A stretch of DNA of 64,000 nt from a virus. Lineage: Duplodnaviria; Heunggongvirae; Uroviricota; Caudoviricetes. Location: IMG/VR virus record IMGVR_UViG_3300033153_011579. The stretch is one strand, 5' to 3'. Each line of letters begins with the position of its first letter. Positions within the stretch are counted from its first letter, which is position 1. Positions 1 through 64,000 of the stretch are shown piece after piece. Position numbers and translations under genes: made by a program. Under the pieces are notes generated by a model. That model made no database searches. It saw only the letters and a program-made list of their open reading frames with translations, and was not told the origin of the DNA.

Positions 1-92
1 TCGCGGCGAGGGAGATGGAGCTCGAGCGCATCCGAGATCATTTATACAAGAACAGGGTCGAGGATTTCATCAGGGACGCCAATGGCGACTGA
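1..92 (+). CDS. 3' end of an upstream gene that runs in from outside the window (…MELERIRDHLYKNRVEDFIRDANGD*)
   Basis: Open frame from position 3 to TGA at 90-92; overlaps integrase start as ATGGCGACTGA. Confidence 0.35.
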   Translation, partial: AAREMELERIRDHLYKNRVEDFIRDANGD

Positions 93-969
93 GCAGCTAG
101 CTGCTTTTGAGCGGTTCCTCGAGCGCGGTGCGGCCAGTGGCCGCGCGCTGAGCGCGTCGTCGATCACGACGTACATGAAGGTCGCCAAGCTGATCGTCAA
201 GGCGAAGAAGCCGGAGAAGATTCTGGTCGCCGGGCTGAGCGTTTCTACCAAGACGAAGTACGTGTCTGTGCTGCGGCACTGGGCGGCGTTCACGAAAGAC
301 GCCGAGCTGGCGGAGATGGTGAGCGGCGGACCGCAGCTACAAAAGCTGCTGAAGAACCGTGAGTCGAAACTCCCGCAGAAGATCGAGGCGTTCACCGACG
401 CCGAGGTCGACCGGTTCCTCGAAATCCTGAAGGTGGTCAAGGGTGGCGAGCCGCCGTGGGTGTGGCCGTGTGTGTCGCTCCAGCTTCATCTCGCGCTGCG
501 GGTGAGCGCGGACCTGGCCGGCGTCCGACGGGACGCCGTGGAGAGCGCGCTCGTCACGAAGAAGCTCGCGCTGATGGGAAAGCGAGAGCGGATCGACTTC
601 ATGCCGGCGGGGTTCGTGGCCGAGGAGCTGCAGATGCTTGCCGAGCTCCCAAGCTGGGAGATCGTCGCGGACCTGATGTCGCCGACGACCAGGAAGCTGG
701 GCGAGTACGCCCACCGGCAGAAGGCGTACGAGATGTACGTCAGGGCGATGCAGGTCTTGGGTCCGAAGGCGGGGATCGTCGCGACGAAGACGCATCGGTT
801 TCGCCACTGGGGGATCACGAATTTTATCAAGAAGGTGGCCAAGGGCGACATCAAGCGAGCCCAGAGGTTCGCGCGCCACGCGAGTATCGAGACGACCCTC
901 CTCTACTACAGGACGGTCGACCTCGAGGAGGACGACGCGGCCCTGGCGGAGCTGAAAGGAAGACAATGA
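82..969 (+). CDS. int: Tyrosine recombinase / integrase (XerC/D-like, 295 aa)
   Basis: C-terminal catalytic boxes HRFRHWGIT (H-x-x-R) and ARHASIETTLLYY (catalytic Tyr); N-terminal SAM-like core-binding region. Confidence 0.8.
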   Translation: MATEQLAAFERFLERGAASGRALSASSITTYMKVAKLIVKAKKPEKILVAGLSVSTKTKYVSVLRHWAAFTKDAELAEMVSGGPQLQKLLKNRESKLPQKIEAFTDAEVDRFLEILKVVKGGEPPWVWPCVSLQLHLALRVSADLAGVRRDAVESALVTKKLALMGKRERIDFMPAGFVAEELQMLAELPSWEIVADLMSPTTRKLGEYAHRQKAYEMYVRAMQVLGPKAGIVATKTHRFRHWGITNFIKKVAKGDIKRAQRFARHASIETTLLYYRTVDLEEDDAALAELKGRQ

Positions 970-1139
970 GCGACAACCACATCTACGCCCCGGGGCGCTG
1001 CGTGAGCTGTGCACAGCGACGTTGGGACATCGAAGCCAAGAAGGCGGAGTGCGCGCTGGACCGTCCGGAATTCGATGCCGGTGACGACGGGAAGCGACGC
1101 GAGTGCTGGGAGTCGGGCAACGAGGACGAGGACCGGTAA
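966..1139 (+). CDS. Small Cys-containing protein (57 aa)
   Basis: ATG overlaps int stop (ATGA); SD AAGGAAG upstream; CVSC…C…C pattern. The listed 456..1139 ORF is only real from here. Confidence 0.5.
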   Translation: MSDNHIYAPGRCVSCAQRRWDIEAKKAECALDRPEFDAGDDGKRRECWESGNEDEDR

Positions 1140-1172
1140 GAGAGTGATGAATTCTCTGACACGGAGGGGACG

Positions 1173-1730
1173 ATGAAGGTCGATATTCCAGACAACGTGA
1201 TCGAAAATCTCGTCGACGAAAAGGTCAAACAGAAAATGCGGGAGGTCGGATTCGATCTCGTAAAGTCTCTGAAAGGCTGGTTAGACCAGATCGACACTGT
1301 TGGTGAACTGTCTGCCTGGTCTACGGTGACTTACTATTTCATAGATACTTATCATCGGTTTTTCGAATTGCGGTGGGGGGAGTTTGAGCTGGATGGGCAA
1401 GCCGTCCCTCCTAAAACAGAAGTTGTCTTCGATGCTGGTTTAGACTCTGACGGTTTCGGCTTGGTCAAGCTATCGTCCGGTGAGTATGGATATTCTCAAT
1501 GTGAAAAACCGTGGATTCGTGTGAAGCCGACCGTTCACCGTTACGGCCCCGAAGAGAACCAGGTCGTCCTTGAGTATGACGAGCCGTGGTGTGATGGCAA
1601 GTGCCGGGTTCGCGTCGAAGACGGTGAACATATAACCCTCTGGCAGGAAGAAGAATTTAAAAAAGACTCAGAGGAGTTTGATGAGCTACGACAGGCCTGG
1701 GAGTCGATCATGAAACCGCCGGAAAAGTGA
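1173..1730 (+). CDS. Hypothetical protein (185 aa)
   Basis: Preceded by junction cassette (GTAAGAGAGTGATGAATTCTCTGACACGGAGGGGACG-ATG). Confidence 0.7.
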   Translation: MKVDIPDNVIENLVDEKVKQKMREVGFDLVKSLKGWLDQIDTVGELSAWSTVTYYFIDTYHRFFELRWGEFELDGQAVPPKTEVVFDAGLDSDGFGLVKLSSGEYGYSQCEKPWIRVKPTVHRYGPEENQVVLEYDEPWCDGKCRVRVEDGEHITLWQEEEFKKDSEEFDELRQAWESIMKPPEK

Positions 1731-1769
1731 CTGTAAGGGAATGCGCAATTCTCTGACACGGAGGAGCGG

Positions 1770-2021
1770 ATGAGCTACGGAAGAACACCATACTACATCC
1801 TCAACATGATCAATTCGGACTGTGTTCACTTCTGGTGTGAGCTCGGAGAGGTTCTCGTGCCACAGCGCGCTGTCGACCAGTTTTGTGTCGTCCGCGTGCT
1901 GAACCCAGACGAGCTCATCCATGCTTTTCGCTGGTTCGAGGAACAGCGCCCGGACTGGGAGGACCTCCGCGAAGACTTTGTGGCAGCGCTCCGCAAAATA
2001 GCAGACGAGATAGAACGGTAA
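1770..2021 (+). CDS. Hypothetical protein (83 aa)
   Basis: Cassette 1732-1769 immediately upstream, SD GGAGG 8 nt before ATG. Confidence 0.7.
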   Translation: MSYGRTPYYILNMINSDCVHFWCELGEVLVPQRAVDQFCVVRVLNPDELIHAFRWFEEQRPDWEDLREDFVAALRKIADEIER

Positions 2022-2054
2022 GGGAATGCGGAATTCTCTGACACGGAGGAGACG

Positions 2055-2465
2055 ATGAACAAAGCAACCAAGGCACTCAAGACTCTCCGGGCTGTAAGTC
2101 GACCAGGTAGCCCGACGCGCCAGGCTGCCGTTCTAGGGTTGGCTGAAATTGAGAGGCTACGAAAGCAACGTGACGAAGCTCGACGTGACCACGCTGTTCC
2201 GGGGATGTACGCTCTCGGCTACGCGCTGTTCTACTTCCAGTTCAGTAACCGCGATCACGACTATGGAGATCAGGTCGGCCGCGTCCACGCTCTCTGTGAG
2301 CGCTGGGTGGATCTCCGGGCACGAGAGCACGCCGCGATGCTACAGGAGTTCGACCTCAACGAAGATCCAGACGACAAGAAGTGGGAAGCCTTCCTGCAGG
2401 GGTGGGCTCCAGAGTGGGACAAGCTCCTGGAAGACATCGACGACGAGTGCGAGAACCTGTGCTGA
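2055..2465 (+). CDS. Hypothetical protein (136 aa)
   Basis: Cassette 2018-2054 upstream. Confidence 0.7.
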   Translation: MNKATKALKTLRAVSRPGSPTRQAAVLGLAEIERLRKQRDEARRDHAVPGMYALGYALFYFQFSNRDHDYGDQVGRVHALCERWVDLRAREHAAMLQEFDLNEDPDDKKWEAFLQGWAPEWDKLLEDIDDECENLC

Positions 2466-2508
2466 GGGGCTGTAAGAGAATGCGGATTTTTCTGACACGG
2501 AGGAGTTG

Positions 2509-2712
2509 ATGGAGTATTTCTCGACACTGTTTAACATCATGCTCGGCGCGCTCGGTATCTTGGGACTCCTTGTTGGAGGGGGGATCTTTATTGTGGGCAT
2601 CGCGGCGACTATAGTGGAGGAAAAGGCTAGATTCTTGTTGCTGTGCCCGATTGGATTTTTGGCCGGGTGCAGCGGATTAGCCTGGTTCGTCACGGTGGTG
2701 AAGTATCTGTAA
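2509..2712 (+). CDS. Small membrane protein (67 aa, 2 TM)
   Basis: Cassette 2471-2508; ATG at 2509 (track start 2506 is TTG); hydrophobic GALGILGLLVGGGIFIVGIAATIV. Confidence 0.65.
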   Translation: MEYFSTLFNIMLGALGILGLLVGGGIFIVGIAATIVEEKARFLLLCPIGFLAGCSGLAWFVTVVKYL

Positions 2713-2745
2713 GAGAATGTAGAGTTCTCTGACGAGGAGCGGATT

Positions 2746-3075
2746 ATGACTGTCGAAGAAACAAGCGAAGAGCTGGCGCTGGAGGGACGATCGGTGGTCA
2801 TCGAGGTGACCCGCTTTCCCAAGGGCACATCCCGCGGCCGGGTGACATCGCTCGCCGTCGGCATCGACCCCGAGGTGAAGGAGGGGGACGAGGCCGTCGA
2901 TGTGTCTCCCGCCCTCGTGGTCGACGCGCTGATCTACGCCCTGAAGCTGAACTACGACGCTGAGAGCCAGCACGGATCGGACGAGACCGCCGAGGAGTAC
3001 GTCGAGGACGTGGCGCGGATCCTGCTGTCGCAGATCGAGAACGATGAGCCGAGCTCGCTCAGGAGGGTCCACTGA
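2746..3075 (+). CDS. Hypothetical acidic protein, paralogue copy 1 (109 aa)
   Basis: Cassette upstream; ~90% identical to the 5953..6282 product. Confidence 0.7.
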   Translation: MTVEETSEELALEGRSVVIEVTRFPKGTSRGRVTSLAVGIDPEVKEGDEAVDVSPALVVDALIYALKLNYDAESQHGSDETAEEYVEDVARILLSQIENDEPSSLRRVH

Positions 3076-3088
3076 CACGGAGAAGAAA

Positions 3089-3280
3089 ATGACTATGCTG
3101 ACCGCCTATATCGTTCTGGGGGTGCTCGTGCTGGGAGCTATCGGTACCGGTATCTGGGCCAAGCTCACTGGTGATCCGGTCCCTGTGATTCTTTGCGCCC
3201 TACTGATCGCGGCGGCGGCGGCGCTGTTGAACATCCCGTCGAGCAGGTTCGCCAAGTCCAAGAAGGAGCTCGACCGATGA
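3089..3280 (+). CDS. Small membrane protein (63 aa)
   Basis: Partial cassette CTGACACGGAGAAGAAA-ATG (no inverted repeat); two hydrophobic helices. Confidence 0.6.
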   Translation: MTMLTAYIVLGVLVLGAIGTGIWAKLTGDPVPVILCALLIAAAAALLNIPSSRFAKSKKELDR

Positions 3281-3519
3281 AAAGATTCAAACTTCACCAG
3301 CGAGTCCGCGTGACCGAGGGCGAGCTCGTCGGCCGATTCGGAGCCGTCTGGCGGTGTCGTCGAGCCGATGATGCGGCATGGATCGCGATGGACGAAGACA
3401 TCCCGGAGTCGCTGCGACAGTTTCCAGCAAACGACGCACACGGCCGCGGTAACCACGTGATCCTCTGGCCGGACCAATGCGAGAGGATCACCAAAGCGCC
3501 GAAGCTGAAGGCTGTGTGA
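3277..3519 (+). CDS. Hypothetical protein (80 aa)
   Basis: ATGA overlap with upstream stop; MKRFKLHQRVRVTEGE…. Confidence 0.55.
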   Translation: MKRFKLHQRVRVTEGELVGRFGAVWRCRRADDAAWIAMDEDIPESLRQFPANDAHGRGNHVILWPDQCERITKAPKLKAV

Positions 3520-3851
3520 TGATTCGAAACGGCGACAAACCAGGTGAGCGACGGTTAGCTCTTCCGATCCACTTCCGTGGGCCGACCAGGTGCCTCGGGG
3601 TGGAGGGGACCGTCGATGACGACTACAACGTGGTTCCAGTAGGTCGAGCTCGAGCTTGCGTGCTGAAGGACCTCTGCATCCGCTATCGGGACCGAGAAGA
3701 CTATGGACCGGCGACCCCCTGGTACTCCGAGTGTCCTTACGACTGGCAACGGATGATCTGTACGGAATATCAAACTTCGTGGAGAAATCGAGGGCCGGTG
3801 ATGGACCGTTTGGTAGACATCTACGCCGCGATGCCAGCGAGGGAGAAGTAG
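3519..3851 (+). CDS. Hypothetical protein (110 aa)
   Basis: TGATG overlap with upstream gene; Cys/Trp-containing. Confidence 0.55.
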   Translation: MIRNGDKPGERRLALPIHFRGPTRCLGVEGTVDDDYNVVPVGRARACVLKDLCIRYRDREDYGPATPWYSECPYDWQRMICTEYQTSWRNRGPVMDRLVDIYAAMPAREK

Positions 3852-3853
3852 TC

Positions 3854-4339
3854 TTGGTTGAAATCACACACGACCGCCTCGTGAAAGCTGCAGCTATCTG
3901 GCTCGGCCAGAAGCATCGAGTGGTCTCCACCGAGCTCGTCTGCAGTACCGTCTCAGAGAACGCCGATGCTATCGGATGGGACGGTTACGGCAGGTGCATG
4001 GTCATCGAGTGCAAGGTCAGCCGCTCAGATTTTCTCGCCAACAAGCACAAACCACACGAGATCGTCGGTGACTCCATGGGGAACGAGCGCTGGTTCATGA
4101 CACCACCTGGTCTTGTCGAGCCAAAGGAGTTGCCGCGCAGCCACGGGCTCCTCGAGTACACGCCCAGTGGCCACGGGTCCGGCTACTTCATCCGCAAGGT
4201 CAAGAAAGCTCGGCCGCGGAAGAGGACGGTCGACCGGCTTTGGAACGAGAACCGAACACTGGTCGCCATCGCAGGCCGTGCTCTCGAGGCCGCTTCGAGG
4301 CTCAAGCCGCTCTGGCTCGGTGACGGCGAGGACGAGTAA
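3854..4339 (+). CDS. Putative PD-(D/E)xK-family nuclease-like protein
   Basis: Motif …ADAIGWDGYGRCMVIECKVSRSDF… (D…ExK); probable TTG start at 3854 with SD AGGGAG 8 nt upstream; start uncertain. Confidence 0.4.
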   Translation: MVEITHDRLVKAAAIWLGQKHRVVSTELVCSTVSENADAIGWDGYGRCMVIECKVSRSDFLANKHKPHEIVGDSMGNERWFMTPPGLVEPKELPRSHGLLEYTPSGHGSGYFIRKVKKARPRKRTVDRLWNENRTLVAIAGRALEAASRLKPLWLGDGEDE

Positions 4340-4374
4340 GAGAATGCCGGATTCTATGACACGGAGGAGTGAAG

Positions 4375-4581
4375 ATGGGCGTGCGAACAAAAAAGTTGGC
4401 TGAATGGAAACACGCTGCCATCGAGGCGTTCTACCGACTAGATAGCCTCGTCAATGACAGCGAGTGTGACAACGCAGAGGAACCATACTCCGATTGGCAG
4501 CCGTGCGAGGATGGGTGCAACTACTGTGACGATCGCGAGGCGAGGGACAGGATCGCCCAGCTCATGGCCAAGGACCAATAG
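4375..4581 (+). CDS. Small Cys-rich protein (68 aa)
   Basis: Cassette 4337-4374 upstream; C…C…CNYCD. Confidence 0.65.
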   Translation: MGVRTKKLAEWKHAAIEAFYRLDSLVNDSECDNAEEPYSDWQPCEDGCNYCDDREARDRIAQLMAKDQ

Positions 4582-4620
4582 GCTGTAAGAGAGTGATAGA
4601 TTCTCTGACACGGAGGATAA

Positions 4621-4744
4621 GTGGATCGACGGCAAGTACAAGGAATCCGGCATGGACATCGATGGCAACCTCGACCGCGAAGTTGCGATCTTCCACCTGA
4701 CCGGTAAGGGGCGGGAGGCCGCGAAAAGCGATGAGGAAAAATGA
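4621..4744 (+). pseudogene. Cassette-associated ORF with apparent frame disruption
   Basis: Cassette positions a GTG at 4621, but that frame stops after 28 Arg-rich codons. The +1 frame (…KWIDGKYKESGMDIDGNLDREVAIFHLTGKGREAAKSDEEK*) is protein-like but lacks a start. Confidence 0.3.
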
Positions 4745-4845
4745 AAGAGACAATTGTCGAAATCATGTTTGGGTATCTGTATTTTGCGTTGGGTGGGGGT
4801 GCCGTCGCCTATGTGTGGTGGATGAGTAGCACTTTTGGAGGATGA
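4741..4845 (+). CDS. Small single-TM peptide (34 aa), not in ORF track
   Basis: ATG 4741, MKETIVEIMFGYLYFALGGGAVAYVWWMSSTFGG*; fills an otherwise non-coding gap. Confidence 0.45.
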   Translation: MKETIVEIMFGYLYFALGGGAVAYVWWMSSTFGG

Positions 4846-4846
4846 G

Positions 4847-5050
4847 ATGGACAACCCCGACCTGTACTGCGTGAAGTGCTCGATCGGACTTGGCTTCGGT
4901 CCGCGCGCAACCATCGACAAGAAGGATTACTGCAACGGCTGCGCTGTCTACTTGCTACGCGCCCGCGTGGCCGAACTAGAATCTCAACCGGCGCAGACGA
5001 TGCCTGTCAAACGCACCGTGCGCGAGGCGGTGAACGATGATGTTGATTAG
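4847..5050 (+). CDS. Small Cys-containing protein (67 aa)
   Basis: SD GGAGGA 5 nt upstream; shares a YLLRARVAELE(S/A)Q segment with the 6829..7152 product. Confidence 0.6.
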   Translation: MDNPDLYCVKCSIGLGFGPRATIDKKDYCNGCAVYLLRARVAELESQPAQTMPVKRTVREAVNDDVD

Positions 5051-5339
5051 AGCAATCGGCAGCTCCCTGCTCGCAGTGGCGAGCATGACTATCCGTTGGA
5101 TTGCGGCCGACCTTCTAAGGAGTAAAGGAAAACACATGAGATCAACAACAATAGAAAAGATGTGTCAGGCAGCATCGGTACTCGACCGGGAGAAGTTTGA
5201 TGCTCTCGCCGAAGACCTTTTCGACGAACTGGCGGCTTCTACGACTCGGATGTCAGCAGCTATTCACAATTCGTACTGTCCGAAGTGCCTCGAAAAACAA
5301 CTCATAATCGACGACCTGCGGATCGTCGATCCTGACTGA
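5037..5339 (+). CDS. Hypothetical protein (alternative start 5136)
   Basis: ATGATG overlapping upstream stop; internal ATG 5136 has the better SD (AAAGGAAAA). Confidence 0.4.
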   Translation: MMLIRAIGSSLLAVASMTIRWIAADLLRSKGKHMRSTTIEKMCQAASVLDREKFDALAEDLFDELAASTTRMSAAIHNSYCPKCLEKQLIIDDLRIVDPD

Positions 5340-5418
5340 TGAGGAATGACACGTTCCTTACGAAGAAAACGAATTTTGTAAGAGAACCCCAAGATTCTCT
5401 GACATGGAGGAGATAGTG

Positions 5419-5682
5419 ATGTTCGACGATTGGTCAACTTGGCAACTAGTACTGACCGGTGTCTTCTACTTTTTTCTGTGTATGCTGATCGGATTTCTTG
5501 CCACAGCCGTCCCAGCCTGGGTGCAGCTGTGGAGGGTCAAACAAGAATGTCGGAGTCGGGTAGCTCAAGCCAATCGAAGGTTTGATCTGTCTACTCGTGA
5601 TTTGTGTAAGAGAATGTCGGTTTCTCTGACACGGAGAAGAGAATGGGAACGGAAAAAGATCAAGACAACGTCAGGCACCTGA
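5419..5682 (+). CDS. Small membrane protein (87 aa)
   Basis: Hairpin-B plus cassette-A in tandem upstream (5343-5418); N-terminal TM; ORF reads through the next cassette. Confidence 0.55.
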   Translation: MFDDWSTWQLVLTGVFYFFLCMLIGFLATAVPAWVQLWRVKQECRSRVAQANRRFDLSTRDLCKRMSVSLTRRREWERKKIKTTSGT

Positions 5683-5945
5683 ACCAGGGTGAGCAGGCTT
5701 TTGCCGATCTGATCTCTGTCCTCTCCGACGGGAAGGTCTCCCGCGTCGTGGTGGCCTACTACTGCGAGGAGGACGAGGACGAGGAAGCTGGCTGGTCCTA
5801 CGTCCGGGCCTCGAGACCACCGAGCCCCATCGGTAGCGCCATCGTAGAGGATGTTGGAGCCGCGTCCTTGTTATCCTTGTACGTCAGAGACTGGTACGAC
5901 TCCGCCATGGCGACCGAGACAACCCACGAGGTGCCGCGGAAGTGA
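5643..5945 (+). CDS. Hypothetical acidic protein (100 aa)
   Basis: Cassette 5610-5642 upstream. Confidence 0.6.
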   Translation: MGTEKDQDNVRHLNQGEQAFADLISVLSDGKVSRVVVAYYCEEDEDEEAGWSYVRASRPPSPIGSAIVEDVGAASLLSLYVRDWYDSAMATETTHEVPRK

Positions 5946-5952
5946 GGACAAG

Positions 5953-6282
5953 ATGGCTGTTGAGGAAACAACTGAAGAGCTGGCCCTGGAGGGACGCTCG
6001 GTGGTCATCGAGGTGACCCGCTTTCCCAAGGGCACATCCCGCGGCCGGGTGACATCGCTAGCCGTCGGCATCGAGCCCGACGTGAAGAATGGGGGCGACC
6101 CCGTCGATGTGTCTCCGGCCCTCGTGGTCGACGCGCTGATCTACGCCCTGAAGCTGAACTACGACGCCGAGAGCCAGCACGGGTCAAACGAGACGGCCGA
6201 GGACTACGTCGAGGACGTGGCGCGGATCCTGCTGTCGCAGATCGAGAACGACGAGCCGAGCTCGCTCATGCGGGTTCACTGA
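5953..6282 (+). CDS. Hypothetical acidic protein, paralogue copy 2 (109 aa)
   Basis: SD GAGGA upstream; near-identical to the 2746..3075 product, including the downstream partial cassette. Confidence 0.7.
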   Translation: MAVEETTEELALEGRSVVIEVTRFPKGTSRGRVTSLAVGIEPDVKNGGDPVDVSPALVVDALIYALKLNYDAESQHGSNETAEDYVEDVARILLSQIENDEPSSLMRVH

Positions 6283-6295
6283 CACGGAGGGGAAG

Positions 6296-6493
6296 ATGAG
6301 CCTGTTTTTTACGACGACAATTCGCGAGGATGTTGAGATCGAGGTCGATGTGGAGTGCTCGAGGTGTGGAGCCGCTCTCACGGCAACATCCAGAAGCGAA
6401 CACATCGGCTCCCACGATGAAAACCACCGGCTGGTGATCCACCCGTGCACCACCTGCTACCCGGTTGGCGCGACGGATACCGAGAGCTCGTAA
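6296..6493 (+). CDS. Zn-ribbon small protein (65 aa)
   Basis: Partial cassette CACTGACACGGAGGGGAAG-ATG; CSRCG…CTTC. Confidence 0.6.
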   Translation: MSLFFTTTIREDVEIEVDVECSRCGAALTATSRSEHIGSHDENHRLVIHPCTTCYPVGATDTESS

Positions 6494-6529
6494 GAGAATG
6501 TGCGTTTCTCTGACACGGAGGAGTGGCAA

Positions 6530-6802
6530 ATGAATAAAGAGAAGAAACTCAAGAAGCTCGGGATCCCAGACAAGACCGTAACCTGGGAAGAGTTCAAGGA
6601 ACTCCCGCAAACGCGTGGTGAAGGGATCTCCTTTAAAGCGCAAGGTGTTGGGGACTGGAAGGGTGAGTGGTTCTGGTTTGAGTCGCTAGGGGTGGTTGAG
6701 GTCGACCGCGCCTTGGCCGATGGCGAGGTTATCAGAGGAATGAAGGTCAACGCTGGGAACTGGCACAGGCTTGTTGTCGTTCCTCATAATTTTCCTCGCT
6801 GA
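6530..6802 (+). CDS. Hypothetical protein (90 aa)
   Basis: Cassette 6484-6529 upstream. Confidence 0.6.
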   Translation: MNKEKKLKKLGIPDKTVTWEEFKELPQTRGEGISFKAQGVGDWKGEWFWFESLGVVEVDRALADGEVIRGMKVNAGNWHRLVVVPHNFPR

Positions 6803-6828
6803 CGACCTGTAAGAGAATGGAGCGTTCT

Positions 6829-7152
6829 ATGACAGAGAAAGAGATCAAGCCGAAGATGGTGGATGGCGAGGCGGTGTGTTCTAAAAACTGTCCGCGTTAT
6901 GGGATTGAGCCATGCATGGGGCTTGTTGATTTATCCTCATGCGCCCCCTACTACCGCGCCCGTGTCGCCGAGCTCGAGGCACAGATTTCAAGAATCAGCG
7001 ATACGATCTACCGGGGTGCTCCGCTGTCGTGGGCAAAGGCTGAATTTCACGAGGTCGTGAGCGCCTGGGAGCTGGATCTCTGTATCGCTCTGAACTTATG
7101 CGGCTTCCGCGACGCCCTTGAGCATATTAAGGCGAAGAAAGATTCAGAGTAA
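6829..7152 (+). CDS. Cys-containing protein (107 aa)
   Basis: Degenerate cassette; paralogous segment with the 4847..5050 product. Confidence 0.55.
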   Translation: MTEKEIKPKMVDGEAVCSKNCPRYGIEPCMGLVDLSSCAPYYRARVAELEAQISRISDTIYRGAPLSWAKAEFHEVVSAWELDLCIALNLCGFRDALEHIKAKKDSE

Positions 7153-7185
7153 GAGAATTTTACGTTCTCTGACACGGAGAAAAAG

Positions 7186-7674
7186 ATGAAGACACAAAAA
7201 GAGATTGCAGACCGAGTGAGCAAGTTAGGCAAATCAGACTTCTTCGGGTTCAGGGCAGAGGTACTGATCGGCTACTTGGGTATGGAACTGCTGGTGCCGT
7301 TCTTGAAGGAGGGTGCCCGCAAGCGGTTTGAAGAAGACAAGGAGAATCCCTGGACTGACCCGGTTTTCACAGAAGATGAGGTCAAGAAGGACATGCTCGA
7401 CTATCTCAAATTCGCTTTTGAGAAGTGTTTAGACCACCGTGGTATCTCCGCGAACCGGAGCATCGAGAAACTCGTTGAGTGGGCGTGGATTCTGGGGAGG
7501 GACGACCTGGTGGAGTTCGCAGGAGAGGCAGGCAACTTCCGAAATTACGGTGCGCCGGTTCTAAAGAAATTCGCTGAGGGGTTCGAGATAGAGCTGCCCG
7601 AGGACGAGCGGTTTCACCGAATGGCTCGTGGAGAGCGCTGCGGAGCGGACTACGCTTGCGGTTGTAACGAGTGA
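7186..7674 (+). CDS. Hypothetical protein (162 aa)
   Basis: Cassette 7149-7185 upstream. Confidence 0.7.
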   Translation: MKTQKEIADRVSKLGKSDFFGFRAEVLIGYLGMELLVPFLKEGARKRFEEDKENPWTDPVFTEDEVKKDMLDYLKFAFEKCLDHRGISANRSIEKLVEWAWILGRDDLVEFAGEAGNFRNYGAPVLKKFAEGFEIELPEDERFHRMARGERCGADYACGCNE

Positions 7675-7712
7675 GCTTGTAAGAGAATTTTGCATTCTCT
7701 GACACGGAGAAG

Positions 7713-8054
7713 ATGATGAATCAGGATAGAGTAATCGAAATAGTGAGGGGCTGGCGGTGTCCTCACTGCTTCATGGAGTACGAGAACATTAAGGAAGCCC
7801 AGGAGTGCGATCAGCAGTGCTCCGCCTTCCTCGACGATGCTCCCCCAACTTGTGACTGGTGTGATCAGCCGGGAGAACACGAGAGTCCAGTCGAGGGGCT
7901 ACACTTTCTCATCAACTGTGGGCACTACATGTACGGTATGCATGAGGACGATAGTGGGGACGCTGAGAACGACCGCTACGAGACCGTCCAGCGGTTACGC
8001 GGTGTCGAGGCCCTTCCATGGGAGTACCCAGACGTCGGAGTGAAAGATGAATAA
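7713..8054 (+). CDS. Cys/His-rich putative Zn-binding protein (113 aa)
   Basis: Cassette upstream; CPHC…C…C…CDWCD…. Confidence 0.65.
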   Translation: MMNQDRVIEIVRGWRCPHCFMEYENIKEAQECDQQCSAFLDDAPPTCDWCDQPGEHESPVEGLHFLINCGHYMYGMHEDDSGDAENDRYETVQRLRGVEALPWEYPDVGVKDE

Positions 8055-8376
8055 GCCAGAAGAAGACTTTGGTCTCGTGGTCGAACTTCACGGCCCGCGC
8101 GTGATTCATCGGTGCCGAGACTGTGATCACAGGTTCGGGTCTCCGCCCAGGCATTGGCAATGTAAGGCGCACCCGCGTCACCTGGAAAACCCAGAATATG
8201 CTCTTCATTTGGTCGGAAGAGAGTTGGATGAAAGCGAGCTCACAGACGGATATGGGTTTTGTGACCTCATCCGTGTGGCGACACAGCCGACGTGTCCTGA
8301 GTTCGAGCCGCGTAGACCGGCGAGTGCTGGATTTGTGTCTTGGTGGAGAAGGCTGTTGGCGAAGTTCGGTCTGTAA
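8047..8376 (+). CDS. Zn-finger protein (109 aa)
   Basis: Overlaps upstream gene by 8 nt; CRDCDH…C…. Confidence 0.6.
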   Translation: MNKPEEDFGLVVELHGPRVIHRCRDCDHRFGSPPRHWQCKAHPRHLENPEYALHLVGRELDESELTDGYGFCDLIRVATQPTCPEFEPRRPASAGFVSWWRRLLAKFGL

Positions 8377-8410
8377 GAGAATTTATGATTCTCTGACACG
8401 AGATGGGTAG

Positions 8411-8650
8411 ATGAAGAAGCGAGCAAAACGAGTCGAAAGATTCCATGTGAGGTGTCCCTTTTGTGGCGATCTCGTGGACATCATGACGTCGCTCTCTTGG
8501 TGCTCTGGGTGTTTTGTCGAGTGGTACCGTACACGAGCTTGCAATTACATTTTTGATACCGAGAGGAAGACCGAGAGGTTCGTGTGGGCCAAGGCGGTGC
8601 AGAAGTCCGGAGGCATGCGGATCGCCTCAGCCAACGAGGACGATGAGTAA
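8411..8650 (+). CDS. Zn-ribbon protein (79 aa)
   Basis: Cassette 8376-8410 upstream; CPFCG…CSGC. Confidence 0.65.
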   Translation: MKKRAKRVERFHVRCPFCGDLVDIMTSLSWCSGCFVEWYRTRACNYIFDTERKTERFVWAKAVQKSGGMRIASANEDDE

Positions 8651-8683
8651 GAGAATTCAGGATTCTCTGACACGGAGGATGAG

Positions 8684-9052
8684 ATGTGGAACAGAGTAAT
8701 ATTCGCGGGCTGGATGGTAGTCGCGTTGCTGATCGGGGTCCTATTCGGCGCAGGCCTCTACCAAACCTGGCCGGCTAATCCCGACGTGATCGAGGACACC
8801 GAACCCTCAAGCGGTCGGCCCCTAGAGATCGAGATCTGCTCAGACGCGGCTGACCACTGCAACGATTCGGAGGACTGCGTAGAGGACGTATTCTCGCGGT
8901 GTCTTTACCACCTCGGGACGCCAACAATGTCCGACTGTCACGAAGAGTGCGCAGGGATCATGAAGGAGCTAAGCGACAAGAACGATGCGTGCTGGGATAG
9001 CTTCATGAACTGCCAAGACGTACTCGACGAGGTGTGGCGAGAAGCGCTGTAA
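8684..9052 (+). CDS. Membrane-anchored Cys-rich protein (122 aa)
   Basis: Cassette upstream; N-terminal TM then Cys-rich domain; paralogue of the 32459..32836 (-) product. Confidence 0.65.
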   Translation: MWNRVIFAGWMVVALLIGVLFGAGLYQTWPANPDVIEDTEPSSGRPLEIEICSDAADHCNDSEDCVEDVFSRCLYHLGTPTMSDCHEECAGIMKELSDKNDACWDSFMNCQDVLDEVWREAL

Positions 9053-9091
9053 GAGAATTGAGAATTCTCTGACACGGAAAAGAGGAACTCA

Positions 9092-9349
9092 GTGACTGAC
9101 GACATCATCCAGATTCGAACCGCGCCAGGATGCCGCAAGGAAAAGCCGATGCGGTATCTGGTGTTCCGCATCGAGTGCTACTACCCAGCGGGTGGGTGGG
9201 ACGACCTCGAAGCGACGACCAACGACAAGGAAACCGCAATCGAACTGGCCAAGAAAATTGAGGCTGAATTCAGCAGCGGCGAGGTGATTGACCTCGATAC
9301 TGGGACTCGCCTTTACCCGCCGTGGCGCGGTGACGACGAGGACGAGTAA
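9092..9349 (+). CDS. Hypothetical acidic protein (85 aa, GTG start)
   Basis: Cassette upstream with SD AGAGGA 5 nt before GTG. Confidence 0.55.
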   Translation: MTDDIIQIRTAPGCRKEKPMRYLVFRIECYYPAGGWDDLEATTNDKETAIELAKKIEAEFSSGEVIDLDTGTRLYPPWRGDDEDE

Positions 9350-9382
9350 GAGAATTGGCGATTCTCTGACACGGAGAGGAAG

Positions 9383-9634
9383 ATGACCAGGCTCGAACAG
9401 TACCAAAAACTCCACGAGATCTTCCTCGTGAACAGGTTTTCGGACGTGTTGACCGAGGCTGAAGAAGACGACCTGCTCTACGCCCTGGACGCCGTTTGGT
9501 GGCAGATGACGAGTGCGGAGCACGCCGAAGCGGAGAAGGACACCTGGATGTGGAATCGGGTGCTGCGGGGATGGTTCGCGCACATCGATCCCGCTGGCGG
9601 AACGAACAACCCAGTGATGAAGTGGAGCTTGTAA
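9383..9634 (+). CDS. Hypothetical protein (83 aa)
   Basis: Cassette upstream. Confidence 0.65.
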   Translation: MTRLEQYQKLHEIFLVNRFSDVLTEAEEDDLLYALDAVWWQMTSAEHAEAEKDTWMWNRVLRGWFAHIDPAGGTNNPVMKWSL

Positions 9635-9669
9635 GAGAACTGACAATTCCCTTACACGAGGAGGAGAGG

Positions 9670-9945
9670 ATGAGGCGGAATCGCAGAACAATGGTGGCCA
9701 CAAGCACGATAGGTTCGTGGATGAGCCGAGTGTATAGACTGGAAGCTGAGAACGAAAAGCTTCGTACTGATCTTCTCTTCGCCAAAGCAAAGATTAAGGC
9801 GATCCGGGTACGTATTGAGATGGTCGATGATGGGGAGAGCTGTTACCAGTCACACGACGCGGTACCAGACATTCTCAACATTCTGCGTGGGGGGACGCTT
9901 TGGACAGGAAGTCCACAGTACGCCGCCGTCAAAAAACGCCTGTAA
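9670..9945 (+). CDS. Hypothetical coiled-coil protein (91 aa)
   Basis: Cassette variant (ATTCCCTTACACGAGGAGGAGAGG-ATG); start relocated to ATG 9670. Confidence 0.6.
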   Translation: MRRNRRTMVATSTIGSWMSRVYRLEAENEKLRTDLLFAKAKIKAIRVRIEMVDDGESCYQSHDAVPDILNILRGGTLWTGSPQYAAVKKRL

Positions 9946-9982
9946 GAGAACCGACTGACTCTATTACACGAGGAGATAATAG

Positions 9983-10465
9983 ATGCACGGGCTAGGAAGA
10001 AGAGGAAACCGCCGGAAGAAACGCCTGAAGAAACATCGAGGCCGTACTCCTGCTAGAGTTTCGGCATCCAGCAAGGTCTACAACACTACCTCCAGGACCG
10101 TCGTCAAGACTGCTGCGCCCAGCACCGTCGTCACGTTCGACGACGTAGCTGATCTGGCCGAGGCGACCCTCGACGAGGAGAACGTGACCGCGCTGTTCAT
10201 GCGGTACGACAATAACATCAGGCCAACGCTCTTCTACACTGCCTACGCGGAAACTCCGTCTGGGCGCGTCTTCCTCCAGGCAGTCCATGTACTGTCGAAA
10301 GATGAGATCTACGAGAACCCAAAACACCCGCTGCCCTGTTACAGGGACGGCAAGGACATGAGGTGCCCCTATCCGCAGGAGCACATCATCGACAGGGCCG
10401 TTGAGTACTGGGAGTCCCGAGGGATTGACGTCTACGAGGGCACGGTGGAGATGAAGATTTTGTAA
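9983..10465 (+). CDS. Hypothetical protein (160 aa)
   Basis: Cassette upstream. Confidence 0.65.
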   Translation: MHGLGRRGNRRKKRLKKHRGRTPARVSASSKVYNTTSRTVVKTAAPSTVVTFDDVADLAEATLDEENVTALFMRYDNNIRPTLFYTAYAETPSGRVFLQAVHVLSKDEIYENPKHPLPCYRDGKDMRCPYPQEHIIDRAVEYWESRGIDVYEGTVEMKIL

Positions 10466-10499
10466 GAGAACCTTCTATTCCCTGACATGGAGGATTGAG

Positions 10500-10733
10500 A
10501 TGAAAACGGGAGAACGCGAACTGTTCAAGGTAACCGGACGACCTGGTCGCCGTATCTGGCGCAAACAAGCCGGAGCGCGAGGGTACCGACCCATCTGGAC
10601 CTCCGACTACGTTGAGGAGGTTGACGGGAAGTTCTTCTGCACGATTCGGAGTGAGTCCGAGAACGACCTGCCGATGGAGCAGCACGATAACCTTCAAGAC
10701 GCGCTCGAGTGGTTGATGAGGGATCGGACGTAA
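10500..10733 (+). CDS. Hypothetical protein (77 aa)
   Basis: Cassette upstream. Confidence 0.65.
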   Translation: MKTGERELFKVTGRPGRRIWRKQAGARGYRPIWTSDYVEEVDGKFFCTIRSESENDLPMEQHDNLQDALEWLMRDRT

Positions 10734-10766
10734 GAGAATCAACGATTCTCTGACATGGAGGACAGG

Positions 10767-10961
10767 ATGAAACGCACGCTGTTGACCGAGATCGACTTTG
10801 ACCGTCAGAGCTGTCGGGTCATCGAGGCGGAGATCATCAAGTGCAACACCTGTAAGGGTAGCGGTTGGAAAGAGGTTTCGACGCACCGCGGAAACTACAG
10901 ACGCCGCTGTGCTCAGTGCCACGGCACAGGCAAGGTGCTGGTGGGACCGAAGGTTCGATGA
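10767..10961 (+). CDS. Zn-ribbon protein (64 aa)
   Basis: Cassette upstream; CNTCKGSG…CAQCHGTG. Confidence 0.65.
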   Translation: MKRTLLTEIDFDRQSCRVIEAEIIKCNTCKGSGWKEVSTHRGNYRRRCAQCHGTGKVLVGPKVR

Positions 10962-11002
10962 CTGTAAGAGAACAGACGATTCTCTGACACGAGGAGAGAA
11001 GG

Positions 11003-11254
11003 ATGAATTTCAGTAACGAGCAAATGACAGAGTGGCTGTCGGAGGTTCCGGAAGCTACCAGCGTACGCTGCGTGGCTATCCCTCCGTACATCAGTAAAGA
11101 GATGAAGGAGCGGCCAGTGATTCCGTGGGATCTGCTTACCCGAGAAGTCAACAACAAGATAGGTGATGGTGACCGCGTACTCGGGATTCGTGCTGCGGGG
11201 GCCAACTCCTACGGCAATTACTGGATCATCATTTGGGTTGGCAACAAAGAGTGA
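11003..11254 (+). CDS. Hypothetical protein (83 aa)
   Basis: Cassette upstream. Confidence 0.65.
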   Translation: MNFSNEQMTEWLSEVPEATSVRCVAIPPYISKEMKERPVIPWDLLTREVNNKIGDGDRVLGIRAAGANSYGNYWIIIWVGNKE

Positions 11255-11293
11255 GCTTGTAAGAGAAACTAATATTCTCTGACGGAGGAGAGC

Positions 11294-11527
11294 ATGGACA
11301 ACGATACCAAAAGACTGTGTGGCAACTGCTTCTGGTTTGATCAAGAGCTCTGTCGACGACTGCCACCGCGCATGATTGACCAGGTAGATCTTTATGAAAA
11401 AGATAGTGAGTTCAACACCTGGAATGCCAGTTACGCAGACGACTACACCTCTTGGCCAGTTGTAGAAGAGAAAGCCTGGTGCGGAGAATGGCGATCGAAG
11501 GAAGACGGCTGGCCCGTCGGTAAGTAA
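11294..11527 (+). CDS. Hypothetical protein (77 aa)
   Basis: Cassette upstream. Confidence 0.65.
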   Translation: MDNDTKRLCGNCFWFDQELCRRLPPRMIDQVDLYEKDSEFNTWNASYADDYTSWPVVEEKAWCGEWRSKEDGWPVGK

Positions 11528-11559
11528 GAGAATCAAACATTCTCTGACACGAGGAGAAG

Positions 11560-11673
11560 ATGATGGAAATTCTAATTTTTTGGCTGTGCTTTTGTGGACT
11601 CGGAGCCGTTGGTATATTGGTAGCGTCCTTGGTGATCCTCAGTGAGGAACGTCAACGAAACGGTCGCCAGTAA
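11560..11673 (+). CDS. Small single-TM peptide (37 aa), not in ORF track
   Basis: Cassette 11526-11559 upstream; MMEILIFWLCFCGLGAVGILVASLVILSEERQRNGRQ*. Confidence 0.55.
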   Translation: MMEILIFWLCFCGLGAVGILVASLVILSEERQRNGRQ

Positions 11674-11714
11674 GAGAATCAGCACGTTCCCTGAAAGGAA
11701 GATTGGAGAACAAA

Positions 11715-11927
11715 ATGTCGAAGAACACGGTCACGCAGCACGTTTTGGTTGATTCCCATGTTGAGTGCTTCCCTGAGGAATTCCTCGAAGCACTTCTCGC
11801 AGTTTGTCCGGCTCCCTTGGCACCGGACAGTCTTAAACAACTCCGTGACATAGGGAGAGTCCAGTTGAGCCTCTGGCTTTCCCCGGAGGACTTGAAGCGC
11901 TGGACAGGTAAAGCGCCAGGGGAATGA
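11715..11927 (+). CDS. Hypothetical protein (70 aa)
   Basis: Hybrid A/B motif upstream (GTAAGAGAATCAGCACGTTCCCTG). Confidence 0.55.
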   Translation: MSKNTVTQHVLVDSHVECFPEEFLEALLAVCPAPLAPDSLKQLRDIGRVQLSLWLSPEDLKRWTGKAPGE

Positions 11928-11976
11928 CACTTTCCCTGTGCCTACACAACAACCGCCTAGTGGGGCAAGGAGTAGG

Positions 11977-12330
11977 ATGATGACAGAGCATACATTGACC
12001 GTTGGTGGAAGCGAGGTCGTGGTTTCGAGTAACCCTGTTTCAAGGGACCTTGTCGGCTCGGACCGCAGCTTCGGAGATGAACGCGCGCACCCATGTCCGA
12101 ACTGTAGCAAAAATAGTCTGCGCTACCATTTCCTCGACTACAGGCCTGCGCTGTCGTGGGCCTGCGTCGAGTGTGGCTATGCTGAGCACCCGCCGATTGA
12201 AAAGTTGGTTGCCGATGGGTACTCCCCGCAGAAGGTAGAGGAGGATTGGTCGACCTGCATTTACCCAAAGGAGTGGATGCTTTACTCCCCGCTTGAGCGG
12301 TTAGCGTCACCACAAACACGAAAGGATTAG
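11977..12330 (+). CDS. Zn-ribbon protein (117 aa)
   Basis: Hairpin-B at 11929, SD AAGGAG; CPNC…CVECG. Confidence 0.55.
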   Translation: MMTEHTLTVGGSEVVVSSNPVSRDLVGSDRSFGDERAHPCPNCSKNSLRYHFLDYRPALSWACVECGYAEHPPIEKLVADGYSPQKVEEDWSTCIYPKEWMLYSPLERLASPQTRKD

Positions 12331-12334
12331 AACG

Positions 12335-12685
12335 ATGGGTTTGTTTTCACCACCAGGCCAAGCTCCAGATCTCCGAGAGGCGAAAGATGTTAGAGTTATC
12401 GTCACCCTATGCAAGGACGAAGAACCAGGTGATGGATATGTCCGAACACAGATAACCGCTCTCGATGAACTCGAGGAGGGTGAAGAGGGTTTAAATATTA
12501 ACGGAGACAACGTCTTTGAGGCACTGGTTTACGCGCTGTACCACCACTTTGTAAACGAGCACGAGGTTGGGCATTCTTGTTGCCTTACTCATTTTATCGA
12601 AGAGATCACAGACCTACTGGAGCGTGTCAACGAGACTGACGGAAACGAAAAGGTCAGTCGGAGTTCTGAAGAACACACACATTAA
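12335..12685 (+). CDS. Hypothetical acidic protein (116 aa)
   Basis: SD AAAGGA upstream. Confidence 0.55.
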   Translation: MGLFSPPGQAPDLREAKDVRVIVTLCKDEEPGDGYVRTQITALDELEEGEEGLNINGDNVFEALVYALYHHFVNEHEVGHSCCLTHFIEEITDLLERVNETDGNEKVSRSSEEHTH

Positions 12686-12794
12686 TAAGGGTTATTGCAT
12701 CAGCTGCGGACCGTCGACCCTGTATGAGGAATGACACGTTCCCTGGTGGGAGAACGTCGAACTGGAGTGAGAGGAGTTTGAATGTTTAAAGCAC

Positions 12795-12943
12795 GTCGAG
12801 TTCTCCGAGCGCGCGGTGAGTGTGGACGGGGGCCTGCGTTGGGTTTTTGTGACGAATTCTCCTTAGCAGGCCTTCTACGTGGAGTGCTTCAACCATTCCA
12901 TCGACCTACTCGACCCACTCACCGCGCGCTCGGAGAACTCGAC
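12795..12943. repeat. 28-bp perfect inverted repeat with a 93-bp spacer in a non-coding gap
   Basis: GTCGAGTTCTCCGAGCGCGCGGTGAGTG (12795-12822) and its exact reverse complement at 12916-12943; an inner IR GGCCTGC/GCAGGCC lies in the loop. Confidence 0.85.
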
Positions 12944-12971
12944 GGCACGCAGTCGGGGGAAGGAGAAAAGA

Positions 12972-13181
12972 ATGCGAAAATATCGATTTCAGCACGATGA
13001 GGATGGTGACGTGCTGTGGGTCTACATCGCCGGTAACTCCGCGTACCCAGGGGAGCACCGCTTCGATCCACCAGAAGTTTTGGAGGCCTACATCGGTTAC
13101 CTTCGAGCATGTAAAGGTGATCAACTTGATTCTGATGTAGTTATCGCCTGGAAGGACAGTGCTTGGGGTCCGGATGTCTGA
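12972..13181 (+). CDS. Hypothetical protein (69 aa)
   Basis: SD GGAAGGAGAAAAG upstream; the region 12686-12971 upstream is non-coding and structured. Confidence 0.5.
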   Translation: MRKYRFQHDEDGDVLWVYIAGNSAYPGEHRFDPPEVLEAYIGYLRACKGDQLDSDVVIAWKDSAWGPDV

Positions 13182-13232
13182 TGACACGTTCCCTGGTACC
13201 CCTATGCCCAAACACTAGGCAGGAGGAATGAG

Positions 13233-13412
13233 ATGTCTGAAAAGAAAGCTGTGGTTCAACGTGTTGTCATCCACGAACTCTTGGATGCAGGTGTGGTGGC
13301 GATCGAAGGACGTGATCTTGTGTTCGAGTCCCCCTGGGACAAGGGCTCAGAGGCGATGATTGCTTTGATGAAGAAAGGCCTCGTCAAAGACGTGGTCCGG
13401 GACAGGGAATGA
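13233..13412 (+). CDS. Hypothetical protein (59 aa), not in ORF track
   Basis: Hairpin-B at 13188, SD AGGAGGAATGAG-ATG; MSEKKAVVQRVVIHELLDAGVVAIEGRDLVFESPWDKGSEAMIALMKKGLVKDVVRDRE*. Confidence 0.5.
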   Translation: MSEKKAVVQRVVIHELLDAGVVAIEGRDLVFESPWDKGSEAMIALMKKGLVKDVVRDRE

Positions 13413-13437
13413 CACGTCCCCTGAAAGGAGAAGCCCG

Positions 13438-13713
13438 ATGGGTCAAACAACATCCGACAATCCAGGTGGAGTGAAGTCGCTCTTCGAAGATAACAACTCA
13501 CAAAAAGCTACTGCCTCCACGCTCGCCGGATACCTCGTCGAAGATGGTGCTTGGATGGTATTGCCAGATGGGGACCGCGAGATCACTATTGTGCGGCACA
13601 GAGACTATGGCACGATCATGTATCTCATTGATGGTCCAGGCGAGGATATAAGAAGCGGCGTAGTAAAAACGGTGCGAGAACTCGCTGACGCCATCGCCGT
13701 TGGTGGGGAATGA
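13438..13713 (+). CDS. Hypothetical protein (91 aa)
   Basis: Hairpin-B 13408 plus SD AAAGGAGAAG upstream. Confidence 0.6.
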   Translation: MGQTTSDNPGGVKSLFEDNNSQKATASTLAGYLVEDGAWMVLPDGDREITIVRHRDYGTIMYLIDGPGEDIRSGVVKTVRELADAIAVGGE

Positions 13714-13774
13714 CACGTTCCCTAGGAACTTGAGCTTGTAAGAGAATCTCGCATTCTCTGACACGGAGGAAAAA

Positions 13775-13954
13775 ATGGACGAACACATGAGATATTTAGG
13801 CTGCCTGAAACTACTTGAGGATTGCTCACCTTACGTACCGGAAGAGATTCGTGAGGGTATCGAGATGGCTCACGACGATGCTGTAGAGGCCAGCAACGGG
13901 ACCTTGCGGGCTCGCAGTGTGCTCGATCGACGAGAGATCGAGGTGGTGACGTAA
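13775..13954 (+). CDS. Hypothetical protein (59 aa), not in ORF track
   Basis: Tandem hairpin-B plus cassette-A upstream (13711-13774). Confidence 0.5.
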   Translation: MDEHMRYLGCLKLLEDCSPYVPEEIREGIEMAHDDAVEASNGTLRARSVLDRREIEVVT

Positions 13955-13985
13955 GAGAATCCGCACGTTCTCTTACACGGAGGAA

Positions 13986-14189
13986 ATGATGGGTAAAGAT
14001 GTGAGGACCAAGACATTCGCTATGATGTTTCGGGAGCGCTGCGTGATCATGCGGGATGCTTTCGACCGCCGTGACGTAGAGGGCTTTGCTACTGCTCTCA
14101 AGGACGTTGAGCGCCTGATGCGAGAGCACGCCGAGGGGTGCGGCTGCTCACAATGCCGAGAGACGCTGAAGATCATGAATGAGGTGTAA
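13986..14189 (+). CDS. Cys-containing protein (67 aa)
   Basis: Cassette upstream; CGCSQC. Confidence 0.6.
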   Translation: MMGKDVRTKTFAMMFRERCVIMRDAFDRRDVEGFATALKDVERLMREHAEGCGCSQCRETLKIMNEV

Positions 14190-14223
14190 GAGAATACACA
14201 CGTCCTTTAACACGGAGGAAACG

Positions 14224-14460
14224 ATGAGTACTGTTCTGGATAATGACCAAAAATTGATGGTAATTCTGGCGGTTGTGGTGGCACTCTTCCTGTTAATTTT
14301 GGCTGGTGGGAAGCTTATTGGTGATGTTTTGTCACCCCCAACACCCCAAGAGGACTGTATGAACCAGGCCCAGCAGCTGGACAGCGAGGAGTCTGAGAAA
14401 GAAGCCTACTACAAGTGTCTTGAGTCTTTAGGGCTGGAAGATCCTAAAAAGGCTTTGTAA
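14224..14460 (+). CDS. Small membrane protein (78 aa)
   Basis: Cassette upstream; TM LMVILAVVVALFLLILAGG. Confidence 0.65.
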   Translation: MSTVLDNDQKLMVILAVVVALFLLILAGGKLIGDVLSPPTPQEDCMNQAQQLDSEESEKEAYYKCLESLGLEDPKKAL

Positions 14461-14492
14461 GAGAATCTTCCGTTCTCTGACACGGAGAAGAA

Positions 14493-15164
14493 GTGAAGCT
14501 GAGAAAACCACCAATCCTCTGCTCGATCTGCGGAGACCCAATCGTCACGAAGTGGCGAGACAAGCGAAGGCAGACCTGCGGGTCTCCCGAGTGCCGGGTG
14601 GCGATCCTGCTCGAGCCGCACCTGGGCGACCGGACTCGACCGTACGCCGGCGGAGCTCGCGGGAAGTGGAAAAAAAGCACCAAGCGCGGGTCGGTGGTGC
14701 GCGACCTCGCGAAGTGGGGTATTGGGCTTTCCGAGGAGATCTCCACGAACCTCGCCGACGCGGCCGACCAGGTCTTTAAGAGAACCAAAACCGCGAAGGC
14801 GGTCGGGACGAAGAAGGACGAGCGCGGTGCGGACCACCCGGAGGCCCAGGCTCAGATCTGGGGCTTCCTCGCTCGTAGGAGCGCGCTCATAAAAGTCGTC
14901 AGCAAGGACGACGGCGAGCCCGGGTTGCTCATTCTCAAAACCAAAAGCGAGAGTGTCCCGCACGCCATCCGCCGTCTCCTGAGCATCACCCCGGTCTCCG
15001 AGAACCTGTGCGATGTCTTCATGGCGTGGAGCTGTCCTTGCCCTCAGGACTCTCGAGTGATTTACGAAACGATCGACGACCTGCCCAAGACGGTAGGCTA
15101 TCACGACCCGTGCCCGCGTTGCGGTGCGGCACCACTGGAGGTGAAAAATGTTCCTAAAAAATAG
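14493..15164 (+). CDS. Zn-finger protein (223 aa, GTG start)
   Basis: Cassette upstream; CSICG…CGSPEC …CPRCG. Confidence 0.6.
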   Translation: MKLRKPPILCSICGDPIVTKWRDKRRQTCGSPECRVAILLEPHLGDRTRPYAGGARGKWKKSTKRGSVVRDLAKWGIGLSEEISTNLADAADQVFKRTKTAKAVGTKKDERGADHPEAQAQIWGFLARRSALIKVVSKDDGEPGLLILKTKSESVPHAIRRLLSITPVSENLCDVFMAWSCPCPQDSRVIYETIDDLPKTVGYHDPCPRCGAAPLEVKNVPKK

Positions 15165-15528
15165 CGTGTTCCTTCCCGGGCGAGGCTGGCTACTCGTGAA
15201 GCCACCGGAGTCGGAAGCCGACACAGGAGAGGTCTACACTGTCGACGTGATCGAGCTCGCCGCCGAGGAGAAGTCCGCGTGCCCGCAGTTCCAGGAGGAG
15301 ACAGCGATACGCGGTGCTGGCGGCGCTCCGATGATGACCGTGGACATCGTGCTCCCGAAGCGCTGCTACGTCGGTGACCGGTGGAGCGTACTAAAGGACA
15401 GAGACGCAGTGCGCGAGGTACCCGACCTGGACGGTGCCCTGCTCAAGACCGAGGAGGTGATCGGCTGGGAGTGGGAGGACGACCGTCTCAAGCCGCCTCC
15501 TGGCGTCGTAGAGGACCTGGACTCCTGA
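15148..15528 (+). CDS. Hypothetical protein (126 aa); weak GroES-like N-terminus
   Basis: PGRGWLLVKPPESEADTGEVY loosely resembles the GroES mobile-loop region; speculative. Confidence 0.4.
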   Translation: MFLKNSVFLPGRGWLLVKPPESEADTGEVYTVDVIELAAEEKSACPQFQEETAIRGAGGAPMMTVDIVLPKRCYVGDRWSVLKDRDAVREVPDLDGALLKTEEVIGWEWEDDRLKPPPGVVEDLDS

Positions 15529-16487
15529 TGCCGACCAGAGCACACATCCAGGCGTTGGCCAACGCGAGAGAGGCTCTCGAGCCGTTCAGCCGGTGGCTCG
15601 TCCGCGGGTGCGGGAAGACCGATGGAGAGGCCGACTTCATCATCAGCTTCGTGTGTCGCGCGCTGTGGACTTCCACCGCCGACGACGACGAGGATCCCGA
15701 CCCGCTCGATTGCCTCTCCGAGCCGATGATCACCCGGCCGACATTCAACAAGCTGAAATCGGCCATCCGGCAGTATTACACCTGGCACCTCGTCCGGCAG
15801 TCGTCGCCACCGAGTGAGAAAGAGCGGGCGAGGCGGCAGCTCAGGCGGCTCGAATCCATCTTGCCGTACGGCGGCGTCGGGAGACGAGCCAAACGGGTCG
15901 CGATCGATGCGCTGTCGCAGGCGGATTTAAAAAAGCTCATGGACGGACTGAAAAAATGGCACGCGGAACAAGGACGGCGATGGCCCTGGAGCTACCCGGT
16001 GATCAGCATGTGCCTGAAGATCTCGCCGGCGATCAGAAACTGTCTGGTCTACCTCTCTCGTGAGGAGCTCGTCCTCGCTCTCGCCGACGGGGTGAACAGC
16101 GGGTCGTTCAACCTGTGGGTCCGCCAGAAGAACGTGCCGGTCATGAGGTCGATCCCCATCGGGCTCGTCTGGAAAGAGGCGGACATGCTCGTCGGCTGGC
16201 CCTGGCAATGGGAGACGCTCCAGGACATTATCTCGTCGTCCAACGCGAGCACCCAGAACTCGGTGAACAAGATCAAAGAGATCTCTTTCAAGTACTATCG
16301 CCACGTCCTGGGAGACATCGGCGACCCGAAGACGTTCTTAGCTCGACTTCGGTATGCCACCTGGGTCTGGCTCTTGAAAAAGACGAAAGGCGACTGGCTC
16401 TCCGTCGCGCAGATCGTCGGGAAGTCGGTAAAGATCCTCAGAAGACGGCCGGAGCTGCTCGAGGTCGTGTCGAGGAGGCTGAACTAG
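15528..16487 (+). CDS. Integrase-like protein with a degenerate catalytic box (319 aa)
   Basis: ARLRYATWVWLLKKTKGDWLSVAQIVGKS resembles box II of tyrosine recombinases (LRHTxAT…G.D…LGHS) but lacks the His and Tyr residues. Confidence 0.35.
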   Translation: MPTRAHIQALANAREALEPFSRWLVRGCGKTDGEADFIISFVCRALWTSTADDDEDPDPLDCLSEPMITRPTFNKLKSAIRQYYTWHLVRQSSPPSEKERARRQLRRLESILPYGGVGRRAKRVAIDALSQADLKKLMDGLKKWHAEQGRRWPWSYPVISMCLKISPAIRNCLVYLSREELVLALADGVNSGSFNLWVRQKNVPVMRSIPIGLVWKEADMLVGWPWQWETLQDIISSSNASTQNSVNKIKEISFKYYRHVLGDIGDPKTFLARLRYATWVWLLKKTKGDWLSVAQIVGKSVKILRRRPELLEVVSRRLN

Positions 16488-17191
16488 TCCGATACGCAGC
16501 GAGTGTACTGAGACTCGGTCTTGAGAGACCCCCACACATAGGCCTCGGAGAACAGGACGCCCCAGGCGTACGCCGGGTTGTTCCCGGGCGAGCTCGACCA
16601 GTGGTACGACCAGCACGGACCGACAAGGTCATCCCCCCAGTAGCACCCGTCCGACCCGGGGCCTTCCAATTCGGCGCACGGATCGCAGTCGGGACCCTCC
16701 GCGCACGGATTCGTCAGGCAGTCGGGGTCGGTCACCCCGCAGTCTACCGACGCGCAGCCGACGATGATTCCCGACAGCTCCTGGATCAGCGGGAGTCGCC
16801 AGTCGTCGCCGAGGGCCTCGCAGTAGTCGACCGCGTCGACCCAGAGCATGAGCTCGGTGCTCGGCGGGTTCTCCCAGCAGAGGTCGCCGTCTAGCCAGCA
16901 GGTGGCCGTGTCGGTATCGGTGTCGGTATCGGTGTCGGTGTCGGTATCGATCACTGTTTCCGTATTGGTTTCGGTATCTTGCGTGTCTGTGTCGATCACG
17001 GTGTCCGTGTCGGTGTCCGTATCGGTCTCGGTGTCGGTGTCACCGTCGGTGTCCGTGTCCGTGTCGGTGTCCGAATCGACGTCCGTGTCGGTGTCGCCGG
17101 CGTCCGGCTCCATGAACGGAGCCTCGGTATCGCCGCAGGCCATCACAATTGCGAATATCCAAATATATCTCATCCTACATCTCCTCCCCAT
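16484..17191 (-). CDS. Lipoprotein with (TD)n repeats and a DUF1566/Lcl-like C-terminal Cys-rich domain
   Basis: Lipobox IVMAC-G, about 35 Thr-Asp dipeptide repeats, WRLP..EL motif; strong SD GGGGAGGAG. Confidence 0.6.
   Translation of the reverse strand: MGRRCRMRYIWIFAIVMACGDTEAPFMEPDAGDTDTDVDSDTDTDTDTDGDTDTETDTDTDTDTVIDTDTQDTETNTETVIDTDTDTDTDTDTDTATCWLDGDLCWENPPSTELMLWVDAVDYCEALGDDWRLPLIQELSGIIVGCASVDCGVTDPDCLTNPCAEGPDCDPCAELEGPGSDGCYWGDDLVGPCWSYHWSSSPGNNPAYAWGVLFSEAYVWGSLKTESQYTRCVSD
16890..17110. repeat. Coding microsatellite (GTCGGT/ATCGGT)n encoding the (TD)n tract
   Basis: Hexamer-periodic repeats visible in the sequence; the + strand alternative frame reads VSVSVS. Confidence 0.8.
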
Positions 17192-17420
17192 GCTGCAGAG
17201 CTCTCAGGGCCTCCCCGAGGTCCATGAACTCCTCGACCAGGCTGACGTCACCGTCCTCGCCGCCGGGTGCCCAAAGGTCGTACGTCCGGCTCGTCTTGTC
17301 GAATATCACGAAGTCGTCCGGCTCGACCGCCTCGAACACGCCGTCCTTGACGACCCCGGTCACCCGGTACTTCCGGCCTCTCTCGTGAGGATCGCTACTG
17401 AACCAAAATCCAATTTTCAT
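17175..17420 (-). CDS. Hypothetical protein (81 aa)
   Basis: ORF with protein-like composition; overlaps downstream gene start. Confidence 0.5.
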   Translation of the reverse strand: MKIGFWFSSDPHERGRKYRVTGVVKDGVFEAVEPDDFVIFDKTSRTYDLWAPGGEDGDVSLVEEFMDLGEALRALQHGEEM

Positions 17421-17596
17421 CTCAAACTCCTATGCTCACGGGCTCGAGGGAGAGACAGGCCCCCCGGAGAACGACGACCGAGGCGAAGGCAGAAAGCCGC
17501 TGGTCAGACGGCAACCCCGACCGCTTTACAGGCGACCCGTCACTCCATCCAACCCGTGAGGTACTTCGTACATGTGTGATTTTGCGCTTCGGCATC

Positions 17597-18598
17597 CTAA
17601 AAAGGCGTCTTCCGCTCTGCTGCAGCCCTGATCATACCGTCTATCTCGCTCTTCAGCCACTCTCGCTCTCGCTCGGTCGGCTCCCGCCCCTTCACGCGGC
17701 CCGTGAACCACCCCAAATCGGCCTCCCAGTCGTACTCGTCGGCGAACACCCGGACCACCTGCAGCATCCGGTCTTTTACGTGCGCTCGAGTCAACCTCCC
17801 GCGGGAGATCGGCGCAGGCTTCTCCAGCGTCGCCATCAGCCCGCTAGCGGGTATGTATTCCTCGGACTCGTCCGGCTCGTCCTCTGAGGCCTCGTCGGGC
17901 TCGAGAGGCTCAGAATCGCCCTGAGGGGCGCTAGCGCCCTCTTTACATTGTTCACTAACACTGGAATCGGCGTTGACCGCGTTGATCAGGACAACGTGAT
18001 CGTCCAGCTTGTGCCAGAACGCTTGGACGAGTCCAGAGCACATCGCCTCGTCGAGCTTCTCGTCGTCCTCTTGCAGGCCGGACATCATGACCCGCCGAGT
18101 GTCAGGGTAGGTCGCCTCGATCTCACTCAGCAGACCGAGACCAGACATCCCAGGCATCTCGAAGTCGGTGATGACCACGTCGAACGTCCCGAGCTTGTTG
18201 ATGAGCATGATCGCCTGACTCGCCGAGCTCGCCTGGGTCGTCTCCCAGTCTTTGGGGAGAAGCCGGCAGACCGTCCGCCGCATGATGTCCTCGTCGTCGA
18301 CCACGAGGATGCGCAGGCGTCTCTTCGACGTCCTGGCTTCCGGAGGGTTGGTCCAGGCCCGGCACTCGCGAGCGAGGTTGACGTTCCCAACGCGCTCGGA
18401 GGTCGCGTAGACCGTCTCGATCACGGACTGCCAGAGGCCGCTGCAGGACTCGGGAGGTCCCCAGATCTCCTTCGGCCCAGCTCCCTCGATGGAGCTCAGC
18501 AGCCGGCCCTTGATCGTCGGGTCGAACAGCCCCTCTTTGAGAAACTGCATCGCGACCTCGCGAAGCTCGGGGTCCAGTGGTCGTCTAGATTTTGTCAT
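17597..18598 (-). CDS. Response-regulator receiver (CheY-like) protein with an unknown N-terminal domain and an acidic C-terminal tail
   Basis: ILVVDDEDIM…VVITDFEMPGMSG…RVMMSG receiver signature; motif C immediately upstream of ATG. Confidence 0.7.
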   Translation of the reverse strand: MTKSRRPLDPELREVAMQFLKEGLFDPTIKGRLLSSIEGAGPKEIWGPPESCSGLWQSVIETVYATSERVGNVNLARECRAWTNPPEARTSKRRLRILVVDDEDIMRRTVCRLLPKDWETTQASSASQAIMLINKLGTFDVVITDFEMPGMSGLGLLSEIEATYPDTRRVMMSGLQEDDEKLDEAMCSGLVQAFWHKLDDHVVLINAVNADSSVSEQCKEGASAPQGDSEPLEPDEASEDEPDESEEYIPASGLMATLEKPAPISRGRLTRAHVKDRMLQVVRVFADEYDWEADLGWFTGRVKGREPTEREREWLKSEIDGMIRAAAERKTPF

Positions 18599-18633
18599 TT
18601 CCGCTCTCTTTCTGCCGGAACCACCCGGCTGAT

Positions 18634-18861
18634 TTAGTCGCGCTCGACCGTGACGTCTTCCGCGTCGTAGGTGTGACCGAGGTCTTCCATCTCCATCCCG
18701 ACCTGCTTCTTGAGCTCCTCGTCGCTATCGCTTTGGGTCTGCGACAGGTTCTCGAACGACTCGAGGGCGAGCTGGCCGTCGTCGAGATCGTAACGGACTA
18801 CCCAGCCGCTGTAGTCGTCGGCTTCACCGTCCCAAAGTACTCTGATGTTGCTTGCGATCAT
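18634..18861 (-). CDS. Hypothetical acidic protein (75 aa)
   Basis: Motif C upstream. Confidence 0.6.
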   Translation of the reverse strand: MIASNIRVLWDGEADDYSGWVVRYDLDDGQLALESFENLSQTQSDSDEELKKQVGMEMEDLGHTYDAEDVTVERD

Positions 18862-18903
18862 CTTCCGCTCTCTCTCTGCCGGCGACCAGCCGGCGGTTAT
18901 TCG

Positions 18904-19215
18904 TCAGCTTAAAACCGGCCAGAGCTGGACGTCGAAGATCTCCTCTTGCGTCCTCTGGATGTCTGTGAGGATCTGGTCCTGCTTCGCGAGCGCGGCGTAT
19001 GACTCCTCGTCGCCCTCGGCCTTGTCGGCATCTTCGAACCACGCGCGCCAGTTCTGGTTCGGGGCATCGCCCCACTCGCAGTCGATCGTGATGTCAGGAT
19101 ACAGTCGCGCGATCTCTTCGCCGACTGCCTTGCAGAACCTGTGCATCGACTTCTGGACGTCCATCCCGTCCATGTCGCCCATCGCGTGCTCGTCGATTCT
19201 GATGTGTGCGATCAT
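18904..19215 (-). CDS. Hypothetical protein (103 aa)
   Basis: Start moved to ATG 19215, as motif C ends in …GCGGAAAATGA; track start 19242 lies inside the motif. Confidence 0.55.
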   Translation of the reverse strand: MIAHIRIDEHAMGDMDGMDVQKSMHRFCKAVGEEIARLYPDITIDCEWGDAPNQNWRAWFEDADKAEGDEESYAALAKQDQILTDIQRTQEEIFDVQLWPVLS

Positions 19216-19246
19216 TTTCCGCTCTCTTTCTGCCGGAACCACCCGG

Positions 19247-19420
19247 CTAGTTGTCTTTAGATGCCTTGTTTATATGCGGGTACCACTTCTGCTGCCGAGT
19301 CCACATCTCTAAAACCTCGTCGGATGGTTCCCCGTATATGTCCAAGGAACAATCATTGCACTCGCCTTGCGGACCATATGGCTCTGTCAAACACCCACAC
19401 TCTGGACAACAGTTTTTCAT
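19247..19420 (-). CDS. Small Zn-ribbon protein (57 aa), not in ORF track
   Basis: Motif C upstream; MKNCCPECGCLTEPYGPQGECNDCSLD…. Confidence 0.55.
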   Translation of the reverse strand: MKNCCPECGCLTEPYGPQGECNDCSLDIYGEPSDEVLEMWTRQQKWYPHINKASKDN

Positions 19421-19524
19421 TTTTCCGCTCTCTTTCTGGCCGGAACCACCCGGCTCACCAATTTAGACCCTGCACCCTGCTACATATTCACCACATTCGT
19501 AAGTGGTTGATTTTTCTCACCTTA

Positions 19525-19854
19525 TTAGCTCTTGGCCCGAGGATTCCGGACCTTGGGTTTCCGACCCTGCCGGACGGCTGTCATCCAGGCCTCGAGCTCG
19601 GCGACGAGGGCCTTGCTCTCGCGCAAGGTGTCTCGCTTCATCGGGTTCCCGCGGCTATCCTCTTCCGGGATCCACCGGCCGTACTTGTCCCTGCTGAACA
19701 CGAACCAGAGAGGCCCCCAGTTGAGCGACCTGGACTTCTTCTCGTCGGTCGCCGGCACGTACCCCGATTTTTCGATCTTCCAGTCTGCCGACGGGCAGCC
19801 GATGGACGTGTACTGACCGGCCGCCTTCCTCTTCCATTTGCATGAGTTTTCCAT
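19525..19854 (-). CDS. Hypothetical basic protein (109 aa)
   Basis: ORF, protein-like composition. Confidence 0.5.
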   Translation of the reverse strand: MENSCKWKRKAAGQYTSIGCPSADWKIEKSGYVPATDEKKSRSLNWGPLWFVFSRDKYGRWIPEEDSRGNPMKRDTLRESKALVAELEAWMTAVRQGRKPKVRNPRAKS

Positions 19855-19860
19855 GTCTCT

Positions 19861-20076
19861 TTATACCCTCACTGTGGGGTTGGGTTCCAGTCCAATCATC
19901 GACCGGACGTTCGCCGAAGACCCGAGACGGTCGGCCCAGATCTCCGCAGCGTGGTAGTCGCCGCTCGCGTAGGCAATCTGAAACTGTTTGACCGCTTCCT
20001 CGACCAGGGTGTTGGCCAGCTCGACCGCTTCCTCGTCGTTCTTGGGCTCTATCATCATCGCTTCTTCAAAGGTCAT
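19861..20076 (-). CDS. Hypothetical acidic protein (71 aa)
   Basis: ORF. Confidence 0.5.
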   Translation of the reverse strand: MTFEEAMMIEPKNDEEAVELANTLVEEAVKQFQIAYASGDYHAAEIWADRLGSSANVRSMIGLEPNPTVRV

Positions 20077-20124
20077 CGTTTTCTCCTGGTTGCCGTGCCT
20101 ACCCTGCTGATGCTCTCGACCGCC

Positions 20125-20496
20125 CTAATGTGACAGCCACTCCAACATTTCATCGAATTTTTTTGCCTCGCCGACCCTTGCGACGCCGTCCATATCGTCG
20201 GTGAACAGCCCGTATTTTCCGGTCTTCGGCGACCACATCGCATACCTGTATCCCCCACCGCGGCTGTCGTAGGTCTCGGTCACCACGGACCAGTGGAACC
20301 GTCGGATGCTGTACTCGATCCGACCGTCATCGAAGTGCTTGGCCAAGATGGCTCTGCCGTGCGGGAGATCGACATCTGGTTTCGACTCTCGAGCCTGAAG
20401 GCGGGTCCTGGACGACCCGTCCTTCTTCTTCTTCCACGAGCTGATGCATCCGGCCATCCTCTCTCTATGGGTCTTTCTGGTCTTCCTGCGCTTCAT
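20125..20496 (-). CDS. Hypothetical basic protein
   Basis: ATG at 20496 (track start 20526 is TTG); start uncertain. Confidence 0.4.
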   Translation of the reverse strand: MKRRKTRKTHRERMAGCISSWKKKKDGSSRTRLQARESKPDVDLPHGRAILAKHFDDGRIEYSIRRFHWSVVTETYDSRGGGYRYAMWSPKTGKYGLFTDDMDGVARVGEAKKFDEMLEWLSH

Positions 20497-20608
20497 GCCC
20501 CAGAGGCAATGCAAGCCCGGTGCCAACCAGAAAACTCAATGAAATTACGGGGCGGTCGGCCGGAGAGAGGGGCTGAGGTAAGATCTGTTACCGGGGAGGT
20601 GCGATCGG

Positions 20609-21295
20609 TTACATTCCGGCGATAAAAGCTGGCGGGCCAGCCCGCGCCACCAGGATCGGGCCGATCTTCGATCTCTCCCGCTTCACCTTCCGGGTCCTGA
20701 CCTTGGGGCCGAAGGCCGACGTCTTGCAATTCCCGGCCTGGTAGCAGGAGAGGGTCCCGACCAGGCTCCCGTCGCACTCTTCCTCCTGGCACCTCTTGAG
20801 CTCGTCGGTACCGGCCGAGAGCTGGCCCTCGGACGTCTTCATGTCGTAGCCCTTGGACAGAGCCTTTTTCAGAACCTGCCCGTGGACTTGCATCAGGCCT
20901 TGCTCTCCGTCTTTCCCATCTCGGATCTTTTCGTAAAAGCTCGATTCGTGGTCGACGACGACGGCCACCACGAGCGGGTCGACCCCGCGCTCGTCGGCAA
21001 TCCTGTCGATCATCGCCGCGAGCTTCGGAGCTCGCCGAGCTCTCTTCTGGTTGAGGGTGACCTCGATGCAGGCGTCTCGCCCTGGGCCTTCCTTCCGCTT
21101 CTTGCACGACGCGCTCAGAAAGCGCTTGATATAGTCCTCGACGTGGTCGGCTGTGACGAGTTTTTGGCCTCCCCAGACCGACGGCTCGTCACCAAGACCC
21201 TTCGACTCGGTCGGCCACGGGATCATCCAGATGACGATCACCACGAGGATGGCGATCAGTAAAAATAAAAAGAATCTGCCTCGCTTGTTCAGCAT
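20609..21295 (-). CDS. Lytic transglycosylase (SLT domain) with an N-terminal TM anchor
   Basis: VVDHESSFYEKIRDGKDGEQGLMQV (catalytic ES…GLMQ motif); SD CAGGAGGAC. Confidence 0.7.
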   Translation of the reverse strand: MLNKRGRFFLFLLIAILVVIVIWMIPWPTESKGLGDEPSVWGGQKLVTADHVEDYIKRFLSASCKKRKEGPGRDACIEVTLNQKRARRAPKLAAMIDRIADERGVDPLVVAVVVDHESSFYEKIRDGKDGEQGLMQVHGQVLKKALSKGYDMKTSEGQLSAGTDELKRCQEEECDGSLVGTLSCYQAGNCKTSAFGPKVRTRKVKRERSKIGPILVARAGPPAFIAGM

Positions 21296-21319
21296 CCGGT
21301 CCTCCTGGGTTTGGGTTTA

Positions 21320-21333
21320 GGCCCCGCGGGGCC
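21320..21333. other. 14-bp GC palindrome GGCCCCGCGGGGCC between the SleB-like and SLT genes
   Basis: Perfect palindrome directly upstream of SLT SD; no U-tract. Confidence 0.6.
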
Positions 21334-21366
21334 CCGCTACAGATTGGATATTGGTAAGCTCGAGCA

Positions 21367-22041
21367 TCACTTTTTCTTCGGCTTGATCATGTTGGAATAA
21401 ACCCACTCGCCGACCTTGTATAGCACGTAGCCGAGGCTCAGGCCGAGAAGCAGATCGACCGGAGTGAGATCTCCGTCGAGGTCGACGTCCTTCAGACTCG
21501 GGTCGATGTCGACGACCACCTTCTTGTTAGTCCACCTGATCCCAGAATCCTGTTTGTCGGTCAGGAAGTAGTGCGTCTTGAAAAAATAGCCGGACTCCCT
21601 CGCGGTCTTGTTGGTGGCGAAGTTGACAAACTGCTGGCCGAGCTCCTGCTTGAGGCCGCCCTCGGCGAACATCGTCGCGTACATCCTCGCCGACATCGGT
21701 ATCTGGTCCCAGGTCCAGCCCTGGATCTCCTTGCGTCTCGCGATCCGGGCGGGGGTGCAGTGGTCCGGGTTGGCCTTGCACTTCGCTCCGTTCGGATTGA
21801 GCCAGGCCGGGTTCGTCGGCTGTGAGAATTTCCTGATCAGGCTCTTGAACGACCGCCACTTGTTGCCCCACCGGAAGAACCGCAGGAACATCGTCCACGC
21901 GAGCGCAGAGGCCTCAGCACGACCGAGGTGCTTGCCGTACCCGCCCTCGCCGGCCAGCGCCTTCGCAAGCCACAGGACGTCGTCGTCGGTCAGCGTGTAC
22001 GACTTCGAATTATCCTCGTACCGGTAGACTGCTCGAGCCAT
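21367..22041 (-). CDS. Putative SleB/Hydrolase_2-like cell-wall hydrolase with a C-terminal TM
   Basis: DDDVLWLAKALAGEGG…AEASALAWTMFLRF resembles the SleB family core. Confidence 0.4.
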   Translation of the reverse strand: MARAVYRYEDNSKSYTLTDDDVLWLAKALAGEGGYGKHLGRAEASALAWTMFLRFFRWGNKWRSFKSLIRKFSQPTNPAWLNPNGAKCKANPDHCTPARIARRKEIQGWTWDQIPMSARMYATMFAEGGLKQELGQQFVNFATNKTARESGYFFKTHYFLTDKQDSGIRWTNKKVVVDIDPSLKDVDLDGDLTPVDLLLGLSLGYVLYKVGEWVYSNMIKPKKK

Positions 22042-22192
22042 TTGCTACCTCAAATAGCGGACTGGTCCGCCCACCATGGTCTGAACCCTGGACATTCCAG
22101 GGACGGGTGCTCGTCTCGATGGAGCGCGCAGTTGCCACAAAGGTCTTTCACGATGAAGCTGAGGATCCGCGTGAGGTGGTGGTCGTCCACGA

Positions 22193-22555
22193 CTACTTCC
22201 CCCCGAGGATCCGCTCGATGAACTTCGAGTACGTGGCGGTCTCCTCGCCACCGACCTTCTTGCCGACCATCTTGCCGCCTTTGAAGGCCGCGACGAACGG
22301 AATCGACGTGACCTTGAGCTCGTCCGCCAGGGCGGAGTCCTGCTCGACGTCGACCTCGAGGAACTCCGCGTCATCACGATGCGGACACGCCGCCTTCTGC
22401 AGCTTCGGCCCGGCCTCGATGCAGCTCCCGCAGTTCGGACTGTGGAACTTCACGACCACGGGCTTCTTCGAAGATCGGATCTGCTCCCTTGCCGAGGCCG
22501 AGTTCGACCTCTTCAGAGGCATACAAAATCCCTGGAACTCTTGGTTTAGAGCCAT
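22193..22555 (-). CDS. Thioredoxin-fold protein with a CGSC active site
   Basis: VVVKFHSPNCGSCIE…IPFVAAFKGGKMVGKKVG thioredoxin topology. Confidence 0.65.
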   Translation of the reverse strand: MALNQEFQGFCMPLKRSNSASAREQIRSSKKPVVVKFHSPNCGSCIEAGPKLQKAACPHRDDAEFLEVDVEQDSALADELKVTSIPFVAAFKGGKMVGKKVGGEETATYSKFIERILGGK

Positions 22556-22577
22556 GTATACTCCGCGTGCGACAAGG

Positions 22578-22826
22578 CTATCCTATTGATCTGAACTTGT
22601 CGAGGGCTTCGGTGAGGAGCTCGTCGTACCGATTCATCGCCTTGGCTCGCGCGTTGAACTCGAGCGACGTGAGCTCTGATAGGTCGACGTCTTGCTGCAG
22701 ACCGAGCTCGACCAGGATTCTGACCGCGCCACCGAAGCTCTCGCCGTTTGCCCCGGCGAACTCCATCACCTTGTTGTAGAGATCGCGCGATAGTCGGATG
22801 CCTGTTGGTGCCGTGTCGCTAGCCAT
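22578..22826 (-). CDS. Ribbon-helix-helix (CopG/Arc-like) DNA-binding protein
   Basis: IRLSRDLYNKVMEFAGANGESFGGAVRILVE; start moved to ATG 22826. Confidence 0.5.
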   Translation of the reverse strand: MASDTAPTGIRLSRDLYNKVMEFAGANGESFGGAVRILVELGLQQDVDLSELTSLEFNARAKAMNRYDELLTEALDKFRSIG

Positions 22827-23472
22827 CTTCGTCCACCTTCGTGAAGGTTGTTGCCCAGACCCACGGGTTGACGGCCCAACCGAGCCCGCGGGAGAAGTTG
22901 ATCTGGTCCCACAGTATCGCAAACCAGGCGCGCGGGCTATCGTAACTCTTCTCCCAGTCTGGTGGACAGCCCTCGGCGAGGGCGTCCTCGTCGGTGATGA
23001 CGTCGACCCGCTCGAGCCGGATCTTCTTTATGTCGAGGTCGAGTCTCGAATAGATCCGCTTCATGAACAGCGAGGTGGTCCATGGCCCATCGAATTCCGG
23101 GTCGGTCGCGCGCCAGTAGACGCCAGCTCCACCACCGATACTCCAGTGATAAAAGCATTCTTTGACCCAGTAGTGGTCGCCCGAATCCATCCTCGAATAG
23201 ATCCGGTGGCTGGTCCCTTCGAGACCCCACTCATCGTCGGGGCCGATATACGGGAGGTGCAGGTACGGGCCGCCGTTCCCGGCTGGCGAAGGTCCGCCGT
23301 CGGCGTGTGCGTTGTCCCAATCCCAGAGCTCTCGAGGCTTGAGGTGTTTGTACCACGGGCCGCCATCGAAGTAGGAGTTGATGTTCGTGACGACTCGGCG
23401 CGTCTGCGTCTTCCTGCCGGCGATGATCTGCCTGACCATCTCGTCCTTGAAGAGTATCGGTCGCTCGATCAT
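22819..23472 (-). CDS. ASCH-domain protein
   Basis: MIERPILFKDEMVRQIIAGRKTQTRRV typical ASCH N-terminus; ATGA overlap with upstream gene. Confidence 0.5.
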   Translation of the reverse strand: MIERPILFKDEMVRQIIAGRKTQTRRVVTNINSYFDGGPWYKHLKPRELWDWDNAHADGGPSPAGNGGPYLHLPYIGPDDEWGLEGTSHRIYSRMDSGDHYWVKECFYHWSIGGGAGVYWRATDPEFDGPWTTSLFMKRIYSRLDLDIKKIRLERVDVITDEDALAEGCPPDWEKSYDSPRAWFAILWDQINFSRGLGWAVNPWVWATTFTKVDEDG

Positions 23473-24215
23473 TTTGGAAAATCCTGAGGCCACGGATACT
23501 GCGGGGCCTGCTTGATGAGATTGTCCTTGACAAACACCGGAATATGATGGTCGAGGCACCAGAGACGGATATTCCAGGCCGTCTCTGCCGGGCATTCGAA
23601 CGCGTGCGGCCCAGTCATAGCACCGATTACTACCCAGCCGAGTCCGTCGAGGATCTTCGGGTTGAAGTTCTTCTCGACGAGCGGCTCGAGGCTGATCCAG
23701 TGGATGCCGGCCCTGGTCTCGGCGAGGTCATAGAGGCGATCGTCGGCCTCCCTGTCGTTCGTGGCGCTGACTCCCAGGTGGAGGTTATCGGGCCAGTCGC
23801 CGACGGCGAAGTTCAGCGGCCGCTTCGTCAGCATCAAAAACGTGTGCTGCGGCAGGGCGGTGATGGATTCGAGTATCTTTCGCTGGAGACCGGTCGTGTT
23901 GATCGCCACTTCCTTGGGATCGCCGGTCACTACCCAGCTCTGTGGAGACTCGACGCAGCAGAGGTCGGACATCGACCCGAGGAAGACGCGCTTCGTTTTT
24001 TTAGAACGCGAGAGTTTTGCGAATTCCCTCTCCCAGACGTCCAGGTGGACGGCGGGTGTGAAGGGGGCTAACCCCCTTTGTTTTAATCTCCAGTAAGCTG
24101 TTCCCTTCTTTCCTCCCAGTCTCGCCGCGAAGCGTCGCGCGTAGCAGTATTTACAACCGTTCGTGCAGCCGGTGAACGGGTTTATCGAAATATCGCACCA
24201 TTCGATCTTCGACAT
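23469..24215 (-). CDS. DUF5131 (phage Gp37/Gp68 family) radical-SAM-like protein
   Basis: MSKIEWCDISINPFTGCTNGCKYCYA with a CxxxCxxC cluster; start moved to 24215. Confidence 0.6.
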   Translation of the reverse strand: MSKIEWCDISINPFTGCTNGCKYCYARRFAARLGGKKGTAYWRLKQRGLAPFTPAVHLDVWEREFAKLSRSKKTKRVFLGSMSDLCCVESPQSWVVTGDPKEVAINTTGLQRKILESITALPQHTFLMLTKRPLNFAVGDWPDNLHLGVSATNDREADDRLYDLAETRAGIHWISLEPLVEKNFNPKILDGLGWVVIGAMTGPHAFECPAETAWNIRLWCLDHHIPVFVKDNLIKQAPQYPWPQDFPK

Positions 24216-24217
24216 CG

Positions 24218-24652
24218 CTACAGCCTTTCCACGACGGCCGCCATGAGGTCGATGACGGTGTCTCCGAGGTCGTCGATCTGAGTTTTGATCTTTTTGAATT
24301 TCTTTTTGAACGTGTTCGCCGAATCTTCGATGTAGCCGACCCGCGACTTGAGCCGATCGATTTTCTTCTCGATATTGCGGTCTCGCCTCTTGGAAGTCTC
24401 GTCGGCCCGCATGACCTGCTCTCGAAAATTCTGGTAGGCCGGACAGTCCGCCCAGCACTCCGGGCTCATTTTTTGCGATTGGGCCCGAGCTCTCGCTATG
24501 TCTTCGCCCGTCTTCTGTAGCGCCAGCTCGAGAGCGTGGTACCTCCCGAGCAGTACCGACTGCCACTGGAAGAGGAAGAACGACCGGTTCAGAGGCGGCA
24601 TTTTCTTCCACTCGTCGAGTTGGATCTCGGTCAGGTTGAGTTTGAAATCCAT
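24218..24652 (-). CDS. Coiled-coil protein (144 aa)
   Basis: ORF. Confidence 0.5.
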   Translation of the reverse strand: MDFKLNLTEIQLDEWKKMPPLNRSFFLFQWQSVLLGRYHALELALQKTGEDIARARAQSQKMSPECWADCPAYQNFREQVMRADETSKRRDRNIEKKIDRLKSRVGYIEDSANTFKKKFKKIKTQIDDLGDTVIDLMAAVVERL

Positions 24653-25119
24653 TACAACAACCTCCCTTGACCGTTCCGCTCTTCGTACTTCGCTATGGCC
24701 GCGGTCAGCCGCTGGTTCTCCTCCTCGAGCAGCTCGTTCCGCTCCTCGAGCTCGGCGACGTACGCGAGTAGTTTCTTGCGAGCCATCCTCGCCGGTTTTT
24801 CTGGAACCCTGATCGGTGGCCCGACGACCCAGACGACGGCCGTCCGCTTGGTGGTCGTTTTTCTGGTATTTCCGCTGTCCTTGATCTTCCCAAGGAGTTG
24901 GAGCTCGCGCCGGCGGGGGACCTCGGTGCTCACCGTGATGTCGAGCGCCAGCTGGATCTGCTCGTCGGTGGCCCCGACGTCGCCCATGTAGAGCAGGTGG
25001 CGAAATACCCGGTCGCGGATCGTCGGGGCCTTTTCCGACATCGACTCCGCGGCGTCCAGAGACGTCTCGCTATGAGCCTGGTGCGGGGGCGTCCCGCCGT
25101 ACGGCTGCTCGTGGGTCAT
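24652..25119 (-). CDS. Putative winged-helix DNA-binding protein
   Basis: RDRVFRHLLYMGDVGATDEQIQLALDI; start at 25119 (ATGA overlap). Confidence 0.4.
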   Translation of the reverse strand: MTHEQPYGGTPPHQAHSETSLDAAESMSEKAPTIRDRVFRHLLYMGDVGATDEQIQLALDITVSTEVPRRRELQLLGKIKDSGNTRKTTTKRTAVVWVVGPPIRVPEKPARMARKKLLAYVAELEERNELLEEENQRLTAAIAKYEERNGQGRLL

Positions 25120-25433
25120 GAGGGCTCGCCCTCCTTTTTCTTGAGCACGTCGATCGCCTGGGAGACGTGGCGGAGCCCCTGGTTGCCGCCCTGGGTCAGC
25201 ATGTCGTAGTCGATGTCGCCGTAGTCTTCGAGGCACTTGTAGGCCTGCTCGAGCTCGGCCTTCACCGCGTCGAGCTGCTTGCGGAGAGCTGCTTGTTTGT
25301 CGAGCAACTCTTCGTGGTCATCGATCAGCTTGACGACTCTCTGTTTTGCGATCGGGTGCAGTAGCGCCGTACCGAAGTTGATACCCTTGAACGTGCTCCT
25401 GAGCATGGCGGCGGTGGCTTTGAAGTCAGACAT
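25116..25433 (-). CDS. Hypothetical coiled-coil protein (105 aa)
   Basis: ORF. Confidence 0.5.
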   Translation of the reverse strand: MSDFKATAAMLRSTFKGINFGTALLHPIAKQRVVKLIDDHEELLDKQAALRKQLDAVKAELEQAYKCLEDYGDIDYDMLTQGGNQGLRHVSQAIDVLKKKEGEPS

Positions 25434-26061
25434 CGCGCTTCCCCCACCTCTTCGGCCAGGTCTCGGGATCGTCGGTGCACTTCGGGCAGAGCGCGTAGCC
25501 GTTGTCGTGCAACTCGTCGACTTTGATCACCATGCTGTTGCACCGCGGGCAGACCATGCAGACGACCGTCTGCCCGCTCAACTCGGACGCTGCCTTGCCG
25601 ATGTAGTCGACATGAATAGGGCTCGCTACTTTCTCGGAGAGTTGGCCGAGACCGATGAGTACTTTCTCGTAGGCGTGGTTGTCCCTCTGGTGCTGGCTGG
25701 ACATCACCTGGAGCGTCTGAGCCCGATGCTTCCAGAGGGCGAGCTCGGCCTTGAGCTCTCTGGCTTCCTTTATTTTCACCTGGGACAGCCGGATCATCTC
25801 CTCGAGATCTGTCGCGTGGCTTTTTTCCTCATTGAGGATTCTGACGAGCTTCTTGATCGCTTCGGCCCGAGTCGACCCGGGCGGCCAGAGGGATTCGTCG
25901 GCACCGTTCCCGAGTGCGTCGTCGATCTCGGCGATGGCGGTCTTCTGGGTCTTGTGCTCATCGAAGATGCTCATCAGGTCGGCCTGTAGTTCCTCAAGAG
26001 TCTCCTTCCTGAGATTCTCGTCCTGTAGCCGCTTGATGATGTCTTCCTTGGCCATTACCAT
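25426..26061 (-). CDS. Coiled-coil protein with a C-terminal Zn-ribbon
   Basis: CMVCPRC…CPKC. Confidence 0.5.
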   Translation of the reverse strand: MVMAKEDIIKRLQDENLRKETLEELQADLMSIFDEHKTQKTAIAEIDDALGNGADESLWPPGSTRAEAIKKLVRILNEEKSHATDLEEMIRLSQVKIKEARELKAELALWKHRAQTLQVMSSQHQRDNHAYEKVLIGLGQLSEKVASPIHVDYIGKAASELSGQTVVCMVCPRCNSMVIKVDELHDNGYALCPKCTDDPETWPKRWGKRDV

Positions 26062-26062
26062 C

Positions 26063-26266
26063 TCAATCCTCCCTCGTATATTTGTCTAAGAGCGCCTGCT
26101 GCTCCTTGGTGAGTTCTTCTCCGATCTGGGTCAGCATGACGACGTGCCAGAACTCGCACATCTCCCGCTGGGCGTCGTCGCACATTATTTGGAACTCGTC
26201 GGTGATCGTCTCGCCTTCTTCGAGCGGCGGCGCTTTGATCTCGACGGTCCAGGTGATCTCAGTCAC
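26063..26266 (-). CDS. Small acidic all-alpha protein, possible minimal MazG-like fold
   Basis: LEEGETITDEF…QREMCEFWHVVMLTQIGEELTKEQQALLDKY loosely matches the ExxE…ExxE helices of MazG; weak. Confidence 0.25.
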   Translation of the reverse strand: MTEITWTVEIKAPPLEEGETITDEFQIMCDDAQREMCEFWHVVMLTQIGEELTKEQQALLDKYTRED

Positions 26267-27368
26267 GGATCACCTCGACGATCCCTTTGGCAGTTGGTGA
26301 CAAGCTCGCGAGGACCGCATCGGCTCCGGTGACCTCCCTGATGTGCGCCAGGAACTTTGCGTCGTCGTCCATCTTCAAGATCTCGCCGCCGTCGAAGAAC
26401 CGAAAGTCGTCGTTGATGAGGTCGAGGCACGTGACGGCCAGCTCCGGGGTTTTCGTCATGATGTAGTCGTCTTTGTAGATGGCGTAGCTGAGCAGGTCGA
26501 GATCCAGGAGGGTCTTCCTAAATGTTCCCTGGGGGCCGTCGTCCGGGTTCTGCTCGTGTGGATTGTCCTTGATGTTGCAGGGGACGATGTCGCTCATCGG
26601 ACCTTTCCCATGCCGCGTCTGGTAAGCGCGGGTGACGAGCACGATCTCCGGCTCGTATCCCATCTCGCAAATATTTTTCGACCCGGTGTTCGTCGGAGTG
26701 ACGTATGGAAAAAAACCAAAATTCTGGTCGAGCAGCAGGCCTTGCGACCCTTCCCAGATAACCGTTTCGAACGAATCGATGACCTGCTCGTTCGACATCC
26801 CGATGGCCGCGTTGTGTGTCACCTCGTCGCACGCGACGAAGAAATTTTGGATGATGTAGTCGTCCGGTCTGAAGCCGTAGTATTGATAAAACTGCTCCAT
26901 CTTCATCCGCATTATTCTCGGGTGGAACAGGTCTTCGAACAGCAGGTGATGACCCTCCCGCTCTCTTTTGACGGTCGCGAAGATTCCGACCTCACAGCTG
27001 CCGCCGAAATCGGAATTCCGCTTATTCCACTCGATTTCAAACGGCGTGGTGACCGGGCACCTGTGGTCGACGAGGAGTCGTGGGAAGACTTTTTTCACCA
27101 GCAAGACGTCGAGCTCGTTCATGAGGGCGACGGGGTTGACCGAGCAGTATTTCGACCAGAAGGTCGGGACGCCTCGGAACGACCCGCTACCGAAATGAGA
27201 AAATACGTGAGACCTACCGTCCTCGAGCACCACCTGATGCGCGGCCTGGTGGCCGCCCGAGAACCGCACCACGAGCTCGGCCTTGTTGACGTCACAGAGG
27301 TAGTCGACCAGATGTCCTTTCCCCTCGTCCCCAAAGCCGAGCCCGATGACAGCGATGTGCTTGGTCAC
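26259..27368 (-). CDS. purZ?: Adenylosuccinate-synthetase-family enzyme (PurA homologue; candidate PurZ/PurZ0)
   Basis: N-terminal MTKHIAVIGLGFGDEGKGHLVDYL…VVRFSGGHQAAHQV matches the PurA P-loop and GGHNAGH signatures. It is 369 aa versus about 430 for bacterial PurA. Confidence 0.7.
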   Translation of the reverse strand: MTKHIAVIGLGFGDEGKGHLVDYLCDVNKAELVVRFSGGHQAAHQVVLEDGRSHVFSHFGSGSFRGVPTFWSKYCSVNPVALMNELDVLLVKKVFPRLLVDHRCPVTTPFEIEWNKRNSDFGGSCEVGIFATVKREREGHHLLFEDLFHPRIMRMKMEQFYQYYGFRPDDYIIQNFFVACDEVTHNAAIGMSNEQVIDSFETVIWEGSQGLLLDQNFGFFPYVTPTNTGSKNICEMGYEPEIVLVTRAYQTRHGKGPMSDIVPCNIKDNPHEQNPDDGPQGTFRKTLLDLDLLSYAIYKDDYIMTKTPELAVTCLDLINDDFRFFDGGEILKMDDDAKFLAHIREVTGADAVLASLSPTAKGIVEVIRD

Positions 27369-28219
27369 AGGATCTCCTCGCCGTCGGAGGGATCCGTCGC
27401 GCTGGACCGCCGCGTCGTTTTTCCGTAGTTGGCCAAGATCGTCGAGGCGATCGTCCCGGCGACATCCGTGTGGCGCTGGGCCGGCAGGAGGTCGTCACCG
27501 ATGAGCGCCTTCCACGAGTCGACCGTCTCGGGCTGGCTACCGCGGGCGGTCTCCGAGATGTTGATGTGAAAGACGTGGTACTTCTCACGCGCCGACTCGA
27601 GCAGCTCTCGGGACGTGACGTCCTGGTACTGGCCGGGGCCCATGATCTCCTGCAGGTCGCGGCTTGCTAAGCCGTTGAGGACCGGCTCGTCGCCGATGGT
27701 GAACAGGAAGCCGGGCTTGTTCCTATTTTTAAGGCAGTCGATCGCCGTGTGTCTCGCGGCGAAATACCAGGCGAGCATGTAGCTCTCGCCCTCGTTCCCC
27801 CCGCCGTGGCCTTCGAGGTAGACGTCGGTCAGCCAGCGGTCGAGCAGGTCGTCGCTCGATTCGAACTGCCCGACCTGGAGCGGGGCCTCGTCGCACGTGT
27901 GGTCGCCGATGGCCAGGAACAGGACTTGCGGGTCCTCGACGCCCTTGGCGATTATGGTCTCCATGATCTGCGGCAGCCCCTTCTTCACGAGCTCGTGCGG
28001 GACCGACCCCATCGACCCGGTGACGTCGAGCGCGATGATGATCGCGAGCGAGTTCGGGTGCTCTTCGGAATCGCACGACTCGCGTAGCGTGATCCCGTGG
28101 GGGCTCATGGCGTTGTGGATCGTCCGCTGCTTGAAGATCTGCTCGCGAGGGGCGTGTACGTAATTTAGCGACTCCGACCTCACAGCGCGGGCTGTGCTGT
28201 TGTATGTTCCGCCGCCCAT
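27365..28219 (-). CDS. von Willebrand factor A (vWA) domain protein
   Basis: MIDAS motif LAIIIALDVTGSMGS; start relocated to ATG 28219 with SD GGAGGTGAG. Confidence 0.55.
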   Translation of the reverse strand: MGGGTYNSTARAVRSESLNYVHAPREQIFKQRTIHNAMSPHGITLRESCDSEEHPNSLAIIIALDVTGSMGSVPHELVKKGLPQIMETIIAKGVEDPQVLFLAIGDHTCDEAPLQVGQFESSDDLLDRWLTDVYLEGHGGGNEGESYMLAWYFAARHTAIDCLKNRNKPGFLFTIGDEPVLNGLASRDLQEIMGPGQYQDVTSRELLESAREKYHVFHINISETARGSQPETVDSWKALIGDDLLPAQRHTDVAGTIASTILANYGKTTRRSSATDPSDGEEIL

Positions 28220-28220
28220 C

Positions 28221-28562
28221 TCACTCACCTCCAAACAGGTAGTCGTATCGCTTCTGGGCGATGTCCAGCTTGATCTCGGTGTTCCGGATCTTCACGCCGA
28301 GCTCGACGTCCTTGGCGACGTACTCGTCCGAGTTGAAGTCGCTGGCGAGCACCAGGCTGTCGGCCGAGGTGGGGGACAGGTCGAGCATGTTCTCCTGCTC
28401 CCTCGCCATCTTCCTTATCTGTAATTGCAGGTCTTCGATCCGCCGCTTGTAGATCAGCTCCGTGTCCTCGCCGATAGCCTCGGCTCGGTCGTTGCGGATC
28501 TTCTTGTTGTTGCGCTTCAGTGAAGACAGAAACGCGCCTTCTGTTTTCTCTTCTTCAGTCAT
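28221..28562 (-). CDS. Hypothetical coiled-coil protein (113 aa)
   Basis: ORF. Confidence 0.5.
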   Translation of the reverse strand: MTEEEKTEGAFLSSLKRNNKKIRNDRAEAIGEDTELIYKRRIEDLQLQIRKMAREQENMLDLSPTSADSLVLASDFNSDEYVAKDVELGVKIRNTEIKLDIAQKRYDYLFGGE

Positions 28563-28620
28563 CTTTTCTCTCCCTTACTCGTGTGCCGTTGGCACCTTGG
28601 GGTTTGTTGACTTCTATCGC

Positions 28621-28977
28621 TCATAGCTCGAGCCCTCTCCACCAGTCCGACCTGGTCAGAGCAGGGATGCCTATTTCTTTCATCTTCTTGGTGAGCTGCT
28701 TGTTCATCTGGCCGTTGTTGAGGGGTCTGGAGGTCGAATATCGCTCGGCCGAATCGGCGTGGAAACCGAGAGACGACCGGCCTCTGCCGAGCCGCTCGAT
28801 CATCTTGACGGCGTCCATGTCCCAGCTCTTGTTGTGAACATCCTGGCACTCGAGCACCGCGCGCTGGGCGAGCTCGACGATGCATTTCTTACAAAAATCT
28901 CCCTCGTCGCGCCAGGGGATCATGTGCGAGGGGCGGATGTCGACACCGCAACGCGGGCAGTTTGCCTGCTCAGCCAT
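28621..28977 (-). CDS. Zn-finger protein (118 aa)
   Basis: MAEQANCPRCG…CKKC; SD GAGGAG upstream of ATG 28977. Confidence 0.5.
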   Translation of the reverse strand: MAEQANCPRCGVDIRPSHMIPWRDEGDFCKKCIVELAQRAVLECQDVHNKSWDMDAVKMIERLGRGRSSLGFHADSAERYSTSRPLNNGQMNKQLTKKMKEIGIPALTRSDWWRGLEL

Positions 28978-29164
28978 TTTTTTGTAACTCCTCGTGAGCA
29001 ATCTTCACTCCGCAGCAGACTTCGTAGTATCCGTCGTCGGTAGCGATCTCGGTCAGGCGGTATCCTAACTCTTCCTCTTCCTCGTGGCACGACCCGCAGC
29101 ATCTGGTCTCGAGACCGAATTTTTGTGCCGCTGCCGCACAGCCGCCGAGGTACTTATCAGCCAT
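28970..29164 (-). CDS. Small Cys-rich protein (64 aa)
   Basis: CC.SC…CCG pattern. Confidence 0.4.
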   Translation of the reverse strand: MADKYLGGCAAAAQKFGLETRCCGSCHEEEEELGYRLTEIATDDGYYEVCCGVKIAHEELQKNG

Positions 29165-29477
29165 CGGACTTCTCGGCGTCCGGCTCTGGGAAGTCGTGCT
29201 GAGTACCAACCATGGTGATGGCCACGAACTCGGCGGCTGGACGGTTGTGGAGGGCGCGTGAGGCTTGCACGAACTCCGGCACGATGCGGCCTTTGAAGTT
29301 GTTCAAAACGGTGGTGCAGAGCCCGTTGCCTTTTTCCTCTTGGTTTTCGAAGTTGAACGACGCGACCATGGGGAGCTGGTGCTCATTGCAGATCGCAATG
29401 ATCTTCGTCATCAGCGGGCTGATCTGCTCGTCGTGCACGGCTTCGAGGTCGAAGTGTTCTTGCTCTTCTTTACTCAT
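29157..29477 (-). CDS. Hypothetical acidic protein (106 aa)
   Basis: ORF. Confidence 0.5.
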   Translation of the reverse strand: MSKEEQEHFDLEAVHDEQISPLMTKIIAICNEHQLPMVASFNFENQEEKGNGLCTTVLNNFKGRIVPEFVQASRALHNRPAAEFVAITMVGTQHDFPEPDAEKSDG

Positions 29478-29478
29478 C

Positions 29479-30102
29479 TCAAAAGCTCTTCCTACCGGTC
29501 AGCTTCGTGACCAGTTTTCCAATTTCGTCTGGCGTGGGCGCGTCGGGATCCGCCTCGGTCGACCCGGGCAAGAGGTGGGCGTCCTGCGCCGGCCGCAGAC
29601 TCGGGCACAGCACCTGTGCTGCTCCTGCCGTGAGCCGCCCCTTGTCGACCGCGGCCTTGATGGTTGACTCGCGCGAGCTGACGTCGTGCCCCAGGCTGAC
29701 CAGCCACGCGGGCTTCTCGCTCGAGTCTCGCCGGCTCGCGATCTTCTTCCTGTAGATTTCCAAAAACGCAACGCGGGCCGCCACGCGGTCGGTCATCTGG
29801 CGCACCGCCTCGAACGCCTCGGCGATCTCCTGCGTCCAGACGGTCGTGTCGTGCTCGGAGTGCGGGCAGAGGGCCCAGGCCTCTTGTGGGTCCGGCCAGC
29901 CGGTGTCCACCCGCTCGAGGATCGCAGCGAGGGTGAGACGACGGCTCAACTCCCGCCGGCACCGACGAAGCGCGTGCAGCACGACGTCGTCCGGATACAA
30001 GGACAATTCCTCGACCATCTCGGCTGTCGCCGCCTCGGAGAGCTCGGTCGCGCAGATCTCGGCGGTGACCGCCAAGGCGATCACGAGATTACTCTTCTTC
30101 AT
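29479..30102 (-). CDS. Hypothetical protein downstream of rep (about 207 aa)
   Basis: Start chosen at MKKSNLVIALAV…; start uncertain. Confidence 0.4.
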   Translation of the reverse strand: MKKSNLVIALAVTAEICATELSEAATAEMVEELSLYPDDVVLHALRRCRRELSRRLTLAAILERVDTGWPDPQEAWALCPHSEHDTTVWTQEIAEAFEAVRQMTDRVAARVAFLEIYRKKIASRRDSSEKPAWLVSLGHDVSSRESTIKAAVDKGRLTAGAAQVLCPSLRPAQDAHLLPGSTEADPDAPTPDEIGKLVTKLTGRKSF

Positions 30103-31111
30103 CTTCTTCAGCTTTGTATTTGTCGCGGAGTTTTCTCGCGACGTCCCCCGTGGTCGCCCGGCGGTCCGACGCACGCGCCGCGCCGTCGGTTATCTGTGAC
30201 CCGGTGGCCCACTCGGTCCTCACGGTCTCGGCGTCGACGAGCAGGGTGGGGAGGGCGTGGCCCTTCTTCACGTACCAGCCCTTGTTCATCGAGACGTAGT
30301 GCGCAACGACCTGCTCGGCGTCGGCGGCACCCAGGCGCTCGATGATGCGCCTTATGGCCGTGTTGGCCAGCGCGTTGCGCACAGGCGGAGTGCCGTACCG
30401 GAGCTTATAGGCGGCCGAATAGGCCTCCCAAACTCTCCCTGCTATCACCAGCCTCTCCTCCTTCGGCTTCGCCTTCGGTTTTTTCCTAGCTTCAGGTTTT
30501 TTCTCAACCGGGGTCACGGGCGCTTGCGCGCGTGAAGGATCCGGATCTCTCCCGTCGGGTTCCCCTCCGGGATCCCTTTCTGGATCTGGATCTGCCTCTG
30601 ATCTCTGCCTCTGCTTCTGCCTCTGCCTCTGCATGGCGTTACTATCGTTACTGGGCGTTACAGGGGGGTTACTAGGTGTTACATCAGCGTTACCAAGCGT
30701 TACATCAGCGTTACCATTACCTTTTTCATCCTCTTTTTTCCTCTCCCTGTACCTCCTTACCCTCTCAGCGGTTTTTTCTCGCCTATCGTCCGCCGAGCAC
30801 AGCTGCCGGTACTTCTCGCTGTTCAGCACCTTCCAGCCGCCGTCCACCGGGGCGATCCGCCGGCCCTCGTAATCCGGGGTCCTCGAGTGCTCGTCTGGAC
30901 TCATCAGCCGCTCGAGAGCTTCTTTGCAAAGGTCGAGGTCCACCCGCGCCTCGTGGGAGAGGCCGGGGACGCTCGCGCTCACGATCCCGTCTCTGTCCAT
31001 CAGCGCGAGCATCGTGATCCACACCAACCGGACGTGGTCCTCTTCGCAAACCCAGATCGACGACTGGAGAATCGAACTGTGCAACTTCGTAAAACCTCTG
31101 GTCATGGACAC
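30089..31111 (-). CDS. Putative replication initiator / replisome-organizer-like protein carrying internal iterons
   Basis: N-terminus FTKLHSSILQSSIWVCEEDHVRLVWITMLALMDRDGIV resembles phage replication-initiator N-domains. The basic linker is encoded by the GTTAC iteron array. Confidence 0.5.
   Translation of the reverse strand: MSMTRGFTKLHSSILQSSIWVCEEDHVRLVWITMLALMDRDGIVSASVPGLSHEARVDLDLCKEALERLMSPDEHSRTPDYEGRRIAPVDGGWKVLNSEKYRQLCSADDRREKTAERVRRYRERKKEDEKGNGNADVTLGNADVTPSNPPVTPSNDSNAMQRQRQKQRQRSEADPDPERDPGGEPDGRDPDPSRAQAPVTPVEKKPEARKKPKAKPKEERLVIAGRVWEAYSAAYKLRYGTPPVRNALANTAIRRIIERLGAADAEQVVAHYVSMNKGWYVKKGHALPTLLVDAETVRTEWATGSQITDGAARASDRRATTGDVARKLRDKYKAEEDEEE
30636..30716. repeat. Iteron array: 8 x GTTAC at 9-11 bp spacing inside the rep gene (candidate origin)
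   Basis: GTTAC starts at 30638, 30647, 30657, 30668, 30678, 30689, 30699 and 30710 (mean spacing about 10.3 bp). Flanked by a (CTGCCT)n tract. Confidence 0.7.
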
Positions 31112-31130
31112 CAGTGTCCTTTCTTGAACT

Positions 31131-31382
31131 TCAGCTTTCAGATCCGTAGGTGTCTTTCATGTATTGACGAAGCAACGTCTCGAGCTTCCCGAGCTCCCGC
31201 TTCGACGTCGTTACCGCCGCCGGCCAGTTTGACCAGAACTCCTTTAGCTCCTCGAAGAGCAGCACACTCGCCGGCGACCCCCGGTTCACGATGCGCAGCA
31301 GCACGGTCAAAATTCGCAGGTTTGTTTTCGTCAGCATGGCCTTGAACGCCATCGCCGTATCGATCTTGTCCATGAACCCCAT
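31131..31382 (-). CDS. Hypothetical protein (83 aa)
   Basis: ORF. Confidence 0.45.
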   Translation of the reverse strand: MGFMDKIDTAMAFKAMLTKTNLRILTVLLRIVNRGSPASVLLFEELKEFWSNWPAAVTTSKRELGKLETLLRQYMKDTYGSES

Positions 31383-31390
31383 GCGTCACC

Positions 31391-31651
31391 TCACCCTACC
31401 GGCCGCTTGGATCCGGTATCTCCGTAAATACTGATCGACGGCATGATGATCACCGACCAGTTCTGCCGGTAGTCGATCCCACCATCGCGCCACTTGTACT
31501 GAAAACCCCACGCCACATTCGGGCTGTTGAGCATCTCGGCCTGCATCGACTCGTTGTCGATCAGCGCGGCCATCGTCTGATGCGGCCCGAACCTCCCGAC
31601 CAGCTCGTCGACCAGCGGCTGGAGCTCAGCGTCCTTCGTTGCCAACCCCAT
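31391..31651 (-). CDS. Hypothetical protein (86 aa)
   Basis: ORF. Confidence 0.5.
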   Translation of the reverse strand: MGLATKDAELQPLVDELVGRFGPHQTMAALIDNESMQAEMLNSPNVAWGFQYKWRDGGIDYRQNWSVIIMPSISIYGDTGSKRPVG

Positions 31652-31833
31652 CAGGAGACCTCCCCACCGAGGGTTTTGACCTTGCCCTCGATCAGGATGA
31701 TCCTCTTCGCCTGCTTCTCGTTGACCTTCTTGTACTCGCGGATCGCGGTGTCCCGCTGGTCGACCTGCTCCTTGAGGTTGGCGATCTTCTCGCGCTGGTT
31801 TTTTGCAAGCTTCTCTCTCGTGTTCATCGACAT
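31651..31833 (-). CDS. Small coiled-coil protein (60 aa)
   Basis: Start region GAGGAGGACTGAGATGTCGA duplicated at the next gene. Confidence 0.5.
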   Translation of the reverse strand: MSMNTREKLAKNQREKIANLKEQVDQRDTAIREYKKVNEKQAKRIILIEGKVKTLGGEVS

Positions 31834-31834
31834 C

Positions 31835-32173
31835 TCAGTCCTCCTCTGCGATCCGCTTGGCCACGCACAACTCCTCGGCCTGGCGCAGGGCCTTGGTCAT
31901 CGCCACGGAGTGGTCCAACTTGCCCATCTCCTTTAACGCCTGGATTAGTCCGTACTTCGATTGGGACACGCACACCGCCGCGTGCTTGCACGCCGACAAC
32001 TGGACGTCGAGGTCGTGCATCCCGGCTACCAGGGCCGCCACGTCGTCCTCGAGCGCGTCCACGTCGGCCTTGGCATTTTTTAAAACGTTCATGGTGACAC
32101 CAGCGTAGGTGGCCGAGGCAACCGCCAGCAAGACCATCACCGACAGCGCAACCTGTAAACTCGATCTCGACAT
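31835..32173 (-). CDS. Secreted/periplasmic protein with a signal peptide (112 aa)
   Basis: MSRSSLQVALSVMVLLAVASATYA; identical SD/start context to the 31833 gene. Confidence 0.5.
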   Translation of the reverse strand: MSRSSLQVALSVMVLLAVASATYAGVTMNVLKNAKADVDALEDDVAALVAGMHDLDVQLSACKHAAVCVSQSKYGLIQALKEMGKLDHSVAMTKALRQAEELCVAKRIAEED

Positions 32174-32174
32174 C

Positions 32175-32462
32175 TCAGTCCTCCTCGTTTCCTTTGCTGA
32201 CCGACGGACACCCAATCATGATGAGCTCCGCCCTGATCTCGGCCTTCAACTTGATCTTTCGGAGTAGCTCGCTGAGAGGATCACAGGCTAACCCAATCAA
32301 AAAGCTTTTTTCCGGGTGGTCGACGAGAATTATGGCGAGACCAGAGATCGACTTCAGCGCATGGTCGGCCAGCGGGCCCACCATCGGGTCGTCGGCGATC
32401 ATCGCTAACGCCTCCTCGGTCAACTCCGGTAGGTCCCGTCCCTTGATGTCGTCCAGACTCAT
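32175..32462 (-). CDS. Hypothetical acidic protein (95 aa)
   Basis: ORF. Confidence 0.45.
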   Translation of the reverse strand: MSLDDIKGRDLPELTEEALAMIADDPMVGPLADHALKSISGLAIILVDHPEKSFLIGLACDPLSELLRKIKLKAEIRAELIMIGCPSVSKGNEED

Positions 32463-32836
32463 AGTGAGGCCTCCTCACTTTCTGCGCAGGCCAGCCAGCG
32501 CTCCCACAGGTCGTCGTTCGCTCTCGACAGGTCGCGCACTATCTCCGCGCACTCCTCCCGACACGTCTCGATGGTCGGGGCGGCTGCCGCCTCGATGCAC
32601 AGCCGGAACTCTCGCGAGCGACACTCTTCGGACTGAGTCCTCGAGTAGTCGTGGGCCGAGCCGGGGCAGATCTCGTCGACCACCTCACCACACGTCTTCT
32701 CGATCGGCTCCGGGCAGTCGGTCTCGCACCGAGGAACGAAGAACGTTGCGATGACACAGCCGACCGCGATGCCGATGATCATGAACACGATGGCCAGCGC
32801 GATCATGCCGCCCTCTGTCAGTTTTCCGTCAGCCAT
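32459..32836 (-). CDS. Membrane-anchored Cys-rich protein (125 aa)
   Basis: N-terminal TM plus Cys-rich ectodomain; paralogue of the 8684..9052 product. Confidence 0.55.
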   Translation of the reverse strand: MADGKLTEGGMIALAIVFMIIGIAVGCVIATFFVPRCETDCPEPIEKTCGEVVDEICPGSAHDYSRTQSEECRSREFRLCIEAAAAPTIETCREECAEIVRDLSRANDDLWERWLACAESEEASL

Positions 32837-32839
32837 GAC

Positions 32840-33718
32840 CTACCTCTTGGCCGGCGACACTACAGGAATCGAGCTCCCCTCGCCCGTGGCGATGACCTTG
32901 TCGCCGGGCCCGACGCGTTTATAAAGCGTCTTCTTGGCTTCGATCTCTCGCAGCGCAAGGTACTTGTCGGTGAGCGCGCCCCCCATGATCTTCACGTAGA
33001 CCGCCTCGGACTCCGCCTCGGCCGTCCTGACCGCCTTCATCTTCTCGGCGACCTTCAGCCGGTTGTCGGCCTGGAGCAGCTCCATCGCCTGCTTCGCCTT
33101 CTCCTCGTCGATCTCGATCTCTCGCCGGCGCTTCTTTTCGACGGCCTTGGTGATGACCTCCGGGTAGTCGAAGTTCGAGGTGACGACGCTCACGAGCTGC
33201 ATCGGCGTCCCCTTCAGCGAGGCGTGCAGCTGCTTGTGAATCTCTTTCTGGATCGCGTCCCGGTTTTCTCTGATCTGCGTCGTCGAGTATTTGCTCACGA
33301 TGCCACGCGCGATCGACCGAGCCTCGGGCTTCACGTACACGTTGTACAAGCTCTCGAACCCGAGTGCCGCCGCGTCGTACTCATCCCATCGCTCCATCTT
33401 CGACCCCTGGCGATTCAGGAGCTCCTTGATCGCAGATCCGTCTGCCGAGACCAGCCGCGTCCTCGTCACCAAATTGAACCTGAAGTTCAGGTCGTCCGAG
33501 CACAGGACGCTCATCTTCTCCTCGATGGCGTCCTCCTTCGTGTCGACCAGCTGCATCGAGTCGCGACCCCAGCACCCGTGGTGACCGGGTTGTAACACCT
33601 CGCCCGTCAGCCCTCCCGGGGTCTGTACCATCCCCACCCAGCCCGCAGGAACTACCTCGTTGCAACCGATGACCAAAAACGCCGCCAGGAACATTCCCAA
33701 AACACATGCTGATTTCAT
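32840..33718 (-). CDS. SPFH/Band-7 (stomatin/prohibitin-like) lipoprotein
   Basis: Lipobox LVIGC; SPFH region …KAVEKKRRREIEIDEEKAKQAMELLQADNRLKVAE…; start at 33718 (ATGA overlap, SD AGAGAGG). Confidence 0.6.
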   Translation of the reverse strand: MKSACVLGMFLAAFLVIGCNEVVPAGWVGMVQTPGGLTGEVLQPGHHGCWGRDSMQLVDTKEDAIEEKMSVLCSDDLNFRFNLVTRTRLVSADGSAIKELLNRQGSKMERWDEYDAAALGFESLYNVYVKPEARSIARGIVSKYSTTQIRENRDAIQKEIHKQLHASLKGTPMQLVSVVTSNFDYPEVITKAVEKKRRREIEIDEEKAKQAMELLQADNRLKVAEKMKAVRTAEAESEAVYVKIMGGALTDKYLALREIEAKKTLYKRVGPGDKVIATGEGSSIPVVSPAKR

Positions 33719-34077
33719 TGCCGAGCCTCTCTTTCTTCGGTGGTGAAGTCCACCTTGGAGCCACCGCGAACGCACGCGATGACTTGTTTGAGTTCTGCGA
33801 TCACAAACCGACCGAGACCGATCCTGTCGAGGTCGATGATGAGGGGCGGTGTCGTGTAGCCACGATCGTTGATCCTCACACGGAAGTTAACCCAGTCGCC
33901 GACCTTCACCCTGGTAAACCACCCGCGCACGGCGACCACCTCCCCGCGGAGGGTGTTTGTTTTCTCCGAGAATTTATCTCCGCAGTCGTCGGCGTGGATC
34001 CGCACGATCATCGACTTTCTCGGCATCGACGTGACGATGCCCTTGATGTCCTCCCTCTGAATTTCTCTATCGGCCAT
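33715..34077 (-). CDS. Putative OB-fold NfeD-like partner of the SPFH protein
   Basis: GEVVAVRGWFTRVKVGDWVNFRVRIND beta-rich segment; sits between a membrane protein and the SPFH gene. Confidence 0.35.
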   Translation of the reverse strand: MADREIQREDIKGIVTSMPRKSMIVRIHADDCGDKFSEKTNTLRGEVVAVRGWFTRVKVGDWVNFRVRINDRGYTTPPLIIDLDRIGLGRFVIAELKQVIACVRGGSKVDFTTEEREARQ

Positions 34078-34510
34078 CGTCCCGCTCCTTCGCCCGCTCG
34101 AGCGCGGCTTCGATGTACTCGTTCGCCTGCTGGCGCGCCTCGTCCGGTGGCTCGTCCTGCTGACGAAGATGCTCCGGTTTCTTCGCCTCGCGGTCGGCGG
34201 CGAGCTCCTCGGCCGTTGGCTCGTCTGGTTTTTCGAGGTTGAGCTCGGTGCGCCCCTCCTCGGAGGGAGGCGTGATGTCTGGCGCTATCCCCGCTCCGTG
34301 ACCGAACAGAAGGCCGTGCACGAACAAGCCCTCGATGGTCAGCAACAACGATGCTACGAACAACCACCGGAGCGTCTTCGCGTTCAACACCGGGTAGCCA
34401 GCCTTGATGCGACCCCTGATCCCGAGCGCCAGGAAGAAAGCCGTGATTCCAAACAGGATCGCCACGATGACGATCACCAGCACCTGCATCAGATAGTTCA
34501 GCGAAAGCAT
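34067..34510 (-). CDS. Polytopic membrane protein (147 aa)
   Basis: Three or four hydrophobic helices, acidic C-terminus. Confidence 0.55.
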   Translation of the reverse strand: MLSLNYLMQVLVIVIVAILFGITAFFLALGIRGRIKAGYPVLNAKTLRWLFVASLLLTIEGLFVHGLLFGHGAGIAPDITPPSEEGRTELNLEKPDEPTAEELAADREAKKPEHLRQQDEPPDEARQQANEYIEAALERAKERDDGR

Positions 34511-34520
34511 CAGTTACCTC

Positions 34521-34922
34521 CTATGCCTTGATGATTTTCGAGGTCGGTGCCGAGCCGGCCATCATCACCTGCTCGGCTGCAACCCGGAAGCCGATCTGGA
34601 ACATCTTGGCCGCCTCCACCGGGAAGACGTTGTCGTACGTCGCACCGGTGGCCAGGACGTGCCTCGCAAACTGGTCTCCGCAGATCCGACCGACCAGACC
34701 GATCATGACGTTCTGCTCGAGGCCGCCGCGACACTGGATCCGCATGGTGTCGAAGATCGCATCCTCGATCGCCGGCAGGACGTCTTTCTTGGTGCGGTCG
34801 ATCAGGTTGGGAGTGTCCTTGCCGAGGTAGGAGTTTCCCAGATGCAGGAGGAACACACCCCAGATTTTGGTGAACTCCGTCACCTGCTTTTTGAGGTCTG
34901 CCGGAAAGGTATTAAAAGTCAT
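34521..34922 (-). CDS. Hypothetical protein (133 aa)
   Basis: Start at 34922 (ATGA overlap). Confidence 0.45.
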   Translation of the reverse strand: MTFNTFPADLKKQVTEFTKIWGVFLLHLGNSYLGKDTPNLIDRTKKDVLPAIEDAIFDTMRIQCRGGLEQNVMIGLVGRICGDQFARHVLATGATYDNVFPVEAAKMFQIGFRVAAEQVMMAGSAPTSKIIKA

Positions 34923-35146
34923 CGGGCGTCTCCTTGCCGTCGCGACCTGTCGCGACCCAGCTCCTGGCTGAAGGCGATCGTCCCAGGAATCCACTCCATA
35001 TTTTTGGCGTTCGTTTTTACGATGTTGAAGCAGTCCTGCACGATGCGCGACAGCGACACCTCGTACTTGTCGGCCTGCGCTCGCATCTCATCGAGCAACC
35101 CCTCTGGCAGATAGATCGACTGTTTTCTTTTGTCTAATACGGCCAT
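34919..35146 (-). CDS. Ribbon-helix-helix (CopG-like) regulator
   Basis: KQSIYLPEGLLDEMRAQADKYEVSLSRIVQD; start at ATG 35146. Confidence 0.5.
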   Translation of the reverse strand: MAVLDKRKQSIYLPEGLLDEMRAQADKYEVSLSRIVQDCFNIVKTNAKNMEWIPGTIAFSQELGRDRSRRQGDAR

Positions 35147-35147
35147 G

Positions 35148-35513
35148 TCAGTCACCTCCAAGCTTGAAGAGTGCGTCCATGAACCGCACGCCGGTCGAGA
35201 CGCACTTGAGCACGACCTTCGCTCCGTCCGACGGCAGCGTGTCGACCAGCTCGTCGAGAGCCTTGTAGTTGACACGGCCGGTCGCTGGGTCGAACGCAAT
35301 CTTTACCAGGCGCTCCTGATCCGGGGTCATCCCGGTATGGGTGTTCTTCTCGATGAGCTCGTCGTCTCTGATCGAAAACTCTCGACGAATCTCGGCGAGC
35401 TTCTGGGCCATGCTCGCCACCTCGTTCTCGGCACCCGGAGTCTGACTGTCGACGTGAGCCTTCAGCTTCTGGCAGAGGGCGACCGCCTGCTCTCTATTCA
35501 TCTTCGTCGGCAT
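35148..35513 (-). CDS. Hypothetical protein (121 aa)
   Basis: ORF. Confidence 0.5.
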   Translation of the reverse strand: MPTKMNREQAVALCQKLKAHVDSQTPGAENEVASMAQKLAEIRREFSIRDDELIEKNTHTGMTPDQERLVKIAFDPATGRVNYKALDELVDTLPSDGAKVVLKCVSTGVRFMDALFKLGGD

Positions 35514-35751
35514 CGGCCTCTTCTTCCTCGTCCTCCTCGTCCTTCTCGTCGTCGTCGGCCGGAGCGGAGTCCGAGCTCTCCTCGACGAGGAAGATCAGAG
35601 TCAGCGTGTCCGCCTCGGCGTCCATATGCGGACGCACCGAGCAGTTCTCAGGGATGTCCGAAAATTCTTTCTTCGCCGCGACGATCAGGATGTTGACCAT
35701 CTCTTCGGTGCTGAACTCGACCTCGTTTTGAGATGTTTTTCTACGAATCAT
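35494..35751 (-). CDS. Hypothetical protein with poly-acidic tail
   Basis: Start at internal ATG 35751. Confidence 0.4.
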   Translation of the reverse strand: MIRRKTSQNEVEFSTEEMVNILIVAAKKEFSDIPENCSVRPHMDAEADTLTLIFLVEESSDSAPADDDEKDEEDEEEEADADEDE

Positions 35752-35956
35752 TTTCTGTCTCCTCGGTGATGTCCTCACAGTTTTTCTCGGCCATCTGGCA
35801 GAGAGCACATCTTCTCGCCAACCCGTTTTCCTCGTTCAAGTGAAGCTCGAATAAAAAGCACGACCAGAAGGGAGCGTCGCCACCGCGCCACGGACATTTG
35901 GGGTCGCAGTGCTGCGCTGTCAAGGGGACGATCGGTAGAAGGATCCGCCCCATCAT
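35741..35956 (-). CDS. Small Cys-rich protein (71 aa)
   Basis: MMGRILLPIVPLTAQHCDPKCPW…CALC; ATGATGA overlap. Confidence 0.45.
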   Translation of the reverse strand: MMGRILLPIVPLTAQHCDPKCPWRGGDAPFWSCFLFELHLNEENGLARRCALCQMAEKNCEDITEETENDS

Positions 35957-36152
35957 CAATTGCCCTTGTCCCAGGCGTCCCAGATTTTCTGTGTTTTCTG
36001 AATCACCTCGCCGAGCTCGTCGATGGATTCGATCTCGTCGGGCTCGAGCTGGGACGGCCCGCTGATGAGTTGGAGTTGTGCCAAATGTGCAGCCATCAGG
36101 TTCACGCAGCCGTCGCGAATGAATTTGTTGATCATCGACCGCTTGCTGATCA
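35956..36152 (-). CDS. First gene of the leftward operon (65 aa)
   Basis: SD GAGAGGAAACACC-ATG adjacent to the divergent control region. Confidence 0.45.
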
Positions 36153-36465
36153 TGGTGTTTCCTCTCGCCGCGGAGCCATCTAGCCACACCGTTACCTACA
36201 TGTCAACACAGTGGCAAAAAAACTTAGCACTTGACAGGGTGGGAGAGATGGATACAGTGTGTGCAATGTATTCAGAGGTATCACACTGCACTCGCCACCA
36301 CCACGCAGTTGCTAATAGGTGCTCATATAAAGGATCACCTATTGTTGTAGCACAGGTGTGTGTAGTACGGCATGCTACATGTCCCTACCCACCCCCCCCT
36401 AAAAAACGAAAAAAAACGAGTAGTTTAAAAAAAACGATCACCTCCGGTCACGTTCAAAGGATTTT
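36153..36465. promoter_or_regulatory. Divergent AT-rich control region between the leftward and rightward operons
   Basis: Back-to-back TTGACA boxes (rc at 36203-36208 and + at 36230-36235). Hairpin AATAGGTG-N14-CACCTATT. GTAGCAC/GTAGTAC/GCTAC repeated half-sites. A poly-C/poly-A tract before the 36466 SD. Confidence 0.55.
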
Positions 36466-37026
36466 ATGAAAATGCATGAGCACAATTTCACAGTCCAGTT
36501 GCGCGATAAAGAAGGCGGGGTCCTCGCCGAGGTCATCACCACAGCGACCGCCATGCGCGCTGGTGAGAAAAAACGCCTGCTCGAAGGCGTTCCCGAGCTC
36601 GAGATGAAGCCCCCCGGCAGCCTTTTCGTCGGCGACACCCTCCTGCGAGATCAGGAAGTAGTCGACCACGAGGAAAAATTCGACATCTGGCTCGATGTGA
36701 AAGAGGTGTTCGACAAGGTCGAGGACGACCCCGACCGGCTACCCGGGAAAGTCTGCCACAACTGCTACATCTGGGACCACGCCGAGGGCAAGCGTATTTT
36801 CACGATGCCGACCCACCGGTACGACAACGGGTCCTTTGCGATGTACGAGGAGATCACCAAGGCCGTTTCTGCGAAAAACCACGCGCGGACCTTGACCCCC
36901 GACAACGTCGGCTACTGCTCGAGCCACCTGAAGCTCTGCGCCGAGTCGGGGGTCGCCTGCAAGAACTACGACCCGAAGCCGTGGATCGCTCGATTTCGTA
37001 ACTGGTGGATCAGGGCGTTCAGATAA
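36466..37026 (+). CDS. Hypothetical Cys/His-rich protein, first rightward gene (186 aa)
   Basis: SD AAAGGA; follows the AT-rich control region. Confidence 0.6.
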   Translation: MKMHEHNFTVQLRDKEGGVLAEVITTATAMRAGEKKRLLEGVPELEMKPPGSLFVGDTLLRDQEVVDHEEKFDIWLDVKEVFDKVEDDPDRLPGKVCHNCYIWDHAEGKRIFTMPTHRYDNGSFAMYEEITKAVSAKNHARTLTPDNVGYCSSHLKLCAESGVACKNYDPKPWIARFRNWWIRAFR

Positions 37027-37586
37027 TGACGGACTTCAAAACACGCCGGGGCGACATCCCCGTACGCACCGAGCAGGAGCTGCTCGATGAACACTGGGTC
37101 TGCGCCTTCTGCCACGAAAAAACCCACGGGCCCGACTGCACCCACTGCGGGTCGCCTCGTCAGGACGCCCTGATCGTCGTGCCCGACGGCGAGGTCGGCG
37201 AGGAGCTGATCGAACGTCTTCGCACCAACCGCCGCTGTGGACACTGCGTCTATTTTTCGCACCGCAAAGGCCAGGAAGAGATGAACTCCCCCAGGGAGCA
37301 ACTCTTCCTCAAGCTCATCAAAGAGATGGAGATGCGGGAGGTCGCCGCCAACATGGACTGGAAGCTCGCCGGACTCTGCGAGCAGTGGTCCGGTGGTCAG
37401 GAAGACCTCTTCATCACCTGCGCCAACTCCCCGGCGCGCTGTGCCAAGAAACACCTCGGCGATGTGCCGTACGCCGAGAAAGATCAGAACGTCGAGTGCC
37501 CCGCGTACAAACCCCGCGGTGGCGACGGCAAGGAGATCCGGTCGTATCGCATGGTCAAGAACTCCAGAACGGTGGGGACCGACTGA
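37026..37586 (+). CDS. Zn-binding protein (186 aa)
   Basis: CAFCHEKTHGPDCTHCG, CGHC; TAATG overlap. Confidence 0.55.
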   Translation: MTDFKTRRGDIPVRTEQELLDEHWVCAFCHEKTHGPDCTHCGSPRQDALIVVPDGEVGEELIERLRTNRRCGHCVYFSHRKGQEEMNSPREQLFLKLIKEMEMREVAANMDWKLAGLCEQWSGGQEDLFITCANSPARCAKKHLGDVPYAEKDQNVECPAYKPRGGDGKEIRSYRMVKNSRTVGTD

Positions 37587-37780
37587 TGCCACCCAAATCA
37601 AAGGTCGTGACGTATCCCTGGACGCCGCAAGACGAAGAGCGAATCTCGCGGATCACCCAGGGCCTCGAGAACCACCAGATGAACTTCTTCCCACCTGGAA
37701 AGCTCCCGAGGACGAAGCTCATCTACCTGCTGATCCATCGCGGTATGGAGGCGATCGAAAAGGAGCTCGGTCTTGATTAA
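37586..37780 (+). CDS. Hypothetical protein (64 aa)
   Basis: TGATG overlap; start relocated inside the 37385..37780 ORF. Confidence 0.45.
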   Translation: MPPKSKVVTYPWTPQDEERISRITQGLENHQMNFFPPGKLPRTKLIYLLIHRGMEAIEKELGLD

Positions 37781-38246
37781 TTTGGCATCGCCGCGTCAGG
37801 GTGCTCTGGCCGATCTTCTCTCCACTGGAGAGTTACTCCCGATGGTCCTGGTCGCCCTCGGCCTGGCGATCGTCATCACGTGCACCAGGGCCGGCTACCC
37901 GCTCCGCTTCCTGTGGTGCATGCTCTTCAACTTCCGCTTCACCAGGTGGCTCTGGAACCTCGTGCTCTGCCCTCACTGCTGCTCGTTCTGGACCGGCTTC
38001 GCCGTTGGGTATGCGGTCACGGGTGACTGGATAAAAACCATACAGATCGCCGTCACGGCGTGCGGCGTCATGTACGTGCTCCAGAAGACTTTCTCACGAG
38101 ACCGCATTGTCGCCGCCGACCGTGTCCACGGCGACAGGTGGGTCTTGGATGTTCGCGGCGTAGCGTTTGAACCCCCTGAGGATTTCGAAGAGATCCTCGG
38201 TATAAAAAACGGTTTGAAGGAGACTCCAGATGACGAAGATGGGTAA
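37773..38246 (+). CDS. Polytopic membrane protein (157 aa, probable TTG start)
   Basis: SD AAAAGGAG 7 nt upstream of TTG; three hydrophobic helices. Confidence 0.5.
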   Translation: MINLASPRQGALADLLSTGELLPMVLVALGLAIVITCTRAGYPLRFLWCMLFNFRFTRWLWNLVLCPHCCSFWTGFAVGYAVTGDWIKTIQIAVTACGVMYVLQKTFSRDRIVAADRVHGDRWVLDVRGVAFEPPEDFEEILGIKNGLKETPDDEDG

Positions 38247-40275
38247 ACAACTCGGGGAAGCACTCGAAAAGAGCTTCGACAGAACCATCAGGGATTTCAG
38301 AACCGAGAGCCGGTCCACCGGCACCACGGGCCTCGATGCGCTCGAGCAGCTCGGGAGGGAGTTCGAAACCGTCAGCGTCAACATACATAGGAAAAACGAG
38401 CACGGTAAGTACACCCTGTTCTCTCCACTCGAGGGCGTGGCCGTCGCCGACCTCCTGCAGCAGGGGTACGACGTCTTTTGCAAGAACGAGGGCGGCGAGG
38501 GCGACTACAAGGTGGAGGTTGTCATCCCGGCGAAGGAGCCGGGGAAGCCACCCGTCCGTCGCTGGGAGGGGCCGTTCATCGTGAGCGGCACGCCGCGGCT
38601 CGAGGTCTCCAAGACCGAGATGTCCAAGCAACAGAACAGTTTCGGATTTCCGTTCAACATGATGAGCGGCCTCCCCGCGAACACCGCCGCCGCCGGCAAC
38701 CAGGGAGGAGCTCCCTACGTCCGCGACCTGCTCCAGCAGATGAACAAGTCCTCCGAGAGCCAGAACAACATGGTGCAGCAGATGATGGGCCTCATGATGA
38801 TGAAGGACATGATGCCCGGCGCGGACCAGAAGAAGAACGGCGAGACCGACGCCAATAACCCGGCCGTGCTCGCGCTCCAGACCCAGGTCAGCGAGGTGAC
38901 CCGACGGCTCGACGACGAGCGCCGACGGTCGGAGGACGACCGCCGATCTCGAGATCAGGAAAAGCGTATCGAGGCCGCCGAGCGACGCGCCGAGGAGAAC
39001 CACCGAGAGGTACTCCGCCTGCTCGACAACAACAAGACCACCGAGACCATCGAGCTCATGAAGCTCCAGCGCGACGGCCAGGGCTCCAAGGACGACTCGT
39101 TCCTCAAGCTGATGGCCATGAACCGTGAGGATTCCAACCAGTCCCAGGCGCGGTTCGACGGGCTCATGATGAAGCTGTTCGACAAGCCAGACGGCGTCGA
39201 CCAGAGCTCGAAGGTCATGGGCATGATGATGGAGTCGTCCGTCGCCCAGCTCAACATGATGACCCAGATCGCCGCGAGCGGTCTCGCCGGAGGTTCCGAA
39301 AACCCGTGGATCGACCTCGTCCGCGAAGGGGTCGGCACGGTCAAGGAAGGTTTCAAGGGCGTCCTCGCCATGAAGTACGGCATCGACATGGACGGCGACG
39401 ACGAGGACGGCGAAGATGGCGAAGAGGCCCCGGCCCCCCTCACCCAGCACGTCCCGCCGGCGAAGATCGAAGCGCGGACCGACCCGGAGACCGGAGAGGC
39501 GGTACCGGAAGAAGCACAGACCACCGTCGACCAGCCGGCTCCAGAAGAAGACACCGAGGACGAAATCCCGCAGAGCGCGCTCGACGACGCCGACGAGCTC
39601 AAAAAATACATCCTCACCGACGACGAGCTCACGGGGCTCGCGCAAAACCGGCAGACGCAAAAAATCCTCAAGGCCGTCGAGGAGAAGGACTATCCGCAGG
39701 CCACCGCCCGGATCTTCGAGCGCGTCCGTGGCAAGTCGCCCGTCCACAAGCGCTGGCTCAAAGCCCCCGGCCCGCTCACCGCGCAGATCCTCACGCACTT
39801 CGGGCTCACGCACCACATGTTCGCGATGACCCAGAACCTGATCGACTTCATCGGCCATATGAACGGCGGTGGAAATCCGAACGACTGGTCCGAGAACTAC
39901 AAGCCGGTCAAGGAAAAGAAGGAGAGCAAGATGAAACCCGACAACCCCGCAGCCACCGAGCTGGGCGTGACCATGGGCGAGCGCAAGGAAGGCGAGGACT
40001 ACGACGCGTCGAAGGTTCCCGACGATCCCAAGCTGGCCGAGCTGGCCGAGCAGCAGCGAGCTCTGCGCGAAGAGAAGAACGTGCTCGACCAGATGGAGCA
40101 GATCGAAGAGAACATCGGGTTGCTCAAGGAAGGGAAGATCGACCCGCAGCGCGCGGCGTTCCTGCGCACGGAGAAGAAGCTCCCGGCGTCCGGAGAAGAG
40201 GACGAGGCGCTCAAGGAGATCGCAAAGCTGCGGCACGACATAAAGAAGCAGCAGGCCGAGGAGGGGAGGGCTTAA
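38230..40275 (+). CDS. Large acidic, Met-rich, coiled-coil protein (681 aa)
   Basis: Protein-like composition, Met-rich blocks MMGLMMMKDMMPG and MGMMMESSVAQLNMMTQ, long acidic linker. The antisense 722-aa ORF has artefact composition. Confidence 0.7.
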   Translation: MTKMGKQLGEALEKSFDRTIRDFRTESRSTGTTGLDALEQLGREFETVSVNIHRKNEHGKYTLFSPLEGVAVADLLQQGYDVFCKNEGGEGDYKVEVVIPAKEPGKPPVRRWEGPFIVSGTPRLEVSKTEMSKQQNSFGFPFNMMSGLPANTAAAGNQGGAPYVRDLLQQMNKSSESQNNMVQQMMGLMMMKDMMPGADQKKNGETDANNPAVLALQTQVSEVTRRLDDERRRSEDDRRSRDQEKRIEAAERRAEENHREVLRLLDNNKTTETIELMKLQRDGQGSKDDSFLKLMAMNREDSNQSQARFDGLMMKLFDKPDGVDQSSKVMGMMMESSVAQLNMMTQIAASGLAGGSENPWIDLVREGVGTVKEGFKGVLAMKYGIDMDGDDEDGEDGEEAPAPLTQHVPPAKIEARTDPETGEAVPEEAQTTVDQPAPEEDTEDEIPQSALDDADELKKYILTDDELTGLAQNRQTQKILKAVEEKDYPQATARIFERVRGKSPVHKRWLKAPGPLTAQILTHFGLTHHMFAMTQNLIDFIGHMNGGGNPNDWSENYKPVKEKKESKMKPDNPAATELGVTMGERKEGEDYDASKVPDDPKLAELAEQQRALREEKNVLDQMEQIEENIGLLKEGKIDPQRAAFLRTEKKLPASGEEDEALKEIAKLRHDIKKQQAEEGRA

Positions 40276-40511
40276 TGGTCAACCACCAGGACCTGATGAA
40301 GCAGGCCGAGGCCATCTTCATCTTCTTCGAGCGAGAGGTGGAAAAATACGAGCGCGACCAGGGCGCACAGATGCTGACCGACAAGCCCACCAGAGAGGTG
40401 TGTCGGAAGACGCTGGTCGCCGCCGGGAACTACATCGCGAGAGCTATCGACGACCTCACCAAGATCGACGAGCACGAAGAGCTGCAGAAGAAGCAGCATC
40501 AGGAAGGGTAA
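40275..40511 (+). CDS. Hypothetical protein (78 aa)
   Basis: TAATG overlap; real part of the Arg-rich 39306..40511 ORF. Confidence 0.5.
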   Translation: MVNHQDLMKQAEAIFIFFEREVEKYERDQGAQMLTDKPTREVCRKTLVAAGNYIARAIDDLTKIDEHEELQKKQHQEG

Positions 40512-40512
40512 A

Positions 40513-40872
40513 ATGAAAGTCATCATCCACCCGCTTGGCGAGCGCGTACTCGTCGAGCCGTTCGACCTCGAAGGGGCGACCGCCGCCGGCGTCATCATCC
40601 CGCTCTCCAAGGGCTCCCACAAGCTCGGGAAGATAGTCGCCGTCGGCGACGACCTCGAGCCGTTGTGTGAAGAGACCGAAGCGGAGAGCGAGCTCGACGA
40701 CGACGAGGAGCTCGACCCCGTGAGCTCTTGGGGCCCCCCCCCTGTCGCGGTCGGCGACAGCATCATCTACAACCGCTTCCTCCCGCTCATCCTCCCCACC
40801 GATGATTCGAAAATCGAGAAGCACATGGTTGCGCTCGAGGACATCCAGGGCCGGGTCGAGATCGAAAAGTGA
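40513..40872 (+). CDS. groES-like: GroES-like co-chaperonin (Hsp10 family) with an acidic insert
   Basis: IHPLGERVLVEPFDLEGATAAGVIIPLS…KIVAVGDD…VAVGDSIIYN…IEKHMVALEDI matches the GroES pattern (PLgDRVLV…T.gGI.iP…G.VvAvG). Confidence 0.6.
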   Translation: MKVIIHPLGERVLVEPFDLEGATAAGVIIPLSKGSHKLGKIVAVGDDLEPLCEETEAESELDDDEELDPVSSWGPPPVAVGDSIIYNRFLPLILPTDDSKIEKHMVALEDIQGRVEIEK

Positions 40873-40874
40873 AC

Positions 40875-41207
40875 ATGTTCGAAAAACCGGTGGTCGTCGG
40901 GCCGCTGAGAGAGGAAGAGAAAATGTCAGCAGATAGAACCATCGACGCGGGGAAGGCGCGAGAGGCTGCCAAGGAGATCGGGGGACTCTTCTACGAGACC
41001 AAGGTGCAGACCAAGAAGCAGGCACGTGAGGTCGCACTCAGGATGGCCGATATGCCGATCGACTGGCACGGTATCATCGAGATCGTCGAGGACGGCCTCT
41101 TCGTGCACCACGGCTCACTCGAGACGGTAAAGTTGCTCCAGATTGCCGAGGGTGCCTGGACCGACCAGACGCTGGCCCTCACGTTTGTCGGCAAGCTGTT
41201 CGACTGA
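40875..41207 (+). CDS. Hypothetical protein (110 aa)
   Basis: ATG 40875 just after the GroES-like stop. Confidence 0.5.
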   Translation: MFEKPVVVGPLREEEKMSADRTIDAGKAREAAKEIGGLFYETKVQTKKQAREVALRMADMPIDWHGIIEIVEDGLFVHHGSLETVKLLQIAEGAWTDQTLALTFVGKLFD

Positions 41208-41299
41208 TCCTCAGCGAAAAACACCAATTCACGAAAAAAAAGAAGTCGTCCCAACACCCTGATAATCATGGGCAAACTCCTTAACAAGCCCATGTGTGC

Positions 41300-41348
41300 A
41301 AAAAAACACACTTGACTACAATGTGAGATATAGATTACACCAACACAC
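41300..41348 (+). promoter_or_regulatory. AT-rich intergenic patch with a TTGACT box upstream of the transglutaminase-like gene
   Basis: TTGACTACAATGTGAGATATAGATTACACC; the -10 assignment is ambiguous. Confidence 0.25.
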
Positions 41349-41951
41349 ATGAACCCAGAGGTGCATCGTGGGGTCACGAGCATCAAGCAACGACTCGACC
41401 TGATAGCACAAAGGATCGATGTCAGCGTTCGTAGACCCCAGAAATCCTTAGACGGACGGCAGTTCATGCTCAAGGATTTCACTCACTTCATCGTTCGCGG
41501 TACCCCACAACACGGCCCAGCATCAGAAGAAGAGCCCATCAACGCGGTGTTCAGCTACGTGAAAAACAACATCGAGTACCGCCAGGATCCGACGGGCTAC
41601 GACTACTACATGGGTGCCGGGCGCATCATCAACTCCAAGGCCGGCGACTGCGACGACCTCACCATCATCATCTGCGCGATGCTCGACAGCATCGGCTACC
41701 GCACTGGAGCTCGGGTGATCTCTCCCGACGGGCACCAGTGGCACATCTACTCGCTCGCCGGGGTCGACCCTGCGTTCAACGGGGAGCCCTCGAGAGTCGT
41801 ACCGCTCGACGCTGCCTACGGTGACGAGCCCGGCTGGGAGCCGTCGAACAGATTTCGAAAGTACGAGCAGCAATGCACCTTCTTTAAGGGCAAGGTCGTT
41901 GGCTACAAGGTCGTCCGGGACGGCGGGTCCTGGTTCAATTTTTTCAGGTAG
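41349..41951 (+). CDS. Transglutaminase-like cysteine-protease-fold protein
   Basis: GDCDDLTIIICAMLDSIGYRTGARVI (G.C.D…G.pAR core) followed by His (GHQWHIY) and Asp. Confidence 0.5.
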   Translation: MNPEVHRGVTSIKQRLDLIAQRIDVSVRRPQKSLDGRQFMLKDFTHFIVRGTPQHGPASEEEPINAVFSYVKNNIEYRQDPTGYDYYMGAGRIINSKAGDCDDLTIIICAMLDSIGYRTGARVISPDGHQWHIYSLAGVDPAFNGEPSRVVPLDAAYGDEPGWEPSNRFRKYEQQCTFFKGKVVGYKVVRDGGSWFNFFR

Positions 41952-41961
41952 GAGGGTACCA

Positions 41962-42927
41962 ATGGCCGTCAGGAATCCCAGTCTCGCCGCGCAGAACATG
42001 CCGCCCGAGTTTCGTTTCAAACCGACCAAAATCTATTACGACAAGCCGCCACGGAACACCGTCTACGAGGACGCCCTGGGGTCCGGTGGGAAAGCCCCGA
42101 TCGACCCGCGCCTCCAGCGGCTGCTCGACCCGATCACCTGGAAGTCCGACCGCTCGCCGGTCGCCAACATGCAGCAGAGCGCGCACGGCGTGATCTCGAA
42201 ACTCATCCACGAACACAAGCACTCGCAGACCCCCCGCACCATCATCCGCAAGAACGTCCCGAAGATAACGATCAACACGAGGCACGAAGAGCAGCCCGGA
42301 GCTCGCCAGCCGCTCATGCGCGGCAACCGCACCCCGCAGCAGGTGGCGCGCGGTGTGAAGACCACGCACAGGCCCGTCAGGCCGGGTCCGGACATCAACA
42401 AGATCAACGCCATCCTCGACCCACGGCGTGGCTTCAAGCCCGGGTCGGCCGAGGCGTACCGCAACCTCCTGATGCAGGCCACCCCGGAGTCGGTCGAGCA
42501 GATCGCCGCGAAGGCGGAGCGCGCTGCAGAAAAGCGCGAGGAGCCCACGACGTCCATCGGCAGTCACCAGTTCACCGACGCGGAGCTCCAGGCGGCCCCC
42601 CCCGGTCTGATCAAGGTGATGGTCGACCGCGAACTTCAACGACGCACCAAGAAGAACAAGCCGCGCGTGATGTTCGACCCGAGAGAATCTCGCGGTCTGT
42701 CGACACACGGGCAGTACACCACCATCCCGCGACCTGGTCTCGTCGAGTTCGAGCCCGGGAAGTTCATGCGGCCCGAGCAGCTCGGCATGACGGCAAACGA
42801 AGCGGTGGTCGCGATGGATTCCAACGGTCAGCCGAAGCCGAAGGTCGGCGGCGGGTCGATCCTCCTCGGCCTCGGTGCCGCGGCTCTCGCGATCCTCGGC
42901 CTCTCGATGGTAGTGGGTGGGAGATAG
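41962..42927 (+). CDS. Virion-region protein with a C-terminal TM (321 aa)
   Basis: SD GGTAGGAGGGTACCA-ATG; C-terminus ILLGLGAAALAILGLSMVVGG. Confidence 0.55.
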   Translation: MAVRNPSLAAQNMPPEFRFKPTKIYYDKPPRNTVYEDALGSGGKAPIDPRLQRLLDPITWKSDRSPVANMQQSAHGVISKLIHEHKHSQTPRTIIRKNVPKITINTRHEEQPGARQPLMRGNRTPQQVARGVKTTHRPVRPGPDINKINAILDPRRGFKPGSAEAYRNLLMQATPESVEQIAAKAERAAEKREEPTTSIGSHQFTDAELQAAPPGLIKVMVDRELQRRTKKNKPRVMFDPRESRGLSTHGQYTTIPRPGLVEFEPGKFMRPEQLGMTANEAVVAMDSNGQPKPKVGGGSILLGLGAAALAILGLSMVVGGR

Positions 42928-42928
42928 C

Positions 42929-43279
42929 GTGGGCGACGTCATCACACTGGACGGCCTCGACTCCACGACACTCTCCGGCACGAAGTGCGGGAAGCTCGTG
43001 TCGATCAACGCTCCGATGCTCGGGCAGAGCGTCCAGGTGTGCGAAACTGACGTCAGCCGCATGGCAGGCCTCGCGGGCGTCAAGCGCCGTCCTGGCCGCC
43101 CCAAGAACACCACCGTCAAGAACGGAGCGCGCAAGCCCCGGTTCAAGGGCTGCGGCTCTACCAAGGTAGTGAAGACCAAAAAAGGGAAGAAGATCTGTAA
43201 GTGTGCAGATCGTGGAAACGGGCAGATCCTGCCCCATAAATCCTGTGGGTTGGGAAAGCCCACGAAAAGGAGTCGATGA
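42929..43279 (+). CDS. Basic Cys-containing protein (GTG start)
   Basis: ORF; KR-rich. Confidence 0.4.
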   Translation: MGDVITLDGLDSTTLSGTKCGKLVSINAPMLGQSVQVCETDVSRMAGLAGVKRRPGRPKNTTVKNGARKPRFKGCGSTKVVKTKKGKKICKCADRGNGQILPHKSCGLGKPTKRSR

Positions 43280-43398
43280 TGGCCAGACGGAAGAAGAAGA
43301 AGGGTATCCGCACTGCTTCGGGTCGCTGCCGGTTCGGCAAGGTCAAGAAGGGCCGCCGGAAGGGCGCTTGCCTCAAGTCCAAGCGCGCCCGCAAGTAG
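43276..43398 (+). CDS. Poly-basic peptide (40 aa), not in ORF track
   Basis: SD AAGGAG 4 nt upstream; MMARRKKKKGIRTASGRCRFGKVKKGRRKGACLKSKRARK*. Confidence 0.5.
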   Translation: MMARRKKKKGIRTASGRCRFGKVKKGRRKGACLKSKRARK

Positions 43399-43471
43399 CC
43401 TTCGCCTGCTCTTTTAGCGGGCGGAACACACCGCAGCAGGCGAGTGATCCGCCCTGCGGAAGGAGGAGAAC

Positions 43472-43582
43472 ATGAAGAAGGGTACGTGCAAGCAGAACAA
43501 GAACAAACGCGGAGCCAAATGGGTCTGCCGGTCGAAGAAAACCGGCAGGGTCAAATTCTCCAAAACAAAGCTCTACAAGTGA
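43472..43582 (+). CDS. Poly-basic peptide (36 aa), not in ORF track
   Basis: SD GGAAGGAGGAGAAC-ATG; MKKGTCKQNKNKRGAKWVCRSKKTGRVKFSKTKLYK*. Confidence 0.5.
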   Translation: MKKGTCKQNKNKRGAKWVCRSKKTGRVKFSKTKLYK

Positions 43583-43590
43583 GCTCAACG

Positions 43591-44154
43591 ATGACGGGGT
43601 TTCCCGTCGAGGAGGACCAGAAGATGCGAAAGCGCAGCGATGACGCGGTCTCCGGCAGGGGACCACAGGACGACCAGTTCGTGGAAAAAAACGACGACAC
43701 CGACGTTGGTGCCTACACCATCGAGCCTCTGGCGGGAGTAATGGGCCTCGGGGCCAAAGACTTCCTTCCGCCCGCGGCCGGTGGCCTCGGCTACTTCGTC
43801 GCAACGTGGCTGGTGAACCGCTTCGGCGGGAACATCTCCGGCTACCTGACCCGGTTCGCTCCTCTCGTGGGCGGAGTGCTCGGGGCCTTGCTCAACGGCG
43901 TGGCCTTGCCCTTCGTCGCCAAGGGAAACGGGAAGAAGATGGTGGCGCAAGCCGCCGCCACTTCGCTGACCATGGGGATCATGTCCCAGATCCTCCGCGA
44001 GACCTCTGGCCTCGGAGCAGTCGTCATCGACCGGATCGCAGGAGCCGGTCCGATGGGTGCGCTCCCCGGCCCGACAGTCCACGGCGCAGGGACGATGCCC
44101 AGGCAGATCCGACAGACACTCGACAAGAGCGTCTATGGAAACTCGTGGGGCTAG
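43591..44154 (+). CDS. Gly/Ala-rich putative virion protein (187 aa)
   Basis: ORF, hydrophobic Gly-rich core. Confidence 0.5.
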   Translation: MTGFPVEEDQKMRKRSDDAVSGRGPQDDQFVEKNDDTDVGAYTIEPLAGVMGLGAKDFLPPAAGGLGYFVATWLVNRFGGNISGYLTRFAPLVGGVLGALLNGVALPFVAKGNGKKMVAQAAATSLTMGIMSQILRETSGLGAVVIDRIAGAGPMGALPGPTVHGAGTMPRQIRQTLDKSVYGNSWG

Positions 44155-44218
44155 GCCCCGCAAAACCCGTTAGGTCGATCGCTGAAAAGCACGCCTGACA
44201 CAGAGGAGAAAACAAGCC

Positions 44219-44929
44219 ATGGCCGTCAACACAATCGAATTGCCTTCGGGCGAGATCTTCACCATCGCCGATTGGGGCGATTTCCCGCTGTACTCGCGCG
44301 CCCAGATCGCTCCCGGCAACGCGCAGGACGTGATTGTTTTCAATTACGTCGAAGCCCAGCCGATCCCGGGCGGCGGTGTCGCCGCGGCGCTGTCAACGCT
44401 GATTGACAGCAATCTCGAGCAGGACTCCGCACTGCCCATCGACGAGCAGATGATCGTCTTCTCCGTCCAGATCCGTTTCGACGAAGCGGACTCGGATGCA
44501 GCCGGCCTGGTGACGCAGGCGGACAGCGGTGCAGAGGGCATGATCAAGTGGCTCAACATCACGCACAACACGTATTTCGAGCTGACGGTGACGAGCCAGA
44601 AGCCTCGGGTACAGGGCGTGATCACCGAGTTCCCGATCGGTGGTGGGTTGTACTGGCAGCAGTCCCGTGACACCGGCGCGACCGTGGCCGGCTACACGCC
44701 GACGCCGATGCCGTACGACAACAACGTGGCCTACGAGGTCATCAACGGGTTCCCGACCGCCGAAGCGGCTCGCCGCCTCGCGCTGCCGGTCCACATCCCG
44801 ACGATGCAGACCTTCAAGGGCCGCTTCCGGTGGCCGCGTGGTGCGCTGCCCGCCGGCGGTATCAGCCCGGTGACGGACTTCGGTCTGACCGTGTTCCTCT
44901 ACGGACCGCGTCAGCGCCAGGTCGACTAG
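44219..44929 (+). CDS. Putative virion structural protein (236 aa)
   Basis: SD GAGGAGAAAACAAGCC-ATG; beta-rich composition. Confidence 0.55.
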   Translation: MAVNTIELPSGEIFTIADWGDFPLYSRAQIAPGNAQDVIVFNYVEAQPIPGGGVAAALSTLIDSNLEQDSALPIDEQMIVFSVQIRFDEADSDAAGLVTQADSGAEGMIKWLNITHNTYFELTVTSQKPRVQGVITEFPIGGGLYWQQSRDTGATVAGYTPTPMPYDNNVAYEVINGFPTAEAARRLALPVHIPTMQTFKGRFRWPRGALPAGGISPVTDFGLTVFLYGPRQRQVD

Positions 44930-45008
44930 CCGAGCGATCCTACCTATTCACCACTCCCCGAGCCGACCGGCTCGGGGAGTTCCGAGGTGGTAGGATCAGG
45001 AGGCTGGT

Positions 45009-45911
45009 ATGACGGAAAAATTCTTCTCCCCGCGCTGGTTGCACCAGTCCGTAGAGATCGGTGCCACCAGCCACCGGCCAGTTCCCTCGGCGTTCTTCGC
45101 GAACAACGAGGTTTGGAATTGGCATCTGGTGTATCTCGCGATCGTCGGCACTGCCGCGCTCGACGAGGCGGGGAACTACTCGCACGCGCTGGGCGGCGTG
45201 GCCAGGCGCTTGCGCCTGAATATCGGCATGTCGCAGATGGGCGACATCAACGTCGTGCCGTCCAACGGTCACGCGATGTTCGGTCCTAACGAGTCGTACC
45301 TCGTGCACTCGAACGACTTGAACATCGGCGCGGCCCTGCGGTTCGACCCGAAGTATCCTTACCAGCTTCCTCCCGACACGGGCATCGCCGCGCGCGTCAG
45401 GAACGACAACCTGACCTACAACATCGACAACCTCGGCTGTTTGTTCATGGGGTTCGACGAGCCGGCAGGGTTCGGCGAAGGCCCGCGCAACCCGGTCCAC
45501 ATCGGAGCTCGCGCGATCGAGGAGCTGCAGCCCGGCGGCGACTTCACGTTCGACGACGCCGATTTGTTCAACGACGGAGAGCACCCGGCGACCTTGACCG
45601 ACATGGTTTTACAAGGGTTCGCTCTCAATGAGCAGAATGTTTCGAACAACACATGGGACCAGGTCTCCTGGCTCCTGAACCCGAGCACCGGGCCCGAGTG
45701 GATGCCGAACGACCAGCCGATCCCGGTCGGCTGCCTCTGCCCGTTCAACCGCGGCATCCTCGACGCTAACGACGTCGGACCTCGAGCGTACGTCTTCCCG
45801 GAAGAGACGATCATGAAGCCGCGCCAGCGGATCTCGATCGAAGCGTTCAACTACTCGGCGTCGGAGCAGATCTTCGAAGTCTGCCTGTTCGGATATTTGG
45901 AGGTGGCATGA
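45009..45911 (+). CDS. Putative virion structural protein (300 aa)
   Basis: ORF, SD AGGAGG. Confidence 0.6.
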   Translation: MTEKFFSPRWLHQSVEIGATSHRPVPSAFFANNEVWNWHLVYLAIVGTAALDEAGNYSHALGGVARRLRLNIGMSQMGDINVVPSNGHAMFGPNESYLVHSNDLNIGAALRFDPKYPYQLPPDTGIAARVRNDNLTYNIDNLGCLFMGFDEPAGFGEGPRNPVHIGARAIEELQPGGDFTFDDADLFNDGEHPATLTDMVLQGFALNEQNVSNNTWDQVSWLLNPSTGPEWMPNDQPIPVGCLCPFNRGILDANDVGPRAYVFPEETIMKPRQRISIEAFNYSASEQIFEVCLFGYLEVA

Positions 45912-46738
45912 TGAAGAACTACCTCCCGTTCGCAGTGCGCGAAATCCGGACGTCCGCAGGGGTCAACTGGGCCGGCGGCATCCCGCCGACGCAGAGCGCG
46001 GTCCAGGTCGTCTCGCTCGACGTGGGTTTTGGCGAGAAGGTGATCTTGCAAGACCTGAACGTCTACGCCTACACCGGCGGCGAGGCCGAGCCGTCGACCC
46101 AGCTGCTGATGCGCGTCGGCTACCTCGGCAAGGGATACCTCACCGAGCGCCGGCTGCCCGCCGGACTGTTCATCAACAAGTCCCGCCCGGCGGTACCGGT
46201 CTGGGAGTTCATCAGGCCGTACATCCTCTACCCGAACCAGCAGCTGCGAGCTCGGGTGGCGACGGCCCGGAACGTCTTCGGGAGCCAGGGCCTGATGTTC
46301 AGCGGCGTGAGGCTCAAGGACAACCGTCCTTGCATGCTGTACGACACGACGGAGAACGTGATCGCCGCCGGCGGTGGCGCGGGGTTCGTCGATACCAGCT
46401 TGCGCTGCCCGGGAGACTCCCCGGTCGCGTTGCACTCGGTGTCGATCGCCGACTGGGACTTCACGAAGACCGCCAACACCTCGGTGGTGCAGATCTGGAG
46501 CCCGCACGGTAGGGAGTGGTTCCAGGTGTCGCCGTTCGCCGGGCCGCCCCCGGCAGCCGACCAGAAGTGGATCGACCCCCCCGTCGACATGCTGTCGCTC
46601 GAGGAGTTCCGCGGCTGGAGCATCGGATCAGGCCAGACGTTCCTGGTCGAGTTCGAAAACACCGGACCCGACAACTTCAACGTCATGGTGACCTTACGGG
46701 GCTCCGTGGAGGTCGATGAGGAGGACCGTCATGGTTGA
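45908..46738 (+). CDS. Putative virion structural protein (276 aa)
   Basis: ORF with ATGA overlap. Confidence 0.6.
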   Translation: MMKNYLPFAVREIRTSAGVNWAGGIPPTQSAVQVVSLDVGFGEKVILQDLNVYAYTGGEAEPSTQLLMRVGYLGKGYLTERRLPAGLFINKSRPAVPVWEFIRPYILYPNQQLRARVATARNVFGSQGLMFSGVRLKDNRPCMLYDTTENVIAAGGGAGFVDTSLRCPGDSPVALHSVSIADWDFTKTANTSVVQIWSPHGREWFQVSPFAGPPPAADQKWIDPPVDMLSLEEFRGWSIGSGQTFLVEFENTGPDNFNVMVTLRGSVEVDEEDRHG

Positions 46739-47660
46739 TCTCGCACAGAGTGAGATGTACAAGACCATCCCCCTCGGCGACGACGTCGCGCGGGAGTTCC
46801 CCTGGTGGCGCGAGGGTCAGACCACCTTCGCGACCGGCGTCGCGTACCGCGAGCAGCGGTTTGTGTTCGGGCCGAACAGCGCGCCCTTGCGCTCCGACCG
46901 CGAGATCCCGATCGACATCACCGAGATCCGGATGATCCTCGATACGACCACCGAGCGCGAGCAGGCGGGAGAGCAGAACACGACGGTTCAGATTTTTCAC
47001 TCGAAGTACGACATCATCAACAGATGGCAGCCGGTGCTGAGCGTCAACACCCTGTGTAACCGGGGGTTCGGTGGCGATACCGCGTCCGCCATGTTCAAGC
47101 TGCCCGCTCCGTACTTCCTGCAGCGCGGCCAGGCGTTCAAGATGGAGCTCGTCCCGCTGACGGCGACCATGGCGAACAGGACGATCGACGTCTGCCTACG
47201 AGGCTGGGACCCGTTCAACAAGTTCCCATGCGTCATGTCCAAGCAGATCGCCCTGGGCGCGGCCAACGCCAAGGTCGACCTCGTGTTCGACGAGAACCGT
47301 GACGCCGCCATGCGCAGCATGTGGATCCGGGACATCACGTTCGGGTTCAGCGAGGTGAACGCCGCGGCAGCGCCGAGGTCGATCACCGACCATATCCGCG
47401 TGCGGTTCCATCCGGGGATGGGCCCGAAGTGGACCGACGATATGACGATTGGCACGAGGTTGTCAGGCCTCGTGCACGACGACAGCTACGTCTCGGCGGT
47501 CGGAGCATATCGGCCGACCACGAGGTTCGTTCCCAAAGCTCCAATCGTCCTGCGGCCCCGAGAGGTGTTGACGATCAAGGTGAGGAACGAGGTGGCCATC
47601 GCCTCCGGGCCTCACACCTGGTACTGCTGGGTGATCGGTACGCAGAAGGGAAGGTACTAG
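46731..47660 (+). CDS. Putative virion structural protein (309 aa)
   Basis: SD GGAGGACCGTC-ATG. Confidence 0.6.
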   Translation: MVDLAQSEMYKTIPLGDDVAREFPWWREGQTTFATGVAYREQRFVFGPNSAPLRSDREIPIDITEIRMILDTTTEREQAGEQNTTVQIFHSKYDIINRWQPVLSVNTLCNRGFGGDTASAMFKLPAPYFLQRGQAFKMELVPLTATMANRTIDVCLRGWDPFNKFPCVMSKQIALGAANAKVDLVFDENRDAAMRSMWIRDITFGFSEVNAAAAPRSITDHIRVRFHPGMGPKWTDDMTIGTRLSGLVHDDSYVSAVGAYRPTTRFVPKAPIVLRPREVLTIKVRNEVAIASGPHTWYCWVIGTQKGRY

Positions 47661-47945
47661 ATGCTGAAGGGCATTCCGCTGCGCGCCATCGCCACCGTCA
47701 TCGCCGGGCCGTTCCCCTCCGCGACCACAGTCGAGGTGGTGTCGACCACGATGTACGACGACCACCGGGAGGGGTCGATGTGCTGGGTCAGCGACGAGGG
47801 GGCAGCCAACTGCCGTGTTGGGCACGGCTTCCCGCTCGAGCCGGGCACCAAGGTCGAGGTCGAGCTCGCCTCCGGCCAGGAGTTGTACGCGATCACGCAG
47901 TCGATCGCTCGGCTCGGAGTTTCGGTAAAGGGAACGCGATGGTGA
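47661..47945 (+). CDS. Hypothetical protein (94 aa)
   Basis: ORF. Confidence 0.5.
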   Translation: MLKGIPLRAIATVIAGPFPSATTVEVVSTTMYDDHREGSMCWVSDEGAANCRVGHGFPLEPGTKVEVELASGQELYAITQSIARLGVSVKGTRW

Positions 47946-48112
47946 GAAAAAAGAAACTGTCGGCCGCGCAGAAGATGAAGCTCGCCATGCTCAACAAGGT
48001 GTTCGACATGGCGGACGCGTTCGTCAAGGGCGCGGGAGCTCCGCGCAAGAAGGCCACTAGTGGCCACCTCGCCGGCGGCGTGGCCCCAGCCCCGTGCGGG
48101 AAGTGCGACTGA
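47939..48112 (+). CDS. Small basic protein (57 aa), not in ORF track
   Basis: MVRKKKLSAAQKMKLAMLNKVFDMADAFVKG…; contains the GGCCACTAGTGGCC palindrome. Confidence 0.45.
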   Translation: MVRKKKLSAAQKMKLAMLNKVFDMADAFVKGAGAPRKKATSGHLAGGVAPAPCGKCD

Positions 48113-49047
48113 TGGAAGAAACGCCACAATTCCTCGACTGGAACAAGCCGATCCCGGTGGGGGTCTGGCGCGTGGCGATGTTCGTGTTCAACGACCGGGT
48201 GATGCAGGGCTATGGCGACGAGTATGTCGCCAACTACATCACGTACTGGGGGGCGAGGGTCGGTCTCGACGTCTCGAAAAACCATATCGTCAAGGGCGCG
48301 TACAAGGTTCAACTCGGCGCGGACCCAGCAACCCCGTGGTTCGTGTACGTGAGGAACACCGTGAAGGGCCTCACGTCGGTGGAAGTCTTCAAGACGACGA
48401 AGATGCTGGTGTGGTTCTTCGAGCAAGCCACCGAGGGCTGGATGGCCAACTACCTCGAGACGGCCCAGGGGCATCTCGGTGCGGGCATCAGGCAAGCCAA
48501 CCCACCGCAGTGGGCGACCTCCGATTCGTTTCTGCTCGCCGAGCGCTGGTACGGCGTGGCCACCATCTGGAAAGACGTCGCGCCCAACCCGAACTTGATA
48601 GAGGACAAGCTCCAAAAAATGGGGCTCGACATCTGGAGCGGTCCGGGGGGCGTCGTCTACAAGGACGACAATCCACGGGTCATGATCCTGTCGCTCTACA
48701 CGGGCGATAAGCCCCGGCGGGTGGGGGACATCCAAAAGGCGATTGGTGCCAAGGCTCTCGTCGTCGACCTCAACCATTTTGAAAAGAACTACACGAAGGA
48801 CAAGTCGGACAAGATCTACGAGGCGTCCGGGGCGATGCTCGAGACGATTGGCGATATGGCGGTTGGGATCTCCGAAGGTCTCGAGAACGCCACCGACCTC
48901 GTACCCACGGTGTTCGACATCCTCGGCTGGATCGCGAAGTGGGGACCGTTCATCGCGGTCGGCGCGGTCGCGCTCTACTTCGGCCCTCGGGTGCTGACGG
49001 CAGCCAAGAAGAGCCGAGGCGAGTGGAAGAAGGCGAGGGCGGCATGA
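48112..49047 (+). CDS. Virion-region protein with a C-terminal TM (311 aa)
   Basis: TGATG overlap; C-terminus GWIAKWGPFIAVGAVALYFG plus basic tail. Confidence 0.55.
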   Translation: MEETPQFLDWNKPIPVGVWRVAMFVFNDRVMQGYGDEYVANYITYWGARVGLDVSKNHIVKGAYKVQLGADPATPWFVYVRNTVKGLTSVEVFKTTKMLVWFFEQATEGWMANYLETAQGHLGAGIRQANPPQWATSDSFLLAERWYGVATIWKDVAPNPNLIEDKLQKMGLDIWSGPGGVVYKDDNPRVMILSLYTGDKPRRVGDIQKAIGAKALVVDLNHFEKNYTKDKSDKIYEASGAMLETIGDMAVGISEGLENATDLVPTVFDILGWIAKWGPFIAVGAVALYFGPRVLTAAKKSRGEWKKARAA

Positions 49048-49364
49048 CGAGCAAGCAAAAGATCATCGCGGGAGTCGCCGCGGGAGCCGCCGCCGCCCTG
49101 ATCACCGGTCTCGTCATCTGGCGCTCCCGGAAGAGGCTCGCGCTCGCCGCTCTTAAATACGAAGTCGATCCTTTATATAAGGCCCCCGCCGGCCTCAAGA
49201 CGCTGAAGCTCAGGAGCGTGCCGAAAGCCGCGGTGGTGGCCGTTAGAAAAATACACGGCAAGTTCAAGCTGCACCAGGCGTTCAGGGACACCGACGCCAT
49301 GTACTTGGTAGAAATCCACGAGGGGTTCGACCCGCTCGTGTTTCGAGTGAGGAGAAAGACATGA
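49044..49364 (+). CDS. N-terminally anchored small membrane protein (106 aa)
   Basis: IIAGVAAGAAAALITGLVIW TM; ATGA overlap. Confidence 0.5.
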   Translation: MTSKQKIIAGVAAGAAAALITGLVIWRSRKRLALAALKYEVDPLYKAPAGLKTLKLRSVPKAAVVAVRKIHGKFKLHQAFRDTDAMYLVEIHEGFDPLVFRVRRKT

Positions 49365-50419
49365 GAGGCAATCCCTACGATTGGATCAACCAGACTCGCG
49401 AGCACAAGGTGTTCGGAACTCGGCACTACCCGCTGATCGCCGGGCTCGCTGGGAAGTCCAACGGCTACCCGGCGTTCGCCATGCAGGTCCAGAGCCTGCC
49501 TGGTCTGCAGCGCAACCAGTACATCCGCGAGTGGCGGCAGTGGTTCGGGCGGCACGGCAAGAGCTGGGAGAAGATGGGCTGCCTCAAGGAAAACCGTCTC
49601 GGCCAGTACACCGACCGCTACAGGTGGACCGAGTGGAAGCCGGGCCTCGGTGCCTTCGGGTCGTTCGATACGAGCGTCGGGATGGGCTGGACCGCGATGG
49701 GGAACCCCGGCGCGAACTTCATCCCCAAGACGAACGTCATCCCGATCCCGGGGTACCCCGGCTGGGTACGCCAGATCGGCATGCTGAAGTACGACAAGGT
49801 CGGCGACGCGTGGCCCTGGTGTCTCGTGTACGCCAAGACCGACGGCTCGCAGTACGTCTGGTACTACAAGTACTCGGCGTCTCAGCCTCCGTTCCCCGGA
49901 GTCCCGCAGCCGACCGGCGGTGGCGACGACATCGGCACCGCGATCCCGAGCTCGACGAAGGCCGCGGTCACCGCGCTCCAGAAGGCGCTCAACCTCGCCG
50001 ACGCCAGGGACTCGCACAACAGGAAGCTGAACGAGGACGGCAACATCGGGCCCGACACGTGCTACGCGGCGTACCAGTTCAAGTCGGAGATGGGGCTCGG
50101 TACCGGAGCTGGGCTGCCCGCGGAGTTCTGGCTCTACCTCGGCCTGCCCGAGTCGTACGTCAAGTACAAGAACATCTGCTCGGCCTACTCGAGTGGAACG
50201 GAACCGAAAAAAACGACCAAACAACCGGGGCCGCTACCGGAGGAAGAGACTCCCGACCCGACGGTCAAGGCGGGCGACGCACCGCTCTCGATCTCGAAGG
50301 CGGGCCTCGGTGGCAAGAAGATGCTCCTGCTCGGCGGGGCCCTCCTGTTCGGGGGGCTCGTCGTGCTCGGTCGTAAGAAGAAGAAGCGCGGAAAACGCTC
50401 CAAGAAGAGGAGAAAATAA
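49361..50419 (+). CDS. Putative cell-wall hydrolase with a peptidoglycan-binding domain and C-terminal TM plus poly-basic tail
   Basis: PG_binding_1-like TAIPSSTKAAVTALQKALNLADARDSHNRKLNEDGNIGPDTCYAAYQFKSEMGL; C-terminus LLLGGALLFGGLVVLGRKKKKRGKRSKKRRK. Confidence 0.5.
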   Translation: MRGNPYDWINQTREHKVFGTRHYPLIAGLAGKSNGYPAFAMQVQSLPGLQRNQYIREWRQWFGRHGKSWEKMGCLKENRLGQYTDRYRWTEWKPGLGAFGSFDTSVGMGWTAMGNPGANFIPKTNVIPIPGYPGWVRQIGMLKYDKVGDAWPWCLVYAKTDGSQYVWYYKYSASQPPFPGVPQPTGGGDDIGTAIPSSTKAAVTALQKALNLADARDSHNRKLNEDGNIGPDTCYAAYQFKSEMGLGTGAGLPAEFWLYLGLPESYVKYKNICSAYSSGTEPKKTTKQPGPLPEEETPDPTVKAGDAPLSISKAGLGGKKMLLLGGALLFGGLVVLGRKKKKRGKRSKKRRK

Positions 50420-50988
50420 TGCCGTCCAAGAAGAGCAAGAAGAAGCGCGGGAAGAAAAAAGGGAGTCCGCTCCCACTCGTGATCGCCGCGGCGGCCATCG
50501 GTCTCGCCCTCTTCTTCGTGAGCAAGAAGGGGTCCGCCGGAGTGCCCAAGGACATCCCCAAGGGGAAGGGTCCCGGGAAGGCACCTCCCGCAGGAGCGCC
50601 GGCCAGCGCGCGCCCAGCTCCCGAGCTCACCGCGGCTCCGGACCCCGTGCCGACGGGAGAAGCGATCGACGACGCGCCGGCACCGACCAGTTCCGGCGAC
50701 ACCGGGCCGAGCGACCCGCTGAAGGCGGCCGGCTGGAAATGGGGCTTCATGGGATCTGTCGACCCCGACGAGGCATGGTCCGTCGGCGAGGTCATCAGCC
50801 CTTCACAGCTGCCGTTTGGTGCGGACAACCTGATCCAGGTGAGCCCGCTCGACACGGTCGAGGTGGCCTACTACCTCGCGTCGCAGGAGATGCTGACGCC
50901 TGGCTACTACGTGGTCGGGCAGATCAACTCGGAGGGCTTCTCCTTCGAGCCGCCCTTCTGGGGCATCATCCACGTCTGGCAGGAGTAG
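50419..50988 (+). CDS. Membrane-anchored Pro/Ala-rich protein (189 aa)
   Basis: N-terminal KKKRGKKKG plus TM. Confidence 0.5.
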   Translation: MPSKKSKKKRGKKKGSPLPLVIAAAAIGLALFFVSKKGSAGVPKDIPKGKGPGKAPPAGAPASARPAPELTAAPDPVPTGEAIDDAPAPTSSGDTGPSDPLKAAGWKWGFMGSVDPDEAWSVGEVISPSQLPFGADNLIQVSPLDTVEVAYYLASQEMLTPGYYVVGQINSEGFSFEPPFWGIIHVWQE

Positions 50989-50994
50989 GGAAAG

Positions 50995-51648
50995 ATGCCG
51001 TCGCCGCACAGCTATTACAGCTACCTGAAGATCTACAACGGGTCTGTGGGAGAATCGCCGCGCAAGGGGGCTTTTTACATCCCCAAGCATGGCGAGGCAC
51101 TCACGAGGATCGCCAAGCAGGCGTACGGGTTCGTGACCAGTACGCTCGCCGGCGTCCAGATGATCAACAGATCAGCATGGAATCGCAATGCGGCGAAGCA
51201 GGGTGCGTTCAAGTATCGCGTGACGTCGACTTCTTGCAAGTCGAAGATGGCCAACCCGGACAACGCGCTCACTACCCAGGGCTACAACAAGGGGGCCTGG
51301 CTCGCGCTGTGCCCGCCTTACCCGCTGTTCTGGATCCCGGCGAAGGCGGGCCAGATGCCGGAAGACCTCGCGCCTCCGGACGCCCCCCCCGGTCCCCCCG
51401 GAGCGACCTTCAAGGCACCGCCGAAGTCGCGTGGTGGAAGAGTGACGACGAAGAAGAGAGCCGGGGTCAAGACCACCAGGCAATCGCCCGGTCCGGGGAC
51501 GCAGTCGCCCTACTACCAGGGCCAGGGGACGTCGGGCTCGAGGAAGACGGCTCTCGCCGGCGTCGGGTCGCCGTGGATGCTGCTCGCCCTCGCGTTGCTC
51601 GCAGCCGGAGGATACGTATGGTACAGGCGGCGGAACAAGAAGAAGTAG
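50995..51648 (+). CDS. Protein with C-terminal TM and basic tail (217 aa)
   Basis: …WMLLALALLAAGGYVWYRRRNKKK. Confidence 0.5.
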   Translation: MPSPHSYYSYLKIYNGSVGESPRKGAFYIPKHGEALTRIAKQAYGFVTSTLAGVQMINRSAWNRNAAKQGAFKYRVTSTSCKSKMANPDNALTTQGYNKGAWLALCPPYPLFWIPAKAGQMPEDLAPPDAPPGPPGATFKAPPKSRGGRVTTKKRAGVKTTRQSPGPGTQSPYYQGQGTSGSRKTALAGVGSPWMLLALALLAAGGYVWYRRRNKKK

Positions 51649-51753
51649 AGACCAAGCGGTGCTCGATCTTCAAACCCTTCTCTGACCCTGTTTTTTCAAA
51701 GACAGTAACAGTCGTCCTTTGCCCTCGATGCGGGGCGACACCAGAGGTGATGC

Positions 51754-53571
51754 ATGGGTAACGAAAAGGGGCAGGAGCCCAAAACCCCTTCGAAGAGGAA
51801 GATGAACGACCGGAGGGTGACGCAGGCCCAGGTCGGCGTCGAGCAGCCGACCGACCGCGACGAGGGTTGGGACGTCTCGAAATTCCGGCAGATCATCTTT
51901 TCGATGCACCCGGTCGACCCGGACATCGACGACGTGGGTGCCGTCGGCTGGATCGCGTACGTCAAGGTCTGGCGCTTCAAGCTCGCCAACCGCTGGGGTA
52001 CCGGCAGCTCGGGAGGACAGTGGTACGCCGAGGACGAGCTCATCATCTCGATGGACGGCGATGTCGCGAACGGCGGCCCGATGGAGTACCAGCTGCCGAC
52101 GTGGAACGCCGAGAAGATGTTCTTCCAAGTGGTGCTCTCCGAGGGCGGTCCCGATACGTGGCAAGCCGCGCAGACCATCTCCGGGCTCGTCCCGCAGTCG
52201 TGCGAGTGCGAAGCGGACGTCGGCAGTATCGGTGGCGGCGGTGGGTCCGGTGGAATCGTCGTCTCGAACCTGTTCGATCTGATGGCCCACAACGACTACA
52301 CGTACAGCTCGCTTCGTGGCGATTTCGTCGCCACCAGGATTGCCGCGAACTCCATCCTGGTCAGCGGGCTCGACTTCGCGGTCGAAGAGCGGCAGATCCT
52401 GGCGATCGGCCTCAAGCGCTCGGGGACAACGTCCAGAACGCGCATGTGGTATCGCGACGACACCCTGCGTGTCGACTACACGCCAGGAACCTCGCTCATC
52501 GTGCACGCTGGCTTCACCAGCGACGCCCTGGACGAGGTGATCGTCTTCCTCGAGGGACCGTCCAAGGTGGACGACCCCACGAACCGAGCTCGACGCAACA
52601 AGACCGTCAACCCCGACCCGAAGCATGTCGCGACCGACGGGATTTTTCTCGACATCACGAAAGCCGAGCAGGCCGACGACGATTATTTCCCGTTCATGAT
52701 GAACCAGGACGGCTACCACTGGCTGTCGACGATGATCACCCTGACCGAGGACACCGTCGTGACGCTCGAGGCGACAAACGACCTCGCAGCGGACGGTGCC
52801 GAGGAATGGTACGACGTCACCGAGGAGGTGCTCGGCGTCGCCTCGGTCACCACGGCGAACGACGACCAGGCCTTCCCACCGCAGTGCTGGGTCGGCTGGC
52901 GACGGATGCGCTGGGTGGTCGGTGAGACCGGCTCTGGCGGTACCTGCAAGCTCTACATGCTGAGATCGGCCTATGGCAACCACTGGGTGCCCGTCGCCCG
53001 TGAGGGCCTCCCAGCGCTCCATGGCGGCCTCCCGGTGATGGGCGAAGCTCGAGCTGTCCAGGCCCCGGCCATCGCCGCGCTGTCCGCTGGGAAGTTCGTC
53101 ACGAACCTCTTCAAGGAGCTCGTCGGAGCAGCCTTCGACTGGGCCGTCGGAGCAGACCGCGGAGAAGAGGTCGACCCCGTCGACACGCGGGACTACACGA
53201 ACGTCATGGCCGAAGTCACCGGCCAAGGGGATGGTGATTTTTACTACTACCTCGACATGGCCCACTTCACAAAAGTGGGCATCCAGATCGAGAACGTCGA
53301 TGGAATAGCCGGCGACAACACCTACACGATCCATGGCTCGGAGCAGGACGACGGTACTGCACCGAACGCCGTTATCTACCAGGACATCACGCAGTTCGGG
53401 TGTGACAACATGAGAGCAGCCAACGCCGCGAACTACACGGCGGACGTCCTGTTGCAACTGAACGCCGCCGGGCTCTCGTACAAGTGGATCATGGTTCATG
53501 TCGAGCGCGCCAATGATGGCGCAAACACCGACGGCGAGTGGACCATCCTCGCCCGTCCGCTCTACCACTAG
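51754..53571 (+). CDS. Large putative spike/receptor-binding protein (605 aa)
   Basis: Largest late ORF, Gly-rich linker SIGGGGGSGGIV, beta-rich; no NTPase motif. Confidence 0.6.
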   Translation: MGNEKGQEPKTPSKRKMNDRRVTQAQVGVEQPTDRDEGWDVSKFRQIIFSMHPVDPDIDDVGAVGWIAYVKVWRFKLANRWGTGSSGGQWYAEDELIISMDGDVANGGPMEYQLPTWNAEKMFFQVVLSEGGPDTWQAAQTISGLVPQSCECEADVGSIGGGGGSGGIVVSNLFDLMAHNDYTYSSLRGDFVATRIAANSILVSGLDFAVEERQILAIGLKRSGTTSRTRMWYRDDTLRVDYTPGTSLIVHAGFTSDALDEVIVFLEGPSKVDDPTNRARRNKTVNPDPKHVATDGIFLDITKAEQADDDYFPFMMNQDGYHWLSTMITLTEDTVVTLEATNDLAADGAEEWYDVTEEVLGVASVTTANDDQAFPPQCWVGWRRMRWVVGETGSGGTCKLYMLRSAYGNHWVPVAREGLPALHGGLPVMGEARAVQAPAIAALSAGKFVTNLFKELVGAAFDWAVGADRGEEVDPVDTRDYTNVMAEVTGQGDGDFYYYLDMAHFTKVGIQIENVDGIAGDNTYTIHGSEQDDGTAPNAVIYQDITQFGCDNMRAANAANYTADVLLQLNAAGLSYKWIMVHVERANDGANTDGEWTILARPLYH

Positions 53572-53582
53572 GAGATTTTCAC

Positions 53583-53858
53583 GTGGGAATAGACATCAAA
53601 GCAGAACTCAGCAAGCTGGCGCTCGCCAACCTGGTCGATATTCCGCAATCTTCCGGAAAACCCCCAGGGGTGCCGGACATCACCAAAGCCAAGGCGCTCG
53701 CCGTTCTCAACAAGCTCCGCGAGATCGCCAAGCACAACGGCTACCGTGGGATCGCCAAGGCCGAAAAAATCCCCGAAAAATGGGTCAGGAAGCTCGACCT
53801 GCTGCGCAAGGAAGTCATCGCCGAGAAGCAACCCAAAGAGATCGAGGATCTCGAATAG
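53583..53858 (+). CDS. Hypothetical protein (91 aa, GTG start)
   Basis: SD GGAGA 7 nt upstream of GTG. Confidence 0.45.
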   Translation: MGIDIKAELSKLALANLVDIPQSSGKPPGVPDITKAKALAVLNKLREIAKHNGYRGIAKAEKIPEKWVRKLDLLRKEVIAEKQPKEIEDLE

Positions 53859-54467
53859 ATGCCCGCGTACTTCCACATCATCGACCCTAACGGCCACATC
53901 GTACGGATCGATGCGTCGACCCACGCCCAAACCACGATCGAGTACGAGCACCACGAAATCCATGGCTCCAGCTCGTTCACCTGCTGGTACGAGCAAGAGG
54001 TCTCGGACGATGGCGACCAATCGATCATCGCCTTCAAGACTCCCGCTGGAGCCAAGTGGGGCCACCTCACGTTTGCCGCCTCAGCCTCGCAGCCGGCGGA
54101 GGCCTGGATCCTCGAAGCCCCCGACGTCGTCGACAACACAGGAGCGCCGCTCGCAATCTGGAACAGAAACCGGGCCATCATCCTACCCAGCATAATGATC
54201 GACACCTCCCAGAACCCGGACGTCGTCGACCAGGCCACCTTCTTCACCGAGGTGACGATGGGTAACGTCACGGCTGGCGACGAGATCGACCACCAGCACC
54301 TCGAAGCGGGTCGGGGACCCCGTGCGATCGGCGGAGTATCCCGAGGCTCTCAGGAGTGGATACTCAAGCCCGAGGTCCACTATGCATTCATCGTCGAGTC
54401 CCTGAACGACGACACCAACGTCCACAACCTCCAGGTCAACTGGTACGAGCATACGGATAGAAACTGA
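53859..54467 (+). CDS. Hypothetical beta-rich protein (202 aa)
   Basis: ORF. Confidence 0.55.
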   Translation: MPAYFHIIDPNGHIVRIDASTHAQTTIEYEHHEIHGSSSFTCWYEQEVSDDGDQSIIAFKTPAGAKWGHLTFAASASQPAEAWILEAPDVVDNTGAPLAIWNRNRAIILPSIMIDTSQNPDVVDQATFFTEVTMGNVTAGDEIDHQHLEAGRGPRAIGGVSRGSQEWILKPEVHYAFIVESLNDDTNVHNLQVNWYEHTDRN

Positions 54468-55105
54468 TGAGCCGCCTTCTCCCACACGACGTTACCGCCG
54501 AAGACAGAATGCGCCGCTGTTTTTTTGGTACGCGGTTCCGTCGGCCGGGAGATGAAGTCGAGAAACAGGGTGTGATCAGCGGTGCGCCTGTTATCAATCG
54601 AGGTGCGACGTTCGATGGCGTGAACGACTACATCACCTACGGGTTGTGGGGGCAGTTCACCGATAAGGACCCCGTCTCGTTTCACTGCTTGTTCTACCCC
54701 AATATAGTCCCATCCGGCGCAATGACTGAGTTTCCGTTTTTTGATACGCCCGATGCTTCGTTGAACTACGCTTGCAGGTTGACAACGACTGGCACATTCC
54801 AGTTTCGTGTCGGCAACGTATCACTCATCAACATAGCTGTCGGGGTGTACTCCGCGCTGTGGAATAATGGCGGCCGAAACTTGGTGACACTGTCCTCAAC
54901 TAGCGGGGCGAGTGACATCATGTTCAACGGAACCGTGCTCGCTGCGGCTGTTGATACAGCTTGGACCCCGACGGTTGTCACTTCATTGGCCATTGGTCGG
55001 AGATCGGGTGCGCGATTCAACGGACGTATGGAGTCTCTCCACCTCTTCAACAGTCTCCTCAGCGAAGAAGACCACCAGGCGATCTGGGCTGGGGGAGGTG
55101 CCTGA
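54467..55105 (+). CDS. ConA/LamG-like domain protein, paralogue 1
   Basis: C-terminal NGRMESLHLFNSLLSEEDHQAIW typical of the LamG C-terminus. Confidence 0.5.
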   Translation: MSRLLPHDVTAEDRMRRCFFGTRFRRPGDEVEKQGVISGAPVINRGATFDGVNDYITYGLWGQFTDKDPVSFHCLFYPNIVPSGAMTEFPFFDTPDASLNYACRLTTTGTFQFRVGNVSLINIAVGVYSALWNNGGRNLVTLSSTSGASDIMFNGTVLAAAVDTAWTPTVVTSLAIGRRSGARFNGRMESLHLFNSLLSEEDHQAIWAGGGA

Positions 55106-55794
55106 TGGGCCTCTATAACTGGCGCAACAAGCTCCTCCTGGACCTGCCGATGTTGATGCGGGACCACGACCCCGGCAACACCCTGTCGGTCAACAGAGGG
55201 CGTGCGGGAGCGGCCCTCGATGCAACATGGACCGCTGGAGTCACTGCACCGACGAAGCTCGGATACCGGAGGGGGTACTCGTTCGATGGTGCCGACATTA
55301 TGTTGGTTGCGGATGATGCGTCAATCCGATTCGGTACTGGTGATTTCACTGTATTATCAACTTTTGGCACTACGCAGAGTGCGAATCCTGCCAGGACTAT
55401 CGTAGCGAAAGGCACTGTCGGCGTTGATGAGTGGTTGTTTTATCGCTTTGCCGCTGGAGGTATTCAAAGTATTAGATTTTACGGTGACGGTGGTGCACTC
55501 AACGTAACAGCTGTTTGGACTGGGCGGCATCAGGGCGTCAACACAGGCGTGTTTGTGCGTAGCGGTGATGACGGGTTTCTCTACATCGGAGGGCAGCAAG
55601 TAGCGACACAAGCAGGCATCGCAGCGGTTGATCTGAGCACGACAAAAGATGCTTCAATTGGATCTGCTAATGAGGGTGGTGAACGTTACTGGGTCGACGA
55701 CATCTACCACGTCGGCATGGCCAACTTCGCGCTGAGCCCCCATCAGGTCGCCCAGTACCACAGCACGATGATGCGGAGGCTCCATGCGCTTTGA
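55105..55794 (+). CDS. ConA/LamG-like domain protein, paralogue 2
   Basis: …DDIYHVGMANFALSPHQVAQYH; TGATG overlap. Confidence 0.5.
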   Translation: MGLYNWRNKLLLDLPMLMRDHDPGNTLSVNRGRAGAALDATWTAGVTAPTKLGYRRGYSFDGADIMLVADDASIRFGTGDFTVLSTFGTTQSANPARTIVAKGTVGVDEWLFYRFAAGGIQSIRFYGDGGALNVTAVWTGRHQGVNTGVFVRSGDDGFLYIGGQQVATQAGIAAVDLSTTKDASIGSANEGGERYWVDDIYHVGMANFALSPHQVAQYHSTMMRRLHAL

Positions 55795-55875
55795 CTTGCA
55801 AAGTAGTAGCGACATGAGGAGCTACCGGTCAGTCCCCGCAGGGGACAAGACTATCGGAACACCCGAGGTGTTACG

Positions 55876-56532
55876 ATGAGCTTCCTCCAGCAGTCGATCC
55901 GGGACCAGTCACTCGTCGAGTGGGTCGACCTGCGTCGTTGGAACGCCAACTTCAACGACCTCTCCGGTCAAGGGGCCGTCGGGACGCCCTCCGACGTCTG
56001 GTACGGTGGTGGTGGAGTGCAGTTCGCCAACGACGACGGCTACATCAGCGTGCCTGACGTCGCCGCACACCGAAACGACGCCCTGTCGATCGTAGTCGTC
56101 GGTGAGTTCGACAGGCTCGAGCGTCCCGCCGCCAACCCAGGATTCCTGCTCACCAGGATGGACGGCGGTGGAAACATCGAGTGGCAGTTCGGGATCGACG
56201 ACACTCCGCAACTGTTCTTCGTCGATACCAACGCGTCGGCGACAGTCACAAGAGCAGTCGACTACCGCGGCATGCGCTCGCTTGGGCTGACCACCACGAA
56301 TGGCGGTACGCCGATTGGTTACGGTCAAGGGCTCTCGCTCGGTAATTTCTCCGGTGCGGCAGACGTCGATGCAAACGTCGATATGCTGCTGTACCTCGGG
56401 AACAACGACGACTTCGACCGGTCGATGCTCAACCCCATGCACGCCGCCCTGCTCTTCAATCGACCTCTCGACGAAGAAGAGATGGCCGTCCTCCACGGCG
56501 AGCTCATGGCGCTCCCCGGAGGTGAGCACTGA
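55876..56532 (+). CDS. ConA/LamG-like domain protein, paralogue 3
   Basis: …LFNRPLDEEEMAVLHGEL. Confidence 0.5.
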   Translation: MSFLQQSIRDQSLVEWVDLRRWNANFNDLSGQGAVGTPSDVWYGGGGVQFANDDGYISVPDVAAHRNDALSIVVVGEFDRLERPAANPGFLLTRMDGGGNIEWQFGIDDTPQLFFVDTNASATVTRAVDYRGMRSLGLTTTNGGTPIGYGQGLSLGNFSGAADVDANVDMLLYLGNNDDFDRSMLNPMHAALLFNRPLDEEEMAVLHGELMALPGGEH

Positions 56533-57872
56533 TGCCGCGTGCATACGCCACACGACGAGTTCTCCTCGTGCCCGACCTCGCCGACCCCGCCCTCTACGGA
56601 GCGTGGACCATGGTGCCACGAGGTGGCCTCCTTGTTGACCACACTCCCCAAGGGAACGACGGCGTCCCAGGCGCGTCTTCCGGAGTCGAGCACACAATCC
56701 TCGGCCCGATGCGGAGGTATTGGCCGAATAGCGGAGCTGGCGGGTCCGTGATCGGTGCTCCTGGAGACTTCGCTCTGGGCGATCTGACATGCTGCTTTTG
56801 GACGCGGATGGATATTGGAGCTGCGCCTGATGCCTATGGGTTTGGCTACCGATTGAACAACAACGATCAGTGGTGGCTTCGCGTTCGTGCTGGGTTGGTC
56901 TCTATTTTCGACGACATCGATAATGCTGGAGCAAATCTGTACCAGACACTGGTTCAGGCGGGCAGGCTGGTTCACGTTGTTGGTGTGATGGATAATCTTG
57001 AAAATCTTCTGTACCTTGACAACGTCTTGGTGGGCTCGGGCACCTTTGCCTCTGACAACTGGGCGAGTTTTGCTGGGCAGTTGTATCACGGTGCGAGGAC
57101 CACTGGCGCTGATCCAGTTCAAGGCATCGTCTCACCCGCTCTCGTCCACAACGCAGCCAAGGACCAGGCCTGGGTCACCAAGGACTACATGAAGGGCGCT
57201 TCGGCCGTCCAGTTCAAAACCGACTGGGGCGTCAAACAGAGCGTCGGGAACGAAGTCGCCAACGCTCGCGTCGGCCACAATAGCTCGCCCTTCGAGATCG
57301 TCAGCGGTACCTGGCAGATGACCATGGACACCATCGACGGTGTCGACGTCAAGGTGATGGAGTGTATCGCTGCTGGAGTGGTCGGGATGCCGACCTCGCT
57401 GTTCGAGGCGACCCCAACCGAGGCGGCATTTGGGACGTGGGAGTGGTGGTTGACCAAGGTCGACGGCAGTTCACCTTATGTGATGTTCGCTGGATCTGAC
57501 CTTGCTGCTATAGCCGGTGGGACACAGAGCGGATACGACATTATTATCAACTCTGCCGAGCGTGTCTTTTTTCAAGAGTGTGCTGCTGGTGCTCCGGTAA
57601 GCTCTTGGTGGACTGACATCGATTATGTGACACCCGGATCATGGAACAAGTTCAGAGTCACTAGGAGATATGACGGCCAGTTCACCGTATACATGGATGA
57701 CGTTTTAATCAACGCGACTGGCGGTGTGGAGTCTAACCCCTTCACCGATCTGACCACCACGACAGCCAACTACGTCGTGCTCGAATTCGACGCCGGAGAT
57801 AAATTTGGGTATGCCGACCGTCGCGGCTCACACAGTTTCGTAAAATACCTCGGGGTCATCCCCCCAGGGTAG
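56532..57872 (+). CDS. ConA/LamG-like domain protein, paralogue 4 (446 aa)
   Basis: Jelly-roll-like composition, tandem with paralogues. Confidence 0.5.
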   Translation: MPRAYATRRVLLVPDLADPALYGAWTMVPRGGLLVDHTPQGNDGVPGASSGVEHTILGPMRRYWPNSGAGGSVIGAPGDFALGDLTCCFWTRMDIGAAPDAYGFGYRLNNNDQWWLRVRAGLVSIFDDIDNAGANLYQTLVQAGRLVHVVGVMDNLENLLYLDNVLVGSGTFASDNWASFAGQLYHGARTTGADPVQGIVSPALVHNAAKDQAWVTKDYMKGASAVQFKTDWGVKQSVGNEVANARVGHNSSPFEIVSGTWQMTMDTIDGVDVKVMECIAAGVVGMPTSLFEATPTEAAFGTWEWWLTKVDGSSPYVMFAGSDLAAIAGGTQSGYDIIINSAERVFFQECAAGAPVSSWWTDIDYVTPGSWNKFRVTRRYDGQFTVYMDDVLINATGGVESNPFTDLTTTTANYVVLEFDAGDKFGYADRRGSHSFVKYLGVIPPG

Positions 57873-57884
57873 GAGGATAGAAGG

Positions 57885-58640
57885 ATGGGCAACCAGTATT
57901 ACGGACGATCGTGGAACGAGCTGATGGAGCTCTGCACGGCCGAGTATCGGTTCTACCGAAACTCGCAGCGGAACTTCCGCCCGGCGAACATCGGTGCGGG
58001 AACCGGTGTCGCCGACATGGGCGAGTACCTGATCGACGCCGACAACGTGCCCAAGCAGTCGGTGTGTCTCGGGATGCCGGCCTTCTGTGTCGACTACCCC
58101 ACGGCCCACTTCAACTTCCCCCAGAACTTCGACGATACGATGGGGGCCGAGGACGCCTTTACCCTGGAGTACCTCGGTGTCGTCCAGGACCGCCTGATAC
58201 CAGATAGGTACATGGCCCTGGTCGGCGAAGATGGCGCGGCGACTCCCTACGTCGGGATCCGCGATGACAACCTGGTCGAGATGGATTTCGGCACGCAGCA
58301 GGTCTCGAACGGTCTCTGCGAGTGGTGGAAAGACGGTCTGATCCACTTCGTCGTCTCTCGGGCGGCTGGTGCAGCGCCCGAAACGGAAATTTACATCAAC
58401 GGAGTGCGGATCGACTTCGTCAGTCGTCTGGCTGGCGCGGGGGCCTTCACCGACGCCGCCGGCCAGATCTTCAACCACGCCGACAACAACGGAGACCAGC
58501 ACCCGTGGTGGGGTCACCACTTCATGCTCCGGCAATATTCGGCGGCGTTGAGGAAGTCCGAGGTCATCGAGATGTTCCAGGACGCGCAGCGCCTGATCCC
58601 GCATCACCTGATGCACATCCCGGTCGACTCGGCGGAGTAA
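57885..58640 (+). CDS. ConA/LamG-like domain protein, paralogue 5
   Basis: …RQYSAALRKSEVIEMFQDAQRLIP. Confidence 0.5.
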   Translation: MGNQYYGRSWNELMELCTAEYRFYRNSQRNFRPANIGAGTGVADMGEYLIDADNVPKQSVCLGMPAFCVDYPTAHFNFPQNFDDTMGAEDAFTLEYLGVVQDRLIPDRYMALVGEDGAATPYVGIRDDNLVEMDFGTQQVSNGLCEWWKDGLIHFVVSRAAGAAPETEIYINGVRIDFVSRLAGAGAFTDAAGQIFNHADNNGDQHPWWGHHFMLRQYSAALRKSEVIEMFQDAQRLIPHHLMHIPVDSAE

Positions 58641-58663
58641 GAACGAAGCGGTAGGAGGATAAC

Positions 58664-59158
58664 GTGGGAGACAGCGACACACTGATCGAGATCGCCAAGA
58701 GCCTGGGAGAGGTCAATGGCTCGATGGCCGGCGTCCATCGCGAGATGAAAGGTGTTCGTGGAGAGGTTCGAGAGCTGCGGGACGAGGTCAAGGAGATGCC
58801 CGACCAGTGGAGGGCGGAAGCTGCGGACATCGTCGAAAACTGCAGAGAGCGACGGGACGAGCTCGCCGAGGCGAAAGAGCGTGGGGAGTCCACCGCGGTC
58901 ACAAACCTCGCCAAGGAACAGGCAAGATCTCGGAGGCCGTCCACGCCTCCCCGGAAGCGCGACAGTTGGATCGACAGCGTCGTCAAGACGGCGATGAAGC
59001 CGGTCATCACTACGCTGGTGGTGGTCTGCATGGCCGCCGGCGCGGGGTTCGCCGTGTCCCACTGTAGCAACGGCAAAACGGTCGAGCCGGCTGATCTGAA
59101 GGCGCTCGAGGATAATTTGCTCGAGCGGTTCAAGAAGGTGAACGGAGGCGAGCGATGA
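58664..59158 (+). CDS. Coiled-coil protein with C-terminal TM (GTG start)
   Basis: SD GGTAGGAGGATAAC-GTG. Confidence 0.5.
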   Translation: MGDSDTLIEIAKSLGEVNGSMAGVHREMKGVRGEVRELRDEVKEMPDQWRAEAADIVENCRERRDELAEAKERGESTAVTNLAKEQARSRRPSTPPRKRDSWIDSVVKTAMKPVITTLVVVCMAAGAGFAVSHCSNGKTVEPADLKALEDNLLERFKKVNGGER

Positions 59159-59682
59159 GTAACCTCGACCCAGCTCTGTGCAAGTGGGAGCTGGTCAAGA
59201 AGTGGGACTATCAAGACGTCACCATGGAGCGGGCCTTTGCAGAAGGCGGCGGCCTGGTGGTCGGTGGCAAGCTCCGGGGCCACGCTGCTTCGGGATTCGT
59301 CCTGAGCGACCTCGGCGTCCCCTCTGAGCTGATCGACGAGATGGCCGATAAGTTCGGGAAGACGTGGGAGGTCCTCCTGTTCGTGACGTCTCCCCATCCG
59401 GTGGGTGCCGGGAACTTCACGCTTGCCGAAGAGGTGTATGCCCTGTGGGCCTACAAGGCGACCTGGCCGCCGCCGATGCACTCGTCGCTGGACTACGTCC
59501 CCGACGCGGTGCTGAGGAACGCGCGGCTGTTCAAGCTGCAGTGCCCGACGGAGGCCGCGCCCTGGCTCCAGAAGAAGAAAGAGCATTCGATGAAGCCCCG
59601 GAGCTCTATCTGGGTTCCCGTAATTGGCGGTTTTTGCCTGGTGGGAACCTGGTTGCTCGCGCGAAAAAGGAAGAAGCGGTGA
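59155..59682 (+). CDS. Protein with C-terminal TM and basic tail (175 aa)
   Basis: …IWVPVIGGFCLVGTWLLARKRKKR. Confidence 0.5.
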   Translation: MSNLDPALCKWELVKKWDYQDVTMERAFAEGGGLVVGGKLRGHAASGFVLSDLGVPSELIDEMADKFGKTWEVLLFVTSPHPVGAGNFTLAEEVYALWAYKATWPPPMHSSLDYVPDAVLRNARLFKLQCPTEAAPWLQKKKEHSMKPRSSIWVPVIGGFCLVGTWLLARKRKKR

Positions 59683-59712
59683 GCCACCGCTGGCAATATA
59701 GGAGGCCCACTG

Positions 59713-61014
59713 GTGGGTGACTGGGACAAAAAGTGCCGCGATCCTAAAACTGCAAAACTGGCTAGCCAGTGTGCGCGGCGTGGGTACCTGTCCGATAACA
59801 TAGGCGGCCTAGGCCGCTTCGGGACGGTGAAGACGTACGCCGCGCCAGAGCGAGGGCCTCTGGAGCGCGTGAAGTCCGCTGAGAACATGGGGCCGACCCG
59901 GTCTCAGCTGTTCACATGGACGACGAAGGTCCACGCGCCGAGCTGGAGCTTGCCCGCGGTTGGCACCTGTCCGGGGGCGTGTGGAGTCGACAAGAAGTCC
60001 ATCAGAGACACGAAGAAAATACCGAAAAAATGCCTCGGGTGCTACGCGTACAACGCGGGGAAGTACGGGACCGAAGAGGTGAAGAACGCTCAGCACCGGC
60101 GGTGGGCGTGGTTCGATTCTCAGCCCAAGAAGGAAGTCGTCAAGGGGTTGGTCGAGGCGATCAAGGTCTCCGGGCGAGACGATTGCACGACCAGCCGCGC
60201 GAAGAAGTCCGACCCGTGGACGTGCAAGAAGGACGAGGGCGGCCGGAAGGTATGCGCTCGCGAGGATCCGGTGACGTGCAAGACGACGGTGAGCGGGCTG
60301 CCGACACACTTCCGACTATTCGACTCGGGAGATTTCCACGACGCGAGAGCGGTATGGATCTGGCGGAGCGTCGCGAGAAAACTCCCGGACATCAAGTTCT
60401 GGGCTCCGACGACCGCGTGGATCGACCACAAGTACGAGCATCCCGAGGACAAGCAGAAGGAGGTCGACCTCCACCTCGAGCTCGGCCGGCTCGCGAAGAT
60501 GAAGAACGTTACTCTGCGGCCGAGCGCGTTGAGTCTCGACCGCGCAGCTCCCGACGTCGAGATCGGCGGCCGGAAGGTCGCGGGGAGCGGGATCGTCTCG
60601 TGGGAGGCGATGAAGACGACGGCCAAATGTCCGTGGGAGGACAAGCCGACGAAAAACAAGTGCAAGCGCACGTACCGGCACCTGCCGCAGGCGAAGACGC
60701 TGTCGGGCAAACCGGTCATTTACGACCCGGACGACGATTCGACCAGGCCGGAGAAGGTAAAGGTCAACGGGAAGGTCCACCGGCTCTGTCCGGGTGACTG
60801 TGCGAAGTGCATGGCGTGCTGGAACAAGCGAGAGCGGGTGGTGTACGTGCAGCACGGTCCTGACGCGAAGGCGAAGGAAAGGATGCTCGAGCGGGGCGAG
60901 GACATGCTCGAGTACATGGAATTGCTGTTCCCGCAATACGCGGACCTCGGGCCGGACAGTGCGGACCACCCGGCGCAACGGTTTTTGGCGGCACAGCGAA
61001 AGAAGGCCCACTAG
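59713..61014 (+). CDS. Cys-rich basic protein (433 aa, GTG start inside a CCCACTGGTGGG element)
   Basis: SD ATAGGAGG; multiple CxxC pairs; the stop TAG lies inside the CCCACTAGTGGG palindrome. Confidence 0.55.
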   Translation: MGDWDKKCRDPKTAKLASQCARRGYLSDNIGGLGRFGTVKTYAAPERGPLERVKSAENMGPTRSQLFTWTTKVHAPSWSLPAVGTCPGACGVDKKSIRDTKKIPKKCLGCYAYNAGKYGTEEVKNAQHRRWAWFDSQPKKEVVKGLVEAIKVSGRDDCTTSRAKKSDPWTCKKDEGGRKVCAREDPVTCKTTVSGLPTHFRLFDSGDFHDARAVWIWRSVARKLPDIKFWAPTTAWIDHKYEHPEDKQKEVDLHLELGRLAKMKNVTLRPSALSLDRAAPDVEIGGRKVAGSGIVSWEAMKTTAKCPWEDKPTKNKCKRTYRHLPQAKTLSGKPVIYDPDDDSTRPEKVKVNGKVHRLCPGDCAKCMACWNKRERVVYVQHGPDAKAKERMLERGEDMLEYMELLFPQYADLGPDSADHPAQRFLAAQRKKAH

Positions 61015-61039
61015 TGGGCTATTTTAAAGGAGGGCACTA

Positions 61040-61303
61040 GTGGCCAAACGAAGACCATGCAAAGGAGTAAGCGTCCGGCACGAGTTCAGCGGGCCGGTCG
61101 TCAGCAAAGGATATTCCACGGCGGAGGTAAGGTTCAAGAATGTAGGAAGGGACTTCCGAAACGAATTCGAGATCAAGTGCAAATATACCGACCCCAAGTC
61201 AAAAGTGAAAAAGTTAGTTGAGCGCATCAAGGTAGATGCGCAGCAAGAGGCAACCGACCGCGCCTGTGCACTGGTCAAGAGTCGTTGTAAGCGGAAGAAA
61301 TAA
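61040..61303 (+). CDS. Small basic protein (87 aa, GTG start inside a CACTAGTG element)
   Basis: SD AAAGGAGGG. Confidence 0.5.
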   Translation: MAKRRPCKGVSVRHEFSGPVVSKGYSTAEVRFKNVGRDFRNEFEIKCKYTDPKSKVKKLVERIKVDAQQEATDRACALVKSRCKRKK

Positions 61304-61304
61304 G

Positions 61305-61946
61305 ATGCCCAAGAGTCCAGGACCAGCGACGTTGTTCATGCTGCTGACGGGTGGAGCTTTGCTCCTGGCCGGCGCGGTCCGCGCATTCTCCGGTGAGCAA
61401 AAAAGCCCACTAGTGGGCCCGAGGTATGTGGTGGCGGTGGGCGACTCTCTGACGGCGAACGGGTCGTATTGTCGGACGCTCGAGCGGATGCTTCCTGTCG
61501 GGTCGAGGGTGGACTGCGTCGGGTACGTTGGCGAGGGGGCGCAGGCGATCTCCACGAAGGTAGGGAAGGCGATCCTCGCCGGAGCAGACGACGTGATCGT
61601 GTTGGCCGGCGTGAACGACCTGGCGTCGGGTCGCGGGGTGCAGGGGACGGTCTCCGGGCTCGACAAGATTTACCAGAAGGGGAGGGCATCGGGCGCGCGG
61701 GTGATCGCAGTCCACCTGACTCCGTGGGCGGGGCATTCGAAAGGGTCGCAGCTACAGACCGAGACGTGGAAGGTGAACGCGTGGATGGCGAAATACCCAT
61801 CGGTCGAGATGGTGGTCGAGACGCAGGAGCTCGGTGATGCCGGCGTCCTCTACCCGGAGTACGGAGCTGGCGACGGGTTACATCTGAGCGAGGCGGGCCA
61901 GGACAAGCTGGCGGAGATCATCTTTAGCCAGGTGTACGGAGGATAG
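61305..61946 (+). CDS. SGNH/GDSL-family hydrolase with N-terminal signal/TM
   Basis: Blocks VAVGDSLT, GVNDL, DGLHLSEAG. Confidence 0.6.
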   Translation: MPKSPGPATLFMLLTGGALLLAGAVRAFSGEQKSPLVGPRYVVAVGDSLTANGSYCRTLERMLPVGSRVDCVGYVGEGAQAISTKVGKAILAGADDVIVLAGVNDLASGRGVQGTVSGLDKIYQKGRASGARVIAVHLTPWAGHSKGSQLQTETWKVNAWMAKYPSVEMVVETQELGDAGVLYPEYGAGDGLHLSEAGQDKLAEIIFSQVYGG

Positions 61947-61948
61947 GG

Positions 61949-62260
61949 ATGAAGAAGGGCACGAAGAAGGTTCTCATCGGCGGCGCGATCCTCGGCGGCC
62001 TCGTGCTGGCGGCGTTGTTCATCCGAGATCGGTTGCTCACGGCCGGGCCGGGGAAGTCATTTAAGGAAGAGCTCAAGCTGGCCTGGATCAAGGGATACAA
62101 CAAGGGTTGGAAGGAATACGGCAAGGGGGTGGAAAGCTACCCTCCTTACGATTACGGCGAGGATGATTTGCACACCGCGTGGTCGCTTGGTTACAGTCTC
62201 GGTCGTATGGACAAGGGAACAGATAAGGATCACAGTTATAAGAAAAACCCGTATGCGTGA
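61949..62260 (+). CDS. N-terminally anchored membrane protein (103 aa)
   Basis: MKKGTKKVLIGGAILGGLVLAALFI. Confidence 0.5.
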   Translation: MKKGTKKVLIGGAILGGLVLAALFIRDRLLTAGPGKSFKEELKLAWIKGYNKGWKEYGKGVESYPPYDYGEDDLHTAWSLGYSLGRMDKGTDKDHSYKKNPYA

Positions 62261-62302
62261 CAGAAAAAGCTCTTAAATTACAGGGGCAGCACTTTGCTGC
62301 TC

Positions 62303-62347
62303 TTGACAAGACAAAGGATCGTCTAATAAGCTCGCCCTCAGGGCGAG
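62303..62347 (+). promoter_or_regulatory. Candidate sigma70-like promoter (TTGACA-15-TAATAA) followed by a GC hairpin CTCGCCC-TCA-GGGCGAG
   Basis: Perfect -35 at 62303-62308, TAATAA at 62324-62329, hairpin 62331-62347 followed by TTCTAG; lies between the 62260 stop and the 62381 start. Confidence 0.35.
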
Positions 62348-62380
62348 TTCTAGAGTGGGATAGCTCACAAGGAGGAGACG

Positions 62381-62725
62381 GTGTTCAACCCAGGTGTTTA
62401 CGGAAGTTCTTCGGTACCCGGTCTCGGCGTTCTCGGGATGTCTGGGTTCGACTACGAAAAGTTGATCGGCGAGGGCAAGAAGGCGCTCGACAACATCAAC
62501 AAGGGGAACGTGAAGATTCCGACCGAGAAAGAGCTCCAGGAGATGGTGTCGAAGCCGACGAAAGACCTCGCCGAGGAGATCGGCGGCCAGCTGGCGAAGG
62601 AGCATGGCACGGCGACGGGAAAAGCCGCCGCCGGCGAGCTCTGGACCAAGGCGAAACCGTTTGCGATCGGGGCACTTGTTCTCGTCGGCGGCATCCTGGT
62701 CGTGATGGCCGCGAGGAAAAAGTAG
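62381..62725 (+). CDS. Protein with C-terminal TM (114 aa)
   Basis: SD AAGGAGGAGACG; …AIGALVLVGGILVVMAARKK. Confidence 0.5.
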   Translation: MFNPGVYGSSSVPGLGVLGMSGFDYEKLIGEGKKALDNINKGNVKIPTEKELQEMVSKPTKDLAEEIGGQLAKEHGTATGKAAAGELWTKAKPFAIGALVLVGGILVVMAARKK

Positions 62726-62726
62726 C

Positions 62727-62999
62727 ATGGCCCGCAAGCCCAAATACGGTCTACGGAAATCGCTCGAGTCGAAGCGCAGCACGTACGACCACGAGTTTCG
62801 AGCTCGGCAGTCGTGCGAGAATCCATGCCGCACGTATTTCAACAAGCTCGAGGCGGCGGTCGACCGCGGGAACACCAAAGTGGCCGAGTTTCACGCGAGC
62901 CGGTACTGGAGCTGCGTGTGGAGTTGCATGGATACGAGAGTCCCCAAGAAACTGAAGCGAACGCGTATCGCCGCGAAGATCAAGAAGCGGAGGAGATAG
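62727..62999 (+). CDS. Basic Cys-containing protein (90 aa)
   Basis: ORF. Confidence 0.5.
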   Translation: MARKPKYGLRKSLESKRSTYDHEFRARQSCENPCRTYFNKLEAAVDRGNTKVAEFHASRYWSCVWSCMDTRVPKKLKRTRIAAKIKKRRR

Positions 63000-63446
63000 A
63001 TGGGCTACACGCACTACTGGGAGATCAAACAAAATCTCACAGCCTCGGAGTGGATGAAGATCCAGCAGAAGGCGCGCGCGTTGATCAAAAAAGCGCGAGC
63101 CAAGGGGATCTGTGTGGCCGGTGGCGCGGGGGAAGGTTCTCCTGAGGTGAGCTCCAAGGAGATCTGGCTCAACGGCTGCGCGAAGAAGAAGTGGAAGCAC
63201 AAGTACGCGTACCCGGGAGCTGACCAGGCCCACGAGACGTTCAGCTTCAAGCCGAAAAAGCGGGAGTTCGATTTCTGCAAGACGGCGGAAAAACCCTACG
63301 ATGCGCTCGTGGTGTCCATCCTGAACGAGGCGAGGAAGATCGCCCCAAAGAAGATCCGAGTCAGCTCCGACGGTGGCGACGAGGCTATCAAAACCGTGCT
63401 CAAGGGACTCGGACTTCTACCGGCCAAGAAGCGGAGGAGAAGGTAA
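63000..63446 (+). CDS. Basic protein (148 aa)
   Basis: ORF; KR-rich C-terminus. Confidence 0.5.
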   Translation: MGYTHYWEIKQNLTASEWMKIQQKARALIKKARAKGICVAGGAGEGSPEVSSKEIWLNGCAKKKWKHKYAYPGADQAHETFSFKPKKREFDFCKTAEKPYDALVVSILNEARKIAPKKIRVSSDGGDEAIKTVLKGLGLLPAKKRRRR

Positions 63447-63802
63447 TGAAGAAGGGTACCAAGAAGACACTCGGAGCCGGCCTCCTGCTCACCTCGGTCA
63501 TCCTGGGCGTCGTCCTCTACAAGAGGTCGAAGCAGCCGAGCACGTCTGGTCTCGCGGCGCTCTCGCCGAACCAGGCGAAGCAAGCGCGGCTCGTCCGCCA
63601 GTTCGCAAAGCGGATGGGACGCGACCTGACGCCGAAGCCGGTGGTCGTCGAGAAAGTTCTGCCAAACGGCATGACGCAGTCGTTCGCCAGAAAATACGTC
63701 GGCTGGTTGAACGACCGGAGCGCGCAACGCGGGACGAAGTATACCCACAAACACATCAGCCCGAGCAGCCTGGCGCTGCCCGTCGACCAGGCAGTGAGGT
63801 AA
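63446..63802 (+). CDS. N-terminally anchored membrane protein (118 aa)
   Basis: MKKGTKKTLGAGLLLTSVILGVVLY; same MKKGTKK leader as the 61949 gene. Confidence 0.5.
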   Translation: MKKGTKKTLGAGLLLTSVILGVVLYKRSKQPSTSGLAALSPNQAKQARLVRQFAKRMGRDLTPKPVVVEKVLPNGMTQSFARKYVGWLNDRSAQRGTKYTHKHISPSSLALPVDQAVR

Positions 63803-63806
63803 ACAG

Positions 63807-64000
63807 ATGCTCAACTTTTCACTCGGCGCAGGGTTCTCTCCTCGAGGTGCGGTAGCGGTGATCGACAAGTGGATCCAGGGAGTCGGAGTTCAGGCGAACG
63901 CGCGGATCGACGGGACGCCGGTACCGCACATCCTCATCCGGAGGCTGTCGCATCGGTTCGGTGCCGGCGCGTTCCGGATCCACCAGGGCCACCTCTGGGT
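63807..64000 (+). CDS. Hypothetical protein, truncated by the window end
   Basis: SD GTGAGGTAAACAG-ATG; open to the window end. Confidence 0.4.
   Translation, partial: MLNFSLGAGFSPRGAVAVIDKWIQGVGVQANARIDGTPVPHILIRRLSHRFGAGAFRIHQGHLW

Follow-up and report, generated by a model that had tools for sequence, protein, structure and literature searches.

The window, the whole stretch of 64,000 nucleotides that was analysed, belongs to an uncultured phage of ~82 kb. Its positions 54467-58640 were fully occupied by five consecutive genes on the + strand, here called A to E (212, 229, 218, 446 and 251 aa), and the independent gene calls made by JGI for the same contig gave the same five products. These genes and those directly upstream of them are laid out as follows:

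51754-53571, + strand: S, 605 aa, acidic (net charge -40), co-inherited with the LamG genes
53583-53858, + strand: small gene, 91 aa with the JGI start, 34% identical to its counterpart in sister contig L004
53859-54467, + strand: T, 202 aa, acidic; its stop codon overlaps the start of A (TGATG)
54467-55105, + strand: A, 212 aa, with a single LamG_3-like domain at about residues 51-202
55105-55794, + strand: B, 229 aa, with a LamG_3 domain spanning roughly residues 74-216; its start overlaps the stop of A (TGATG)
55876-56532, + strand: C, 218 aa, divergent LamG_3; 81 nt separate it from B, and its stop codon overlaps the start of D
56532-57872, + strand: D, 446 aa, with two domains, Dn and Dc
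56532-57206, + strand: Dn, the N-terminal domain of D, LamG_3
57207-57872, + strand: Dc, the C-terminal domain of D (residues 226-446), likely to be another LamG-like jelly roll, in degenerate form
57885-58640, + strand: E, 251 aa, an N-terminal extension of ~55 residues followed by a LamG/ConA-type jelly roll

Each of the genes A-E was preceded by a GGAGG-type ribosome-binding site, the start of B being an ATG within a longer open reading frame that begins with TTG. Stop and start codons overlapped as TGATG at three junctions (T/A, A/B and C/D), and the spacer between D and E was 12 nt. Terminator-like sites were not found on the + strand between the array genes; the two pattern matches on this strand were located inside the coding sequences of D and E. 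From the sequence, S, T and A-E are proposed to form one operon-like late unit of the phage, with co-transcription of its genes. Upstream the operon is flanked by membrane proteins with C-terminal transmembrane anchors (352 and 217 aa), and downstream in the window by a transmembrane coiled-coil protein (164 aa), a tail-anchored protein of 175 aa and a GDSL lipase.

All five array genes are Laminin_G_3/ConA-like, by homology or by fold, and this part of the original prediction was borne out by Pfam, hhalign, HMM links and a structural model of E. Against the Pfam profile PF13385 (Laminin_G_3; gathering threshold 27.6 bits), residues 76-215 of D scored 40.2 bits, in concordance with the Pfam annotation precomputed by JGI, and B scored 30.2 bits, while A was marginal with 26.2 bits (E 1e-5), slightly under the threshold. 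The Pfam scan gave no direct PF13385 match for C and E, which were connected to the family via profiles or orthologues. A was also matched by a LamG HMM built in this analysis (E 8e-7) and tied by BLAST to the C orthologue of L001 (4.6e-5). With hhalign, C was linked to B (95.8%, E 8e-9) and to Dn (89%, E 2e-6), and a distant orthologue of C (L001:8736-9371) reached 60.3 bits on PF13385. The hhalign signal came with deeper family alignments, shallow alignments of E and C giving none. For Dc, PF13385 was matched by one of five family members (2e-4) and the LamG HMM matched the orthologue in L004 (1.2e-6); its profile had no match among PDB sequences. Dc is probably a second, weaker LamG-like domain of D. 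When all six-frame open reading frames of the window were searched with the LamG HMM, only A-E were picked and the best decoy had an E value of 0.68, although this HMM leans towards E because the E profile was used to collect its member sequences. The matches of A, C and Dc are individually weak, and the fold assignment of A-D rests on sequence profiles.

The C-terminal motifs quoted in the original prediction do lie where the LamG_3 profile ends: the Pfam matches reach positions 149-151 of 151, and a C-terminal '..N..LS..E...L' strand-helix motif is common to the array and PF13385. In pairwise alignment, one of its suggested checks, BLASTP among A-E found no significant similarity, and the domains were 9-19% identical to each other when aligned with the HMM.

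Structure prediction, the other check, was made for E, the hardest case and the only array protein modelled, and an unrelated fold did not appear. The AF2 model, constructed from an alignment of 20 sequences, had a pLDDT of 87.2 and a pTM of 0.88 and is predicted to be a two-sheet beta-sandwich with the jelly roll of a lectin. It superposed on viral ConA-like proteins in BFVD with E values down to 4e-10, and its top structural matches were non-catalytic binding modules. The closest solved folds included the tailspike subunit gp15 of cyanopodophage Pan3 (PDB 9vyh, 269 aa), which is alike in fold with a sequence identity of 8-10%; a PDB sequence search found no homology between the two at the sequence level, nor any other PDB match to the E profile. 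The lectin-like Hc-N domain of clostridial neurotoxins, the sialic-acid-binding CBM40 modules and domain 4 of AbnA also rank among the nearest known systems, although they have no sequence relationship to the array and belong to another biological setting. The E family consisted of 12 members. When its HMM was run against 1.84 billion proteins, the non-family matches listed were nearly all large proteins that aligned to residues ~150-233 of E. All six of these that were scanned with Pfam were strong Laminin_G_3 repeat proteins, and in the two comparable cases (P0025 and P0028) the best Pfam stretch overlapped the coordinates matched by the E profile. A distant relative of E, P0056, had PF13385 at 4e-4. 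E belongs to a LamG subfamily missed by Pfam.

S had no transmembrane segment and no sequence match in Pfam, PHROGs or PDB. Its orthologues in the sister contigs L004, L006 and L007 were 32-52% identical; its C-terminal ~180 aa were kept in L001, L009, L013 and L015, and in L011 they formed a separate gene of 199 aa. Orthologues of T were present in L004 and L006, and a gene of T-like size stood at the T position in L001, L007 and L009, matched by position and size only. T had a weak match to phrog_5335 (E 0.007) in PHROGs, and its profile had none among PDB sequences. No trimerisation, coiled-coil or beta-helix features typical of fibres or spikes were detected. None of S, T and A-E had a predicted transmembrane segment or, judged by eye, a signal-peptide-like N-terminus, which is in line with virion proteins synthesised in the cytoplasm.

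The three sister contigs, two of 81-82.5 kb and one of 26 kb, carried gene-by-gene orthologues of the array, except that A and B were missing from L006. They likewise had a small gene at the position of the 91-aa gene. One of the sister contigs was binned with a Planctomycetota MAG. Across the sister genomes the identity was 51-55% for D, 43-58% for E, 37-48% for C and 36-48% for A and B. C, D and E were conserved as well as or better than the neighbouring genes, with D and E among the best conserved of the region, and A and B were the least conserved of the array. The array had been taken for a set of diversified tandem paralogues, and for this we found poor support: A-E are ancient, distinct orthologous groups and, as far as the sequences tell, not recent or hypervariable paralogues. 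Diversification of the DGR type was rejected since no template/variable pair was present in the window and no direct repeat of at least 35 nt involved positions 54467-58640. Only A and B appear to behave like a variable slot. In L006 their place is occupied by an unrelated pair of genes (446 and 90 aa). The 446-aa gene was considered as a fusion of A and B and rejected, having no similarity to either, and as a beta-helix tailspike it had no Pfam support; the profile of its product had no match among PDB sequences.

In the more distant contigs the same pieces were partitioned differently. A and B formed a single chain of 443 aa in L001, B matching its C-terminal half, and C, Dn and Dc were joined in a single protein of 599 aa in L009, 687 aa in L011 and 644 aa in L013. 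In L015, C and Dn were fused and Dc was separate. Of all parts of the module, Dc had the broadest conservation, with 30-45% identity to L001, L008, L009, L013, L014 and L015. The proteins S, A/B, C, D and E were the sole ones common to the window lineage and L001, L008, L009 and L011. Judging from these comparisons, the gene set is transferred as a module between otherwise unrelated phage genomes.

We hold it to be somewhat probable that S, T and A-E constitute a hetero-oligomeric adsorption apparatus of the virion made of lectin-like modules, which might be of distal-tail, fibre or baseplate type. Each chain would contribute one LamG/ConA jelly roll and D two. A and B would act as one working unit and C and D as a second, with E, S and T as further conserved subunits. 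The LamG domains would bind a polysaccharide of the host surface without cleaving it, A/B serving as the exchangeable, host-specific part and C, D and E as a conserved scaffold or a part for secondary binding. Incorporation into the virion, a tail rather than a head site, contacts between the subunits and binding of glycans are what we infer. The joint conservation of the genes and their occasional fusion in unrelated phages suggest that they probably encode one multi-protein device for host attachment. A multi-protein complex had been named in the original prediction as the alternative, and it turned out to be the better supported choice in view of the TGATG overlaps at T/A, A/B and C/D and the A+B and C+D fusions.

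Many phages and giant viruses have proteins annotated with a 'LamG-like jellyroll fold'. Environmental LamG_3 proteins typically carry many repeats in one long chain, whereas here the domains are divided among five short genes, each with orthologues of its own. In multi-RBP or branched receptor-binding systems, such as those of CBA120 (TSP1-4) and the dual-RBP Klebsiella phages, several adjacent receptor-binding genes border the structural module and single members are exchanged modularly, features that the array may share. Those systems consist mostly of trimeric beta-helix depolymerases with alternative specificities, whereas the array consists of mutually distinct LamG chains; a fixed set, fused in fixed pairs, suggests that the chains are obligate subunits of one assembly. 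Exchange of the receptor-binding type is hinted at by the replacement of A/B in L006 and by the occurrence of the set in unrelated genomes, yet C, D and E are locally well conserved. ConA-like domains have been reported in phage tail fibres, namely in those of Acinetobacter siphophages (PMC11058221), which in this respect are like the array. The type of protein is thus known and the arrangement is modestly new.

LamG/ConA-like domains are common and poorly understood in environmental phages, where the usual annotation is just 'LamG-like jellyroll'. The locus gives a testable picture of a fixed set of five distinct LamG chains with two partners, the pairings A-B and C-D, for which the fusions are clear evidence, and one apparent exchangeable slot. 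If assembly into the virion is confirmed, it would represent a lectin-based adsorption apparatus of a phage lineage without a cultured member. Profile seeds would then be available for the E family and for Dc, both of which the current Pfam and PHROG libraries miss, and the annotation of receptor-binding genes in metagenomic viruses would be aided. No existing concept is overturned by the locus. A more far-reaching version, possible but in our view doubtful, is that S and T, the pairs A·B and C·D, and E make up a self-contained, horizontally moving adsorption organelle which unrelated uncultured phage lineages exchange whole and re-partition by fusion and fission. Such an organelle would consist nearly entirely of LamG jelly rolls, with six LamG-like domains on five chains and two proteins of unknown fold, and would be a type of fibre or baseplate that has no cultured or solved counterpart.

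The gene neighbourhood in relatives was counted in favour of the adsorption apparatus. The module of L001 and L009 starts one or two genes past an HK97-type major capsid gene (Phage_capsid_4), and in L001 a portal-like gene is located upstream of it and a PHROG 'virion structural protein' (phrog_3287) downstream. No hallmark gene of a head or tail was identified in the window; a capsid or portal gene was not found with HMM, jackhmmer or hhalign searches started from the capsids of L001 and L009 and the portal of L001, and the profiles of the 681-aa and 314-aa open reading frames had no match among PDB sequences. The synteny with head genes is therefore established in distant relatives only.

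Proximity to the capsid gene could mean that A-E are decoration or head-fibre lectins on the capsid surface, as Hoc is a decoration protein displayed on the head, and that they adhere to polysaccharide or mucus-like matrices from the head instead of the tail. A precedent is gp76 of phiCbK, a protein with a ConA-like domain encoded near head genes and proposed as a head filament (PMC3556154). We regard this placement as unlikely: decoration systems normally have one or two proteins as against the seven co-inherited here, the fusions and the A/B swap in L006 resemble the mosaicism of tail-fibre and receptor-binding genes, a tailspike subunit is among the closest solved folds of the E model, and gene orders of the podovirus type also put tail genes straight after the capsid gene.

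The membrane-anchored proteins on both sides of the operon and the GDSL lipase downstream could in turn point to a role outside the virion, directed at the envelope. The operon products would then be soluble intracellular or envelope-directed proteins that bind or alter glycans of the host envelope in the course of infection, for instance by being released at lysis or by working together with the membrane proteins on either side. The lack of a head or tail hallmark in the window agrees with this. It too has a low probability, since S, T and A-E carry neither a predicted transmembrane segment nor, by eye, an obvious signal peptide, the module lies between capsid and other virion genes in L001 and L009, and virion adsorption genes are typically transferred together as a module and fused in this way.

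In the sister genomes, nearby genes for glycosyltransferases and sulfotransferases suggest a glycan-centred biology, but it is very unlikely that one or more of A-E, instead of being passive lectins, are ConA-like depolymerases of glucanase or lyase type that degrade capsule or EPS, as the top structural matches of the E model are non-catalytic, the matched Pfam family is Laminin_G_3 instead of a hydrolase or lyase, and a GH16-type enzyme was rejected because the ExDxxE motif is not conserved, the lone EFDRLE in C not being conserved in its orthologues.

PHROGs gave no informative match for the window genes, and DNA and protein searches with the operon, D and the 681-aa open reading frame found no match among 50,697 phage records. 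The D alignment likewise had no prophage relative in 185,579 reference genomes. The D orthologue of L001, when compared with the phage records, had only a weak LamG match, to a spindle-shaped virus of Nitrosopumilaceae.

Five consecutive genes (A–E) make up the complete gene content of the interval 54467–58640, and are preceded by three further genes that belong to the same layout:

51754–53571, S, 605 aa, upstream of A–E
between S and T, gene of 91 aa
53859–54467, T, 202 aa, directly 5' of A
54467–55105 (+), A, 212 aa
55105–55794 (+), B, 229 aa, ATG start within a longer TTG ORF
55876–56532 (+), C, 218 aa
56532–57872 (+), D, 446 aa
57885–58640 (+), E, 251 aa

All five array genes have a GGAGG-type ribosome-binding site, and the JGI gene calls, made on another copy of the contig, gave the same A–E products. 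The T/A, A/B and C/D junctions are stop/start overlaps (TGATG), while the spacers are 12 nt (D/E) and 81 nt (B/C). A pattern search found no terminator-like sites between the array genes on the + strand, the only two matches lying within the D and E coding sequences. Because of these junctions and the lack of terminator-like sites, S through E looks like one operon.

In comparison to Pfam Laminin_G_3 (PF13385; gathering threshold 27.6 bits), B (30.2 bits) and residues 76–215 of D (40.2 bits) exceeded the threshold and A fell just under it (26.2 bits, E-value 1e-5). C gave no match, and neither did E, even at E ≤ 10 across six members of its family. The original prediction regarded the five as tandem paralogues; BLASTP found no significant pairwise similarity among them, but profiles of family alignments, built from orthologues in related contigs, do link them. 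The comparison joined B with C (95.8% probability, 8e-9), C with the N-terminal domain of D, Dn (89%, 2e-6), Dn with E (50%, 1.6e-4), B with E (41%, 2.8e-4) and A with C (35%, 4e-4), the controls S and T giving E-values ≥ 0.02. The Dn–E and B–E matches were collinear across the C-terminal halves. A distant C orthologue in the viral contig L001 matched PF13385 with 60.3 bits and the window's A in BLAST (4.6e-5).

Our own LamG HMM of 233 domains, which is skewed towards E since the E profile supplied its sequences, was run on all six-frame ORFs of the window and matched only A–E (8e-13 for E, 3e-9 for D, 8e-7 for A, 3e-5 for B and 0.15 for C; top decoy 0.68). C orthologues scored from 1e-15 to 4e-4. 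Judged from sequence, D probably has a second LamG-like domain, in degenerate form, in its C-terminal half (Dc): the orthologue in contig L004 matched the HMM (1.2e-6), and one of five family members matched PF13385 (2e-4). The HMM-aligned identity among the six LamG-like domains was 9–19%.

Pfam and PHROGs detected neither the E family nor the Dc domain. A search of 1.84 billion representative proteins with a six-sequence E profile gave some 20 full-length relatives, followed by large proteins matched almost all at E residues ~150–233. All six of the large proteins scanned with Pfam were strong Laminin_G_3 repeat proteins, and the best Pfam stretch overlapped the E-profile match in both comparable cases, P0025 (Pfam 287–450, E profile 303–465) and P0028. 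A distant E relative, P0056, had a PF13385 match of its own (4e-4). The AlphaFold2 model of E reached pLDDT 87.2 and pTM 0.88 with a 20-sequence alignment (pLDDT 36.9 from six sequences only). In a BFVD fold search nearly every named top match was a viral protein of the ConA-like or LamG-jellyroll kind, and Foldseek against the PDB agreed, so that structure prediction supports a LamG/ConA-like fold for E. The predicted ConA/LamG likeness was thus borne out by Pfam for B, D and marginally A, by orthologue and profile links for C, and by profile and model for E.

The operon had no match among cultured or deposited phages, and no relative was found among reference genomes. The sister contigs are L004/L005 (81,271 bp; the NCBI bin is a Planctomycetota MAG), L006 (82,527 bp) and L007, with the common order ~600 aa, ~90, ~190, A, B, C, D, E, ~160, with a GDSL lipase farther downstream. 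Identities of their orthologues to the window genes were 51–55% (D), 43–58% (E), 32–52% (S), 37–48% (C), 36–48% (A) and 36% (B), and for many flanking genes no orthologue was detected in these contigs. L006 keeps S, T, C, D and E, and at 6402–8027 (JGI Ga0452209_000517) has an unrelated pair, 446 aa (G/A/N/T-rich) and 90 aa, instead of A and B, apparently through exchange of a cassette at the A/B slot. In more distant viral contigs, nothing but S, A/B, C, D and E is shared with the window, and the pieces are partitioned differently:

Gene order in distant viral contigs (sizes in aa)
L001: portal-like 704 (phrog_332), 244, 151, capsid 295 (Phage_capsid_4), 254, S 357, 190 at the position of T, 80, A+B fusion 443, C 211, D 454, 384, 534 (phrog_3287, virion structural protein), 773, 946
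L009: capsid 331, 332, S 604, 135, 83, C+Dn+Dc fusion 599
L013: C+Dn+Dc fusion 644, then a protein with the S C-terminal domain
L015: C+Dn fused, Dc a separate gene
L008: Dc joined to a different N-terminal domain
L011 (58 kb): 1115 with the S middle domain, E-like protein, S C-terminal domain as a gene of 199, 1450 ending in Dc, C+LamG+Dc protein 687

Each of A–E has its own orthologues, and the window contains no DGR-like repeat. A–E are ancient, distinct LamG lineages rather than an array that diversified recently. The stop/start overlaps, by which the module genes would be translationally coupled, the A·B and C·D fusions, the co-inheritance with S and T, and the movement of the set between otherwise unrelated phage backbones point to A–E, S and T as obligate subunits of one assembly. 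A virion assembly is suggested by the place of the module, right behind the capsid gene in L001 and L009, by the lack of predicted transmembrane segments and of signal-peptide-like N-termini (judged by eye) in the module proteins, including A–E, and by the solved folds that come closest, one of which is a phage tailspike subunit. A capsid-decoration role is possible by analogy with that proposed for phiCbK gp76 (PMC3556154). A non-virion role may be suggested by the membrane-anchored proteins flanking the operon and by the searches of the window having found no head or tail genes of its own phage, but the location directly 3' of the capsid gene in L001 and L009 speaks against it. For the virion assembly, we lean slightly towards putative lectin-like binding of host polysaccharide, in which A/B would be the exchangeable part that sets specificity and the conserved core would consist of C, D and E; such binding is favoured because the closest folds are binding modules, not enzymes, and no conserved GH16 motif was found.

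The kind of protein is not new, since ConA/LamG domains are already known in virion proteins and fibres of phages (PMC11058221; BFVD annotations; PDB 9vyh). To our knowledge and in the libraries searched, the arrangement is new: a lineage without a cultured member has a conserved module of seven genes in which five LamG chains are separate, the fusion partners are defined and one slot can be swapped.

The flanks of the operon (49361–51648 and 58664–59682) encode proteins of 352, 217 and 175 aa with a C-terminal transmembrane anchor and polybasic tail, the first with a peptidoglycan-binding-like motif (by eye), and a 164-aa coiled-coil protein with a transmembrane segment; they are possibly a module for lysis or for the envelope. 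Downstream follow a GP88-family protein (PF17338, 3e-15; 59713–61014, +) and a GDSL/SGNH lipase (61236–61946, +) that has a hydrophobic segment at its N-terminus; the lipase keeps its place behind the cassette in every sister contig. In relatives, glycosyltransferase (GT11, GT2), sulfotransferase and methyltransferase genes lie ~10 kb or less from the LamG cassette (L004/L005 16.7–19.8 kb, L006 19.3–20.7 kb, L011 0.5–3.6 kb), a hint that the biology of these phages is related to glycans.

Elsewhere in the window, a ~40-nt inverted repeat, TGTAAGAGAAT-N6-ATTCTCTGACACGGAGGA-N3-6-ATG, recurs between genes at 1,100–14,500 (+) in 25 copies or more (e.g. 1733–1782, 2018–2067, 7679–7728, 9346–9395 and 13738–13787). 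Almost all small genes there have it immediately before their Shine-Dalgarno and start codon, where it could act as a promoter or operator specific to the phage or, as an RNA hairpin, control each cistron. The early region also has a 300-nt direct repeat of 92% identity (2746–3045 and 5953–6252). At 26259–27368 (−) lies a 369-aa adenylosuccinate-synthetase homologue (PF00709 1e-39, profile positions 1–274 of 416 only), for which the best sequence matches in the PDB are bacterial PurA. It may be either a truncated PurA or a PurZ of the phage (2-aminoadenine DNA). An Lcl_C-domain protein (PF07603; 16484–17191, −) includes a tandem repeat of 12-nt period and GTGTCGGTATCG type (16889–17125), read as coding an Asp/Thr-rich linker on the − strand; near it are a response-regulator receiver protein (17597–18598), a DUF5131 protein (23469–24611) and an SPFH/Band-7 protein (32840–33775).
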